This document shows, piece after piece, positions 1 to 54,454 of a stretch of 54,454 bases of DNA. How positions within the stretch are numbered: the stretch's first letter is position 1; the number at the start of each line of letters is the position of its first letter. This stretch comes from a virus (taxonomy: Duplodnaviria; Caudoviricetes), in the IMG/VR virus record IMGVR_UViG_3300029319_000066, positions 1-54,454 of that record; one strand, 5' to 3'. Under the pieces are notes generated by a model. It searched no databases. It saw only the letters and a list, made by a program, of their open reading frames with translations, and was not told the DNA's origin. Position numbers and translations under genes: made by a program.

Positions 1-95
1 ATTATCGTCAGAAAAAGTTACTGCTGAATTGCCTGTTGATGTGCCTGTACCAGAGTTGTAAAACTTTAAATCTCCGTTTGCATTTACACCTAAAC
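1..95. repeat. Terminal 95-bp direct repeat (copy 1), most likely circular-assembly overlap
   Basis: Bases 1-95 are identical to 54360-54454 and lie inside an ORF that reads through the junction. Confidence 0.95.
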
Positions 96-2709
96 CCCAA
101 CCCTCATTTCCAGAATTTTCCTCAATGTTTAAAGCAACAGCATTATTTGAACCTGCAGTTTTTAATCGCAAAGTTGCTAGAACAGCAGTTGTGACATCTC
201 CTAAATCTAAGCTCTCCGCACTCGCATCCCAGAAGAACTTAGGCGTTGTGCCTGTGTCCTCATAGAAGGATATGTTGCCACCGCCTGATATTTTTATTCG
301 TTGTTTAAGAGAGTCTGTCCCTGTATGTGTATAAAAACCAAGACCAGCACCACCACTAACATAAGAGCCTATTGAGCCTAAACCTGTATCAGTTTCAAAA
401 TGTAATTGTAAACCTGATGTTGAGGGAGTTGTATCAAATGAAGAAGTTACACCATCCACAGTCAGCCCATCAGCCGTTACAGTGCCAGTAACATCAACAT
501 TACCAGTATGCGTTTGCTGTACATACTTCGCATCAGACTGCGTTTCTGTTAGGTGATCAGCTAAGGTAAATGTTCCGTAAGCAACAATGTCTATAATATC
601 GTTTACAGCAGCACCACTTGCTAATGTAATACTTGTACCATTAGTAGCAGTAAAATCTGTACCATTTAATAATTTTACACCATTCATGTAGACATCTACG
701 TAGCCAGAGTCATACGTAGCTGAAAATACAGTCTGACCTGCACTTGATACTGTATAGGTTTGTCTGTCGGAAGTTCCGTTTACTGAAGAACCTGCGTTAG
801 TCCATCCAGAAGCAGAGTAGACTTTCATAGCCCCTGCTGTAGTATCAAAGTACAATGCTCCAATTACTAAAGCATCACCATCATTATCTACTGTTGGAGC
901 CGAAGATTTTGCACCTAAGTACCTGTCATCAAAGCTATCATATGAAGCTGCGGCTGAGGTAGCACTAGATGAAGCTGAAGTGGCAGAAGTACTTGCATTT
1001 GAAGCACTTGTAGCCGCGTTAGTTTCACTAGTTGCGGCATTGGTAGCTGATGTAGCCGCTGCCGTAGCACTTCCTAAAATACCATCGACATAAGTTTTTG
1101 TTGTAGCATCTGTACCAGAAGTAGGCGTACCCAATCCTGTAATTTTATTAGTACCCATAGCTAGATTACCAGACATTGTATCGCCTGATTTAGCTACGCG
1201 AGTATCTCTCTGTGTATCAGTATATGTCTTAGTAGAAGCATCCTGTGCAGCTGTAGGATCACCAAGACCTGTGATCTTAGATGTACCCATTGCGATAGCA
1301 CCACTCATAGTTCCACCTGCTAGTGGAAGCTTAGTGGCTATAGAATTTGTTACGGTAGTCGAAAATGCGTTGTCATCATTTAAAGCCGCTGCAAGTTCGT
1401 TTAACGTATTCAAATTTCCCGGTGCGCTATCTACTAAGTTTGCAACTTGAGTATCTACGTAACCTTTCGTAGCTGCATCGGTATCGTTTGTTGGAGAAGT
1501 TAAATTCTGAATAGTAGCTGTTGTACCAGCATTCATATTCAGCGTACCATCAATGGTAACATTGTTAAATGAAGATGAGCCAGAAGATGTTACATTACCT
1601 GTAATATTACCAGTAACATCTCCTGTGACATCACCCGTTAAATTTCCTGTAACATTGCCAGTTACTGTACCTGTTACTGTACCAGTGTAACCGCCAGAAG
1701 CTGACAAAGTAGTAAAAGCACCGCTAGAAGTTGAGCTAGACCCAATAGTAGCACCGTCAATCGCGCCACCGTTAATATCAACTGTAGCAAGTGTAGCTTG
1801 ACCTGAAGTCGAGATTGTAGTGAATGCTCCTGTAGCAGACGCATTCGCTCCGATATTTGTTCCATCTATTGCGCCCCCGTTTATATCTACGGTGGCTAAG
1901 GTAGTCGTTCCCGAAGCTCCTAAATCTGTGAATGAACCTGTAGAGGGAGTAGAAGCTCCTATAGTAGCGTTATCTACCGTACCACCATTTATGTCGGCTG
2001 TAGCCGCGACAAGGCTAGTGTTTGCATTAAGGGTAGTGAACGTACCAGCTGCAGGGGTTGTTGTACCGATAGTTGTACTATCGATAGCACCAGAGTTTAA
2101 ATCTATTGAGGTAATAACAGTTGTTCCAGAAGCAGACAGATTTGCCACTGTGACATCACCTGTTACTCCTAGTGTAGAACTCAGTGTTGTTCCACTAGTT
2201 ACGGTAAGAGTACCGCCTACAGTTACATTTCCAGTAGCTGCGATACCACCACTTAGGAACAAATCTTGAAAGCGTTGGGTATTAGATCCAAGGTCTATAG
2301 TGTCAGTAGCAACAGGAAGTATAGCATTTCCGCTTTCTACTTGAACAAGTTCACGCCAAACGGCTGCTCCTGTGGCACTTCCTACACATATATAAATACG
2401 GCCTGTAGTTGTATTTTCCCATAAAGAACCGGGTGCATAGCCTTCTGTATTATCGTTAGTTACAGCAGGTGTTGTAGTGGCATCCATTTTGTTTGCACCA
2501 CCCATACCACCATTGGCTTGTGGCAAATATCCTGACACCGAAGTTGCTAAGTTTATTTTAGGAGAATCTCCTGTTGCACCTGTGTGACCGTGACCAGTAC
2601 TTGCATTAAATGCTGCTAATAGTTGGTTAAACTCCGCATTGATCGGAGGTGCGGTAATAGGTGATCCGTTTATAATACTAGCAGTTGACTGCCTTACATA
2701 CCCTGCCAT
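1..2709 (-). CDS. Long tail fibre, N-terminal 903 codons (continues across the junction at 54359 down to 53160; ~1302 aa total)
   Basis: ATG at 2709 (MAGYVRQSTASIINGSPITAPPINAEFNQL...). Contains G/T-rich GNVTG repeats, an Ala/Ser/Thr-rich segment and NISFYEDTGTTPKFFWDASAESL. Frame spot-checked and in frame with 53160..54200; not in the ORF track because it crosses the window edge. Confidence 0.85.
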   Translation of the reverse strand, partial: MAGYVRQSTASIINGSPITAPPINAEFNQLLAAFNASTGHGHTGATGDSPKINLATSVSGYLPQANGGMGGANKMDATTTPAVTNDNTEGYAPGSLWENTTTGRIYICVGSATGAAVWRELVQVESGNAILPVATDTIDLGSNTQRFQDLFLSGGIAATGNVTVGGTLTVTSGTTLSSTLGVTGDVTVANLSASGTTVITSIDLNSGAIDSTTIGTTTPAAGTFTTLNANTSLVAATADINGGTVDNATIGASTPSTGSFTDLGASGTTTLATVDINGGAIDGTNIGANASATGAFTTISTSGQATLATVDINGGAIDGATIGSSSTSSGAFTTLSASGGYTGTVTGTVTGNVTGNLTGDVTGDVTGNITGNVTSSGSSSFNNVTIDGTLNMNAGTTATIQNLTSPTNDTDAATKGYVDTQVANLVDSAPGNLNTLNELAAALNDDNAFSTTVTNSIATKLPLAGGTMSGAIAMGTSKITGLGDPTAAQDASTKTYTDTQRDTRVAKSGDTMSGNLAMGTNKITGLGTPTSGTDATTKTYVDGILGSATAAATSATNAATSETNAATSASNASTSATSASSSATSAAASYDSFDDRYLGAKSSAPTVDNDGDALVIGALYFDTTAGAMKVYSASGWTNAGSSVNGTSDRQTYTVSSAGQTVFSATYDSGYVDVYMNGVKLLNGTDFTATNGTSITLASGAAVNDIIDIVAYGTFTLADHLTETQSDAKYVQQTHTGNVDVTGTVTADGLTVDGVTSSFDTTPSTSGLQLHFETDTGLGSIGSYVSGGAGLGFYTHTGTDSLKQRIKISGGGNISFYEDTGTTPKFFWDASAESLDLGDVTTAVLATLRLKTAGSNNAVALNIEENSGNEGWGLGVNANGDLKFYNSGTGTSTGNSAVTFSDDN

Positions 2710-2712
2710 CTG

Positions 2713-4398
2713 TTATCTTCTCCCTGCGGTTGTAAATTCAAAGACCATACCCTGTATGGAAAAAGGTTCTGTCTGACCGACAGTCACAAAAGTAGCCTGT
2801 GCGGAAAAACCTGATCCCTGAATATCGCTGGTCATTATTGGCTTAGACGAACCACCATAAAGTACGTTTGTCGCGTTGTAGTTAATGTTTCTTCCCCCGT
2901 ATCTAGTTGGTGCGCCTGTTGAAGTTTGCGAGTAAGTTGAGGGAACTTGCGTATCTGCATCTCCCCAATCATACGTCATCGAAAGTAGTAACTCTAATGG
3001 ACCTTCAGCCCTGATAAACGTATTTATTTTTCTCATTGTTTTTCGTTCTTCGGTTTCACCGAAATCCAGATATGGAGTAGAATAAATGCCTACTATATCT
3101 GTTCCATTGAACGATGTTCCATTTTCTTGTCGGTAGACCCGTCCATCGTAATCGCCATGAAGAATAAACTCAGTAGTTCCAATATATCCACTGGTACAAC
3201 AAGAAGCTCTTATCCCTAGTAACTCTCCAAATTCCCAAGCTATTGTACCTGAGCTATTAGTTAGTCCACCTATAATTCCAATACTATCTGCTGCAAAGTT
3301 GCTATCATCACCAATAAAGTACCTAATTTGAGACTTTGATCTAATGACCACCCCATTGAGTGTGTCCATATCTTGGTTAGCAATAATATCAACTAATGTT
3401 GCTTGAATAGGTTTACTAACAGTTTCTAATTCTACGTCACCTATTCTAGATGTACCTGCTACTGGCCTAAAACCGTCAGGACTTAAAAACATTAAGTCAC
3501 CGCCAATTTCTAGTACACTGTCTCTAGCTACGCATCCTACGTTAGCTGTTACTTGGTCTAGAGCGAAAGCATTAGAAGCATTTACGCTTATTTTTTTAAT
3601 CGCGTTTGTACCAAAGACAAATAAATCATCTCTAAATGTTTTAATTTGTACGACATCAAATCCTGCCGCTAATTGTCCTGCTGAGGCACTTACGTTAAAG
3701 TCATAAAACCCATCTGGGTCGGCTGTAGAAGTCGGGGCAGAGTGAGCTATTGCTGCTCCAAAAGCCGTGTCTCCAGCGAGGAACAAATGGTTTTTAAAAA
3801 CACTTACCAAGCTTGGTGCATTTATGCACTGATCTCCACCGCCTGTATTTGTACCACCTGCAGTAAAACCACCAGAATTTGTAGATTTAAGTTCTTCCCA
3901 ATTAGCTCCATCAAAAACAATGGCTGGATTTACGCCATCTACAAAACAAATTTTATTTCCTGTACCAAAATTAAAAGTAACGTGTCTGAGTTTTGTAACA
4001 GTACGACCACTAAGGGTCATTGGTCTGGTAACTGAATAATCTAATGTATACTTACGCCAACCTATGAAAGCTGTATAATGATAAAAACTATAATTGCTTC
4101 CACTTGCATCTTGCCTAGCTGCTATAATTTTAGTTGAGGATGTTACGTCATCTTTAAATATAGCAAGACCAAGTACTTTTCCTTGGCCTGTTGATGAACC
4201 AGCTACGGTAACTTCACCATAATCAGTATCATATTCATCAAATCCTTCTATACGGCGATAGCCACCAAAAAGTGATGGCTCATAATTCACTAATCTTGTA
4301 GCTGATCCGGGTGCATTGTCCGACAAATCCAAATGATTTTCGTTACTATTTAGACCGCCACTACAGATTACTTTGTAGGACTCTATTCTGTCAGGCAT
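2713..4398 (-). CDS. Tail tubular protein B / nozzle (beta-propeller)
   Basis: 561 aa; N-terminal GGLN...GGYRRI and GCVARDSV...DLMFLSPDGFR motifs; lies between adaptor and tail fibre genes. Confidence 0.75.
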   Translation of the reverse strand: MPDRIESYKVICSGGLNSNENHLDLSDNAPGSATRLVNYEPSLFGGYRRIEGFDEYDTDYGEVTVAGSSTGQGKVLGLAIFKDDVTSSTKIIAARQDASGSNYSFYHYTAFIGWRKYTLDYSVTRPMTLSGRTVTKLRHVTFNFGTGNKICFVDGVNPAIVFDGANWEELKSTNSGGFTAGGTNTGGGDQCINAPSLVSVFKNHLFLAGDTAFGAAIAHSAPTSTADPDGFYDFNVSASAGQLAAGFDVVQIKTFRDDLFVFGTNAIKKISVNASNAFALDQVTANVGCVARDSVLEIGGDLMFLSPDGFRPVAGTSRIGDVELETVSKPIQATLVDIIANQDMDTLNGVVIRSKSQIRYFIGDDSNFAADSIGIIGGLTNSSGTIAWEFGELLGIRASCCTSGYIGTTEFILHGDYDGRVYRQENGTSFNGTDIVGIYSTPYLDFGETEERKTMRKINTFIRAEGPLELLLSMTYDWGDADTQVPSTYSQTSTGAPTRYGGRNINYNATNVLYGGSSKPIMTSDIQGSGFSAQATFVTVGQTEPFSIQGMVFEFTTAGRR

Positions 4399-5087
4399 TA
4401 ATACTTAATCCGTGTATCTCTAATACTAATTTCATTATTAATATAAAGGGTTTGTAGGTCTTTAATGCCACGTTCAAAAGCTACGTAAGCTCCTTGAGCA
4501 GCTTCAATATTATCTTTAAACATATACATATGATAAACTGCGCCATCGATTAATACGGTATCATAGGACTCTGGAATACGTGTGACATCAGTTGCATTTG
4601 TGATGTCAGAAAAATTCATAAAATATCTAAATTTAAGCGTATAGGCTTTATCAGGGGATGGAGTTACGCCATAGCCATTACCATGACCTTGAAAAATAAA
4701 ATCTGGTATTCCTCTACCAGACGTTCCAGACGCATAGTCTTGATCACGATGATCAGAATACCATTCGTCAACATCAATATGTTTTAAATGCTTAAAACTA
4801 GCTCTTAGACTACTATCTTCCTGTATCTGAAAACTATTAAAATCTGCTATTTTATAAAAAGAAGGCCAAGTATATTCTTCTTGGCCCACAACTAAAACTT
4901 GAGTATGTTCAGCAGCATTAAAGGGCCATCCAAACTCAGCTTGATTGATCTTAGCTAATCCAGCTTTGACCGCATCTTTTACTAGGGCTTGAACGCCACG
5001 AACCGACCCAAAGTCGGCTTCCGAAATTTCTACTTCGTTTAAACGCCGTAGCGTTTGGTTACATAAATCTATGTAAGTAGTTGGCAT
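4398..5087 (-). CDS. Tail tubular protein A / head-tail adaptor
   Basis: 229 aa; TYIDLCNQTLRRLNE N-terminus, WPF motif and P-P-D-x-x-Y motif; directly downstream of the MCP. Confidence 0.75.
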   Translation of the reverse strand: MPTTYIDLCNQTLRRLNEVEISEADFGSVRGVQALVKDAVKAGLAKINQAEFGWPFNAAEHTQVLVVGQEEYTWPSFYKIADFNSFQIQEDSSLRASFKHLKHIDVDEWYSDHRDQDYASGTSGRGIPDFIFQGHGNGYGVTPSPDKAYTLKFRYFMNFSDITNATDVTRIPESYDTVLIDGAVYHMYMFKDNIEAAQGAYVAFERGIKDLQTLYINNEISIRDTRIKY

Positions 5088-5108
5088 AAATAACCCTCAA
5101 TAGAGTGA

Positions 5109-5129
5109 GGGGCCAGTATTACCAGCCCC
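5109..5129 (-). terminator. Hairpin downstream of MCP (probable partial terminator/stabiliser)
   Basis: GGGGCTGG-TAATA-CTGGCCCC on the minus strand; weak U-tract. Confidence 0.55.
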
Positions 5130-5142
5130 CCAAGTTATTATA

Positions 5143-6204
5143 TTAAGAAGCTAAGTTGTAATTAGCTGTGAAGATTGCTTCTGGTCGAAGTATCTTCCTG
5201 CCGTAGAGTTGCATTCCTCTCACAATATCCGCAAAGGTTGTTGGTGATCTGAATGTTTCAGTCTTGGCAATTTGCTCCGCAGTAGCAACCGCAGAAGCAT
5301 GACCAGCAACGATAACACCGAAGTTTGTTTCAGAACCTGTACTTAGAATTGTTGCAGGTCCGTTGCCTTCGTATGGAAGGTTATTAGACTTATAGACTGA
5401 GAATCCGCGAATGGTTCCCGGTAATTTACCGTTTCTCATTTCGCCATCTCCACCGAAGTCGCTATTAATTAGCTTGCTCGACTCGTCCATTAAGACTTCT
5501 GCAAACACTGGGTCAACAACGATCCACCTACCGTCAGTGTCTACGTTGGCTTGGTCCATTCTCCTCTGGATGCTATTCATAATCGCCAATGGAGAAGTAA
5601 TACCACTTGAGCCACCGCCTACGGCAACTGGAATAGAAGTAACTTCTGAAGCTACACCAAGGTCAGAGCCACCGAAGTCGGTGATGTCTAACTTGTTATC
5701 TGGTAGAAGTTCGTCATTATCCGCACCACTGTTAGCTTTAGTACCATTCACGTCACCAGAAGCAGAACGCCTTGCCCATGAGCTAGGTGTTTTCCAACCA
5801 GATAGATATCCAAGTACTTCTGCATCGAAAGTATCACGCAGTTTGTAACCTGCTCTATCGGATGCTAAGTCCTGAAATGATACGTGGCTGTGAGCTTCTT
5901 CGATGTCATCAATCGCAAATTGGAAGTAATTTGCTTGATCAACAACCATTGTGAAGTCAGCGTCAGTGAGGTCTTGAGTAGCCAACGTAGTACCACGCTC
6001 GTATGTGGTGATTGTGATGTCTGGCTCTTTTATAATTTTCACTGAATCGCCAAAATTAGCGATTTCGCCACTGTAATCAGTGTTTGTTATTGCATCTACA
6101 ACAGATGCGGTTCTGAAGGCTTTTTGAACCTTCTTGGAATAGATAACTGGTGAAAAGTTACCTGAGTTCAGGTTTGTATAACCTGATGCCTGTGGAAATG
6201 CCAT
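5143..6204 (-). CDS. Major capsid protein
   Basis: 353 aa; FSPVIYSKKV, GEIANFGDSVKII, FAIDDIE and FADIVRGMQLYGRKILRPEA motifs typical of this podovirus coat family; SD AAGGAG. Confidence 0.9.
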   Translation of the reverse strand: MAFPQASGYTNLNSGNFSPVIYSKKVQKAFRTASVVDAITNTDYSGEIANFGDSVKIIKEPDITITTYERGTTLATQDLTDADFTMVVDQANYFQFAIDDIEEAHSHVSFQDLASDRAGYKLRDTFDAEVLGYLSGWKTPSSWARRSASGDVNGTKANSGADNDELLPDNKLDITDFGGSDLGVASEVTSIPVAVGGGSSGITSPLAIMNSIQRRMDQANVDTDGRWIVVDPVFAEVLMDESSKLINSDFGGDGEMRNGKLPGTIRGFSVYKSNNLPYEGNGPATILSTGSETNFGVIVAGHASAVATAEQIAKTETFRSPTTFADIVRGMQLYGRKILRPEAIFTANYNLAS

Positions 6205-6410
6205 GATTAAAGTCTCCTTATTTGAAATGGCTTAAAATAAACTTCTAAAACTCATCTAGAAGTAGCTAGATCAGACAAGTAAACAATAGTGTCAGCTTGA
6301 TTAGAGTGTCGCTGAAAGCGGTTCCAAACGCACTGGTAGACTTTGTATTATTATCTGGAGGGTTTGGGTGTACTAAATAAGTGTCCGTACCCAGTTAATT
6401 CAATGGTTTC

Positions 6411-6439
6411 ATTGTAACACATTGAGTTAATTAATGCAA
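6411..6439 (-). promoter_or_regulatory. sigma70-like promoter for MCP
   Basis: TTGCAT-17 bp-TACAAT; palindromic operator at 6444-6457 just upstream. Confidence 0.6.
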
Positions 6440-6464
6440 TAGTTAATTGCGTAACTAATTGGTT

Positions 6465-7235
6465 TTAACGTGCAGCACCTGAAATGTCGTAAGCAAAATT
6501 GCCAGACTGAATAGCCGCTGTAATAGCTTCTTCATTTTTTTCAAATTCTTTATCCGACATCTTTTGCACCATACTTTCAGAAAATTGAATTTTATTTTGC
6601 ATAGGTGGCGTAGATGCAGATGCTTTATTAACGGCTTGAGCAGCAGATTTACTTGTTTTCCTTTTACCTGTATCTGCTTTGTATAGATCAATTGTTCGAG
6701 CAGCCCATTTTGCATCAGTATTATTTTTATACACACTGTCTTGCAAAGCCATAGGTTGTAATGCAACCCAGTCATGGAACTTGCGATCTTGCCTTATTTG
6801 TGCAAAGTCAGGATGCAATTTCATAAGTTCTTGCTCCGCACTTTGTCGATGTAAACTTTTTTCAAACTTTTCGACTTGCTCAAGACGTTTTTCACCTTCG
6901 GCAAGAACTTCATTAGCTCTTTTTCTAGCGATAGTATCTACAATCTTGGCAACGTCAGGATACTTCTTACTCCAAGCGTCAACTTCTTGATCAGTTTTAG
7001 GAAATTTTATTTGTTTGCGAGTAGCAGAGTCTAACTGTGCTTTAATGTCAGCTATTTCTTTATCCTTTTGATCACGTATATTCTGTATGTGACGCTGAAT
7101 ATCTTGATAGCGTTTTTTATAACTTAATTCTTCAGCATTTAAGTTTTCAACAGGCTCTTGCTGTTGTGCCACTTCTTGGCTGTAGGTTAAATTATTTTCT
7201 GGCTCAGGAGCGCGAGTATATTTTTGTTTTTTCAT
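6465..7235 (-). CDS. Capsid scaffolding protein
   Basis: 256 aa coiled coil; YKKRYQDIQRH, HPDF and MSDKEFEKNEEAI motifs; immediately upstream of the MCP. Confidence 0.8.
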   Translation of the reverse strand: MKKQKYTRAPEPENNLTYSQEVAQQQEPVENLNAEELSYKKRYQDIQRHIQNIRDQKDKEIADIKAQLDSATRKQIKFPKTDQEVDAWSKKYPDVAKIVDTIARKRANEVLAEGEKRLEQVEKFEKSLHRQSAEQELMKLHPDFAQIRQDRKFHDWVALQPMALQDSVYKNNTDAKWAARTIDLYKADTGKRKTSKSAAQAVNKASASTPPMQNKIQFSESMVQKMSDKEFEKNEEAITAAIQSGNFAYDISGAAR

Positions 7236-7275
7236 AATAGTTCCTTTATGGGTCCGATAATATTCGGGTATCCAA

Positions 7276-8841
7276 TTATACCATGAATGCTATTTTTTGT
7301 TTTTTAAGCAGACCGGGTAGGGGTTGTAATACAGGCTCTATCTCTTCGATGTCCTCTGTATCGTCTAATTGATCATCTACCTCTACGGTAGCGATCTCTA
7401 TATCCATCTCTTCAGATGGAATTTCTGAGGATGTTTCGATTTCCTCTTCGGCTTCTTCTTGTTCGGTATAATCTGTATCCGATACTTCGGAGTCCTCAAC
7501 TCCTTCGCTACTGGATTGATTTTCTGTATCCGCATATTGAATTAGCCCATCCATTTTCATAGCCATGAGACCCATCTCAGCCTCAGACTGCATTTGTTGT
7601 ATGTGTTTTAAGCCGTGCCACTTAACTACGTGCGCTGGGAGTACGTATTCGTCCGTACTTAGCTTGGCATCTATATCATCACGCACATTTTCAGGAGAAG
7701 AGCCTAGAGGTACTGGATTACCGCTTACATCATCATAGCCCATAATTCCTTGGTCTTCGCACGTACAGTCTTGAACACTTGAGCATCCACAAGGAAAATC
7801 GGAATAACCCATACCGCCATGAGCCATTTCTACTATTTCATTTTTTTGTACTGCATCCGCTATTTCTTTTTCTCGTACCGAAAGCTCCCCATCGTTATTT
7901 GTGTCTGCCTTCTTATCGTCACGTTGAAATTTTTTAGATGCCATTGTTTCCCCCTCTGGTGTGGTAATTCCTTTTCTGGCAGTTGCTATACCGCCTAATG
8001 CAAAGCCTTGATCTTCCATAAAATAATTACTGAGTACGTTAATATTGTGTGAGCCAAATAAATCAGTCACTGGTTCTTGATTTTCGTAGCCATCATAAAA
8101 AGTATGATTGCCAATTTTTAATGGGTTTGCTCCCTTGTAGTATGTTCCTCTAGCCTTAGTTTTCTTTTCATTTTGAAAAAAAGTACGACCTTTGGAAGCA
8201 TCTTCACCTAACTGAATATAATCAGTCATTTCTTCCATTCCGCGAAGTAATTGATCTTCTGGAACAGGTATTTTTTTTATGCTACCGTATTTGCTTACAG
8301 GCTCAAACTCACTGCCTACTAATACTTCATCAATTGTATTTCCAAATCTGTCGGAACGAAGCCTATTAAATATAACGCCCCTTACAGCATCCCGTCCTTC
8401 AACACCCTCAGTATTTGCTTCAGCCCAAACAACACGTTCAATTTTTTCAAGATCTTCTAACGTAAGATTTGTTTGAGGATTTGGTCTTTTAGCTGGCATT
8501 GCAGAATACATTAGAAGGCCACCTTCAGACATTTCTTTTTCTTTTAATTTTTCCCGTGCTTCTTCAGCCGTTGTAACTGGGTCAAATTCTAAATGTATTT
8601 CTTTATCAAATTTTTGTGCGTCTTCTTCTTTATAAAAACTTTCGTAAACGCCTTCGTCTAATGATCTTTTAATAGCTTCTTCTAATTCAAGAAATTTACC
8701 ATCCCAAACCGTAGGAATTAGATACGTAATCCCATCCATTTCTACTGTGGCAGTTTTTACTGTAGAAAGGCTACCATCTTCATTTTCTATTGCTTTACCG
8801 TCAGCAATATTTTGATAGTAATGCCTTGTAATAGCGTCCAT
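7276..8841 (-). CDS. Multidomain head-region protein: unknown N-domain, SleB/Hydrolase_2 cell-wall hydrolase, EF-hand, DDIxAxLSxxEYV domain, acidic tail
   Basis: VWAEANTEGVEGRDAVRGVIFNR...IGNHTFY (Hydrolase_2); DTNNDGELSVRE (EF-hand loop). Start probably M21 of the 541-aa ORF (8841); possible internal start at 7944 after GAGGGGG. Confidence 0.7.
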   Translation of the reverse strand: MDAITRHYYQNIADGKAIENEDGSLSTVKTATVEMDGITYLIPTVWDGKFLELEEAIKRSLDEGVYESFYKEEDAQKFDKEIHLEFDPVTTAEEAREKLKEKEMSEGGLLMYSAMPAKRPNPQTNLTLEDLEKIERVVWAEANTEGVEGRDAVRGVIFNRLRSDRFGNTIDEVLVGSEFEPVSKYGSIKKIPVPEDQLLRGMEEMTDYIQLGEDASKGRTFFQNEKKTKARGTYYKGANPLKIGNHTFYDGYENQEPVTDLFGSHNINVLSNYFMEDQGFALGGIATARKGITTPEGETMASKKFQRDDKKADTNNDGELSVREKEIADAVQKNEIVEMAHGGMGYSDFPCGCSSVQDCTCEDQGIMGYDDVSGNPVPLGSSPENVRDDIDAKLSTDEYVLPAHVVKWHGLKHIQQMQSEAEMGLMAMKMDGLIQYADTENQSSSEGVEDSEVSDTDYTEQEEAEEEIETSSEIPSEEMDIEIATVEVDDQLDDTEDIEEIEPVLQPLPGLLKKQKIAFMV

Positions 8842-8872
8842 ACAGAATACCAATGCTAAAATAATTATGACT

Positions 8873-11590
8873 TTACGGTGTTGCAAAGCCTTGTTCTTCA
8901 CTATCTTGAAGCACTAAACCCCCAGAAGCGAACATTGTTGAACCACCCTTAGCTATGGATCTTTTGGAGCTAGGAGTAAGTATTTCCTTAGTATCTCCAA
9001 AGCCACCCATCTCTGATTCAATTAAATTAAGGGCTTGTTCTTGGGTTAGGTCACCGTTGTCGTATGCAGTCCAAATTGCGTTTACTTTACGTTTTGCTTG
9101 TGGGCTTTTATTGTTAAACAATGCCCTAACACCTTCCCAAACTATTGATTGGGTTTCTCTTGGTAAAAATCCTCTTTCAGACGCTATGTCTCTATAATCG
9201 TCTGCAATAAATCCGTAATTACCTTTCGCACCAGTTGGTGCGCTTGATCCACCTGTAAGACCTAAGCCTTGAGATGTTAACAAATCATTGCCACCTAATG
9301 GTCTCATTAGACCTGCCGCTATAGCGTGAGTGTCAATTGTTATGTCTCCAAAGTCAGAAAAAGGTACTTCTATATTATTAAAGAAATTTCTAACTTTATG
9401 TTTTGCGCCCATTGCATCAGAAATTGTTTTAAAATCCCCATTGCTTTCTAATGCTCTAACCGCTTTTTCAATATCGCCAAAAGACCCCCAACCTATATTT
9501 TGTGGGGTACCTTTATTTGTTAATTTTATTTCTCCTAAATCACCTTCAGGTGTAAGTGTCCTGTAAGTCTTAGGACTATGAGCTTCATCATAAGCTCTAA
9601 TCCACATTGCTTTTTGTGTAGGTGTTTCTAAGTCAGCGTAGGTTTTACCTTTAATAGTTTCCCATATCAGTTTATTTTTACCTGAAGTAAAACTAGCATA
9701 TTTATCAGCCATAGAAGTCATTTCAGATGACCAAGGAAAATTACGATTGTTTATAGCAGCATTAGCTACTCTTTCTGCTAAAGACGCATTTTGAAACCAA
9801 TCCATCTGTGGGGATAAAGCGGCTATAACACCCGACATAGCAGGACGGGGAACTCCATATTTATTGGCTAATTCTTCTGCTACTCTATTTGCGCCTACAT
9901 ACCAAAGTTTTGATCTGTCTTGAAACTCTTTAGGTAATTTTTCAAAAATAAAATTTAAGTTTTGTTTTTGCATCGCAGATACAAATTCAGCCCTAGCTTC
10001 AGGGTCTAATTTTTCTAAAGCTTTAAAACCCGGAAAATAAGGAACATTACCTGAGTCTGCGTATTCTGGTCCTTGATCTCTTCTGGTAGCTAAGAACTCC
10101 ATATTCTTATCTAGCGTTCCACCTTCTTTCATAGCTTCTTTGCCAATAGTTAATTCGCCAGAATATGTTTCAGGTAAAATTTGTTCGTTTTTACCAGATC
10201 CTTTAGTGGGAACTCTTGTAGAAATACGTCCAGTAGGACCAAAGTTAGGGTCGGAACCAACTACTCGACCATCATCTAACATTTCGTCAGTTTGTGTAGC
10301 TACGGTAGCAGATACTTTTTCAGAGTAGGGTATTCTTGGCATATCAGAACCAAGCACACCTGCATCTTTATTAATTGCTTCAACTTCAGCATCATCCAGT
10401 ATTCTATTTATTTTCATAGAACCAGCGATTAGCCACTGATTAGGATTACCAGACTTTGTATTGTATAAGTAATGACCGCCAACGGGTATTTGATCTGTTA
10501 TATGAGCCGACTTAGCTTCAGGAGTACCATCTTTTTTAATTCTAGCTCTTGCGTTAGCTACTGATTGCCAATCAACATCGTTTGGATGTTCAACTTCAGC
10601 CCAAACCGTATCATCGTCACGCAACCTCTCGTAGTATTTTGTTCCAGACTTTTTATTCTCTACCAGTAAGTTGTTAGCACCCTCAGCCTTTAAGCGATCA
10701 AATGTTTCTTTTGAGATAGGATGCTTTGTTCCAATATGATTAACCCAAGGAAGTTGAGCCGAATGAAATCCGGGTCTATATGCTAATTTACCAATAGAAG
10801 ATTTAACTTTACCATCGACTAATTCGCCTGCGATAGCATCCACCCATTCCCCTTGAGGTATTGGTGTATCGGCATCTACGTAGAGAGGAAATAATTCACC
10901 AGTATCTCTATTAATTCTAAATAATTTATATCCTTTTACGGTATTAATAGGCGGTGCGCCGTTGTTACCCATATTAGCTTGTTTATAAGCTTCTACAGAC
11001 ATTAACTCTTCATTCAAAGTATCTGTAGTTTCATCATTTAATTCAGAATCATCTATTTTATTTTTTTTAAATTTTATATTTCCTAGATTACTTCCTAAAG
11101 TATTTGTATCAATTTCAATTTCTGGTATTGCACTTGATAAAGTTTTTGTTCCTACAGTAGCTACACCAACGGCTGGTACTAACGAAGATGCAATCATAGC
11201 ATCCCCAAGTCTGCTTTCTCTTGCTTGGTTTATTTGTTCTGCCGTTGCATCATCCTGAGTTACGCCAAACATTTCCATAAGACGTTCATCAAGGCTTTTC
11301 GTAAATAGATCTTTTGTACCAGTTGCTACGTCAGAAACGATTTGCTTTGTTGTTTCAATTGGTGCGCTTACAAATTCCTTTGCACCTTCGTACATTCCCT
11401 TAGCGGTATCTTTAAGAAAACCTATTTCGTCTTCGTTAATTTGTCGGCCTAGTTTTTCACCAAAGCTATCATACTGATTATCAAGACCAATAATATTGTC
11501 TAAAATAAGCTCACCGTAACCCATTCCTTTTTCAGTGGCTTCAAGATCGTCTTCAGTTTTATCGCCAAACATAAAGTCGTATATTCCCAC
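8873..11590 (-). CDS. Large polyvalent virion-associated protein with a C-terminal HhH-GPD glycosylase-like domain
   Basis: 905 aa; central KGYKLFR...LAYRPGFH...WAEVE domain; C-domain WY...GVIAALSPQ..W..N...KVRNFFNNI...ITIDTHA...QSIVW; ends FASGGLV. Confidence 0.6.
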   Translation of the reverse strand: MGIYDFMFGDKTEDDLEATEKGMGYGELILDNIIGLDNQYDSFGEKLGRQINEDEIGFLKDTAKGMYEGAKEFVSAPIETTKQIVSDVATGTKDLFTKSLDERLMEMFGVTQDDATAEQINQARESRLGDAMIASSLVPAVGVATVGTKTLSSAIPEIEIDTNTLGSNLGNIKFKKNKIDDSELNDETTDTLNEELMSVEAYKQANMGNNGAPPINTVKGYKLFRINRDTGELFPLYVDADTPIPQGEWVDAIAGELVDGKVKSSIGKLAYRPGFHSAQLPWVNHIGTKHPISKETFDRLKAEGANNLLVENKKSGTKYYERLRDDDTVWAEVEHPNDVDWQSVANARARIKKDGTPEAKSAHITDQIPVGGHYLYNTKSGNPNQWLIAGSMKINRILDDAEVEAINKDAGVLGSDMPRIPYSEKVSATVATQTDEMLDDGRVVGSDPNFGPTGRISTRVPTKGSGKNEQILPETYSGELTIGKEAMKEGGTLDKNMEFLATRRDQGPEYADSGNVPYFPGFKALEKLDPEARAEFVSAMQKQNLNFIFEKLPKEFQDRSKLWYVGANRVAEELANKYGVPRPAMSGVIAALSPQMDWFQNASLAERVANAAINNRNFPWSSEMTSMADKYASFTSGKNKLIWETIKGKTYADLETPTQKAMWIRAYDEAHSPKTYRTLTPEGDLGEIKLTNKGTPQNIGWGSFGDIEKAVRALESNGDFKTISDAMGAKHKVRNFFNNIEVPFSDFGDITIDTHAIAAGLMRPLGGNDLLTSQGLGLTGGSSAPTGAKGNYGFIADDYRDIASERGFLPRETQSIVWEGVRALFNNKSPQAKRKVNAIWTAYDNGDLTQEQALNLIESEMGGFGDTKEILTPSSKRSIAKGGSTMFASGGLVLQDSEEQGFATP

Positions 11591-11805
11591 TATTCGGCTC
11601 CTTTAATGACTTCATCACGAAGAGTAGCAAATCGTCTTAACTCAACGATTGCACCTTGGATTTCTAAAATTCGATGGTGGTCTTTTGTTGTTTCTAAAAG
11701 ACTGTGTAATAACTTTATTCTTGCTTCAGCGTATTCTTGAATAATTTCAAAATGATTTTTGTCGTTAACTAAAGGAAGCAAAGACCGATATAATTCTTTG
11801 TTCAT
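11590..11805 (-). CDS. Small conserved head-assembly protein downstream of portal
   Basis: 71 aa, helical, IQGAIVELRRF motif; position after portal. Confidence 0.6.
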   Translation of the reverse strand: MNKELYRSLLPLVNDKNHFEIIQEYAEARIKLLHSLLETTKDHHRILEIQGAIVELRRFATLRDEVIKGAE

Positions 11806-11885
11806 TATTCTTTTTTACAAGTTCCTGTTTTTCTACATTCTGCCCTTGTTTCACAGTTTGGACACGGCACTGGATATTTACCCAT
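11805..11885 (-). CDS. 26-aa four-cysteine micro-protein (MGKYPVPCPNCETRAECRKTGTCKKE)
   Basis: SD AGGAG 5 nt upstream; TAATG stop/start coupling with the next gene; not in the ORF track. Confidence 0.65.
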   Translation of the reverse strand: MGKYPVPCPNCETRAECRKTGTCKKE

Positions 11886-11893
11886 TATAACTC

Positions 11894-14035
11894 CTATTGC
11901 ATTGGGGGCTGTGGTGGCCCTTGTTGTGGTTGAGGTGCATTACCGCCGTTTGCTCCACCGCCACTTCCAGTAAATCCTTCTGCATCTGGCTCTGGAGCTT
12001 GACCGGGAGCAATATTTCCATTGCCATTACCTGTAGGATCTTGCGGTGATGGTGGTCCTTGGGGTTGTTGTTGTTGCGGTGGTTGTTGTGGCATGAGGGC
12101 TTGTATTTCAGCCATCATCTTTTGTTGAATAGCAGCTTCTCTTGGATCATTGAGTATCTTGTCTTCATCCAAATCCATAGACGCAGACAATTCTCTTAGG
12201 ATGTAATCGTATTTAACAAATGGAGCCATCTGAGGATTAGCAGTCATTTGCATAAACTGTAATAATCGTTGGCTACGTACTTCATTTCGCATTAAGCTTT
12301 CAGTACCTCTAGCTTTTACCTCTAAGTCGCCAATAAATTCTTTGTCGAAGTTAAACTGCATATTAAAAGCAAAAAGTGCTTTACCTAGAGGACCAAGTAA
12401 ATAATCGTCTATGTTCCTAACAACAGCTTTAATGTTTTGTGCCGCTGCTCCCATTAACATCGACATACCACTGGCTGTTCTACCTACACCGCCAACGGCT
12501 CCGCTACCGTGACTGTATGAGGGAATACCTGTAGCTTCGTCTGCAAGTTGTCTGCTTTTATCAAACATTAGTAAAAGCTCTTGCGATACATTAGGAAATT
12601 TAGTTCCAAAGATTGCTTGGCCCGGTGCGCCTGCCTGTCTACGGAAAACTTTGCCCGGATAAACCGACATATCTTGACCCGGTACTAAATTAGTTTCATC
12701 TACTTCTATCAATAAGTTACCAGACAAAGCTCCATTATCTACAGCCATACGCATAAAGCCATTCATCAGTAATTGTGTGTCTGTCATATTTTCAGCAACA
12801 CCAATTCCAAAAAAGCTATATGGATTTAGTTCATACGGTACAGAGAGGTACGGTATACGGGTAGGAGTAAAAGGGTTCAGAACAAGTCTAAGTATTTGGT
12901 TGTTACATACCCAAATATTGACCTGTATTTGATCTTGGTCTTCTAAATCCTTTGGAATATCGATGTCAGCTTCCTCAGCTAACTCTGAATCTAAAATACC
13001 CCAATATTCTAGAACTTCGTATCTATCCATAGATGAAGATGTAGAGTCATCTTCTAATGCGTCTTCCCAATATTCGCGCTGATAACTTGCACCCATATCT
13101 AACGCTAATTCTATGCTTTCTTCACGAAAGTGGGGGCGTTTTTTCAACGCTCTCATTTGAGTACGGTTTAACCTATGCCTTTGGATGCTAAATTCTGCTT
13201 CAGACATATTTCTTGCGTCTGGATCTGGGTAAAAATCCCAAATAGAAACATATTCCATTTTAGGAATTGTTTCAAAAAGAGGATCGTAGTTACCTTCTTC
13301 ATCCCAACGTGGATATTCTTTATCTTGAGCAAACGGACCCTTAAATACACCTGTTCCAAACAAACAAGTCTCAAAAGCTACAGATCTTAGGTGTTTAGGA
13401 GCATCAGTTTCATCCAATTGGTCGTGCATTCGCTTTTCCATCTTCTGAGCAGCCCGTTTTGCTGGCTCAAACGTGATAGAATTAGGAACAGTAGAAGCTC
13501 CTAGCTGTAAATCGTCTTTAATTGGCTCTAATTTTTCTTTAAAAAGCCCTAAATCTTTAGCTATGTCGGGTCGAGCAATAGAATTAGGTACTTCGTAGTC
13601 TACATTGACCTTTTCTTTAACATTTTCTGTAGAAAGCTCATTTGGATCGTAAGAAACTGCGTCTGCTACGTTATTTGGGAACTGTCGGGCTTCAATTCCT
13701 ACAGGAAACTTGCTACCAGCGAATAAAACGTCCACAACTTGAGCATAAGCTGCTAAAACTTTGGTTTTTGTAACTTTTATGAAGGCTTTTGACTTTTCTG
13801 CATCCGTAAATTGGACTTCACTTGAATATAATCCTCTATAATTACGATAAGAATCCAACCAACGCTCTTCATCAGAGTATCTTGCGTTTTTTGAACGAGT
13901 GTATTGGTTCTTTACAAAGGCTACTGCACCCGAATAGTTAATATTTTCTTCTTCTACGTTACCATCTTCTTCTAGTGGCACGGCTTTTGTTGTATCTGTA
14001 GCGTCCTCTGGTATTGGTTTATCCATTAATGCCAT
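11894..14035 (-). CDS. Portal protein
   Basis: 713 aa; KVTKTKVLAAY, LFGTGVFKGP, PYELNPYSFFGIGVAE and RTASGMSMLM motifs; Q/P-rich C-terminus; follows terminase. Confidence 0.9.
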   Translation of the reverse strand: MALMDKPIPEDATDTTKAVPLEEDGNVEEENINYSGAVAFVKNQYTRSKNARYSDEERWLDSYRNYRGLYSSEVQFTDAEKSKAFIKVTKTKVLAAYAQVVDVLFAGSKFPVGIEARQFPNNVADAVSYDPNELSTENVKEKVNVDYEVPNSIARPDIAKDLGLFKEKLEPIKDDLQLGASTVPNSITFEPAKRAAQKMEKRMHDQLDETDAPKHLRSVAFETCLFGTGVFKGPFAQDKEYPRWDEEGNYDPLFETIPKMEYVSIWDFYPDPDARNMSEAEFSIQRHRLNRTQMRALKKRPHFREESIELALDMGASYQREYWEDALEDDSTSSSMDRYEVLEYWGILDSELAEEADIDIPKDLEDQDQIQVNIWVCNNQILRLVLNPFTPTRIPYLSVPYELNPYSFFGIGVAENMTDTQLLMNGFMRMAVDNGALSGNLLIEVDETNLVPGQDMSVYPGKVFRRQAGAPGQAIFGTKFPNVSQELLLMFDKSRQLADEATGIPSYSHGSGAVGGVGRTASGMSMLMGAAAQNIKAVVRNIDDYLLGPLGKALFAFNMQFNFDKEFIGDLEVKARGTESLMRNEVRSQRLLQFMQMTANPQMAPFVKYDYILRELSASMDLDEDKILNDPREAAIQQKMMAEIQALMPQQPPQQQQPQGPPSPQDPTGNGNGNIAPGQAPEPDAEGFTGSGGGANGGNAPQPQQGPPQPPMQ

Positions 14036-14038
14036 ATT

Positions 14039-15910
14039 TTAGTACCCGAAAATTGCGTCAGCTGGTTGCCAACTCTGTTGTGGAACGCCTTTACCCATAT
14101 CGAAGGGGCTAAACGCCTTTGGTCTACTCATAACAGCGTATCTCACGCTGTCGTAAGCATGATCAGAAGTGTATTTTGGATCGATATCTTCTGTTCCTCT
14201 TGGATCATTTGGAATAACGGGCAGATCTGCTATAATTTGCCGACAAGTATTAAAAAATTGTATTCCCGGAAGTCCTGTATCTTCGTTAACTTTTAAAACT
14301 TCGTGTAATCTGTTCTTACCTGCTATACGTGCGCCATTCGTTCTATCGCTTGGTCTCCACCTACAGCCCATTGCTATCATTTCTTCGGCAATAGATGGGC
14401 CTATTTGCCCTCTGTTATGCCAACAACTACTGTCTAATACCCCGTAATCTATTCTTTCTGAGCCTTCAGCTTGTAAAACAGCTTTAGCTAAGTCTCTTCC
14501 TGTATGTTGAGAAAGGTATAATTCCCTGTAATTAATCAGTGTGTTATAACTGGGATCAATTGCAAACCAGTGAACAGCACTAAAAGAACTATATCCAAAG
14601 TCACAGGACCGAAAACGCCTCCAATCGGTAGGAATCTCGTAGGGTTCAATAACGTGTGTATCTTGTCTAAATTCAGAAAATGCAGCACCATCTGCAACCG
14701 CCCAATCTCCCTCTAATAATTGTCTACGTTGCATCTCAGGTAGAGAGAGTAGGTTGGCTTCGTACTGCCCACCTTCCATAAGATACGGGTTATCTTTTAA
14801 ACTGGCTGGTATAAATCGCCTGTAAAAAAGTGGCTCCCCAGATTTTTCGTGGCTTTCTGGGTAAACCAAGTCTTTTCCTGTCTCTATATCCTTAGCCACA
14901 AACTTCTTGTTAGGGGGCGAAGGGTCTATAAACATTCTTTTAACCCAACCATGACCACTACCGCCCGGATTAGTAGTAGCTCTCATGTAAATTGGTAGAT
15001 CAGGGTCCGTAGTACGAAGTCTTGATCTCATATAATTCCAAGCAAACGGCGTTGCGTATTGCGTAAGCTCATCGAATGCTACATACGAGAACGCTTGACC
15101 TTGGTAACGTAAAACGTCTTGATCTCTTTCCAAATACGTGAGCCACATCTTTGCACCAGATGGAAAAGTCCATTGAGACTTTTTTTCAGCCCACCTACAA
15201 CCTTTAAAGGCTTTAGGATAAAGTTCTTGGCTTTTCCAAATAAGTTCACGAAGCTCATCGTTAGTACGCCTTAATATCAAACCATTAAAATTAGGATTTG
15301 AAAAATACCTCATAGGGTCTGCTAGAAGCCCATATGATTTTCCCCCACCTGCCGCACCGCCATAGAGAACTTCTCTTTCAGACGCTGCTAGAAACTCAGT
15401 CTGTGGACCTTTATTCGGCGCAAAGACTACTTCCTTTTTTTTCTTCTCGCTCTCTATAACTGAAAAATCTAAATTGGCTGTATCTAGTTCTTCAGTGGGC
15501 CTTAATTCATCAAGCTTCTTTTTAGCTAAAGTTAACCTTCTTTTTGCATCAGTCTGTCGCCGTTTAGCTGAGGCAAGCTTCTTTTCCTCAACAGTTTTTG
15601 GCTTACGCTTGCGATTTTCCTTAGCTAGTTCCTTTAGCCGTTTTGATGGTTTTTCACTGTCCTTTCCCCGTCTAGATCTCCAAATATGAATAAGACCTTG
15701 ATGGGTAATCTTGTCGCCAGTTTTAGAAGTCAGCCACTCCGCAGTTTTACGGCTAGAGTGTCCACCATCTAAATAATCCAAAGCTTCTTCTACTAAAGAT
15801 GCCTTCTGTTCATCAGCCACTAAAACAAGAGGATCGTGATCTGACTCCTTGTAGGCATATGGGATCTTAGCAGTTTTGTTTGGTCTCTTTCTATCTAACC
15901 AAATGCTCAA
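14039..15910 (-). CDS. terL: Terminase large subunit with an N-terminal DNA-binding-like extension
   Basis: Walker A YGGAAGGGKS, Walker B YVAFDE, ATTNPGG, and nuclease motifs SCDFGY and DHAYDSVRY; extra ~150 aa at the N-terminus. Confidence 0.92.
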   Translation of the reverse strand: MSIWLDRKRPNKTAKIPYAYKESDHDPLVLVADEQKASLVEEALDYLDGGHSSRKTAEWLTSKTGDKITHQGLIHIWRSRRGKDSEKPSKRLKELAKENRKRKPKTVEEKKLASAKRRQTDAKRRLTLAKKKLDELRPTEELDTANLDFSVIESEKKKKEVVFAPNKGPQTEFLAASEREVLYGGAAGGGKSYGLLADPMRYFSNPNFNGLILRRTNDELRELIWKSQELYPKAFKGCRWAEKKSQWTFPSGAKMWLTYLERDQDVLRYQGQAFSYVAFDELTQYATPFAWNYMRSRLRTTDPDLPIYMRATTNPGGSGHGWVKRMFIDPSPPNKKFVAKDIETGKDLVYPESHEKSGEPLFYRRFIPASLKDNPYLMEGGQYEANLLSLPEMQRRQLLEGDWAVADGAAFSEFRQDTHVIEPYEIPTDWRRFRSCDFGYSSFSAVHWFAIDPSYNTLINYRELYLSQHTGRDLAKAVLQAEGSERIDYGVLDSSCWHNRGQIGPSIAEEMIAMGCRWRPSDRTNGARIAGKNRLHEVLKVNEDTGLPGIQFFNTCRQIIADLPVIPNDPRGTEDIDPKYTSDHAYDSVRYAVMSRPKAFSPFDMGKGVPQQSWQPADAIFGY

Positions 15911-16281
15911 TCTTCACTCTTCGGTGGCAATATAAACATTGCTTCGCCTGTATTCTTTACTTCAATCTGTTCTTTTTTGACTAAACCTGTTCGGTCCAGT
16001 ATTTGTGAAGCCGCTGCTATTGCGTTTCTTGCTCCCATTGAACCTGGATCATCTAACACCTCTACCATCCCCCAAGCAGCTTTAGGAGCGTTCATAGCCA
16101 TCACCATAGACGCTCTTTCGTTAATTTCATCTTTCAGGGCAGAAACAACTACAGTACTGGACGTATTCTCAGCATACCCAGCAACACCCATAGCTTTTTT
16201 AATATTGCCCTTGCATTCTTCTGACATTAGAGCTTCTAGAAAGAGGGTTTGCTTCTCTGTTAGTTCACGTTTTTCCGTCAT
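15907..16281 (-). CDS. terS: Terminase small subunit (putative)
   Basis: LTEKQTLFL...AMGVAGY HTH-like N-terminus and ILDRTG motif; overlaps the terL start. Confidence 0.7.
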   Translation of the reverse strand: MTEKRELTEKQTLFLEALMSEECKGNIKKAMGVAGYAENTSSTVVVSALKDEINERASMVMAMNAPKAAWGMVEVLDDPGSMGARNAIAAASQILDRTGLVKKEQIEVKNTGEAMFILPPKSED

Positions 16282-16409
16282 TTCTTTTTCTTCTTCTTAG
16301 GCCAACCAGCTTGCATATCTTTGTATGCTTTATCGCTTATAGTTGTGTTCTTTTTAGAACGTGATGTTCCAGCTTTTTTGCGCTTGTTTATATTTTTAAC
16401 CAATGACAT
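16278..16409 (-). CDS. 43-aa very basic peptide (MSLVKNINKRKKAGTSRSKK...GWPKKKKKK)
   Basis: Fills the gap exactly with TAATG and ATGA overlaps; not in the ORF track. Confidence 0.7.
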   Translation of the reverse strand: MSLVKNINKRKKAGTSRSKKNTTISDKAYKDMQAGWPKKKKKK

Positions 16410-16633
16410 TAAGATTTCCTTTTTTTACGAACAGATTTTTTACCTCTACATCCCCAAGCTTTACGTCTTACCCTTACTTTTTCAGTCTGTTTTTGACCGC
16501 TTGATCTTGCACAATAAGCGTCAGCCCTTTTTGTACCTTTTGCAGAAGTACGCTTATGCGTTTTTCCTTTGCTATCTTTATAAGTTGTACCGTTAGCGTA
16601 CTTTCTTTCAGCCTTTTTACTGACCCTACTCAT
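16409..16633 (-). CDS. Small basic protein
   Basis: 74 aa, Lys/Arg-rich, AYCARS...WGC motif. Confidence 0.7.
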   Translation of the reverse strand: MSRVSKKAERKYANGTTYKDSKGKTHKRTSAKGTKRADAYCARSSGQKQTEKVRVRRKAWGCRGKKSVRKKRKS

Positions 16634-16636
16634 TGT

Positions 16637-16900
16637 TTACCTCAAGTAGATAAAGGCTAATCCCACTGCACCAGTACAGACCATCCAAAAAAACCTTTCT
16701 GCAAAAGCTATTTTTTGACCACGGGCTATAGCTTGTTTTTCAAAATCATCTAAACGATCATCAATTTTTTTATGGGCGTGATCAAAGTTTTCCATACGTT
16801 TAAAAACCGTAATCATACGTTCTTCCATTCTAGCCATTGCAAGTACAGCTTCAGATAATTTATCGATCTTATCTTCCATACGATTAAGCCTGTCTTCCAT
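16637..16900 (-). CDS. Coiled-coil protein with C-terminal TM helix (possible holin-like)
   Basis: 87 aa; heptad repeats then FFWMVCTGAVGLAFIYL. Confidence 0.5.
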   Translation of the reverse strand: MEDRLNRMEDKIDKLSEAVLAMARMEERMITVFKRMENFDHAHKKIDDRLDDFEKQAIARGQKIAFAERFFWMVCTGAVGLAFIYLR

Positions 16901-16917
16901 AATGCGCCCTTTGCGAT

Positions 16918-17073
16918 TTAATAATTAACCCACTGGATTGATTGATTACCTACGATTGTCTCAATTACCGCACGGGAACTTGTAATAATTATTATTGTGC
17001 CTTTTTCACTGTATAAAAAATATCTGTTTCCCCGTTTACGGAGAACCTTCGGCTTGGCCCACCGATAGGCCAC
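16918..17073 (-). CDS. 51-aa hypothetical protein (MAYRWAKPKVLRKRGNRYFLYSEKGTIIIITSS...)
   Basis: GTG start overlapping the upstream TAG; open frame fills the gap; not in the ORF track. Confidence 0.5.
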   Translation of the reverse strand: MAYRWAKPKVLRKRGNRYFLYSEKGTIIIITSSRAVIETIVGNQSIQWVNY

Positions 17074-17546
17074 TACAAACCGTAACGAAGTCTATAAGCA
17101 TAATAAAAAAGTCCTATTGCAAAACCGCCAACTATTAAAAATGCTATAGAATATTGCATTATCTCCATAAGTTGCGCTCTGGCTCTAGCTCTTTCCTCTG
17201 CTATTTTTTTCTTACGTTTACGTTCTTCGACCTGAAATTTTACCCAATCATTATAGAGGCCCGGTCTTCCATATATTTTCATCATTGACTCAATTTCTTT
17301 TCTAGCTTCTCGTAATTTGTCCAATTCTAAAAATTCCTGAAAAGAATTTGCGTCCTTGCCCATTGCTCTTGAGAATAATGATCTTTTTTTAGTGTTCCCT
17401 TCGGCTTTTAATGTTTCCTCAGCAGTTAAAATATCCCCAAGCTGTTTTCCCATTTTGCTAATATCTGAGCCATGACCAATTAAGGTCTTGACCTGTCCAA
17501 TAGCTACGTTGGCAGCTGAAATTACTGCCAAAGACTCTGCAAGCAT
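17073..17546 (-). CDS. Hypothetical membrane-anchored protein
   Basis: 157 aa; C-terminal TM helix; SD GGGGGAG. Confidence 0.7.
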   Translation of the reverse strand: MLAESLAVISAANVAIGQVKTLIGHGSDISKMGKQLGDILTAEETLKAEGNTKKRSLFSRAMGKDANSFQEFLELDKLREARKEIESMMKIYGRPGLYNDWVKFQVEERKRKKKIAEERARARAQLMEIMQYSIAFLIVGGFAIGLFYYAYRLRYGL

Positions 17547-17567
17547 ACTACTCCCCCTAAGAATGCT

Positions 17568-17765
17568 TTAAGTGAGTTTTTCCTTTGTGGGAAAGCAGAA
17601 GGGTCTAGATACTAACCCCAAATGTTTAGCTGCAAATTGCGCTGCTGCTTTCATTTCTATGGCACATTCTTCTCTGCTCTCAAACGCCTTATGTGTAGAC
17701 ATTCTAACGTCACACGTTGATACGTTATACATCGAAGCACATACCAGTATTGCTCCTATAAACAT
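17568..17765 (-). CDS. Small Cys-containing hypothetical protein
   Basis: 65 aa; hydrophobic N-terminus, F-x-S-x-E-E-C motif, C-terminal Cys. Confidence 0.6.
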   Translation of the reverse strand: MFIGAILVCASMYNVSTCDVRMSTHKAFESREECAIEMKAAAQFAAKHLGLVSRPFCFPTKEKLT

Positions 17766-17959
17766 TATAAACTAACTTTTGGCTCAAGCTTCACGCACTT
17801 GCTTAAAGCTACAGCGTTAGGCTCAGGCTTAGACATCTCCAAATTTATCATCATCGTAGCCCGATCTAATTCACAGGCATCTTCTGTAGGATAAACAACT
17901 TGATTAGACGCAACTCGATGTTCTCCAAATTGCATCATTAATAAAACAATAACCCACAT
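17765..17959 (-). CDS. Small Cys-containing hypothetical protein (similar architecture to neighbour)
   Basis: 64 aa; MWVIVLL..., Y-P-T-E-D-A-C motif, C-terminal Cys. Confidence 0.6.
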   Translation of the reverse strand: MWVIVLLMMQFGEHRVASNQVVYPTEDACELDRATMMINLEMSKPEPNAVALSKCVKLEPKVSL

Positions 17960-17961
17960 TG

Positions 17962-18108
17962 TTATTTTTTCTTTTTATAAGCCATACCCCCGTGACCCAT
18001 CATTGGCTTTTTCTTCTTCATAGCCATTCCACCGCCATACATATTTACTTTGGCAGTCTTCCCTGCGGGTGGACAGGAAGCCCCTGCTTTTGCTTTAATA
18101 GCTTTCAT
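17962..18108 (-). CDS. 48-aa basic peptide with MxxGGM repeats (MKAIKAKAGASCPPAGKTAKVNMYGGGMAMKKKKPMMGHGGMAYKKKK)
   Basis: Translated by hand; GAGGA upstream; fills the gap on the late strand; not in the ORF track. Confidence 0.75.
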   Translation of the reverse strand: MKAIKAKAGASCPPAGKTAKVNMYGGGMAMKKKKPMMGHGGMAYKKKK

Positions 18109-18355
18109 TATCAAATTCCTCTTCTAATAAATCTGGGATAAAACGCTTTGGATCATAAGGAACTGTCACAGAGTTATCTTCTGTAGCAAAATACCTACCG
18201 TATCCATCGAACTCTTTTGCTAGGGGGTTGTCTTCCAACTCTTTCTTGGAGATTAAACCCTCTTCTAGTAATAATTGGCGTATCTTATCAAATTTCAGAA
18301 CTTGACCAGTACGCTCTCTAATCGCTGCACGAATATAGTACAGATTAAATGACAT
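18095..18355 (-). CDS. Hypothetical protein, first gene after the late promoter
   Basis: 86 aa; strong SD AAGGAG. Confidence 0.7.
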   Translation of the reverse strand: MSFNLYYIRAAIRERTGQVLKFDKIRQLLLEEGLISKKELEDNPLAKEFDGYGRYFATEDNSVTVPYDPKRFIPDLLEEEFDNESY

Positions 18356-18371
18356 TTTTAGTTACTCCTTC

Positions 18372-18401
18372 ATTGTAACACTTTTTTATGTGGAACGTCA
18401 A
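18372..18401 (-). promoter_or_regulatory. sigma70-like late promoter
   Basis: TTGACG-18 bp-TACAAT; shares GTGTTACAATGAA with the MCP promoter. Confidence 0.65.
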
Positions 18402-18434
18402 GCAATTAATTACGTAAATAGTTATGGAAATAAA

Positions 18435-18463
18435 TTGACGATTTGCTATTTAGGTGCTATAAT
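18435..18463 (+). promoter_or_regulatory. Near-consensus divergent promoter with no downstream sense ORF
   Basis: TTGACG-17 bp-TATAAT with TG at the extended -10 position. Confidence 0.6.
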
Positions 18464-18532
18464 GAATTGTTCCCAAGGGGAACACTATATAGATACCTAC
18501 TCTAGTATATTACTTTTAGTCGTAGGCCCGAC

Positions 18533-18946
18533 CTAACTTCCCAAATAATTTATTGCTCTTTGTAGTCTGTCCTTATTATCTTTAAGCAGACCCAATGCTC
18601 TATTGCAGTTATGGCAAAGCCAACCTCTAAAGACATTATTCGTGTGGCAATGGTCCAATACCCACGGCCCAGCTTTTAAACCACCGTACCCAGCTACTTC
18701 TTTTGCAGACTGTTGGCATATAGGACAGATATGATCGTCTGGTGGCACTCCAACTTTAGAATGCAATCTCTTACGGACCCTTTGATCAGAAGCCATACAC
18801 TTTTTACAAGACGTTCTTAGATACTGGTTATTGGCTATACTGTATTCCGACAGTGGTTTATTAATACCGCACTTAATACAAACCTTAGAGTCAACGTCTT
18901 CAGGAGCTTCTTCTGTCCAACCAAATAGGTTAGGCTGGGTCTGCAT
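18533..18946 (-). CDS. Endonuclease VII-like (HNH-fold) protein
   Basis: CIKC...CKKC zinc ribbon, then CPIC...LDHCH...RGWLCHNCNRALG; probable start MQTQPNLF at 18946. Confidence 0.85.
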   Translation of the reverse strand: MQTQPNLFGWTEEAPEDVDSKVCIKCGINKPLSEYSIANNQYLRTSCKKCMASDQRVRKRLHSKVGVPPDDHICPICQQSAKEVAGYGGLKAGPWVLDHCHTNNVFRGWLCHNCNRALGLLKDNKDRLQRAINYLGS

Positions 18947-19286
18947 AGTCAGTATCAAAAAGATCAGCGACATTACGTTCACTGTCTTCTATCCTCTGAG
19001 CCAAACTCCTTAACTTATCAGCCTCGCTGACCAGTTCATTAGCAATAGTATATAATTCTCTGTAATCTTCATCACTATCATCAAGAATATATTGCGTAAT
19101 CTCAGAAAAAGGCTTGTTAACAATAATTTTATCAAATCCGTCTACTTCTAAGGTAGACTGCACATACAGTATACCCCCACTACTGACAGCATCCATTATT
19201 TGAAGGTCGTGTTCTAACTGAAAAGATAATCCACCTTCAATAATTTTACCGTCTTCTATAAAATTGTCAGACATAATTAATTCCAT
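18930..19286 (-). CDS. Acidic hypothetical protein
   Basis: 118-aa ORF (alternative start 19274) downstream of a good promoter. Confidence 0.65.
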   Translation of the reverse strand: MELIMSDNFIEDGKIIEGGLSFQLEHDLQIMDAVSSGGILYVQSTLEVDGFDKIIVNKPFSEITQYILDDSDEDYRELYTIANELVSEADKLRSLAQRIEDSERNVADLFDTDYADPA

Positions 19287-19316
19287 AAATAAAATAATAA
19301 TAAAACTATATACGTA

Positions 19317-19345
19317 AGTATATACTATTTATGTAGCTAATGCAA
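19317..19345 (-). promoter_or_regulatory. sigma70-like promoter at the start of the late arm
   Basis: TTGCAT-17 bp-TATACT, overlapped by two degenerate TTACGTAA operators. Confidence 0.55.
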
Positions 19346-20076
19346 TACCTAATACTTTACAGAGTGTTTTTCAAATAATTTACTACAACATATAGTAACT
19401 TTACGAATTAATTCTTTAGAAAAATGCTAAAGGCCGTTTACAATAGCAAAATTCCAATCTCTGGTCAGGGTTGTATATGGATCTAGTATAGGGGGGGGTG
19501 GCAGATGCCCCCTGTAAAAAATTTTTAAAAAAATAAAAAAATTAGTTACGTAATTAGTTGTTTTTCTTGGGTTTTTCTGGGTTCTAAGACTGAATAGTTA
19601 ACAGGTCCATTTTAAAAAGTTCTTAAAAAATAAAGACATAAAATATTTCTATAAAAAATATTATTGCAGTATCTGCTATTTTTATTTGCGTAAATAATGG
19701 TCCATAATTTTAGAGTCATAAAATTTTAATAATCTATTTACGTGAATAGTTTTAGTAATTTGACGATCACCAAATGAAAGAGTGAAGTGTCACTTTGTGC
19801 ATGATTTCCAGAAATCCCCTCAGAGCCATTTTAAAGCTCATACAATGGCAGTATTAATTCTCAGGTAGTCTAATACAAAAAAACTTGTTTCGTCATTTTA
19901 CGCTTTTTAGACCTGTTCTGAGTTAGTTATGTAAATAGTTAAATGCTCTGTACGCCATTTTAAAGCCCACTGAGTAGGTGTTTTAAATTTAGCTATATTA
20001 ATACCTAAAGTGAATTTGGCCTGTCAGTGAGCTTCCTAGAGCTTCTCAGAGTATCTCTAATTTTAGTATTAGGCAT

Positions 20077-20106
20077 AAAAAAACGCCATCCAAAGACAGC
20101 GTTTTT
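20077..20106 (-). terminator. Intrinsic terminator of the leftward early cluster
   Basis: ACGCTGTC-TTTG-GATGGCGT followed by a T-run on the minus strand. Confidence 0.75.
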
Positions 20107-20131
20107 AAGTTTTTATTTATTAGATACGTAT

Positions 20132-20326
20132 CTAAGAAGTGTCCTCAACCATATAATCATATTCACGTAAACGCCTTAATAATTCTATGTAAAGCTTGTT
20201 TCTACGATCACGGTATTTTTCTGCACTTTCTGGGTCCACACGTATCAGCCTGTTAAAAGTGCCATAGTCAGTTAATACTTCCCAACTAGGGGCCGTTGCT
20301 ATTTCATTATCTTTGTACGGGTTCAT
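20132..20326 (-). CDS. Hypothetical early protein
   Basis: Probable start MNPYKDNE (ATGA overlap with upstream micro-ORF). Confidence 0.55.
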   Translation of the reverse strand: MNPYKDNEIATAPSWEVLTDYGTFNRLIRVDPESAEKYRDRRNKLYIELLRRLREYDYMVEDTS

Positions 20327-20409
20327 AGCGAAAAACCTATAATAAAAAGTACGTAGATAAGAGCAAACAAGCAAATAGCCCCAAGTATATCTTCTAGCCA
20401 GTGTCTCAT
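20323..20409 (-). CDS. 28-aa single-TM micro-protein (MRHWLEDILGAICLFALIYVLFIIGFSL)
   Basis: ATGA overlaps at both ends; not in the ORF track. Confidence 0.6.
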   Translation of the reverse strand: MRHWLEDILGAICLFALIYVLFIIGFSL

Positions 20410-20657
20410 TGTTCTAGACCATAAAGCATATTGTGAACAAAGACGGGCTTTGATTTATCAAGCTTAAAATCACGGTCATAATACCCGTGAATTTTACGGC
20501 CCTTCATTACTACAATTTCAGAAATATCATCATATTTCACAATCGTGGACCACTTCAAACTATCTGCGTATCTAGCCTTTAAAGCTTTGATAGTTTTTAG
20601 TCTGGGCGATAATCCAACGCCTTTAGAGTTCTTATAATAAATTTCATAGCTATACAT
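20406..20657 (-). CDS. Hypothetical early protein
   Basis: 83 aa; leader AGAAAGGACCAATAAATG. Confidence 0.7.
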   Translation of the reverse strand: MYSYEIYYKNSKGVGLSPRLKTIKALKARYADSLKWSTIVKYDDISEIVVMKGRKIHGYYDRDFKLDKSKPVFVHNMLYGLEQ

Positions 20658-20813
20658 TTATTGGTCCTTTCTATTTAAAATTTTATTTAAACGCTCAATT
20701 TCTCTAGTTAACTTTGCTTGTTTACGTAGAAGGCAAACTAAACGCTTTTTTGCCGTTACAAATTGGGGCTGTTTTTCAAGCCCCTTGTAATAATTTGCTG
20801 ACAAGCTAGCCAT
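20658..20813 (-). CDS. Hypothetical early protein (basic, coiled coil)
   Basis: Start MASLSANYY coupled (TAATG) to the upstream stop. Confidence 0.55.
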   Translation of the reverse strand: MASLSANYYKGLEKQPQFVTAKKRLVCLLRKQAKLTREIERLNKILNRKDQ

Positions 20814-21676
20814 TAGGCTACTTCCAAAAATCTTTGGTCGCTCATCCACTTGTTTACTTCAAGTTCACGATTAAGCATTGTCAAAGCTTTGGTCTCAGAC
20901 TGGTTAGCTGTATTTCTAAGCTCGAAGCCGTTTCTACTATCTGCGTAACTAGCGTAATTCGTAAACGCTGACATTAAAGAATATTTATTGTGGCCCCTTA
21001 CTGAAGCTTCGGACATATACAATTCATACATCTTTTTTTGCTTCTGTTCTGATGGAATAATATCCTCAAGTAATTGCTGTACTGTCTTTTCTTTAAGATC
21101 AGTTTGAGCAAATACTTTTAGTCTTTCACTCTCAGCGTAAAAATCATTCTTTGCCCTACGTAGTTCGTTTATAAAAGCTTCTAGAGAAAATCCTGAGCTA
21201 TTCTTTCTACGTATCTTAGAATACTCGCCAGAGATTTGACCGTTAGTACAGAATGTATCAATGGACCCGAAAAGCGTTGTATTAGATCCTTGTTTACCGT
21301 CTACACCGTGCAAAGCTATTATTCTTTGACGTAAGCTAGTCTTATGGCCTGAACTGGTGATAATATCTGCTTCAATACTTGGAAAGCAAACATCCATCAA
21401 AGCAAACCCACCATGACGGGCAGTTTGAAATCTGACCTCTGCGTCTGAAACATCGGCCCCGTCTAGATTCTCAGTAATTTGGCCCCAAACGCCTTCAAAG
21501 AAATCTTTATGCGGAGCGCAATTAAAGCCACTGGATACGTGGCCCATTGCTTCACCATTTAAAGGATTGATAACAAACTTATGGTCTCTCATTTTGGAAG
21601 GTTCAAACTCAGGTACAAAATTAAGTTCGTTAGGTAGTTCGATATTTCTATCTATTGCTGTAAAATCTAAAGCCAT
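20813..21676 (-). CDS. DUF932-family phage/plasmid early protein
   Basis: 287 aa; HGVDG...FCTNGQ...YSLMSAFTNYASY pattern; SD AAAGGAG. Confidence 0.7.
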   Translation of the reverse strand: MALDFTAIDRNIELPNELNFVPEFEPSKMRDHKFVINPLNGEAMGHVSSGFNCAPHKDFFEGVWGQITENLDGADVSDAEVRFQTARHGGFALMDVCFPSIEADIITSSGHKTSLRQRIIALHGVDGKQGSNTTLFGSIDTFCTNGQISGEYSKIRRKNSSGFSLEAFINELRRAKNDFYAESERLKVFAQTDLKEKTVQQLLEDIIPSEQKQKKMYELYMSEASVRGHNKYSLMSAFTNYASYADSRNGFELRNTANQSETKALTMLNRELEVNKWMSDQRFLEVA

Positions 21677-21784
21677 TTTTAGGCTCCTTTCTTTAGTTGA
21701 TTGATTAATTCGTTGGTTACGTAAACAAGCTCAGGAAATCTAACCAAAGTGATAGACTTCCATATAAGAGCAATAGCCATTTGA

Positions 21785-21985
21785 TCACTCTTGATCATTT
21801 TGGGTCTCGATCTTACGAGACTTCAAAACTCGAATAAAATGAGGAAGTGATAAATCTCCGATTTTTACCCAAGCGTTTTTGCTCTTAGAAAAATATTTAG
21901 CATCTAAAAGAGATACCAAGTCTTTCGGCATTCTCCTTTTGTGGGTCACATTTTCCATCTGAGCTAGTTGATTAATTGTTAGCAT
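21785..21985 (-). CDS. Hypothetical early protein
   Basis: Start MLTINQL after AGAAAGGACCAAAAT; YFSKSK...IGDL..PHF motif. Confidence 0.65.
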   Translation of the reverse strand: MLTINQLAQMENVTHKRRMPKDLVSLLDAKYFSKSKNAWVKIGDLSLPHFIRVLKSRKIETQNDQE

Positions 21986-22012
21986 ATTTTGGTCCTTTCT
22001 ATTTACGTTAAC

Positions 22013-22041
22013 AATGTAGACACAAACCAAGTGCCTGTCAG
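22013..22041 (-). promoter_or_regulatory. Leftward early promoter
   Basis: CTGACA-17 bp-TACATT flanked by both operator motifs. Confidence 0.5.
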
Positions 22042-22289
22042 AAGAGTACACTAATTAGGTGGTTTAATCAAACAATTAATTAAACAGAAAAAAATCACAT
22101 ATTTTGTTTACGTAAATAATAAGCAATTAAAAATGTCATTTAGATTATTTTTTAAGCACACTAAAAAAATTCATTAATTAATTGGTTTATTATTTGATTT
22201 TGTACTAGCTATTGCAAAAAATGTATGTCTATAAAGTATGGTACGGTTCGCGTGGGGAAATTTTTCTCAGAACCAGTTTGGATGTTTTA

Positions 22290-22496
22290 ATGCCTAAAAA
22301 TAATCACCAATGCCTAGAAGAAGCATCAAACGCCATTATATGGGCATCAGAATTAGTAGAGCGCGATAATAAAGACTATAGCGTTGTTTACGTACCTAAC
22401 TTTAATACAATGATAGTCATGCCTAGCGAACCCGACCCCACTACATTTGGTTGGAAAGTCTTAACTACGTTAACAACAACGAGAAGCTGTATGTGA
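22290..22496 (+). CDS. Hypothetical protein in a stand-alone cassette
   Basis: Probable start MPKNNHQC within the 94-aa ORF; flanked by 17-bp direct repeats and followed by a terminator. Confidence 0.55.
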   Translation: MPKNNHQCLEEASNAIIWASELVERDNKDYSVVYVPNFNTMIVMPSEPDPTTFGWKVLTTLTTTRSCM

Positions 22497-22527
22497 AATA
22501 TAATCTTCTTCGCGTAGGGAAATTTAT

Positions 22528-22552
22528 GGTTGCTTCGGCAACCTTTTTTTTT
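22528..22552 (+). terminator. Intrinsic terminator
   Basis: GGTTGC-TTCG-GCAACC followed by T9. Confidence 0.9.
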
Positions 22553-22569
22553 GGCCTGTTAACTTTTTC

Positions 22570-22598
22570 TTGACATTTAATTAGCGGGCGTTTAAAAC
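22570..22598 (+). promoter_or_regulatory. Rightward early promoter
   Basis: TTGACA-17 bp-TAAAAC. Confidence 0.6.
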
Positions 22599-22631
22599 CA
22601 AATTATTAAGACAGTAAAGGACCAATTAATT

Positions 22632-23906
22632 ATGGTTATTATTTTTAACAATTTATTTTTAAAAGAAAGAAATTTTATAATGACAACATACAATAAAATA
22701 CTTGAAAGTAAGGTATGGTCTACTCCGATAGACAAGAATATTTACAAGTTATTCGACCTATGGAGAGATCACGATCAAGACGTTTACGTAACTAGGTTTG
22801 AAGTTCCTAACTTACACGACCAGTTAATGAGCTTTGACAACGGTAATCCACTAGAGTTTAACATTGGATTAATAGTTGGCTCATCAGGGTCAGGTAAATC
22901 TTCCATACTTAAACAGTTTGGTGAAGAAGAGAAACCTGTCTGGAAGGAAAACTATTCTATAGCATCCCACTTTAAAGATGAATCAGATGCAATCGACAGA
23001 CTGTCAGCTACAGGCTTGAACTCAGTACCTACGTGGGCAAAGCCTAGAGATGTCGTATCCAATGGTGAGGGCTTCAGAGCCGACTTAGCACGTAAGTTAG
23101 GTGATGGGGCTGTAGTCGATGAGTTTACGTCAGTGGTTAATAGAAACGTAGCCAAGTCATGCTCTACATCCATAGCCAAGTATATACGTAAGAATGATAT
23201 TAAGAATGTTGTACTAGCATCTTGCCATAATGACATTATCGAATGGCTTGAGCCTGATTGGGTATATAACACTGACACAAAACAACTTGTGTCTAGGAGG
23301 TCTCTTCGGCAAGGCCGTGTTCGATGGGTCAGACCCACAGTCGAGCTTTCAATTTATAGATGCTGTAGAGAAAAATGGGAGTTGTTTAAAAACCATCACT
23401 ATTTAACAGCTAAACTACCTACGGCAGTAAGATGCTTTCTTGCTAAGTGGAACGGTGAAACCGTTGGCTTTGCTAGTAGTATGGCATTGCCCGGTCGCAT
23501 ACCGCCTTTATATGAGGGCGATACAAGAATGAAATTTAGGGAGTGTAGAACTGTCTGCCTACCTGACTTTCAAGGCTTAGGCATTGGTACAAGATTATCT
23601 GATGCTGTAGCCGACATCCATATCGAACAGGGTCTTCGATATTTCTCTAAGACTAGTCACATACGTATGGGGGAGTACAGACAGAACTCACCTTTGTGGC
23701 GAAAGACAGTCACTAACCTTAAAGACCGAAGTAAATCTACCCACGGTGACGGTAAAGGTTGGCATCACTGGACCTTGGAGAAAAAGAGGATTTGCTACAG
23801 CCATGAATATATTGGCCCAGTAGTAGGACCATATAATCGCTATCGTAAATCCTATGATCCTAAATATCAAAACCTCTACAAAAGAAAGGACCAAAAGAAT
23901 GGTTAA
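22632..23906 (+). CDS. ABC-type ATPase fused to a GNAT acetyltransferase domain (COG2401-like)
   Basis: Walker A GSSGSGKS, signature VSNGEGFRADLAR, Walker B VVDEF, H-loop ASCH; acetyl-CoA motif RTVCLPDFQGLGIG; alternative start 22680. Confidence 0.85.
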   Translation: MVIIFNNLFLKERNFIMTTYNKILESKVWSTPIDKNIYKLFDLWRDHDQDVYVTRFEVPNLHDQLMSFDNGNPLEFNIGLIVGSSGSGKSSILKQFGEEEKPVWKENYSIASHFKDESDAIDRLSATGLNSVPTWAKPRDVVSNGEGFRADLARKLGDGAVVDEFTSVVNRNVAKSCSTSIAKYIRKNDIKNVVLASCHNDIIEWLEPDWVYNTDTKQLVSRRSLRQGRVRWVRPTVELSIYRCCREKWELFKNHHYLTAKLPTAVRCFLAKWNGETVGFASSMALPGRIPPLYEGDTRMKFRECRTVCLPDFQGLGIGTRLSDAVADIHIEQGLRYFSKTSHIRMGEYRQNSPLWRKTVTNLKDRSKSTHGDGKGWHHWTLEKKRICYSHEYIGPVVGPYNRYRKSYDPKYQNLYKRKDQKNG

Positions 23907-24102
23907 ACTAGATACGTTAACCGATATCTACAATCGTTGGGGCGATAAAGAAAAGCTCCAACCATTGGGAAGTGCAGACGAAGAACTGTTTGCTAACCCA
24001 AACCTAACCTCTTGCCAAAGAAACTGGCTAAAGAGGTTTGTCGAAGTATGGGAATATGCACAAGGTAAGGAATATGCTGAGTGGGCATCTCGTAATGCTT
24101 GA
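23899..24102 (+). CDS. Hypothetical early protein
   Basis: Start MVKLDTL after AGAAAGGACCAAAAGA; SADE...Q..WL..F...WE pattern. Confidence 0.65.
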   Translation: MVKLDTLTDIYNRWGDKEKLQPLGSADEELFANPNLTSCQRNWLKRFVEVWEYAQGKEYAEWASRNA

Positions 24103-24298
24103 TTACGTAGATAAGACCCATCGCAATTTACCACCTTGTGACACCCACAAGTGTAAAAACAAAGCGACCATCAAAGAAAATGATACATACTTTTTCTGCG
24201 CTGAGTGCGCTTTAAAACGAATAAAGGAAAACAAATATGATACAATCACGCACTACAATAGATCAATACGGCCCACGATTACCAGAGGGTCAAACTGA
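24095..24298 (+). CDS. Small zinc-finger-like protein
   Basis: C-x4-C...C-x2-C; probable start MLDYVDK. Confidence 0.5.
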   Translation: MLDYVDKTHRNLPPCDTHKCKNKATIKENDTYFFCAECALKRIKENKYDTITHYNRSIRPTITRGSN

Positions 24299-24482
24299 AG
24301 GTACAATAGGAGATTTAAAAACTGTACCAACGCACTACAAGATTACTCTTACTAACATAGATGAGGAGCAAGTAGATAAGATAGCTAGATTTATAAATGA
24401 TCTTAATATGAAAGAGTTAAGTAATCAAAAGAAACAAGCGTTTTATCAGCGATTTCGTACAAAGGCAAAAGATGATGCCTAA
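24237..24482 (+). CDS. Hypothetical protein upstream of integrase
   Basis: 81 aa; SD AAAGGA. Confidence 0.6.
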   Translation: MIQSRTTIDQYGPRLPEGQTEGTIGDLKTVPTHYKITLTNIDEEQVDKIARFINDLNMKELSNQKKQAFYQRFRTKAKDDA

Positions 24483-25602
24483 AGCTCCCTACGTAAGACC
24501 TCGTATGAGGGGCAGTGTAAGGGTCTATGACATTAGACCTACCACTGAAGTAAAGAGGGCATTCCCTGAGCTAGAGAGAGAGACTTACACATCTAGTTCA
24601 GAAGCCAATGCCAGAGGTTATGAGATCAAACGTAAGTTTGAACTTTGGAAGTGCGGTAATCACGAAGATGTTTACGTAGATGATCGATCAGTTGAAGCAC
24701 TGATTAATGATTACAAGAAATCTATGTCCTACGTAAACATTAAGAAGGAGACTACTAGACGTTCTTACAGTGATCACATAAGGCACGTACTTCCTGTTTA
24801 CATAACTAACACACCGTTTTGCAAAATGAATGTGTCAAACGTAGACTACAACTATGCTCAATCTCTTTGGTTACACATAGAAGATTCGGTCTCAACACAT
24901 AAAGCTAACCATACTTTTCGAGTACTAAAGCTAGTCTGGAATGAGGGTCTTCGCTCAGGGAAAGTAAAATTTAATCCTTTCTCTTTGGTCAAGATGCCAA
25001 AGCTACCAGATAGACAAGTTTTGTGGGAGATAGATCAACTCAAGGGTATGATTAAGTATTGCGATGATGAGGGTTATCCTTCGATGGGTACGATGCTTAC
25101 AATGTGCTATGAGTTCTGCCAACGGCCTGTAGATGTACGGACTATGAAGTGGTCCAACATAGACGGTGTTACTGGCGTAAGTAACTTCATACAGCAAAAG
25201 ACGGGTAAACATATGTCTATCAAGGTAACTAATGCAGTACAGAAGCGTATGTCTCTACATAAGAAGCGTAACATAGATGACTATATCTTTGCTTATGAAA
25301 ATACGGGCAAACCCTATACGCAAGACAGATGCAACAAGTTGTTTCGCAAGCTCGCGGATGGGTATGGACTGCCAAAAGTTCCTCTCCACGGTCAGCGTAA
25401 CCGAGATGGTAGCCAAAAGTATTCTTCTATATGGATGGCTGATCTACGTAGGACAGGAGCAACTCATGCCTCGCGCTCAGGTTGTACTGACAGGGAGTTA
25501 ATGGCTCTTACAGGGCATAAAAACCCCAATATGTTAGTTGTTTACGCAGTTGCTGGTGAGATCGAATCTACCAACGCAAACATGAAAAGAGGTTTGCTTT
25601 GA
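24472..25602 (+). CDS. int: Tyrosine integrase/recombinase
   Basis: CQRPVD (R1), QQKTG (K), DLRRT, LTGH and catalytic Y in VVYA; adjacent tRNA-derived attP. Confidence 0.9.
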   Translation: MMPKAPYVRPRMRGSVRVYDIRPTTEVKRAFPELERETYTSSSEANARGYEIKRKFELWKCGNHEDVYVDDRSVEALINDYKKSMSYVNIKKETTRRSYSDHIRHVLPVYITNTPFCKMNVSNVDYNYAQSLWLHIEDSVSTHKANHTFRVLKLVWNEGLRSGKVKFNPFSLVKMPKLPDRQVLWEIDQLKGMIKYCDDEGYPSMGTMLTMCYEFCQRPVDVRTMKWSNIDGVTGVSNFIQQKTGKHMSIKVTNAVQKRMSLHKKRNIDDYIFAYENTGKPYTQDRCNKLFRKLADGYGLPKVPLHGQRNRDGSQKYSSIWMADLRRTGATHASRSGCTDRELMALTGHKNPNMLVVYAVAGEIESTNANMKRGLL

Positions 25603-25681
25603 TTTTTTGTGATAGAAAGTGGCAGAAATGGCAGACTGCCACAACGTAATCTGCTATGCCATTTTTAATAAAAATATGCGT

Positions 25682-25773
25682 TAAGTTATTGATTTTAAAG
25701 AGTTTGGCTCCGGCGGTAGGGATCGAACCTACGACCAATTGATTAGTCTGACTCTTTTAAAATCAATGACTTA
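25682..25773. promoter_or_regulatory. Two inverted IHF-consensus boxes flanking the attP core
   Basis: AATCAATAACTTA (minus, 25682-25694) and AATCAATGACTTA (plus, 25761-25773) match WATCAANNNNTTR. Confidence 0.7.
25705..25745 (-). other. attP core: 3' half of a tRNA (probably tRNA-Asn GTT)
   Basis: Minus strand TAATCAATTGGTCGTAGGTTCGATCCCTACCGCCGGAGCCA: T-arm GTAGG-TTCGATC-CCTAC, acceptor 3' strand and CCA; no 5' half present. Confidence 0.85.
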
Positions 25774-25833
25774 CGCAACTAATCGCAGAATACCTGTTAA
25801 CACAAATTGTTTTTAAAAGCACTTAAATAATTG

Positions 25834-25861
25834 TTGACTTATGACATTTACTTATTAGACT
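25834..25861 (+). promoter_or_regulatory. Promoter of the replication module
   Basis: TTGACT-16 bp-TAGACT upstream of the primase. Confidence 0.45.
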
Positions 25862-25907
25862 TACGTCTGTTCCGACAGGGGCAGATATAGCCAACGACTA
25901 TGAGACC

Positions 25908-26672
25908 ATGACCTATTTAGAACAACTAGAAATTGTAGAAGCAATACCTATTAAAGAGGGAGACACTATAGTTATTCAGTGTCCTTTCTGTGGTGGACTA
26001 AAGAAATTGGCTGTTTCTAAACTGGATGGTCAACTAAAATGGTATTGTTATAGAGCTTCCTGTAATGCCAAAGGTATCTACTCAGGTAAACGTAACTTAA
26101 AAGCTGTTAAGAATTATCTCGCGGATACAGTTCAAAAGAAAACTAGAGATCCAAAGCCAATTCCTGAGATAACTACTTCCGTAGATAACCACCAAGAAGC
26201 ATTAGACTATCTTGTTAACGTAAATAGTTTAGAAGCATATGAGAAGGGGTACATCAAAGTAAGATATGCTCCAAGTGAAGACAGGGTACTTTTCTACGCA
26301 GATAATGGTGCTGTTGGACGATCACTTAAATCATACGGACCCAAGTGGATTACTTACGGTACTATTGATACAGGAGTTCAAATAGGTAAAGGGGAGACTT
26401 GTGTATATGTTGAGGATATACCATCTGCTTGTAGTGTCAGTCGATTAAATAATTACGTAGGTGTTGCCTTGCTTGGTACGAATATTACACAAAAGATACA
26501 TAAAGCTACTAAAGTTTATAAAATGAGAATTTTATGTCTTGACAAGGATGCAAGTACTAAAGCAATAAACCAATTAAGAAATGTTGATAGATCAATTAAG
26601 CTTAGACTTTTAGCTAAGGACTTAAAAGAGCTATCTAAGGACCAATTAATAAAGGTATTGAATGTTTACTAA
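25908..26672 (+). CDS. DNA primase (zinc ribbon + TOPRIM)
   Basis: CPFC...CYRASC zinc finger; TOPRIM motifs VEDIPSA, ALLGT and CLDKDA. Confidence 0.85.
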   Translation: MTYLEQLEIVEAIPIKEGDTIVIQCPFCGGLKKLAVSKLDGQLKWYCYRASCNAKGIYSGKRNLKAVKNYLADTVQKKTRDPKPIPEITTSVDNHQEALDYLVNVNSLEAYEKGYIKVRYAPSEDRVLFYADNGAVGRSLKSYGPKWITYGTIDTGVQIGKGETCVYVEDIPSACSVSRLNNYVGVALLGTNITQKIHKATKVYKMRILCLDKDASTKAINQLRNVDRSIKLRLLAKDLKELSKDQLIKVLNVY

Positions 26673-26694
26673 TTTTCGTAATTGTGAAGGATTA

Positions 26695-26814
26695 GTGTGG
26701 GGCGAAGGATATATTAATCCACCCAAAGGACCACCCATTAACGAGTTTTGGCATAGGGTCAAACATCGAAAGTGTAAGACGATAGGTTTACACAGACTGG
26801 TCGAAGTGAGCTGA
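26695..26814 (+). CDS. Possible 39-aa micro-protein (MWGEGYINPPKGPPINEFWHRVK...)
   Basis: GTG start with GAAGGA close upstream; fills part of the gap; not in the ORF track. Confidence 0.35.
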   Translation: MWGEGYINPPKGPPINEFWHRVKHRKCKTIGLHRLVEVS

Positions 26815-26900
26815 GAGCAATATCTTTATAGGTAAAACCCGAAAACATATATTTTAAACAACAGTCGAAGCTAACCAGTACCGACTCTAAACTCAAAGGA

Positions 26901-27113
26901 ATGGTTATGAAAGCTAGAGGAATAGCAATCATTGATCTTGAAATAGACGGTGGATTTAGAGAAGCCGCTAAAGAAGAAGAAGCACTAGAAAATCTTATCA
27001 AAGAGTACGTAAAAAATAATCCTAGAGTAGTTCACTATCAATGTGAGTTACGTGAAAGACGGGGAGAACCTGGCGCAGTTGATCTAAGCAAAATGAAGTT
27101 TAGAGCTAACTAA
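26901..27113 (+). CDS. Hypothetical protein
   Basis: 70 aa; SD AAAGGA; followed by a terminator. Confidence 0.7.
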   Translation: MVMKARGIAIIDLEIDGGFREAAKEEEALENLIKEYVKNNPRVVHYQCELRERRGEPGAVDLSKMKFRAN

Positions 27114-27136
27114 ATAACGTAAATAACTAAAGAAAG

Positions 27137-27165
27137 AGCCTCACTTTTAGTGGGGCTTTTTTTTT
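27137..27165 (+). terminator. Intrinsic terminator
   Basis: AGCCTCACT-TTT-AGTGGGGCT followed by a T-run. Confidence 0.85.
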
Positions 27166-27233
27166 GCTTGATTTTTATTATTAGTTGGTGTTTTATAGCA
27201 ACTTATTAAATGTTAATAATTTGAAAGAAATAA

Positions 27234-28448
27234 ATGGACCAATCATTGTTGAAGAGTTGTCTTCGTAACTCTTTTTATAAAGAGAATAAGGCAAAATTAA
27301 GAAAATCACTATTTGAAGATAGTAGAAAAGAAGTGTTTGAAACTATTGTTTCGATGCACGAAAAATTTGAAAAAGATATTACTCCATTAGAATTGTTTGC
27401 TTATTGGAAGGCAAAAAATCCTACATCTACTGGATCTTGGTCTGTAGAAATACAGGATGTAATGAACTCAGTCGCTGAGTCTGAGGATATTGATGATGCT
27501 GTAGCTGAAGAAGTTATAGAAAATCTTTGGAGACAACATATTGGGTTAGATATTGCTAACCTTGGCATAAAAATGTCTGAGGGCGATACCTCAGCAATGG
27601 ATACACTCAATAATTTACTTACTCGCGTATCTAATGGCTATTTACCAGACGATTTTGGTGAACCAGTAACTGACGATATTTACGAACTGTTAGCTACTGT
27701 ATCAAATGATAACAGATTTAAGTTTAACTTGGATACGTTATCAAAGGAAGTGTACGGCATTGGTAGAGGTGAGTTTGGAGTTATAGCCGCTTATAGTAAC
27801 GTAGGTAAAACGGCCTTTGCTATAAGTCTTTGTGCTGGTCCATCAGGATTTTGCCAACAAGGTGCTAAAGTTTGTTACATAGCTAATGAAGAAATAGGTA
27901 AAAGAACAAAGCTTCGCGCAATACAAGCTCATACTGGTATGACAGTAGAGGAGATCGAATTTGATCCTCAGAGTGCTTCCGCAAGATACTTAGGTATTAA
28001 AGACCGATTAATATTTGTCGATGCTCAAGGTTGGGATATCCAAACTTTAGAAGCTTACTTAGATAAACAACAGCCAGATTTAGTTATTGTTGATATGGCT
28101 GATAAAGTTGCTCTCGTAGATAAATTCAATTCAGGCCATGAGCGTTTACGTGAATTGTACTATCGACTGAGAGAAGCGGCTAAGAAGTTTAATTGTGCAA
28201 TCTTAGGTCTTTCGCAAGCAAGTGCAGAAGCTGAGGGTAAGACCAGAATTACAATGTCAATGATGGAAGGGTCGAAGCTAGGTAAAGCGGCTGAGAGTGA
28301 TATTATGTTGGGCATTGGTCGTATGAATGACGCTGAGATGCCTGACGATCCTACTCGTTGGATAACCGTAATGAAGAATAAGATCTCAGGATGGCACGGT
28401 ACTATTATTTGTTCACTTAATCAAAAGACCTCAAGGTACGAGGTTTAA
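27234..28448 (+). CDS. DnaB-like (SF4) replicative helicase
   Basis: Walker A AYSNVGKT, ANEE, Walker B VIVDMAD, LSQAS and KNKISG motifs. Confidence 0.9.
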   Translation: MDQSLLKSCLRNSFYKENKAKLRKSLFEDSRKEVFETIVSMHEKFEKDITPLELFAYWKAKNPTSTGSWSVEIQDVMNSVAESEDIDDAVAEEVIENLWRQHIGLDIANLGIKMSEGDTSAMDTLNNLLTRVSNGYLPDDFGEPVTDDIYELLATVSNDNRFKFNLDTLSKEVYGIGRGEFGVIAAYSNVGKTAFAISLCAGPSGFCQQGAKVCYIANEEIGKRTKLRAIQAHTGMTVEEIEFDPQSASARYLGIKDRLIFVDAQGWDIQTLEAYLDKQQPDLVIVDMADKVALVDKFNSGHERLRELYYRLREAAKKFNCAILGLSQASAEAEGKTRITMSMMEGSKLGKAAESDIMLGIGRMNDAEMPDDPTRWITVMKNKISGWHGTIICSLNQKTSRYEV

Positions 28449-28449
28449 A

Positions 28450-30600
28450 ATGAAGTGGTTAGTATTGGATTTAGAAACGACAGTAGAGCGTATCGATGGT
28501 CGTATAGATAATAGCCCTAAGAACCCAAATAATAAATGTGTTTCCGCACATTATGGTTGGCTATCTACGGAAACAGTAGACAAAGTTCATTTTGATATAT
28601 TTTTTCATAAAGAGTGTAGAGTTCCTGATGGAATATCTAGGCTTAAAAGCCATTTGGCTGAAGCAGATGGTTTGATTTGTCATAATGTTAAGTTTGATGC
28701 TGAGTGGTTGATGGAAATGGGCTTCGCGCTCCCACCAGTTGTCTACGATACTATGATTTGTGAGTATCTTTTAGCAAAAGGTCAACGTAGATTGTTGAGC
28801 TTAAAGGAAAGTGCAATCAGACGTAAAACTAAAAGCATTAAAAAATCAGACCTTGTTGATGAGATGTTTAAAGAAGGCACTGACTTTAGTGAAATGCCTC
28901 TCAACGTAGTTATTGAATATGCAGAAGCTGACGTAAAAGCCTGTGGAGAATTGTTTCTCGCGCAACAGGATATTCTAGAGCGTGAGCATAATATTAGTCT
29001 TAAAAAAGTAATCCCTTTTATGAATGAAATGCTTTTGTTTCTATGTGAGATAGAAATGAACGGCGTTAAGATTGATATGGATGCTTTAGAGATTGTTGAG
29101 AAAGAGTTTGAAGCTGAAAAGATTGAGCTTGAAAGACGTTTAACAGAGTTAGTTGAACAAGTAATGGGTGATACGCCTATTAACTTAAATAGTGGCGCAG
29201 ATATGACTAAGGTAGTTTATTCGCGTGAGGTTATTGACAGAGATGTTCACCAAAAGACATTCAACATAGGCACTAATGAAGCAGGTAAATCTCTTAGACC
29301 GCCATATATGAAATCAAATCAATTTGTAGACGCTGTAAGGGCTACGACTAAAGTAGTTCACAAGACAGTTGCTTCTCGTTGTCAATGCTGTGATGGCCTT
29401 GGGTCTATTCAGAAGTTTAAACAAATTACTAAAATTAAAAATGGTAAAAAGTATAGGGTTCAAGGTGGTCCTTATAAAAATAGAACCAAGTGCAAAACCT
29501 GTAATGGAAAGGGTGCTATTTACGTATCTAATGGTGTTGTAGCTGGATTAAGATTGTCTCCAAGCTCTCCTTACGATGCTAGTATCAATGGTTTTAAAAC
29601 AGACAAGGAAACCATTAAGCTTTTAATTCAACAAGCAGAGCGTAAAAACAACGAAGTAGCTAAAGAGTTCTTGACTAAGTTATCTCGCTTGAGCGCAATA
29701 TCTGTTTACCTAGATAGTTTTGTTGCTGGTATAAAGAGGGGTACTAGAGCAAGCGGATTTCTTCACGCAAGCTTTCATCAGTGTAAAGCTTCTACTGGCA
29801 GACTTTCTTCTGGCGGTGGTATGTCCTTAAACTTACAGAACCAACCAAAAAGAGGATTTCCTGTACGTAAGTGCTTTGTTAGCCGTTTTGAAAATGGTCT
29901 ACTTTTAGAGTCGGATTACAGTGGATTAGAATTTAGAACGGCTTGTGAGTTATCTAGAGATAGTCAAGGTCTTGCAGATATTATTGAAGGCAAAGACATA
30001 CACAGACAAACTGCAAGCATCTGTCTACGTAAACCACAGTCTGAAGTTAGTAAATCTGAGAGACAAAACCATAAATGGGCAAGCTTTCAACCTCTCTTTG
30101 GTGGTACTGGAGCTGGTCAGCCTTCACATATAAAAGCGTATTTTGATAGGTTTTATGAGATATACGAAGGTATATACGGTTGGCATCAGTCTTTAATGAA
30201 TGGAACACTCAAGAATGGAACTGTAGAAACACCTAGTGGAAGACAATATTACTGGCCTAATGTTGTCAGAACTAGGAATAATCGCGTAAGTTTTGCTACT
30301 CAAATACTAAATTATCCAGTACAAGGCTTTAGTGCAGATTTAGTTCAATTAGCTTGCATTAGGGCTTATCGTTTATTTAAACAAAAAAATATGCAATCAA
30401 AACTTATACTTACAGTACACGATAGTATTGTTGTTGATACTCATCCAGATGAAGTTGAGGAAGTAAAGGCAATACTTACGCAAGCAATGACAAAAGTAGG
30501 AGATGAAGCAAAAGAACGCTTTGGATACTCTCTTGTTGTACCTCTAGAAATTGAAATTAGTAGAGGAAAAAACTGGTTAGAGCAACAAGAATATGGTTGA
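28450..30600 (+). CDS. polA: Family A DNA polymerase with 3'-5' exonuclease and DnaJ-type zinc-finger insertion
   Basis: Exo motifs LDLETT, HNVKFD and YAEAD; CQCCDGLG and CKTCNGKG; TGRLSS; motif A DYSGLEFR; motif C VHDS. Confidence 0.95.
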   Translation: MKWLVLDLETTVERIDGRIDNSPKNPNNKCVSAHYGWLSTETVDKVHFDIFFHKECRVPDGISRLKSHLAEADGLICHNVKFDAEWLMEMGFALPPVVYDTMICEYLLAKGQRRLLSLKESAIRRKTKSIKKSDLVDEMFKEGTDFSEMPLNVVIEYAEADVKACGELFLAQQDILEREHNISLKKVIPFMNEMLLFLCEIEMNGVKIDMDALEIVEKEFEAEKIELERRLTELVEQVMGDTPINLNSGADMTKVVYSREVIDRDVHQKTFNIGTNEAGKSLRPPYMKSNQFVDAVRATTKVVHKTVASRCQCCDGLGSIQKFKQITKIKNGKKYRVQGGPYKNRTKCKTCNGKGAIYVSNGVVAGLRLSPSSPYDASINGFKTDKETIKLLIQQAERKNNEVAKEFLTKLSRLSAISVYLDSFVAGIKRGTRASGFLHASFHQCKASTGRLSSGGGMSLNLQNQPKRGFPVRKCFVSRFENGLLLESDYSGLEFRTACELSRDSQGLADIIEGKDIHRQTASICLRKPQSEVSKSERQNHKWASFQPLFGGTGAGQPSHIKAYFDRFYEIYEGIYGWHQSLMNGTLKNGTVETPSGRQYYWPNVVRTRNNRVSFATQILNYPVQGFSADLVQLACIRAYRLFKQKNMQSKLILTVHDSIVVDTHPDEVEEVKAILTQAMTKVGDEAKERFGYSLVVPLEIEISRGKNWLEQQEYG

Positions 30601-30625
30601 ATAGAACACCTAACTAGTGTATAAT
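30597..30625 (+). promoter_or_regulatory. sigma70-like promoter
   Basis: TTGAAT-17 bp-TATAAT; spacer contains AACACCTAACTAGTGT. Confidence 0.7.
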
Positions 30626-30653
30626 GAAAACTCATTTTAAAAAAAGGAAAGTT

Positions 30654-31484
30654 ATGACTGAACTAGCAATTAAAGAAACTGGCTTATCATTAGAAGAGAT
30701 AAGCGCACAATTAGGTGCGTCCTCTGGCACGAAGGGGCCAAGCATCCCCTCGTTAAAAATTAATTCAAATGGCGAAGACGCTAACGGTAATCAAATTCCA
30801 TTAGGTGCGTTCTTTTTAAATACGGCTGAAGATCGTGTTTATGCAAAGGAAGGCGTAAAGCTAAGGGCTTTTAGTAATCATATCCAGTATCAGCATTGGG
30901 GGGATAATGGACTGATAAACAAATCTCTTTTGATTAAAAATCAGAGAGAAGAAGCACGGGATCAATTAGGTGGTTTTATGTGCGGTATGCCTACTTATGA
31001 ACAATCCAAAAATATGACACCTGAGGAACGTAAGCAATATGAAGGTAGAGACAGGTATCGTATTATTCGTGGATTAGTAAGTTACGTAGGTAAAACGGCT
31101 CAAGGAAAAGAAATAACTTTAGAGAATGAACCTTGTGTACTTTCTTTAAAGCGAAGGAACTACGGACCATTTTGGCATGATGTTGTTAAGAGAATGCCGA
31201 ATGGGATGAACCTTTGGGATTTTGAAAATGTTCTCAAGGCTGAAAAGATGAAGACTGACAAAGGCGCAGTATACTACGTAATGCGTTTTAGTCCTCAATT
31301 TGGGAATCCGATTCCAATGGACCAACTTACCTATGATAGTTTAGCTCACGTAAGTGGTTTGGTTACTTCAGAAAATAAACGAATTGATGAAGCCTTTAAA
31401 TTAGCATCTACACAGACAGAAGAGGAGCAAGAAGCTGCTAGAATTTTAGATGCGGTGGAAACTCTTGATGAAGATGTTGGATAA
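30654..31484 (+). CDS. Putative single-stranded DNA-binding protein
   Basis: Start MTELAIK (SD AAGGA; the ATG at 30624 lies in the -10 box); acidic C-tail; position after the polymerase. Confidence 0.55.
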   Translation: MTELAIKETGLSLEEISAQLGASSGTKGPSIPSLKINSNGEDANGNQIPLGAFFLNTAEDRVYAKEGVKLRAFSNHIQYQHWGDNGLINKSLLIKNQREEARDQLGGFMCGMPTYEQSKNMTPEERKQYEGRDRYRIIRGLVSYVGKTAQGKEITLENEPCVLSLKRRNYGPFWHDVVKRMPNGMNLWDFENVLKAEKMKTDKGAVYYVMRFSPQFGNPIPMDQLTYDSLAHVSGLVTSENKRIDEAFKLASTQTEEEQEAARILDAVETLDEDVG

Positions 31485-32255
31485 ATGGGCATTATTAAAA
31501 ATATGCCTGTTGAAGAATACCATAAACAAAGTGGTATTTCCTCATCTGCGGTAAAAAAAGTTTACAAGAAGTCTATAGCTCACTGGAAAGGTGAGAAAAG
31601 AGTTCAAACTTCTGCGTTTTCTCTAGGGTCGGGTGTTCACGCACTTCTCCTAGAGGAACACCGCAATTTAGTTGTTAAAGGTCCAAAGACCCGAAACTCA
31701 AAAGCATTTAAGGAGATGGAAGAGTCACTTAAACCTGATCAAGTTTTATTGACTGAGGTTGAGTATCACGTAGCCCATCGTATGGCGAAAGAAACTTTAA
31801 AAAATAAAGCTTGTAAGAAAGTTTTACGTCATAAAAATAGACAAAACGAAGTTAGCATTTTTGCAGAGTGTCCTAGAACTGGATTGATATTAAAAACTCG
31901 TCCAGATTTATATATTTTGTCTGAAAACGCTGTCTTTGATGTTAAAACTACTCAAGATGCAAGCCCATCAGGATTTGCTAAAGAGTGTTGGAAATATTCG
32001 TATGATTTACAATCTGCGTTTTATATTTACGTATGTAATTTAGCCGAAATTGATGTAGATAGATTTACGTTTATCGCTGTCGAAAAATCGGCTCCCTATA
32101 TTAGCCATCTGCATTTAGTTAGCCCTGAGTTACTAGAGAACGCTACAGAGCGTATGCACAGGGTATTAGCTACTATAGCCGTGGCAAACGAGAAGGAAGA
32201 TTTTAGCACTGGCTGGGGTGATTATAGTGTCTTGGAATTACCTAAGTGGCTATGA
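31485..32255 (+). CDS. RecE/exonuclease VIII-like PD-(D/E)XK exonuclease (DUF3799-like)
   Basis: YH...ISSS, GSGVHALLLE, KTRPD, DVKTT, YDLQSAFY and FIAVEK motifs. Confidence 0.85.
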   Translation: MGIIKNMPVEEYHKQSGISSSAVKKVYKKSIAHWKGEKRVQTSAFSLGSGVHALLLEEHRNLVVKGPKTRNSKAFKEMEESLKPDQVLLTEVEYHVAHRMAKETLKNKACKKVLRHKNRQNEVSIFAECPRTGLILKTRPDLYILSENAVFDVKTTQDASPSGFAKECWKYSYDLQSAFYIYVCNLAEIDVDRFTFIAVEKSAPYISHLHLVSPELLENATERMHRVLATIAVANEKEDFSTGWGDYSVLELPKWL

Positions 32256-32602
32256 AATCATCTAGTGCTAAAGCGAAGGGCAGAAAACATCAACAATGGG
32301 TTAGAGACCATATTCTCGCTCTCTATCCTAAAAAACTACTCCCTGATGATGTTAGAAGCACTTCGATGGGTGCTGGTGGTGAGGATATTCAGCTTAGTCC
32401 TACCGCCAGACACCTATTTAATTATTCAATTGAATGTAAATCACACAAGAATTTTTCTATCTATAAAATAATTAATCAGGCTACGGAAAATTGCCCTGAA
32501 GGGTCTGAGCCATTGGCAATAATTAAAGCGGATCGACAGAAGCCTTTAGCGGTTGTAGATGCGGAACATTTTTTCAAATTAGTTAGTAAAGGCACATTAT
32601 GA
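32246..32602 (+). CDS. Holliday-junction-resolvase-like PD-(D/E)XK endonuclease
   Basis: SAKAKGR...GEDIQL...SIECK motifs; ATG at 32252 is also possible. Confidence 0.75.
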   Translation: MAMKSSSAKAKGRKHQQWVRDHILALYPKKLLPDDVRSTSMGAGGEDIQLSPTARHLFNYSIECKSHKNFSIYKIINQATENCPEGSEPLAIIKADRQKPLAVVDAEHFFKLVSKGTL

Positions 32603-32937
32603 AATCACGTAAAAACATTATAAATTTTCGCATCTCTATAGATCAAGATACAGATCATTATGATATTGATGTTAATCATAATTTAAGCACCACAATGACA
32701 GAAGAACAATTTACGTTCTACGCTGATGTTATTGCTGGCTTAAATGCAAAATTAAGAACTGAACTTAATTCATTTGCACATATGGGATCTCTATTACGAG
32801 AAGTTACCATTTTAAGAGACATTATAGAGAGCAACGATACTGAAATACAATTTGAACCTGACAAAGAATTTGAAGAAGCCGTTAGGAACAATGATACTGC
32901 TAAAATTTTAGAATTTAAAACAAAGAAATTTCATTAA
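32599..32937 (+). CDS. Hypothetical protein
   Basis: 112-aa ORF with ATGA overlap. Confidence 0.6.
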   Translation: MKSRKNIINFRISIDQDTDHYDIDVNHNLSTTMTEEQFTFYADVIAGLNAKLRTELNSFAHMGSLLREVTILRDIIESNDTEIQFEPDKEFEEAVRNNDTAKILEFKTKKFH

Positions 32938-32950
32938 AAAAGGAATAAAA

Positions 32951-33214
32951 ATGGAAAATGATACTTTTAAAGGCGATTACGAAACGGATTTAGTTAATAA
33001 ACCACCACACTATAATAAATCTTCAATAGAGTGCATCGATGCAATGTCTGCAATGGCAGAAAGTGCTAATGAAGTACTCACCGCCCACCAAGCCTATTGT
33101 TGGCAAAACTCCTTTAAATACCTTTGGAGATTTCCTTATAAAAATGGTGCGGAAGACTTAAAAAAAGCTCAGTGGTATTTAAACCGCCTTCTTAAAGATT
33201 TTGAGAGGAGCTAG
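32951..33214 (+). CDS. DUF3310 (SaV-like / T7 gp1.7-like) protein
   Basis: VNKPPHY...IECID...KYLWR..YKNGAEDLKKAQWYL. Confidence 0.9.
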   Translation: MENDTFKGDYETDLVNKPPHYNKSSIECIDAMSAMAESANEVLTAHQAYCWQNSFKYLWRFPYKNGAEDLKKAQWYLNRLLKDFERS

Positions 33215-33216
33215 GG

Positions 33217-33705
33217 ATGATTACCAAAGAAGATATTGATGCGGTGGCATCTTTAGCAGAGCCATTAAATCAAGTTGGTTTACATGATATGGAGCCAGAT
33301 TGGTTAGATCACATAGATAAAAGCTCTCCTCTTCAGATGGTAACTCAATTTGCTAAAGCTATGGGTCAACCTATAAATCAAAGATGGTTGGGCAGTTTTA
33401 AACTAGAAGAATTACGTTTTAATTTTATAAGAGAAGAATTTGAAGAATTTGAGGAAGAATGTTTGAAAGGTGATGCACCTGAAAACGCCCTCAAAGAATT
33501 AGCTGACATTGCCTACGTAGTTTATGGCTATGCAGCTACTTATGGTTGGGATTTGGACGAAGCCGTGCGTAGGGTTCACAAATCAAACATGAGCAAACTA
33601 GGCATTGACGGTAAGCCTATCAAAGACCCTAACGGTAAAGTTTTAAAGGGTCCAAACTATAAAAAACCAACATTACAGGACTTAGTGGAGACCAAAAATG
33701 AATAA
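33217..33705 (+). CDS. MazG-like / PRA-PH nucleotide pyrophosphohydrolase
   Basis: EEFEE...KELADIAYVVYG...VHKSNMSK...GKVLKGPNY. Confidence 0.85.
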   Translation: MITKEDIDAVASLAEPLNQVGLHDMEPDWLDHIDKSSPLQMVTQFAKAMGQPINQRWLGSFKLEELRFNFIREEFEEFEEECLKGDAPENALKELADIAYVVYGYAATYGWDLDEAVRRVHKSNMSKLGIDGKPIKDPNGKVLKGPNYKKPTLQDLVETKNE

Positions 33706-35641
33706 AAATTTACTTCCAACAGACTATCAAACTTTTATCGCAACTAGCCGTTATGCTCGTTGGCTACCTGAAGAAAAACGTAGAGAAACTTGGACTGAAA
33801 CCGTAGATAGATACATAGATAATGTAGTTAGACCTAGAATTAAGTCAAATGATCCTATTACGCTAGAGTTGATTGAAGAAATTACGGAAGCAATACTTAA
33901 TTTAAGTGTTATGCCAAGTATGAGATCATTAATGACCGCAGGACCAGCGGCTGATCGTGATAATACTTGTATGTATAATTGTAGTTATTTGGCTGTAGAT
34001 GATCCAAAGTCTTTTGATGAAGCTATGTTTATTCTTTTATGTGGTACAGGCGTTGGTTTTAGTGTTGAAAGAAAATTTATTGATAATCTGCCCGAAGTAC
34101 CAAAGCTATTTGATAGTGATACTATCGTGGTTGTTAAAGACTCTAAAGAAGGTTGGGCTAAAGCTTTTAGACAAATCCTAGCATTATTATGGGCGGGAGA
34201 AATACCTAAATGGAATGTTGATAAAGTAAGACCCGCAGGATCTAGATTAAAGACTTTTGGGGGTAGGGCATCTGGACCTGCTCCTTTAGTCGATTTATTT
34301 AATTTTTCCGTTAAAACATTTAAAGAAGCACAAGGACGTAAACTGTCTACGTTAGAATGCCATGATCTTATGTGCAAAGTTGGCGAAATAGTAGTTGTAG
34401 GTGGTGTACGCCGATCTGCTATGATTTCTTTAAGTAATCTACAAGACGATAGAATGCGTTATGCTAAGTCTGGTGAGTGGTGGGATGATGAAGCCGCTGG
34501 AATAAAAAGATATGGCTACAGACGATTAGCAAATAACTCAGTTGCGTATACAGAAAAGCCTGACTCTATGTCTTTTATGCGTGAGTGGATGTCTTTAATT
34601 GAAAGTAATTCTGGTGAGCGAGGTATTTTCAACAGAGAAGCTTGTAAAAAACAAGTTGCAAAAAATGATAGAAGAGATCCAGAGTATGATTTTGGAACTA
34701 ATCCTTGTTCTGAAATAATTCTTAGAAGTATGCAATTTTGTAATTTAACCGAAGTAGTGGTTAGAGCTACAGATACTGTAGAAACATTAAAAAGAAAGGT
34801 TGAATTAGCTACTATCTTAGGAACAATTCAATCTACGTATACAAAATTTCCGTATTTACGCAAAAATTGGCACAAAAATACAGAAGAAGAAAGGCTTCTT
34901 GGTGTTAGTCTTACAGGGATAATGGATAATCCTTTATTGACACATAAAAATGAAGGATTAGCAAACACTTTAGAGCATTTAAAAGAAGAAGCTGTACAAA
35001 CAAATATATTGTGGGCGCAAAAGCTAGGTGTTCCTTACAGTGCTGCTATTACTTGTGTTAAACCATCTGGAACAGTTTCTCAATTAGTCGATAGTTCTAG
35101 TGGTATTCACGCAAGGCATTCACCTTATTATATTCGTACTGTTCGAGGAGATAACAAAGATCCACTTACACAATTTTTAATTGATCAAGGTGTTCCGTCA
35201 GAGCCAGATAATCAAAAGCCAAAGGAAACAACAGTTTTTAGCTTTCCAACAATGTCTCCTGTAGGTGCAATTTGTACTAAAGATTTAACTGCAATCGATC
35301 AACTTAATATGTGGCTTATGTATCAAAGACATTGGTGCGAACACAAACCTTCTGTGACTATTAACGTAAAGAAAGATGAATGGTTTGAGGTAGGTGCATT
35401 TGTTTATGCTCATTTTGATGAAATGTCTGGCGTATCTTTTTTACCATTTAATGAACACATTTATCCTCAAGCTCCCTATCAAGAATGTGATGAAGAAGAA
35501 TATAAAAAGGTATTATCATCTATGCCAAAAAACATAGATTGGACTAAATTATCTACCTACGAGACTGAAGATACTACCTCTGGATCACAGACAATGGCTT
35601 GCGTAGGTAATACCTGTGAAATAGTCGATATTGCTTCTTAA
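33698..35641 (+). CDS. nrdJ: Class II (adenosylcobalamin-dependent) ribonucleotide reductase
   Basis: RRETW, PSMR, YNCS, GGVRRSA, GTNPCSEI and TCVKPSGTVS motifs; C-terminal C-x4-C; no beta-subunit gene present. Confidence 0.92.
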   Translation: MNKNLLPTDYQTFIATSRYARWLPEEKRRETWTETVDRYIDNVVRPRIKSNDPITLELIEEITEAILNLSVMPSMRSLMTAGPAADRDNTCMYNCSYLAVDDPKSFDEAMFILLCGTGVGFSVERKFIDNLPEVPKLFDSDTIVVVKDSKEGWAKAFRQILALLWAGEIPKWNVDKVRPAGSRLKTFGGRASGPAPLVDLFNFSVKTFKEAQGRKLSTLECHDLMCKVGEIVVVGGVRRSAMISLSNLQDDRMRYAKSGEWWDDEAAGIKRYGYRRLANNSVAYTEKPDSMSFMREWMSLIESNSGERGIFNREACKKQVAKNDRRDPEYDFGTNPCSEIILRSMQFCNLTEVVVRATDTVETLKRKVELATILGTIQSTYTKFPYLRKNWHKNTEEERLLGVSLTGIMDNPLLTHKNEGLANTLEHLKEEAVQTNILWAQKLGVPYSAAITCVKPSGTVSQLVDSSSGIHARHSPYYIRTVRGDNKDPLTQFLIDQGVPSEPDNQKPKETTVFSFPTMSPVGAICTKDLTAIDQLNMWLMYQRHWCEHKPSVTINVKKDEWFEVGAFVYAHFDEMSGVSFLPFNEHIYPQAPYQECDEEEYKKVLSSMPKNIDWTKLSTYETEDTTSGSQTMACVGNTCEIVDIAS

Positions 35642-35658
35642 ATAATTGAATTTTATAT

Positions 35659-35691
35659 AAAAAAAGCCTAGAGATCACTTGACCTTTAGGC
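35659..35691 (-). terminator. Terminator of the late (minus-strand) arm
   Basis: GCCTAAAGGTC-AAGT-GATCTCTAGGC followed by T7 on the minus strand. Confidence 0.7.
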
Positions 35692-35708
35692 ACAAAATGT
35701 AGTAGAGT
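35679..35708 (+). promoter_or_regulatory. Putative promoter of the small RNA
   Basis: TTGACC-18 bp-TAGAGT with no ORF downstream. Confidence 0.5.
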
Positions 35709-35713
35709 TACCG

Positions 35714-35792
35714 AAGAATTAGGTTGATTGGTCCACCTAATTCGTTGGTGGAGAGACCCTCGCTTTTATACCTTTAAGTGGGGGTTTCTTTT
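35714..35792 (+). ncRNA. Putative trans-acting small RNA (seed hairpin + terminator)
   Basis: Perfect 9-bp stem GAATTAGGT/ACCTAATTC with loop TGATTGGTCC, then a terminator hairpin; loop is complementary to early-gene start regions. Confidence 0.55.
35753..35792 (+). terminator. Intrinsic terminator of the plus-strand arm / sRNA
   Basis: GAGACCCTCGCTT...AAGTGGGGGTTTC then TTTT; G-U pairs valid only on the plus strand. Confidence 0.75.
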
Positions 35793-38700
35793 ATTGTAAA
35801 TTCAACTGTCTCATTTGTTCATCTACGGTAACAGTCGGGCTTGGTTCTGCTATAAATCCTTCACTGAATGCAGAAGAACTTGAGAGAGGGGCTACTGAGC
35901 CAGCATCTATAATAGCTTGTCCTGTTTTCTTGGCTGTACCTACGGTAACATCCTTAGCAACCTTTTTAGCTATTTGTCCTTTACTAAGACCTTTAAATTG
36001 AGATCCATAATTAATAAGAAATTCCTTGACGCTTTCTATAGCTCCCTTACGTATCTGTGGATTTTTATTAAGAGTAGCTAATAAAGTTCTTGGCTGAAGC
36101 ATTAGTACTCTAAGAGCTTCTGATTTTTTGGCGGTAGGTAATCCATCAACTAACTTTTTAAAAGCGGCGGAACCAATAGCTGCTGCTTGTAATTGTGATC
36201 CTTCTCCAACACCAAATTGTGCGCCGAAGTTAGCACCAAATATTCTAGCTGCGTTGGTAACTAAATCACCTTGACCTGTAACAGCGTTTGATATCTGTTT
36301 GTCGTTCATAGTACTTTTTTGAACACGTAATCCTTCGGAAATTACTGCGCCAAGTGCTTGTGTCTCTTCACTTGAAATTACACCTTGCTCTTGCATAATA
36401 TCTAAAATGCTTTTGTCTCCCTTACGCCCACTAAGAGGTCTTGTTAATTCATTTGTTAACGTAAAGAAGTCAGGATCATCGCCAACTTTTGCAGACTCAA
36501 ATAATTTGTCTATCGTAGCCATTCGTAGGTCGGCTAGAGCATTTGCATCTCCTAATGCTTCTGAAGCAAGCTTTGTGTAATCATCTACAGGATTTTTACC
36601 AGTAAGTACCTTACCAATTTCTTTTGGTAATTGTCCTGAAGTAGCAATTTCATTAAATTGATCGAATATTTTATCGGCTGTTCTTTGTGCATCTAAAAGA
36701 CCTACTAATTCAGCCCTAAAATTTGGGAATGCTTTTAGTACTTCTGCATTCTCAGTAGCAGACATAAATTGTTCTAACTTTTGTGGGTCAATCGTACCAT
36801 CAGTACCCCTTAATTTAGTAACTGATCCTCGTAGGAAATCTTCTTGGGCTTTTGTCATAGTTGGCCCAAGGTCTTGACGTATACCCTCATCACGAATTGC
36901 TACAGAAGTAGTTTCTCCACCTTCATTTAATGTAAAATCATCTGTAACCTCAGATTCTGGTGCATCTGGTCTTGGTCTGTTAGCTCCGTAGATAGTATAC
37001 TCTGGAACAGGGTCGGTAGGATCTAATAAAGTATCATCTCCAATACCTGTTACTTTAATTTCTGGAATAATATCGTCATCTGTTGGCATTATTTTTGATG
37101 GATCAACTTTTGTAGGATCATCTACATTATCTGCTTGCGTAGATGGTACTCTTGCACCGTCATCTGCTAAAGTTCTTGCATCAAGTTCTGCCTTTGCAGT
37201 GGCATTTTTTAAATCATCTAAATTTTTTATTTCTTGTAAAGTTTCACCTGCTTGGTCTGCAAATTCTGCACCTTCTCGCATTTCTGCCATATTTAATGCT
37301 CTAGATGTTTCAGAACCAGCCATTGCTTTATCTAAAGTTTCTTCTGCACGTATAGTGGTTCCACCAGTTTCACCTTTAGCAAGAACATCTTGATTGAAGT
37401 AACGGGTAAATCTAGCATTTAACTCTGCACTAAATCTACGAGCAGCTTTTATGTCCATACCACCCATATTATCGGGTATAGTATTTAACTCATCGATTGT
37501 AGCATTAGCTAATTCATCAAAAATACCTGCCTTAAAGTAATCTGGACTAGCACCTGAGCCTAAAGTTCTAGACTCTGCTAACATACGGGATCTAAATTTA
37601 CGTATTTCATCTACGCTAATAGTTTGATTAGGATCACGGGCTTTTGCGTAAATGTTTCTTATAACAGCATCTAATTGACCACCGCCTGCTAAAGTTTCGC
37701 CTTCTAATATTCTACTATTTATTAAGCTATCTATTTTAGACGCAAGTTGATCACCTTGGACTGTAAGTGAAGGATCAATCCTACTCCATAAATATGTTTC
37801 CATATTTCGGATATTGTTTTTAGCTTCAAACAAAGTCTGTTGAGCTATTTCTGAAGCCTTCATTGGACTTACATCTGGACCAAGTTCATTCACTCTAGCC
37901 GTTGCTTGGGCCTGTGCAGAATTAATACGTGTATCTAATAAATTCTGAAAATATCTTGCTCTTAAAGTATTAGCTGCGGAAGTATTACCTGCTCTGGCTA
38001 AATTCTCAGAAGCATTTAGTATTTGATTAAGAGCAATATTAAGTTCTTTTCCTACATCTCCACGAAAATCTGCGTAAGCAGAAGTCATTTCATTTTGAAT
38101 ACCCATAAGAACTGGATTTTCTGTAAGATTGCCAGAAGGTAAATTAATACCTAATTCAGCCATTTGCCCATCTGTAGCATTTAAAGCATTTTCTAAATCG
38201 CTAATAATCCTTTCAGCTTTGTGAGCATCAGCTTCTTCTATTAGTCGAGTATAAAGAGCATCATCACCAGCTTCCTGTGCAACTTTAGCCCTGTCTAACA
38301 GTAAATCTCTTTGGGTTTTAGCTGCTATAAGAATATCATTCACAGCCCCCTTTTGAGCCGCTTGTTTACTTATTGCCGACATAGCTGTTTCTAGTGATTT
38401 ACTTAATGCACTACTTACGCCAGTAGCTGTATCTCCAGCTTTAGATTTTGCAGATACTGTACCACCACCAAGAATAGAACCAACAAACTCTGCACCCATC
38501 ATGGCCCAAGGATTATCGCCTAAGCCAATTGTTTCTATAAAACCAACTGCGCCAGCAGCTGTACCAGTAGCGGCTGTTTCTATCTTTTTAAATTTACTAG
38601 GATCTTTAGCAACTTCCTTAATAAGAGGATTGCTTAATCCAATTCCCATTTTAGCAGATTTTAATAAAGCATAACCCGGTATAGCATTTTCTGTTAGTAC

Positions 38701-39333
38701 TCTGGCAATACTAAAATATGGTTTAAATTCATCTGGAATATTTTCTCTATCTAGATAAAGTTTTTCTCCTTCGTCAACAACACCTGTTTTTTCTGCAATA
38801 AGATTTGCTTTTTCTTTAAGATATTGACTACCCAATACTGGCTTAGGACTTGAAGCTATAAAATCTTTTGGATCAGTGCTTACATCACCGCCAAGTTTGT
38901 TAATACCATAACGTACTCCACCTTCTATTCCTTGTGATGCCATATTCACTAAGTCAACAGGCAATCCAAGAAGGTTCATACCAGCACTACCAATGCCTTT
39001 TGTAATTGCATCACCAGTACTATCTACGTTGGTATCTACGACTTGGCCTGATGTAATAAAATCTAACAAGGCAGTAGGACTAGTACCTTTTTGTATTTCT
39101 GGTGCTAGGTCAAAAGGTTGACCATCCATTTTCCAATTAGTACCGCCTTGTTGAACAATATCATTAAGAATGTTCTGGTCGGATTCACCAGAGCTTCTAC
39201 GTTGTTTAATATTTTGTAGGTCCAACTCCCCAGAGGTTTGTTGTTCCTCAAACGGGTCTACTACTTCTGCATCTTGCTCAAGGTCTAGACGATCTTGTTC
39301 ATCTTCAGCAAATGGATCTACAATATCAGTCAT
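35791..39333 (-). CDS. Large internal virion (ejection) protein
   Basis: 1180 aa, helical, acidic DPF N-terminus; last gene of the structural arm. Confidence 0.65.
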   Translation of the reverse strand: MTDIVDPFAEDEQDRLDLEQDAEVVDPFEEQQTSGELDLQNIKQRRSSGESDQNILNDIVQQGGTNWKMDGQPFDLAPEIQKGTSPTALLDFITSGQVVDTNVDSTGDAITKGIGSAGMNLLGLPVDLVNMASQGIEGGVRYGINKLGGDVSTDPKDFIASSPKPVLGSQYLKEKANLIAEKTGVVDEGEKLYLDRENIPDEFKPYFSIARVLTENAIPGYALLKSAKMGIGLSNPLIKEVAKDPSKFKKIETAATGTAAGAVGFIETIGLGDNPWAMMGAEFVGSILGGGTVSAKSKAGDTATGVSSALSKSLETAMSAISKQAAQKGAVNDILIAAKTQRDLLLDRAKVAQEAGDDALYTRLIEEADAHKAERIISDLENALNATDGQMAELGINLPSGNLTENPVLMGIQNEMTSAYADFRGDVGKELNIALNQILNASENLARAGNTSAANTLRARYFQNLLDTRINSAQAQATARVNELGPDVSPMKASEIAQQTLFEAKNNIRNMETYLWSRIDPSLTVQGDQLASKIDSLINSRILEGETLAGGGQLDAVIRNIYAKARDPNQTISVDEIRKFRSRMLAESRTLGSGASPDYFKAGIFDELANATIDELNTIPDNMGGMDIKAARRFSAELNARFTRYFNQDVLAKGETGGTTIRAEETLDKAMAGSETSRALNMAEMREGAEFADQAGETLQEIKNLDDLKNATAKAELDARTLADDGARVPSTQADNVDDPTKVDPSKIMPTDDDIIPEIKVTGIGDDTLLDPTDPVPEYTIYGANRPRPDAPESEVTDDFTLNEGGETTSVAIRDEGIRQDLGPTMTKAQEDFLRGSVTKLRGTDGTIDPQKLEQFMSATENAEVLKAFPNFRAELVGLLDAQRTADKIFDQFNEIATSGQLPKEIGKVLTGKNPVDDYTKLASEALGDANALADLRMATIDKLFESAKVGDDPDFFTLTNELTRPLSGRKGDKSILDIMQEQGVISSEETQALGAVISEGLRVQKSTMNDKQISNAVTGQGDLVTNAARIFGANFGAQFGVGEGSQLQAAAIGSAAFKKLVDGLPTAKKSEALRVLMLQPRTLLATLNKNPQIRKGAIESVKEFLINYGSQFKGLSKGQIAKKVAKDVTVGTAKKTGQAIIDAGSVAPLSSSSAFSEGFIAEPSPTVTVDEQMRQLNLQ

Positions 39334-41936
39334 TAATTTTGCCCACTGTATTTATTATTGTAAAATTCAGTTAATTCAGCGTCAGTTTTACCTTGGTTAG
39401 CTGGTATTGCTTTAGCTGCTTGTATAAATTCTTGAAGAGTAGGTACGTTAGTATTTTGAGTATTATTATTTGGTTTAAATATACTTCCTGTAACTTGATC
39501 CGATTTTGCACCTTCGTCAAAGCTTTGTAATACAGCTTTGTAAATGTTAGAAAGTGGTCGTAAAGCATTTAGTGCTACGTTAGCCTTACTTTGGGCTGTT
39601 GTATTTACACTACGGTCTTTTGCCGTTGCTTCCTGATTTATTATAGCTTGATCAACAAGGTTTTTGATGTCTTCTAAATTTCTACGGGCCTCTGGTTTAC
39701 TTCCAAAAAATCTGCCAGTTTCTGGAATAAGTGCGCCAATCTGAGCTTTTAGTGCTACGCTATCTCTAAGACCCGGAAAAGCTGTTACTATTTGTAAGGT
39801 AGTAACTGTTTTAAGAGCATTTAAACTACTTCTTGCCTCTGCACTGTCTTTCATTGCAGTGCCACCAAAAACACCAGTAACTGTATTTAATACTTTACCA
39901 GCCCAACCTTCAGGACCAAACGCTGCTGAAATATCTTTTAAGTCATTAATGTCGCCTTCAAAACCAATATTTCTTAACGCTTGTATTGCTTGGTCTTGTG
40001 CGGATTGTATAGATTGAGATTCTTCTTCAGTAAGTGTTTCATTTACTATTCTTTGAGAAGCATCAGCATCACTTTCTTGATTGCCAATATTTATTGGAGT
40101 GCCTGAAGCTATATCAACAATCATTGGTCTTCCAAAACCATCAGATGTTATTTTTCTAACACCATTTTTAATTTCTGCTGCTGTCTTTCTGTCTACGTTA
40201 AGATCAGCCATAATCTGGGCAATGTCATCCAACTTGATTGGACTCCAACCTTCTTGCTCCAACTGGGCTTGTTGATCGGCACTTAATACCCGTATTTCTT
40301 GCCCATCTTTATAATATGTACGGGCTGTATATTTTTCTGTAGGTGCTGGCTTTATAGCAGAAAATCCATCTGCAATAGCTACATCCATTTGATCTTGTGA
40401 AAATACTTCTATTTCACGACCATCTTCTGCATATAAAGTTCGTTTAGCAAATTTTTCTGTAGTAGCTGGTTTAATAGCAGACCAACCGTCTTGCTTGTAC
40501 TGGTCTAATTCTTCAATTGAGAATACTTTTACTTCTGCACCGTCTTTATACAGTATTCTGCTATCAAACTTGTCTGTCGGAGCAGCTTTTATAGCAGAAA
40601 ATCCATTAGCTATAGCTGTATCCATTTCTGCTTGAGAAGTAACAACTTGTTGTGCGCCATCTTTGTAAAGAGTTCTTTGAACAAATGGCGTTACCTTAGC
40701 TGGCTTAACTGGAGACCAACCGTCTGATACCAACAGAAATTCTTCATCCTCAGAGAATACCTGTATTTCTGCACCGTCTTTGTACAATGTTCTTTGAACA
40801 TATTCTTTAGTTGGAGCAGCTTTTATAGCGGAAAAACCATTAGCAATGGCTGTATCCATTTCTTCTTGGGTAGTTACGACTTGCTCTGCACCGTCTTTGT
40901 ACAATGTTCTTTGAACAAACGGCACTACCTTAGCTGGTTTTTCTTCACTCCAACCGTCTGCTTTATAAGTAGATAAATCATTTTCGCTAAAGACTTTGAC
41001 TTCTGCACCATCTTTGTAGAGTGTTCTTTCTTTAAAGTCTTTTTCTACAGCTGGTTCTATTGCAGACCAACCAATATTAGTTGCGTCATCTAATTCTTTT
41101 TGAGAAAATACTTCTAGTTTTTGTCCATCTTTATATAATGTTCTTTGTTTAAATGGCTCTGTTTCCTTGGGCTTAACTTCGCTCCAACCTTCGGATTTGT
41201 ATTGTGTTAAATCAGCATTACTGTAGACCTGAACACTAGCACCGTCTTTATAAAGAGTTCTTGTTTTAAAATCTGTATCACCTGCGCCTTTAATTAAAGA
41301 AAATCCTTGTGATATATAATTATTTTCTTCAGCTTGAGTACGGGCAGTAACTTCACTACCATCGGCCTTATATAACTTTGTAGGATTATATTTATCAGGA
41401 TCAGTAAGCGAAGCCTTTCTTCTTATAAGTAAAGCCTTTCTTTCTGCGGTTATATTGGGATTACTTAATTCAAAATTTACTTCATCAAGTGCCATAGAAA
41501 GAGGATCTTTTTGTGATTTACCAAATAAAATTTCACCCATTTGTTGATCAGTACTACCGGGTGTGTACGTAGATGTAGCATCCATTATAGTATTTAAATC
41601 ATTGTATCCTGTAATACCGCCATCAACGATAACACTAAGCACTTTTTGTTTATTTGCTTCAGTTTTATCTATTCCTTTAGTGGTAAGATAAAGATTAGCT
41701 AATCTGTCCTGTTTTTTCTGTTTTTTATCTTCAGCATCTTGCTTTGATTTTATAGCTCTTGCATTGGCCCTTGCTTCTCGTCTTTTTTCAATTTCTTCTT
41801 GTCGTTTAAATTCATCAGCTTTCTTTATTCCGTAAGTAAGCTCATCAAAAAAACCCGCAAGCGGATCTACTTTTTTTCTATAAGCACCAGCGTCTAGATT
41901 AGCTCGTACTCTGTCAGCCTCACTACGAAAGCTCAT
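39333..41936 (-). CDS. Internal virion protein with ten 39-40-aa tandem repeats
   Basis: Probable start MSFRSEAD (41936); repeat RTLYKDGxxxxVxSxxExxxxxxxG[WF]SxxKP. Confidence 0.7.
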   Translation of the reverse strand: MSFRSEADRVRANLDAGAYRKKVDPLAGFFDELTYGIKKADEFKRQEEIEKRREARANARAIKSKQDAEDKKQKKQDRLANLYLTTKGIDKTEANKQKVLSVIVDGGITGYNDLNTIMDATSTYTPGSTDQQMGEILFGKSQKDPLSMALDEVNFELSNPNITAERKALLIRRKASLTDPDKYNPTKLYKADGSEVTARTQAEENNYISQGFSLIKGAGDTDFKTRTLYKDGASVQVYSNADLTQYKSEGWSEVKPKETEPFKQRTLYKDGQKLEVFSQKELDDATNIGWSAIEPAVEKDFKERTLYKDGAEVKVFSENDLSTYKADGWSEEKPAKVVPFVQRTLYKDGAEQVVTTQEEMDTAIANGFSAIKAAPTKEYVQRTLYKDGAEIQVFSEDEEFLLVSDGWSPVKPAKVTPFVQRTLYKDGAQQVVTSQAEMDTAIANGFSAIKAAPTDKFDSRILYKDGAEVKVFSIEELDQYKQDGWSAIKPATTEKFAKRTLYAEDGREIEVFSQDQMDVAIADGFSAIKPAPTEKYTARTYYKDGQEIRVLSADQQAQLEQEGWSPIKLDDIAQIMADLNVDRKTAAEIKNGVRKITSDGFGRPMIVDIASGTPINIGNQESDADASQRIVNETLTEEESQSIQSAQDQAIQALRNIGFEGDINDLKDISAAFGPEGWAGKVLNTVTGVFGGTAMKDSAEARSSLNALKTVTTLQIVTAFPGLRDSVALKAQIGALIPETGRFFGSKPEARRNLEDIKNLVDQAIINQEATAKDRSVNTTAQSKANVALNALRPLSNIYKAVLQSFDEGAKSDQVTGSIFKPNNNTQNTNVPTLQEFIQAAKAIPANQGKTDAELTEFYNNKYSGQN
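40233..41387 (-). repeat. Intragenic tandem repeat, ~10 x 117 bp
   Basis: Visible in both protein and DNA; units 4 and 6 are nearly identical. Confidence 0.9.
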
Positions 41937-42474
41937 TTTCAAGCTCCTCTTCTTCTGTATTTCCAAGCATTGCGGATTGTTCTTCTTCAGAAGCTACTCC
42001 ACCATCTTCTGGCATAGCCATCAGACCGCCTACAGGGGCTTCTGAGGGGGCTTCTTTCATTTGCATAGGCTCTACCTCATCTTCTTGCTCTACGATGCCC
42101 AGAGAAGCTTTTAAGAGGGTAGGGGTAATAACTACTCTATCTTTATCCTCTATTCCCATCTCATACTTAATGCCTACGTCTTTAGCTATTATCTCAATGT
42201 AACGGGCAAGAGGGCCAGCTATTAGAATTGCTAGGTCTATGCCTACCTTTCCTTTACTAATGGCTTGCATAAGTATTGTAGAAACTACGGTAGTAATGTG
42301 AGCATCGATGCCTAGCATTGCGAACACTAGTTCTTTTTGTTCTGGCTCATCAATTTTGTCTATTAAGTAAGAAACAGCTTCATCGTAATCGACTATATCA
42401 GGTGGCCTATGCCAAGCGTAGTTACGAGTATCTGAAGTGTAATTGCTACCTGGAATTGGAGTACTAAGTCTCAT
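41923..42474 (-). CDS. Conserved virion-module protein
   Basis: 183 aa; PIPG...YAWHRPP N-terminus; acidic C-terminus. Confidence 0.65.
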   Translation of the reverse strand: MRLSTPIPGSNYTSDTRNYAWHRPPDIVDYDEAVSYLIDKIDEPEQKELVFAMLGIDAHITTVVSTILMQAISKGKVGIDLAILIAGPLARYIEIIAKDVGIKYEMGIEDKDRVVITPTLLKASLGIVEQEDEVEPMQMKEAPSEAPVGGLMAMPEDGGVASEEEQSAMLGNTEEEELENELS

Positions 42475-42658
42475 CTTTTAACTCCTCTTCTTTAGCTTTT
42501 TTACTGTCAGTAGGTTCTTCCAAAAGATCTTCTTCCATTTGGTCAAAAAAGTCGGGTGTATATAGTAATCCGTTCTCTTTTAGCTCAGATGTTTTCATAG
42601 CCATCTTACCTGCTAAAAAGCTTTTAATTGATCGTTTAACCGCAACATTAAAGTCCAT
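42464..42658 (-). CDS. Hypothetical protein
   Basis: 64-aa ORF overlapping both neighbours. Confidence 0.55.
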   Translation of the reverse strand: MDFNVAVKRSIKSFLAGKMAMKTSELKENGLLYTPDFFDQMEEDLLEEPTDSKKAKEEELKDET

Positions 42659-44888
42659 TTTGTATCATCCCATAATTTACTCTGAGGTAACCATCTTCAC
42701 CCGTGACTACAGCTTCTGGATGAGATTTTTGAATTACTTGCGCTAGTACTCCAAAGCTAGGATACTTATCTGCGCCTATCTTTTTGCCTTTTTCATTCCA
42801 ATCCCAAGTGTAGAAGTCTATGCCTTTAAGGGTATCGTAGTACTCAATATTTTCTTTTAGGCGTATGTCAGAAAAAGGTAATATTTTTGCCAACCAAGCA
42901 GAACCACTAGTAGACCCCAAGAAAGCACCACCCAACTGAAGTAGACCACTTAAAAATCCACCACCAGAAGACTGACCGCTTTGAGCTTGCATCTGATTAA
43001 CTAGAAGTCTTAGTTCTCTTTCTTGTTCGTTGTCTGTGGTTTTCCAAATGTAATCTAATAAGTTATCGGCGTAATCCCATAACTGGTTTTGTTGTTCTTG
43101 AGTAAGGTCTAAAGCAGCTTTTACGTCAGCCGTGTGAGCATCAACTTCGGCTCTAAAGTTTTCTGTCTCAACTGTTTGTCGCCACTTCGCATTCGCAAGA
43201 TCAATTTGATATTGCATCTCTGCCATAAACTTATCGCGGTCATTTTTTAAATCGGCGTTAAATTGAGCAGCATCATTTATTTCCCCAGCGTTAAATTTTG
43301 CTAGAGCGTTCATTTCAGAACTATTATGACGATCAATTGCTACTTGTAATTCATCATAGAATTTAGCCATATCATTAGCAGTTTCTGCGCCAAATCTCCG
43401 AGCAGCATTTTCTGCTTTTGTATTTTCAAATAAAGCTTGTACTAAGGCTTGCTTATTTACCATCTCAGCCTGTTGCTCATTGTTGAGATTGGTAAGATCC
43501 ATTTCTAAGAACGCTTTAGCATTTTGTATGGCTGCTTGTGAACGTACATCCAAGTTTGCCATTTCAATCTTAGAAAGAATGTTAGCCTTATTAATAATAG
43601 CTTCTTGCTTATTATTAAGATTTGTTGTGGTCAGTGTTTGAAAGAATGTGGCTTCTTTTTCTGCAACGCCTAAAGTAGCTTCCATAATAGCATTACTCAT
43701 AGCGGCTGTAGCTGCGCTTCCAGAAATACCACTAAAAGCTATAGACTTAGAAACTTCTCTGGCTTGTGCTTGCGCCCACGGCGGTATAATTGGATTACCG
43801 TTAGCATCTTTAAACTCAGCAGCTATTGTCTTCATTTGCCAAAGTATAGAAGTTTTAGCGTCTACAAAGTCCTTACCTTCAGCCTTTAATTTATCTGCTA
43901 ATAATTTACCTGCTGTTGTTGTAGTATCGATAATTTTAGACATATCGACACTGGCCCAATCATTAAGGGCTAATCCAAGTTCATTTTTTGTACCGTCTTC
44001 ATTTACACCAGTAGCTGCTCCCGTCATATCTATGGTGTATTCTTCTGCGTCTACTTGAGCTTCATCACTAACCGTTCCAGTAACGGCATTCATCATTTCT
44101 GCGTCAGTAATCTTAGCTTGTGCTGCTTCGTATGTAGTACCTTCTTTCGCGGTTATATCATCAACGATAGTAGCGTCATCTACGGTAGTAGCTTCAAAGC
44201 CATAATTTTCCCCAATATCATAGTTAGGATCATCCGCATCTAGAGTAGTACCTTCAGCATCATCATCCATTGTTGGAAGAAGGTCGGATACTTTTAAACC
44301 CCTATCTTCCAAGAATTTCATTGGGTCAGCTAGAATAGCTTGTGCATCAGCTTCGTTTTGAACAAGGCCAGCTTCTTCAGCCATCTTTTTAATGTTTTCG
44401 GCTGTTGTTGTAATTTGTTCTGTCGCTGTTTGGGTTTCTGTAGAGGTACTTGTTCCATCACCAGTATTATTACTTGTGCTACTGCCATTATCTCCACCAT
44501 CGTTATTATTATTAGTAGTAGTGTTGTTATTAGATGTTGAGGTACTAGAAGAAGGCATATTTAAAGTAGCACCAGCCTGAATAACATTTGCATCAGTAAT
44601 GTTTGGATTAGCTTCCATCAAAGCAGAAACGGTTGTATTATTGGCTTGTGCAATTTCAGAAAGAGTATCCCCAGATTGAATAGTATAATTATCATTGCTA
44701 GAGTCATTCATATTGCCAGAAATTGTGTTGCCAGTAGAAGTTTGACCGCCAGCAGATATGGGCTGCTGAGTTGCGTCATCAACTAATTGACCACCTACGT
44801 AGGAAGCTCCATCGTTAGGTGTAAATACGTTGGCAACGCTTTCGCTAAAACTATTGCCACCACCAAATGTATCTGACCATATGCCCAT
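42648..44888 (-). CDS. Internal virion/ejection protein with N-terminal LysM and C-terminal peptidase S74 (intramolecular chaperone) domain
   Basis: YTIQSGDTLSEIA...NPNITDANVIQAGATLNMP (LysM); Q/N/A-rich helical core; SDIRLKENI...GVLAQ...PEAV...GYLRVNYG (S74). Confidence 0.8.
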   Translation of the reverse strand: MGIWSDTFGGGNSFSESVANVFTPNDGASYVGGQLVDDATQQPISAGGQTSTGNTISGNMNDSSNDNYTIQSGDTLSEIAQANNTTVSALMEANPNITDANVIQAGATLNMPSSSTSTSNNNTTTNNNNDGGDNGSSTSNNTGDGTSTSTETQTATEQITTTAENIKKMAEEAGLVQNEADAQAILADPMKFLEDRGLKVSDLLPTMDDDAEGTTLDADDPNYDIGENYGFEATTVDDATIVDDITAKEGTTYEAAQAKITDAEMMNAVTGTVSDEAQVDAEEYTIDMTGAATGVNEDGTKNELGLALNDWASVDMSKIIDTTTTAGKLLADKLKAEGKDFVDAKTSILWQMKTIAAEFKDANGNPIIPPWAQAQAREVSKSIAFSGISGSAATAAMSNAIMEATLGVAEKEATFFQTLTTTNLNNKQEAIINKANILSKIEMANLDVRSQAAIQNAKAFLEMDLTNLNNEQQAEMVNKQALVQALFENTKAENAARRFGAETANDMAKFYDELQVAIDRHNSSEMNALAKFNAGEINDAAQFNADLKNDRDKFMAEMQYQIDLANAKWRQTVETENFRAEVDAHTADVKAALDLTQEQQNQLWDYADNLLDYIWKTTDNEQERELRLLVNQMQAQSGQSSGGGFLSGLLQLGGAFLGSTSGSAWLAKILPFSDIRLKENIEYYDTLKGIDFYTWDWNEKGKKIGADKYPSFGVLAQVIQKSHPEAVVTGEDGYLRVNYGMIQNGL

Positions 44889-45133
44889 TAAATTTTACCC
44901 TTCTCTTCTTCGCAACGCCGAATACGATCACGCAAATAAATGTATCCCTTCATGGCTTCATCGATAGCAGTATAATTGGGCGGTAAACCTTCCATTTCGT
45001 CTGCTAGTTTTTGATTGAAACTTTCATCGTATTGCTTGATTGACGGGCAATAGATTTCAAGTTTGGTCCTATAGACCGTTTGACCGCAACCTGTCAGTAA
45101 TAGACTTACGATCAGTAAGAGATTCAGTTTCAT
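44888..45133 (-). CDS. o-spanin-like lipoprotein
   Basis: Start MKLNLLLIVSLLLTG-C (lipobox); overlaps the i-spanin 3' end. Confidence 0.7.
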   Translation of the reverse strand: MKLNLLLIVSLLLTGCGQTVYRTKLEIYCPSIKQYDESFNQKLADEMEGLPPNYTAIDEAMKGYIYLRDRIRRCEEEKGKI

Positions 45134-45308
45134 GCTCTGCCATATTTTTATAAAAATCAGTTGCTTTTTGTTGTGCTTGTAAATCGTCTTGAAGAATTTT
45201 ATTTTTTTCTTTTGATGCCCCACGAATTTTACCGAAGGCATAAATAATTGGTAAGGCTAATGCTAAAGCACCTATAATATACATTTTAATTTTACTGAAG
45301 ATGAACAC
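45069..45308 (-). CDS. i-spanin-like protein
   Basis: N-terminal TM helix plus short coiled coil; directly after the endolysin. Confidence 0.65.
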   Translation of the reverse strand: MFIFSKIKMYIIGALALALPIIYAFGKIRGASKEKNKILQDDLQAQQKATDFYKNMAEHETESLTDRKSITDRLRSNGL

Positions 45309-46039
45309 TAATGAACGCCTTCTTTATTGTCTTTCCAACGGGCATAAGCTGCTAACGCAATCCCCCCTATAGCGCACAAAAGAAAGATGGTTTTGAGACT
45401 GTCTGCGTAAGCAACTAAGCCCTGTAATTGACTAGCTACTTCATTCAGTCCTGTAGCCGCGCCAGCTATGCCAACACCTGCCATAGTTTTAGATTTGGTA
45501 AGAGATTTTGGATGTTCGGCTGTAGGTCTTTGTACCATATCAGGACCACCTACATCAGAAGGTAATTGAGCATCACGACTAAAAATAGCTGCTTCGGCTG
45601 TACGCCTTCTTGTTAGTCCTCTCAATGCTTGTAACTTACCGTCTACTCTTGCTTTATTCCATCTCATAATTTGTTCAGGACAAGCATCGTAGTCGCCTGC
45701 ATTTAGTTTTTTAAGAAGTGTTGAACTACGAAACGCACCACCACCTAAATTAAATACAAAAGAGACCAGTGCATCGTACTGGCCTTGAGTAAGCGGTACA
45801 TTTACGTATTTCTTAACTATTTTACCGTGTTCATCTAAATCGTGAACTAGTCTTTGTTCGGCTTCTTGAATGGTACATTTACTACCAGATCGAATACCTT
45901 TTGTTGCGCCATAACCTAGTGTCCATTTTCCAGCCGGACAACGATAGGCATGAACTAATCCATCGTTTTTTAATTTGTGTAAGCCTTCAAACTTTTTTAC
46001 AAGCTCTACACAGTTTTTTGATACTGTTGTTGGGTGCAT
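45308..46039 (-). CDS. Endolysin, GH24 phage lysozyme with C-terminal hydrophobic helices
   Basis: FEG...AYRCPAGKWTLGYG, QYDALVSFVFNLG and GLTRRRTAEA motifs. Confidence 0.92.
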   Translation of the reverse strand: MHPTTVSKNCVELVKKFEGLHKLKNDGLVHAYRCPAGKWTLGYGATKGIRSGSKCTIQEAEQRLVHDLDEHGKIVKKYVNVPLTQGQYDALVSFVFNLGGGAFRSSTLLKKLNAGDYDACPEQIMRWNKARVDGKLQALRGLTRRRTAEAAIFSRDAQLPSDVGGPDMVQRPTAEHPKSLTKSKTMAGVGIAGAATGLNEVASQLQGLVAYADSLKTIFLLCAIGGIALAAYARWKDNKEGVH

Positions 46040-46042
46040 ATT

Positions 46043-47797
46043 TTATCCTGTCATTGCGAAATTTGATGCGAAGCCAGTATTATTTCCACTACCTGCGCTC
46101 ATTGCTGGGCTAAGATTGCCCATTGATGTATTTGCTCCCTGAACAGTGGTTAATTTAGACAAGTTATTAAGTGCGTTATTTACGTTAATAACTTGGTTGC
46201 CTATTACTGCCCCTTGAGGATTAAAGGCTCTAAGCAATAGATTACCACTATTATCTATTGCCCGTGATATTGATGTACCATTTGCCATTACAGAGTTGCC
46301 TATTAATGCACCTGTATCGTCAAATGCTTCACCAAGTTGTTTAAACTCATTTCTCATATTTACGTCTAGATCAGTTTGATCTGCTGCTATTCTCGACATA
46401 TCACGGGTCTGCACAGCTAATTTCTTGTCTTGAATATTAAATCCTTGAGCAATAGCTGCTGTTGTAGCTTCTTCTGATGCTTTAGCTTCATCAAATCCTT
46501 GACTAATTTGGCCCATAAGTGATTGTTCGTAAGCTTCTGCATTACCAAGCATTTGATTAACGTCCATTTGTACTGCGCTAATCTCATTACCTTGACTATC
46601 AAGTTTTCGCTCAACAATAATACCCTGTTCATCCATAGTACGAGTAATTGTATTACCTTGATCATCAATCGCGTTGGATATTAAAGTACCGTTGTCATCA
46701 AAAGCATTAGCAAGTTGAGTATATTGAGCTTTTGTATCTGCCCCAATAGTGTCACCTACATTTTGGACAAGATCTCTAACATTACCTAATCTTACAGCTA
46801 AGTTTTGTTGTGCAATTTGATCGGCAGTAGAAGCATCTGTAAAACCAGTGCCTAGAGCATCTCCTAATTGTTGAAATCCTGTCTGTGTACCTTCTCCAAG
46901 ATTACCTATCTTTTGTTGAATATTTTGTTGGCCTGTAGCAGCTGCTTGAGCAAAAATTCCTAAATCATCACGTAAAGCTTCTGTTTGATTGGCTTGAGCT
47001 TCTGCTAAATCTGCCCTTGACTGTTGTGCTAGTGTTGTGTCTTGTCCATAACGATCTACATACGTATCAAAATCAGACATAAACTGGCCTTGATTAGCAA
47101 GCATCGTGTCTTGGTTGCCCATCATTTGTTCAGCATACACATCCTGAGTATTGGACATTGTATCTAAATCTTGTTGTATTTCTCCTTGACCACCTAATAC
47201 ATTGGCTTGAGTATCTGTTAGTTGTGTACTCATAGCATCTAAATTAGACGCTCTATCAGCTTCAGCATCTGTCATACTTGTATCTAGAGTATCAAACCTA
47301 CCAGTAGCATCAGCAAAGCCTGCGTCTATGGAACTTTGCGCTGTACCTAAGTCAGTACTAACCTCATTAACAGAGTCTTGAACTCCACTAAGATTACTAT
47401 CAACAGTATTAAATCTTCCAGTAATATCCGAAAAACCAGTATCTACAGATGTTTGCGTAGCTAAACCACCAACATTATCTTTCATAGCTTGAAGTAAATT
47501 ATCGTAATATGTTTTTCTATCTGCATTTGCAGCAGTTTGTGCGGATGAGATAGCATCTCCATAAGTACTTAAATTGTCACCTAAAGTAGTAAATCCAGTA
47601 TCAACCTTACTACCTACTCCACCTATAGAACCAGATAATCCAGATACATCCTGAGATATTCCCCCAAGTTGTTCACTGGCTCCTACAAAACCTTCTTCTA
47701 CTTGTTCGCCTACACCGCCTATGTTAGCAGTAAGCTCATCATATTGAGCATCACCAAGGCCAGTTTGGGTAACGTTTGTACTTCTATTAAAACTCAT
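46043..47797 (-). CDS. Internal virion protein (long helical, Gly/Gln/Asp-rich)
   Basis: 584 aa; two copies of AFDDxGxLIxNx...GxxIxR. Confidence 0.6.
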   Translation of the reverse strand: MSFNRSTNVTQTGLGDAQYDELTANIGGVGEQVEEGFVGASEQLGGISQDVSGLSGSIGGVGSKVDTGFTTLGDNLSTYGDAISSAQTAANADRKTYYDNLLQAMKDNVGGLATQTSVDTGFSDITGRFNTVDSNLSGVQDSVNEVSTDLGTAQSSIDAGFADATGRFDTLDTSMTDAEADRASNLDAMSTQLTDTQANVLGGQGEIQQDLDTMSNTQDVYAEQMMGNQDTMLANQGQFMSDFDTYVDRYGQDTTLAQQSRADLAEAQANQTEALRDDLGIFAQAAATGQQNIQQKIGNLGEGTQTGFQQLGDALGTGFTDASTADQIAQQNLAVRLGNVRDLVQNVGDTIGADTKAQYTQLANAFDDNGTLISNAIDDQGNTITRTMDEQGIIVERKLDSQGNEISAVQMDVNQMLGNAEAYEQSLMGQISQGFDEAKASEEATTAAIAQGFNIQDKKLAVQTRDMSRIAADQTDLDVNMRNEFKQLGEAFDDTGALIGNSVMANGTSISRAIDNSGNLLLRAFNPQGAVIGNQVINVNNALNNLSKLTTVQGANTSMGNLSPAMSAGSGNNTGFASNFAMTG

Positions 47798-47798
47798 T

Positions 47799-48269
47799 TT
47801 ATGCCCCTTTCACGGCTAGGAAGCCAACATCCCTATAGCCCATTCTTGTTAAAAATTTTTTATATCCAGTACCGTAAGCTTCTGTAGAAGCTCCGATTGA
47901 TATTTCTTCTGCGCCGTTGCTTTTGCCCCATTTTTCAAAAGCTAAAATCATTTGTTTTAATACTTTTGGAGCATATCTTCTGTATTGAGGTAAAATACAT
48001 ACAGCCCAATCACCTGCGTATTTCATATTGCTAAAATAATGTTCATCAACATAACCATGAAAATATCCAATTACTTTGTTATTATCTTTATTAAGTGCCA
48101 CAACTACGAACACTGGACTTTTAGGATTTAAGCTCATAGACAAAAGACGTTTAACTTTTTCTTCTTTATAAGTAAAAACTTTGTACCTTGAGTTTTCGTG
48201 TAGCCATTTTGCTATTTGTAGTACTGAAGGTAAGTCTGTGTCTCTAAGCCGTCTTACGTAAACGGTCAT
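47799..48269 (-). CDS. GNAT-fold protein at the head of the internal-virion operon
   Basis: VRRL..TDLP, VCILPQYR, FEKWGK..GA and RMGY motifs. Confidence 0.7.
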   Translation of the reverse strand: MTVYVRRLRDTDLPSVLQIAKWLHENSRYKVFTYKEEKVKRLLSMSLNPKSPVFVVVALNKDNNKVIGYFHGYVDEHYFSNMKYAGDWAVCILPQYRRYAPKVLKQMILAFEKWGKSNGAEEISIGASTEAYGTGYKKFLTRMGYRDVGFLAVKGA

Positions 48270-48302
48270 AAGTATCTAATTTTATAAATTTAATATGCAA
48301 TC

Positions 48303-48332
48303 ATTATAACACCTAATTAGGTGTTTTTGCAA
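48303..48332 (-). promoter_or_regulatory. Promoter with a perfect 18-bp palindrome over its spacer
   Basis: TTGCAA-18 bp-TATAAT; AACACCTAATTAGGTGTT at 48308-48325. Confidence 0.7.
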
Positions 48333-48337
48333 GTATA

Positions 48338-48865
48338 TTATGCCGCATCTTTAACAGCTTGAGGTGTAGCATCTACTACAGCCTGTGCTTCTGCACGTTC
48401 TGCTTTGTCTTTTGTAATAAGTGGGTTTTCTATTGTTTCCTGAGTAGGATCTGCCTCAAGGTCATCTGAGTACATCCACCGTGTGATTGTAGGCTCAACA
48501 GGATCAATCTTTGACTGAATAATAATTTCTTCAGTTTCATCTACCCATTCTTCTTTATCGTTTTGAACTTTCCTACCTGTATTCCTAGTTTCCTTGACTT
48601 CATCACGCCCTTTTTCAACTTCATACTGTGCTAGTCTAGCTGTGGCTGTTTTGTATTCTTTCAGTTGTTTAGCAAATAGTTTAGCATCAGCCGCTGCTTG
48701 TAGTTCAGTTGGGATGTCACCGTCAAAGCAGTCTGCGCCTTGTTCAATGATTGCGTCTAGGACTTCTTGATAGTGGCGGTTTGAAGGGTCTAGGGGGATG
48801 GAAAAAAAGTTGCTTGAGTTTATTGACTTAAATACACCGTCTATGTTGTTTGCTGTATATGCCAT
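48338..48865 (-). CDS. Tail fibre assembly/chaperone-like protein
   Basis: SIPLDPSNRHYQEV motif; follows a tail fibre gene. Confidence 0.55.
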   Translation of the reverse strand: MAYTANNIDGVFKSINSSNFFSIPLDPSNRHYQEVLDAIIEQGADCFDGDIPTELQAAADAKLFAKQLKEYKTATARLAQYEVEKGRDEVKETRNTGRKVQNDKEEWVDETEEIIIQSKIDPVEPTITRWMYSDDLEADPTQETIENPLITKDKAERAEAQAVVDATPQAVKDAA

Positions 48866-48866
48866 C

Positions 48867-50084
48867 TTATAACTCCGCTATAAATTCTAATCTAGCACCA
48901 CTGTCGCCGTTGCTTTCCAAAAATCCAACGTAGCCCACATTAGTCGTACTGGATAAAACCCACCTTACATCCACATCTGTAGTTGTCGCATCATTCACAG
49001 AAACGCTAGACAATGTCATGTTCGATAATCCCCCAGACAGTCTTTTCCATCTAAAGCCCGTCGAGGTAAAACTAGGGGCAGCCCTCATTGAAGGACTTAA
49101 ACGGAATGTCTGCACTAAACCAGTGGTGGTTAAGGCAGCGGTTAAGCCACCAATATAGTGATAGGTGTCAGCAACAGTATATTTCTGATAATACCGCTGA
49201 CACAACGCCAGTTCTTCGCCATAGCTGCGATGTTCAAAGGGGGTGGCGACTTTGCCTGTTTCAAGCTGCAATCCTGTGACGTAGAATACGTTTGAAGTAT
49301 TGTCTAAGAAATCAACGTAATCTGTGTAAGCCCCGGGAACACGGGCAGAGCTATAACCTTGCCACTGACTATCTGATACACCCGCCCTGTTAGCAGCAAC
49401 CGATAGATATATGTCTAGCAGTAAACCATAACTGTTGGTGAACTTAATATCAGCGGCTGTATTTCCTTGAATAGTGAAAACTACTTTTTGCCAAGCATTA
49501 GCTGTATGAACATCAAAATACGAACCCCAAACGTCAAAGCCAGAACTACTATCCTGTGTTATAATAGAAAACCCGTAGCGTCCTGTTTTGTTTGTATATA
49601 CCCAAAAAGAACACGTTAAATCTTTAGCGTCTGGCTCTCCATAAGCTAAATGCTGTAAGTCTTGACCTTCCAAGTATTGGGCGACAGATAAAAATCTTGT
49701 GCTACCTGATGCCATAGACCCGCCGTTTACAGTAGTACATGATAGCTTGAGTGATTTTGAAAACTCGCCATGTCCAGAAGGTGAACCTACCTGTTCCGCT
49801 GCCAAAGCACCGCCCATTCCGCTACCAAAGTCTATCTTCCACCGATCTACAGTAGAGTATCCTTCATTTGAGTTATCTGAGACAGTAACTGCCGAAGTCG
49901 ATCTCTGGGCAATGTTCATTGCACCATTATAAAAAAAGTTCTTCCGACCCGCATTGATAAGCTGAAACTGTTCCTGTGGTGTCTCAGCCCGTAGCATTGC
50001 TTCGCCTGCTATGCCTGTGGTCTTTTTTATGTCAGCTAATTCTGATCTAATATTAATGTTTGGTTTTGATACATTAACTGTCAT
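48867..50084 (-). CDS. Tail fibre / receptor-binding protein with carbohydrate-binding-like domain
   Basis: RKNFFYNGAMNIAQR...DRW...GLQLETGKVATPFEHRSYGEELALCQRYY. Confidence 0.8.
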   Translation of the reverse strand: MTVNVSKPNINIRSELADIKKTTGIAGEAMLRAETPQEQFQLINAGRKNFFYNGAMNIAQRSTSAVTVSDNSNEGYSTVDRWKIDFGSGMGGALAAEQVGSPSGHGEFSKSLKLSCTTVNGGSMASGSTRFLSVAQYLEGQDLQHLAYGEPDAKDLTCSFWVYTNKTGRYGFSIITQDSSSGFDVWGSYFDVHTANAWQKVVFTIQGNTAADIKFTNSYGLLLDIYLSVAANRAGVSDSQWQGYSSARVPGAYTDYVDFLDNTSNVFYVTGLQLETGKVATPFEHRSYGEELALCQRYYQKYTVADTYHYIGGLTAALTTTGLVQTFRLSPSMRAAPSFTSTGFRWKRLSGGLSNMTLSSVSVNDATTTDVDVRWVLSSTTNVGYVGFLESNGDSGARLEFIAEL

Positions 50085-50092
50085 GTTTGCTC

Positions 50093-52606
50093 CTAATCAT
50101 CTGCCACAAGACCATTGCTTGCGCTAATAGATACGCCAACGGCATTTGTTGTATTTGCTGTTCTGGAAAGTCCTTGAAAAGTTGATCTACCTGCTGAAGT
50201 TCCTACATGAAGTTCTTTGGTAATATCGTCATGTGCCAAGCCTGTTACCGTATCACTGCTACCATATAAAGTGGCTTTTGCATTTGTATTAAAAAGACGT
50301 TTTTCGTCTTCATACATTTTTTTAATTTGGTCTGGGGATGGGGCTGTGGCTGAAATGCGCCAAAGAGCTAAATATCCTCCAAAATGTGTTCCGTAATTGT
50401 GGCTTTGACCTAATAGTAATGGTGGTTTTTCTGACGTATCTGCCAAACTTGTATTTCCTTGGTTAGCAGTACCAATCAACTTTCCATCTACATACAGTTC
50501 CATCATACCACTACGGCGAATTGCAAAAACTTGTTGCCAATTAGATCCTGTGTGGGTGCTAGTTGTAGATATAGTAGTTCTACCAGTGGATTGAAAACCT
50601 TGAGTGTAAATAGCAAAAGTTAAAGTTGAATTAGAACCTGTGCTTATTAAAAATCCTGACCCTGCGCTATTGCTATTGCGAAGCCTATTAATAATAGGAT
50701 CACCAGAACTAGCAGATTTAAACCAACCTGATATACAAAAGTCACCAGTGAAATCTAAATGTGAATTATAAGGCTGAGATAAATAGTTGCCGTTAGAAGA
50801 GAACCCACTATAAGCCACCAAATCCGCACCAGTAGCTACAGCCGATTTGGTCACAGTTCCATATATTCGTAGACCATTTTGATATACTGAACGATCTTTT
50901 TCACTTACACTTAAACTTACATCATCATAATCTGTAGATGTTGACCCTTCAGACCCCATCATTAAATAAGTTGTTGTAGTTGTTGCTGTAAAACTAAAAG
51001 CTAAATAACCATTTGCTGTAGATCTTGAAGTTCCATATGTTCCCCAATCACTTCCTGTAGGAATTGCAGTACTGGCTGACAAAGTTGCGTAACTTCCATT
51101 ATTAGAAACGGTAGCTTCAAATACATAAGAAGTTCCGACTACCGTTGTAACTGCTAAATAAGCATTAGAATACCCACCATTATCTGCTACACGCAAAGCA
51201 TTACTTACTTGCGAAAGAGTAGCATTTGATGCAACCCAATTTCCTGTACCGCTTGTAAAAGTACTGTCGTCACCACTTAGAAGATTTGTATATGAAATAT
51301 CCGTAGTATCCGTATCAGATAGTGTACTAAGTTTATTATTTCCTATTTGCCATCCTGTATTGTAATCAGAAGCTATATAAGCATTCATTCCATTTGTATT
51401 ATCTTTAATGTCACTTTCACTAAGTTCATGTATAGTTAGACCATCTTGCCCGTCAAAATCATTAACAGTCTGAGCTGTAGTTGAAGTAACTATAGTTCTA
51501 GGCTCAATCGTAACTAATTTATCAGCATTGCCTAAAGGACGTGGAAAATTAAAAGCTGCCGTTCCATTGTCATTATCGGCCCAATAGTAATTTGCGTCTG
51601 AAGTGTTACTTAAATAAGATGAACTTTCTCCTACGCTAATATCTTTGTAAATACCATAATACAAAGGAGCCGTAACAACTAAGTTGCGCCCTAGCCACGC
51701 ACTTTTGTGCAAAGCATCCGCAGTAGTAGCTTTAGACACAGTAACACCATCATCTTTAATAATGGTAGCACCCCCACCAGTAGCAATCGCTATGGTTGGT
51801 ACAGGCAACCCCGTAGCAACATCAATAGGTGCATTGGGAAGAACGGTCATGGCTACATCGTTGACATATTGGTTTAAAATAGTATTAGCTACAACCCCAT
51901 CAAATCCCTTGCCTGAATTACGTTCAGCGATACTACCGTTATATCTACCCTTGTTTGCGTAACTGCTACTTGTAGTGTGCCTAAACGCACTGTCAGATAA
52001 GAAGTCAATTTCCGCTATACCTGCATCATTTGGCGCAAGACCTACCATTAACTTGCCATTAAGCATAGCTATGTTCATTCCTGTTCCGTGTGAACGTAAG
52101 ATTGAGTTAGCACTGTTATCAAAAGACATCCAAAGTGGCAGATCAGGGTCATCACCATCATATATGTTAGTCTCTGTCGCACTGCTATCAGCCACAATAA
52201 CAGCCACCGATGGAAACTCTTTACGAGAACCACGGGTGCTAGTGCTTAGGGTTTCATTATACCAAGAAGTATTCTGTGTTCTGTGTCTCCAAGCACCGCC
52301 ATCGCTATCTTTTGAAGTGTCGTAAACGAATACGTCTACGGCTGTGTCGCTAATGGTTGCGGATATGGCTGATACGTTTATTTCGCTTCCAGTTAACTTA
52401 CCTGTTATATCCCCTGTTACATTACCAGTTACGTTGCCAGTTACGTTACCAGTTAGAGGACCAGAGAAAGCAGCTCCTGTAGCCGTTCCTGTAAATGTTG
52501 GACTAGCGAGAGGTGCTGCTCCGACTACCTCAGCAACAGATATTTGACCATCTGCTAATTCAGCGTTGTCCGATATTAAGTCAGCTAATGTACGTGCCTT
52601 GCTCAT
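50093..52606 (-). CDS. Tail fibre/spike with LamG (concanavalin A-like) domain
   Basis: MSKARTLADL N-terminus, GNVTG repeats and DFCISGWFK...WQQVFAIRR...LYVDGKL. Confidence 0.8.
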   Translation of the reverse strand: MSKARTLADLISDNAELADGQISVAEVVGAAPLASPTFTGTATGAAFSGPLTGNVTGNVTGNVTGDITGKLTGSEINVSAISATISDTAVDVFVYDTSKDSDGGAWRHRTQNTSWYNETLSTSTRGSRKEFPSVAVIVADSSATETNIYDGDDPDLPLWMSFDNSANSILRSHGTGMNIAMLNGKLMVGLAPNDAGIAEIDFLSDSAFRHTTSSSYANKGRYNGSIAERNSGKGFDGVVANTILNQYVNDVAMTVLPNAPIDVATGLPVPTIAIATGGGATIIKDDGVTVSKATTADALHKSAWLGRNLVVTAPLYYGIYKDISVGESSSYLSNTSDANYYWADNDNGTAAFNFPRPLGNADKLVTIEPRTIVTSTTAQTVNDFDGQDGLTIHELSESDIKDNTNGMNAYIASDYNTGWQIGNNKLSTLSDTDTTDISYTNLLSGDDSTFTSGTGNWVASNATLSQVSNALRVADNGGYSNAYLAVTTVVGTSYVFEATVSNNGSYATLSASTAIPTGSDWGTYGTSRSTANGYLAFSFTATTTTTYLMMGSEGSTSTDYDDVSLSVSEKDRSVYQNGLRIYGTVTKSAVATGADLVAYSGFSSNGNYLSQPYNSHLDFTGDFCISGWFKSASSGDPIINRLRNSNSAGSGFLISTGSNSTLTFAIYTQGFQSTGRTTISTTSTHTGSNWQQVFAIRRSGMMELYVDGKLIGTANQGNTSLADTSEKPPLLLGQSHNYGTHFGGYLALWRISATAPSPDQIKKMYEDEKRLFNTNAKATLYGSSDTVTGLAHDDITKELHVGTSAGRSTFQGLSRTANTTNAVGVSISASNGLVADD

Positions 52607-52629
52607 GCGCTAGTCCTTCAGTTAATGGA

Positions 52630-52854
52630 TTAAGCGGCTTCCTCTACTGGTGGTTCTTCCAGTGATTTTGCCAACATATTAATGAATGCTTCTCGACCTA
52701 TTTTTAATTGGTCTAGATTAAATTGTGTGCTTGATAGTTTTCTATCTAAGTCAGTAATGTGGTTGATCATAATTTTTTGTTGATCAGTCATTCCTTCAAT
52801 TTCATATTCTTTTTCGTTTACAATAATTGTGGGTGCTTTTTCCTTTTTTCCCAT
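52630..52854 (-). CDS. Small tail-associated protein (putative chaperone)
   Basis: 74 aa coiled coil within the fibre cluster; SD AAGGA. Confidence 0.6.
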   Translation of the reverse strand: MGKKEKAPTIIVNEKEYEIEGMTDQQKIMINHITDLDRKLSSTQFNLDQLKIGREAFINMLAKSLEEPPVEEAA

Positions 52855-52892
52855 AATAATATCCTTAGTTAAATGTTATTTGGTCCAATTAA

Positions 52893-53147
52893 TTATTTTG
52901 GTGAATTATTTTCTAAATGTTGTGCATAGGCTGTTTTTACAGCGTCTGTGTGAACTATTCCACAAATTGCCTTTACGTCATCAGATTCCCCTGAAGTATC
53001 TGCATTAGGTGTAACTACATGACGATGAAAACTACGGCTAATCTCTATACCATCTCGTTTGATTACCGTAGCTGTACGCACATGAATGTGTTTAAATTCT
53101 CCTACAATTTCTATTTTATCTTCTATTTGTTCTTCTGTTAATGCCAC
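52893..53147 (-). CDS. Small tail-fibre-associated protein
   Basis: DKIEIVG...VRTATVIKRDG.EISRSFHRHV; SD AAGGAG with GTG start. Confidence 0.7.
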   Translation of the reverse strand: MALTEEQIEDKIEIVGEFKHIHVRTATVIKRDGIEISRSFHRHVVTPNADTSGESDDVKAICGIVHTDAVKTAYAQHLENNSPK

Positions 53148-53159
53148 TGTTTATCTCCT

Positions 53160-54454
53160 TTAAGGTACTTGGTATGTGCATGAAAAATAAAAATCATCGC
53201 CACCTGTTAAATTACTGGCCCCACCATTACCCATATAAACAGTTAATCGTGTAGTAGCTTCTGATATTTCCCAAGGTTGAACATGAGGATTACTTCCATC
53301 CCAATAAAATACTCCACCGCCACTACGACCAGAACCTTCAGTTAAATTACAAGAGGTGTACGGTAGATTATCAATAAAAAGATAATTTCCACCAGGACTT
53401 GATACACTTGCAGTAATAACCAAACCAAACACTGTAACAAGTCTTCCAACCCTAGTGTAAGACATTGTATTATACACAGAGTTCATAGTTACTGTGCCAC
53501 TGCTTAAAGTAAACGTAGGTTCAAAAGTTCCCTCTTCGTAGTGATCTAAAAGAGTGCTAGAAGCTGAAGCTGGTGATGAAGCTGTAGCATGACCAAACTC
53601 AATACCACCACTAGCCCCTAATTTTACTCTGTTATCGAGATAAAGGTCTTTAAAGGAAGAAGCACCTGGTATACCAAGGTCTACTGTACCGTTTGTAGTA
53701 CCCCCAGAATTGTCTACAGGGAATACATATCCTTCACCAAAACGTAATCCTGTATGGCTTGCTTCAGTGCTATAAATAAGTAAATCACCACCTGAAGCAC
53801 TTATATTTCCCACAGAGTTGAACGAGACCGTACCATTGCTGTCGATGGTCATACGAGCAGTATTATTCGTAGCAAATACCACTGGTTTTTCATTGCGAGT
53901 ACCGATTTCAAGTGAATTGACACCAAATCCTTCAATTCGCCCCGGATAAGCAGTTCCAGCCCAGCCAGTAAGACTAGCATCTCCAGTATAAATATAAAGA
54001 TTTTCAGAAGAACTTGTTGTACGCGTGACTTGTATTCCATTTATCCCTGCCCCATTTGAGGCTGGAGCAGCACTGTTGTCACCTAGAACAGTAAGTCGTG
54101 AGGGTGGGTTGTTATCACCAATTCCGACATTTCCCATAAAGTAGCCACCACCAGTAGTGTTTATTTCAGCTTTAACACTGGTGCTATCTTCCATTTTCAA
54201 AAAGAAACGATTGGTTACGTTTGGTGTGTTGTTTGGAAAATTTATTAGAACGCCTTGAGGTATACTAGTTGCTGTATTTACAAACTCGGCAACAAGACCA
54301 CCAGAGTTGTCTGATTCAACGTCTAAAGCATAGGTAGGACTAGTGCCAATTCCAACTTTATTATCGTCAGAAAAAGTTACTGCTGAATTGCCTGTTGATG
54401 TGCCTGTACCAGAGTTGTAAAACTTTAAATCTCCGTTTGCATTTACACCTAAAC
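53160..54454 (-). CDS. Long tail fibre, C-terminal part (same gene as 1..2709)
   Basis: In frame through the junction (...SDDN/KVGIGTSPTYALDV...); VGIG repeats, LDHYEEGTFEPT and YTRVGRLVTV motifs. Confidence 0.85.
   Translation of the reverse strand, partial: LGVNANGDLKFYNSGTGTSTGNSAVTFSDDNKVGIGTSPTYALDVESDNSGGLVAEFVNTATSIPQGVLINFPNNTPNVTNRFFLKMEDSTSVKAEINTTGGGYFMGNVGIGDNNPPSRLTVLGDNSAAPASNGAGINGIQVTRTTSSSENLYIYTGDASLTGWAGTAYPGRIEGFGVNSLEIGTRNEKPVVFATNNTARMTIDSNGTVSFNSVGNISASGGDLLIYSTEASHTGLRFGEGYVFPVDNSGGTTNGTVDLGIPGASSFKDLYLDNRVKLGASGGIEFGHATASSPASASSTLLDHYEEGTFEPTFTLSSGTVTMNSVYNTMSYTRVGRLVTVFGLVITASVSSPGGNYLFIDNLPYTSCNLTEGSGRSGGGVFYWDGSNPHVQPWEISEATTRLTVYMGNGGASNLTGGDDFYFSCTYQVP
54360..54454. 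repeat. Terminal 95-bp direct repeat (copy 2)
   Basis: Identical to 1-95. Confidence 0.95.

Follow-up and report, generated by a model that had tools for sequence, protein, structure and literature searches.

A predicted small RNA downstream of nrdJ in HMO-2011-type phages probably represses phage early genes by base pairing

Main

The CI RNA of satellite phage P4 is an immunity factor that pairs with early transcripts and brings about premature transcription termination, and it is processed from the transcript that it controls. The c4 RNA, for which Rfam includes a model, resides within its own target transcript, from which it is excised. The targets of the RNA called GcvB are generally C/A-rich. 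In an excerpt of PMC12197685, the c4 RNA of P1 and P7 is described as a small RNA of temperate phages whose exposed sequences, probably loops, pair around the ribosome binding site and block translation, and whose sequence differences define specificity. An excerpt of PMC3879156 has GcvB pairing immediately upstream of the yifK Shine–Dalgarno sequence, where ACA motifs enhance translation. HMO-2011-type phages, according to an excerpt of PMC9038755, are widely distributed and dominant among marine viruses. We found nothing in the literature searched on gene regulation in HMO-2011-type phages or on small RNAs in the HMO-2011 group, and the main paper on the group makes no mention of repressor, promoter, intergenic or attP.

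A predicted transcription unit next to nrdJ

We analysed a 54,454-nucleotide stretch of viral DNA (IMG/VR record IMGVR_UViG_3300029319_000066), which is called the window throughout. The gap downstream of nrdJ spans 149 nt (35642–35790) between two convergent gene blocks, and contains a promoter-like sequence (TTGACC-18-TAGAGT), a 9-bp hairpin and a plus-strand terminator. All of these elements, together with the hairpin loop, lie exactly where a first-pass annotation of the same DNA had placed them. Its statement that the region has no open reading frame also stands, with 0 frames of at least 30 aa within 35694–35790, and a 39-aa minus-strand frame (35574..35693) merely overlaps the nrdJ end. 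A second candidate seed in the linker, listed below as seed 2, had been missed. The features of the locus are as follows.

35659..35691, minus strand: intrinsic terminator of the minus-strand (structural/late) block, from the minus-strand fold; hairpin 35691-35666, then seven U at 35665-35659
35679..35684, plus strand: −35 box TTGACC, from sequence; 18-nt spacer to the −10 box
35703..35708, plus strand: −10 box TAGAGT, from sequence
35715..35795, plus strand: predicted small RNA of ~80 nt; ends placed by the −10 box (5′) and by the U tail (3′)
35716..35743, plus strand: hairpin 1, 9-bp stem with arms GAATTAGGT (35716-35724) and ACCTAATTC (35735-35743)
35725-35734, plus strand: seed 1, the hairpin-1 loop UGAUUGGUCC (TGATTGGTCC), from sequence and fold
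35738..35749, plus strand: seed 2, UAAUUCGUUGGU (core UUCGUUGGU), comprising the 3′ part of the stem and the single-stranded linker
35751..35795, plus strand: intrinsic terminator, from the fold; long G-U-rich stem, then U tail UUUCUUUUAUU

The promoter match in the window is weak (9/12) and would be unremarkable alone, with 6 such sites in the region versus 4.3 ± 2.2 in shuffles. Comparison with relatives reveals conserved boxes. Each of the 18 distinct upstream regions retains the −35 sequence TTGAC(C/G), in one case as TTGATC, and T36–C40 are invariant in alignment A1. A −10-like hexamer lies 17–19 nt from the −35 box in all 18 of these regions, the spacer sequences having diverged, and the hexamers of relatives at equal spacing read TAAAAT, TATACT, TATAAG, TATAAT, TAAATT and similar. 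The presence of both promoter boxes and a predicted intrinsic terminator on one strand points to a transcription unit of its own.

The two predicted terminators are interleaved with this unit. The −35 box that would serve the small RNA falls within the loop of the minus-strand terminator, and the A-run and hairpin of this terminator are present in all aligned homologues. Because it lies upstream of the RNA promoter in every homologue, late transcripts are predicted to carry a full antisense copy of the small RNA. The plus-strand terminator is predicted to be shared by the small RNA and the nrdJ transcript, and was missed by a simple terminator scan because its loop exceeds the length that the scan allows. 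Across homologues, 100% of cells in its helix are paired, and 48 of the 211 cells are G-U, which would lower pairing to 77.3% if the minus strand were read.

The locus might instead hold no separate RNA regulator, but only crossed terminators and a stabilising 3′ untranslated region (UTR) hairpin for nrdJ and the structural block, with any complementarity to other genes due to chance or composition. Convergent gene blocks do need terminators and the promoter match in the window is modest, yet this explanation, which we consider highly improbable, does not account for −35 and −10 boxes at fixed spacing in 18/18 distinct upstream regions.

Three metatranscriptome runs, all from one study, contain parts of the virus. 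Their contigs over 33500–38000 cover only parts of 36302–37803, and a 45-nt piece at 35318–35362 derives from a relative. The RNA gene itself is uncovered, a result that weighs neither for nor against its expression.

Conserved structure and exposed seeds

The plus-strand fold of 35700–35800 has an energy of −40 kcal/mol (z = −5.04), and 0 of 200 shuffled sequences fold as well. A covariance model of the element, called R1, scores 67.1 bits in the window and 58–97 bits in relatives, and matches at least 20 distinct homologues, which come from uncultured relatives and from roseophage CRP-738. The R1 element is present in the window and in 6 of the best 80 nrdJ loci, and in 22 of 99 further loci among the matches listed. 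In the CRP-738 isolate the match (90 bits) lies in an unannotated gap, and the isolate CRP-235 has a distant homologue of the same layout (20.9 bits, E 0.004), also in an unannotated gap. HMO-2011 itself has the convergent gap without a convincing homologue (13.9 bits, E 0.14). A loose pattern scan of viral contigs returned at least 117 matches, mostly due to chance, from which the covariance model separated true from false.

In the window, every Rfam model stays below its gathering score, and at a relaxed threshold the region 35600–35850 yields only chance-level matches, the best being to an unrelated model (E 0.095). ARAGORN reports neither a tRNA nor a tmRNA. A first scan of 185,579 bacterial species genomes with an exact pattern gave 0 matches, and so no prophage or host copy by this pattern, which could miss diverged copies. 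Four matches from a second pattern scan of the 185,579 genomes were rejected, as all lack terminator or promoter context and their number is about that estimated for chance.

The helices of the element covary. Among 20 distinct sequences, six of the nine pairs of the hairpin-1 stem show changes on both sides, and plus-strand pairing is maintained in 91.4% of cells versus 70.7% if the minus strand is assumed. Over the whole element, 96.1% of cells are paired, and both partners have changed in eight pairs. The covariation score of 0.428 compares with 0.268 ± 0.016 for shuffles (0/500 reach the observed value) and with 0.162 or below for slid controls. Because of their G-U pairs, the helices of the small RNA are specific to the plus strand. 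Conservation, covariation and strand-specific G-U pairs thus all support the earlier proposal of a structured plus-strand RNA gene.

Sequence conservation is concentrated in the putative seeds. The loop core AUUGGUC is nearly invariant among homologues, GTTGGT of seed 2 is invariant in alignments A1 and A2, and the linker of seed 2 is predicted to be largely unpaired. Conserved and apparently single-stranded seeds (loop AUUGGUC, linker GUUGGU) therefore stand beside covarying helices, and nearly invariant unpaired sequences in this position would be unexplained if the locus provided terminators only.

Complementary sites at early-gene starts

The motif GGACCAA, which is complementary to the loop, is present in 15 copies in the window, more than in any of 100 shuffles, where 4.16 ± 1.88 are expected. 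It is found in 4 of 67 start windows, as defined by our own gene calls, versus 0.29 expected (P = 2e-4), an enrichment that accords with the first-pass view that position at start codons is the telling feature of these sites. The copies of the loop complement named there (27236, 22619, 23888, 20661(-), 21989(-), 26639, 31319 and 52880(-)) are all real. Those at 22619, 23888, 20661(-) and 21989(-) read AAAGGACCAA, followed by 3–6 nt and then ATG. The predicted target sites and main target gene are as follows.

20660..20667, minus strand: GGACCAAU at the Shine–Dalgarno sequence and spacer of an 83-aa gene (ATG 20657), from sequence
20813..21676, minus strand: DUF932-family early gene, 287 aa, predicted main target; Pfam DUF932 23.5 bits versus a cut-off of 23, TIGR03299 weak
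21695..21717, minus strand: best predicted target site, ACCAACGAAUUA (21717-21706) plus AUCAAUCAACU (21705-21695), in the 5′ UTR of the DUF932 gene
21989..21995, minus strand: GGACCAA at the Shine–Dalgarno sequence and spacer of the 66-aa first leftward gene (ATG 21985), from sequence
22619..22626, plus strand: GGACCAAU at the Shine–Dalgarno sequence and spacer of the 424-aa ABC-like/GNAT gene (ATG 22632), from sequence
23888..23894, plus strand: GGACCAA at the Shine–Dalgarno sequence and spacer of a 67-aa gene (ATG 23899), from sequence
27235..27245, plus strand: UGGACCAAUCA (TGGACCAATCA at 27236) across the start codon of a DnaB-like helicase gene, an 11-nt loop complement

The helicase gene had been put forward as a target, and this assignment holds only in part. 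The 11-nt match at the ATG is real and the site is conserved in relatives G004 and G002 and in CRP-738. The case is weakened by the fact that the site is coding sequence for a conserved Met-Asp-Gln-Ser (MDQS) in relatives, and the site is absent in CRP-235.

The best predicted site, in the 5′ UTR of the DUF932 gene and 18–41 nt upstream of its ATG (21676), had escaped notice. It contains a 12-nt perfect complement of seed 2, and the predicted duplex comprises 23 bp in two parts with a bulge on the small-RNA side. The cofold gain at this site (−10.8 kcal/mol) ranks first among 66 start windows and is below that of all 400 random windows (minimum −7.1). The DUF932 proteins of the window, G001 and G004 are orthologues (58–59% identity in the latter two), and among start windows their 5′ UTRs rank first by cofold energy in the window and G001 and second in G004. 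The CRP-738 orthologue gp63 (73% identity) has 9 nt of loop complementarity that stop 2 nt short of its ATG, at a site outside the energy ranking, and CRP-235 gp59 matches DUF932 at 87.9 bits. A sequence search among solved structures gave no relative of the DUF932 protein.

Other energy tests in the window are mixed, a point in favour of fortuitous complementarity. When pairing is confined to the loop seed, four of the 66 start windows have energies under the random-window first percentile, where 0.66 would be expected; for the linker seed none of the 66 does. The A/U-rich 12-nt DUF932 duplex itself reaches only −14.3 kcal/mol versus a random first percentile of −16.0. Cofold energies of start and random windows overall do not differ in the window or in G002 (Mann–Whitney p = 0.52 in both). 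When the full-length RNA was used to compute duplex energies, every gene yielded a long and unrealistic duplex, and cofold and seed-restricted energies were relied on instead.

Across nine genomes, 45 of 252 complementary sites of at least 8 nt (both seeds) lie in start windows versus 8.8 expected, in a sample of related genomes whose sites are partly inherited and so not independent (G002 and CRP-738 are seed identical). Sites in the opposite, same-sense orientation fall in start windows in 4 of 252 cases. Shuffled seeds match 3.80 ± 2.16 start windows, and none of 2000 shuffles attains the 25 matched by the real seeds. Counts are low in G006 (0/8), G012 (1/8) and G007 (2/10), not all of whose contigs reach the early region. 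Starts in the uncultured genomes come from our own heuristic, which rewards an upstream GGA and could favour GGACCAA, but the authors' annotations of CRP-738 and CRP-235 are free of this effect. For CRP-738, these annotations place 3 of 6 loop sites of at least 9 nt (0.17 expected, P 4e-4) and 2 of 4 linker sites (0.11 expected, P 0.0045) in start windows. For CRP-235, the same is true of 2 of 3 linker sites of at least 9 nt (P 0.0026). The first-pass suggestion of loop complements enriched at early-gene starts is thus borne out both in the window and in relatives, including CRP-738 as annotated by its authors. By sequence complementarity, candidate sites at the translation starts of unlinked genes exceed chance, and a strand-specific excess of 45 versus 4 is unaccounted for if the locus supplies only terminators.

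The orientation of the sites also bears on whether the motifs are protein-binding sites, recognised in RNA by a translational regulator or in DNA by a repressor, with complementarity a by-product of one inverted copy. Phage repressors that bind start regions exist, T4 RegA being a translational repressor of this kind, and the early region is rich in the repeated sequence TTACGTAA, which resembles a protein site. DNA sites should be indifferent to gene orientation, yet 45 sites have the pairing orientation and 4 the opposite one. An RNA-binding protein would have to read the nrdJ copy on the minus strand, whereas structure is conserved on the plus strand only. We regard protein binding as a most improbable source of the pattern.

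It is also conceivable, if rather unlikely, that the small RNA is real but pairs chiefly with something other than early mRNAs. Host mRNAs might be its targets, or it might control the 3′ ends or stability of the antisense late transcripts or be titrated by them, and the C/A-rich leaders would then serve translation efficiency. The antisense copy that late transcripts must carry in every homologue fits this reading, as does the fact that C/A-rich sequences upstream of a Shine–Dalgarno sequence are known translation enhancers (in an excerpt of PMC3879156). The antisense overlap is nevertheless compatible with early-gene targeting, and seeds shuffled to the same composition match far fewer start windows (3.8) than the 25 observed.

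Matching changes in seeds and targets

If the seeds pair with early mRNAs, then natural changes in one partner should be mirrored in the other. Four seed variants are found among the natural sequences compared, each with a matching predicted target.

Window: seed UAAUUCGUUGGU, target ACCAACGAAUUA
G004 and G002: seed UGUUCGUUGGUUG, target CAACCAACGAACA
G013: seed CUAGUUGGUUGA, target UCAACCAACUAG
CRP-235: linker CUUUCAAGUUUAGUGAG and loop UUUGGUCA, targets ACUAAACUU or UAAACUUGAAA, plus UGACCAAAUG

In CRP-235, where the loop is UUUGGUCA, both predicted targets read UGACCAAAUG. Early-gene motifs thus match the differing seeds of the window, G004, G013 and CRP-235, which is the co-variation anticipated in the first-pass annotation. 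Joint change of seed and target in four lineages, including an entirely different linker in CRP-235, argues against main partners other than early mRNAs, and matched variants are likewise unexplained by terminators alone. The wholesale change of the CRP-235 linker and its targets is more simply explained by direct pairing than by a bound protein.

Relatives that appear to lack the RNA provide a complementary comparison. The best R1 match over 50 kb of CRP-2 scores 9.6 bits, and the RNA was not found. At the nrdJ locus of CRP-603, R1 scores at most 9.4 bits, and a simple pattern matched three places over 50 kb. The motifs GACCAA, ACCAAT and AACCAAC are absent from the starts of both phages (0 of 62 annotated CRP-2 starts; 0 of 58 and 0 of 63 starts by our own calls). 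Because CRP-603 is close to CRP-2, these two negative controls amount to about one lineage. The lack of the motif at starts in RNA-less relatives further disfavours a role of the leaders in translation efficiency with other partners for the RNA.

Proposed mechanism

We propose that the locus probably encodes a trans-acting base-pairing small RNA of ~80 nt that represses translation of the phage's own early genes. Conserved promoter boxes, structure and seeds, the enrichment and strand bias of sites, and matched seed and target changes emerge from comparison of natural sequences; transcription of the RNA itself, repression as the sign of its effect, the timing of its action and any need for Hfq are inferred. 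A sigma-70-type promoter, with its −35 box within the loop of the opposing terminator, would drive synthesis of the RNA, which would stop at the intrinsic terminator common to nrdJ. Processing from the nrdJ 3′ UTR is also possible, since nrdJ read-through transcripts contain the small-RNA sequence. The U tail of the terminator is compatible with dependence on an RNA chaperone (Hfq).

The folded RNA would present two G/U-rich seeds, the loop (G)AUUGGUC(C) and (U)UUCGUUGGU(UG), the latter beginning in the 3′ arm of the stem and continuing into the linker. These would pair with C/A-rich early-mRNA sequences within or just upstream of the Shine–Dalgarno sequence and start codon. The DUF932 gene would be the first target, and further targets would be small early ORFs, the ABC-like/GNAT gene and possibly the helicase gene. 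Pairing would block ribosome access and thereby reduce translation, and mRNA decay may follow. Because late minus-strand transcripts are predicted to run antisense through the whole RNA gene, heavy late transcription would probably counteract the RNA. The earlier reading that one small RNA silences several early genes is therefore partly retained, given a conserved RNA, sites enriched at starts and the absence of the motif at starts in two RNA-less relatives, although the helicase now appears a weaker target than had been supposed.

A possible role in lysogeny and immunity

A tyrosine integrase is encoded in the window and in all nine RNA-bearing genomes that cover the integrase region, and a candidate attP formed by a tRNA fragment (25711–25745) adjoins the integrase gene. 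The first-pass suggestion that the RNA stands in for a CI-like repressor is conjectural. CRP-2 and CRP-603 also carry an integrase, and have neither the RNA nor the motif. No Pfam helix-turn-helix family matches 10 small early ORFs at E ≤ 1 or 10 early proteins at E ≤ 0.001.

The RNA could be the immunity determinant of an integrase-bearing HMO-2011-type lineage. In a lysogen it would then be the main or only silencer of early lytic genes, the matched seed and target variants (window, G004, G013 and CRP-235 types) would set immunity groups apart, much as c4 does in P1 and P7, and late antisense transcripts would seal the lytic decision by clearing the RNA. We view this extension as speculative and on balance doubtful.

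As a separate observation, the palindrome TTACGTAA is strongly over-represented in the early region, which hints at a protein regulator.

Comparison with known systems

For the HMO-2011-type group this would be the first proposed regulatory RNA. It has predicted early targets and natural compensatory variants, and offers a concrete hypothesis for early-gene control in integrase-bearing phages without a recognisable repressor. Two cultured phage–host pairs, CRP-738 with FZCC0089 and CRP-235 with FZCC0040, have the element in an unannotated gap, which makes the hypothesis directly testable.

Among described systems, the predicted RNA resembles c4, the immunity repressor of the P1/P7 ant operon, in being phage-encoded, in having two separate complementary stretches and in its predicted pairing at start sites. 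In contrast, there is no relation in sequence or structure, no Rfam family reaching threshold, and the RNA described here lies ~14 kb from its predicted targets, has its own predicted promoter and has several predicted target genes. Its likeness to GcvB of enterobacteria lies in a G/U-rich single-stranded seed directed against C/A-rich elements at or just upstream of the Shine–Dalgarno sequences of many mRNAs. Again no Rfam homology is found, and whereas GcvB is a host RNA acting on amino-acid transport genes, the RNA proposed here is phage-encoded, is directed at phage early genes and has a hairpin loop as a second seed. Like the P4 CI RNA, it would be a small phage RNA that restrains early functions by pairing, but no homology was found between the two and the predicted sites are located at translation starts.

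A probable small-RNA gene between crossed terminators

The window spans 54,454 bp, carries direct terminal repeats and is complete as a virus record; nrdJ similarity makes it an HMO-2011-type podophage. The first-pass annotation had described a promoter-like site, a stem, a loop and a plus-strand terminator in the gap after nrdJ, each of which is found in the sequence.

Features of the locus
33698..35641, plus strand: nrdJ, converging with the structural gene
35666-91, minus strand: intrinsic terminator upstream of the promoter; a hairpin with seven A before it, hence seven U after it on the minus strand
35679-84 and 35703-08, plus strand: promoter-like site, TTGACC, 18 nt, TAGAGT
35716-24 with 35735-43, plus strand: hairpin 1, a perfect 9-bp stem with loop UGAUUGGUCC at 35725-34
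35751-95, plus strand: terminator, a long hairpin and U tail
35791..39333, minus strand: 1180-aa structural gene, converging with nrdJ across a 149-nt gap

The plus-strand fold of this element has an energy of -40 kcal/mol (z = -5.04). The promoter match is not unusual in the window when taken alone, and neither ARAGORN nor Rfam finds a known RNA family there. The upstream hairpin and its seven A, absent from the earlier description, form a minus-strand terminator, and the two terminators are therefore crossed rather than shared (35659-35795), with the -35 box located within the loop of the minus-strand one. By this layout, nrdJ transcripts would continue through the hairpin to 35795, the 3′ ends of nrdJ and late transcripts would thus overlap by about 130 nt, and late (minus-strand) transcripts would be antisense to the small RNA over its full length before stopping. 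The crossed arrangement is kept in all homologues.

Contigs from one marine metatranscriptome study match the 1180-aa structural gene (36302-37803), four from run X1 and one from run X2 with zero mismatches and a second from X2 with one; none covers the small-RNA gene. The window virus or a near-identical one was thus present in the RNA library, where these contigs may represent DNA carry-over. Separately, GACCAACC occurs three times on the plus strand (40480, 40714 and 41065, roughly 230-350 nt apart) inside the minus-strand 877-aa gene at 39333..41966; the copies share similar contexts, are unlinked to the small RNA and look like a repeated module of the structural gene, read antisense.

Distribution and conserved structure

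The element lies directly after nrdJ in 6 of the 80 best nrdJ loci of IMG/VR (72-77% protein identity). Pattern scans, together with a covariance model of the small RNA (R1) built on 13 sequences, gave 22 matches, 20 of them distinct. In the cultured Roseobacter phage CRP-738 it occupies 12722-12801, between the reductase gp19 and gp20. A distant form in the cultured roseophage CRP-235 (R1 20.9 bits, E 0.004) keeps the same order of parts: first an A-run, next a hairpin containing TTGACC, then TATAAT after 18 nt, a short hairpin whose loop is UUUGGUCA, the linker and a terminator. The gap carries no annotation in either roseophage record (L211, 12668-12796, for CRP-738; L246, 14169-14293, for CRP-235), and repressors, promoters and intergenic elements go unmentioned in the consulted portions of the article describing both phages (PMC9038755). 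No convincing copy was found in CRP-2, CRP-603 or HMO-2011; the best R1 match was 9.6 bits over 50 kb of CRP-2 and at most 9.4 bits on the 5.5-kb nrdJ locus of CRP-603. Scanning the genomes of 185,579 bacterial and archaeal species by exact pattern yielded no true match.

Across the 20 distinct sequences, standard pairs fill 96.1% of cells, and 8 of 20 pairs change on both sides, six of them among the nine pairs of hairpin 1. Covariation scores 0.428, where shuffles give 0.268 ± 0.016 (none of 500 as high) and slid partners no more than 0.162, in an alignment that was fitted to the model and so favours the structure. An independent check with RNAalifold on a MAFFT alignment recovers the same two helices and five compensated pairs. 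G-U pairs make up 36 of 174 cells in hairpin 1 and 48 of 211 in the terminator. With so many of them, the helices hold far better on the plus strand, where 91.4% and 100% of cells pair, than when read on the other strand (70.7% and 77.3%). This asymmetry favours a plus-strand RNA over a minus-strand one or a DNA site.

In each of the 18 distinct upstream regions, TTGAC(C/G), once TTGATC, stands 17-19 nt from a -10-like hexamer (4-6 of 6 matches), while the spacers between the boxes have diverged past recognition. Beside the covarying stems, conservation extends to two unpaired stretches: the loop core AUUGGUC, already noted in the first-pass annotation, and UUCGUUGGU(UG), which begins on the stem's 3′ side, continues into the linker and had been missed.

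Loop complements at translation starts

Enrichment of the loop complement at early-gene starts, proposed from the window, is borne out against expected counts. GGACCAA occurs 15 times in the window (4.16 ± 1.88 expected); the copies originally listed are all real, and four read AAAGGACCAA followed after 3-6 nt by ATG. The word (G)ACCAA(U) is among the most start-enriched in three genomes, besides Shine-Dalgarno and ATG words. Using our own gene calls, which reward GGA upstream of starts, GGACCAA falls in 4 of 67 start windows in the window (0.29 expected), GACCAA in 6 of 74 in the uncultured relative G001 (0.89 expected) and GACCAAT in 6 of 58 in G004 (0.32 expected, P 1e-6). The loop complement is not start-enriched in G002, where the contig end cuts the early region. 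Along each RNA, counts of start windows holding the complement of each 6-mer peak at the loop and linker.

The pattern extends to the authors' annotation of CRP-738 (65 CDS), in which start windows contain three of the six loop sites that are 9 nt or longer (0.17 expected, P 4e-4), at helicase gp10, DUF932 gp63 and gp59, and two of the four linker sites (0.11 expected, P 0.0045), at gp61 and primase gp08. All five are early or replication genes. At the gp65 start of the same phage (locus record L212, record position 53664, minus strand), ATGGATTGGTCC presents the loop motif in the RNA's own sense rather than its complement.

Controls covered orientation, composition and absence of the RNA. Nine genomes, which are related and whose counts are therefore not independent, have 252 sites that complement the seed region over 8 nt or more; 45 of these fall in start windows when read in the mRNA sense (8.8 expected; 5, 10, 6, 6, 7, 2, 8, 1 and 0 per genome, with little added by G006, G012 and G007), whereas in the opposite sense only 4 of 252 do. 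In four genomes, real seeds match 25 start windows and mononucleotide-shuffled seeds 3.80 ± 2.16; none of 2000 shuffles reaches the summed count, and genome by genome 12, 1, 9 and 2 of 2000 reach the observed one. In CRP-2 and CRP-603, close kin that therefore count as about one lineage, GACCAA, ACCAAT and AACCAAC occur at none of 62 annotated CRP-2 starts and at 0 of 58 and 0 of 63 starts by our own calls.

Pairing energies are less uniform. In the window, seed-restricted energies place 4 of 66 start windows below the random first percentile for the loop (0.66 expected) and 0 of 66 for the linker, which supports the former seed but not the latter. Cofold energies, which count the cost of opening the RNA, have overall distributions that do not differ whether start windows or random ones are taken (p = 0.52 in the window and in G002). 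The helicase site doubles as conserved coding sequence and is absent in CRP-235.

A second seed and the DUF932 leader

Outside its own locus, the RNA has its longest perfect complements at the following sites.

Longest perfect RNA complements, by genome
Window: 12 nt, ACCAACGAATTA, minus strand at 21717-21706, 29 nt upstream of the start codon of the 287-aa DUF932 gene
Window: 11 nt, loop complement, at the helicase ATG
G004: 13 nt, CAACCAACGAACA, 29 nt upstream of the DUF932 orthologue
G002: 13 nt, CAACCAACGAACA, 9 nt upstream of a small ORF
G001: 11 nt, loop complement and two CCAACCAAC, before the DUF932 orthologue
G013: 12 nt, TCAACCAACTAG, 10 nt before a 117-aa ORF

The window 12-mer is followed directly by AUCAAUCAACU, which would pair with GGUUGAUUGGU in a predicted two-part duplex of 23 bp. 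By cofold this leader ranks first of 66 start windows (-10.8, below all 400 random windows, minimum -7.1); it ranks first in G001 (-17.0) and second in G004 (-16.6). By seed-restricted energy the A/U-rich 12-mer, at -14.3 kcal/mol, falls short of the first percentile of random windows (-16.0). The DUF932 proteins are orthologous, the window's sharing 58-59% identity with those of G001 and G004 and 73% with that of CRP-738.

Seed and target change together among relatives; covariation of the loop with early-gene ribosome binding sites had been named as a check in the first-pass annotation.

Seed and target sequences
Window: RNA UAAUUCGUUGGU, target ACCAACGAAUUA
G004 and G002: RNA UGUUCGUUGGUUG, target CAACCAACGAACA
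G013: RNA CUAGUUGGUUGA, target UCAACCAACUAG

CRP-235 is the strongest case of such co-change. Its linker has a different sequence, CUUUCAAGUUUAGUGAG, and the leaders of gp59, a clear DUF932 protein (87.9 bits), and of the neighbouring gp58 carry ACUAAACUU and UAAACUUGAAA; the whole genome has only three sites of 9 nt or more, and these are two of them (P 0.0026). After the site, both leaders present the Shine-Dalgarno sequence and UGACCAAAUG, the complement of this phage's own loop UUUGGUCA. The targets thus mirror both differences that set its loop flanks apart from the window type.

Does the RNA replace a CI-like repressor?

The first-pass annotation raised the possibility that the RNA substitutes for CI. 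An integrase related to the window's is present in all nine RNA-bearing genomes covering the region (55-75% identity; 31% in CRP-235), and no helix-turn-helix family was found among the small early ORFs scanned. Between the integrase (24472..25602) and primase (25908..26672) lies a further feature:

25711-25745, minus-strand sense: stretch resembling the 3′ portion of a tRNA (variable loop, T arm and acceptor strand)

Conserved in G001, G002 and G004, this fragment, in which ARAGORN finds no whole tRNA, is likely an attP core matching a host tRNA gene.

CRP-2 and CRP-603 have an integrase without the RNA. Moreover, the window has 76 copies of TTTACGTAA when up to one mismatch is allowed (22.7 ± 5.9 expected), about 60% of copies by our count falling within the early and replication region (18.4-32.6 kb); exact copies lie at 18410(-), 21717(-), 22107(+)/22108(-), 22783(+) and 48254(-). 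Its core, TTACGTAA, is a palindrome, which suggests binding by a protein, and the motif may be a protein operator or promoter element. In the DUF932 leader one copy, TTGTTTACGTAA, directly adjoins the site where the RNA is predicted to pair. Because of the integrases without the RNA and this candidate protein-bound palindrome, replacement of CI stays a minority reading that we consider unlikely.

Proposed mechanism and relation to known regulators

Our preferred reading is that the element is probably a trans-acting small RNA that lowers early-gene translation. Its G/U-rich loop and linker would pair with C/A-rich sequences in or just upstream of early-gene ribosome binding sites, and this pairing would reduce translation. 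Comparison of genomes demonstrates the conserved RNA-gene anatomy, strand-specific enrichment and seed-target covariation at the sequence level; that the RNA is transcribed, that it represses and does not activate, when it acts and whether it uses a chaperone are what we infer. The antisense copy on late transcripts could remove the small RNA.

Literature searches found nothing joining HMO-2011 with a small RNA, and those combining roseophage and sRNA returned unrelated work only. The proposed mode of action resembles that of GcvB, in which a G/U-rich seed faces C/A-rich stretches lying on the Shine-Dalgarno sequence or ahead of it. GcvB pairing upstream of the Shine-Dalgarno sequence is described in PMC3879156. 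The c4 RNA of P1 and P7 offers a phage likeness, in that its exposed sequences pair around the ribosome binding site, as set out in a review (PMC12197685). By Rfam search, neither is homologous to the RNA described here, which we file as a new family within a known kind of regulator.
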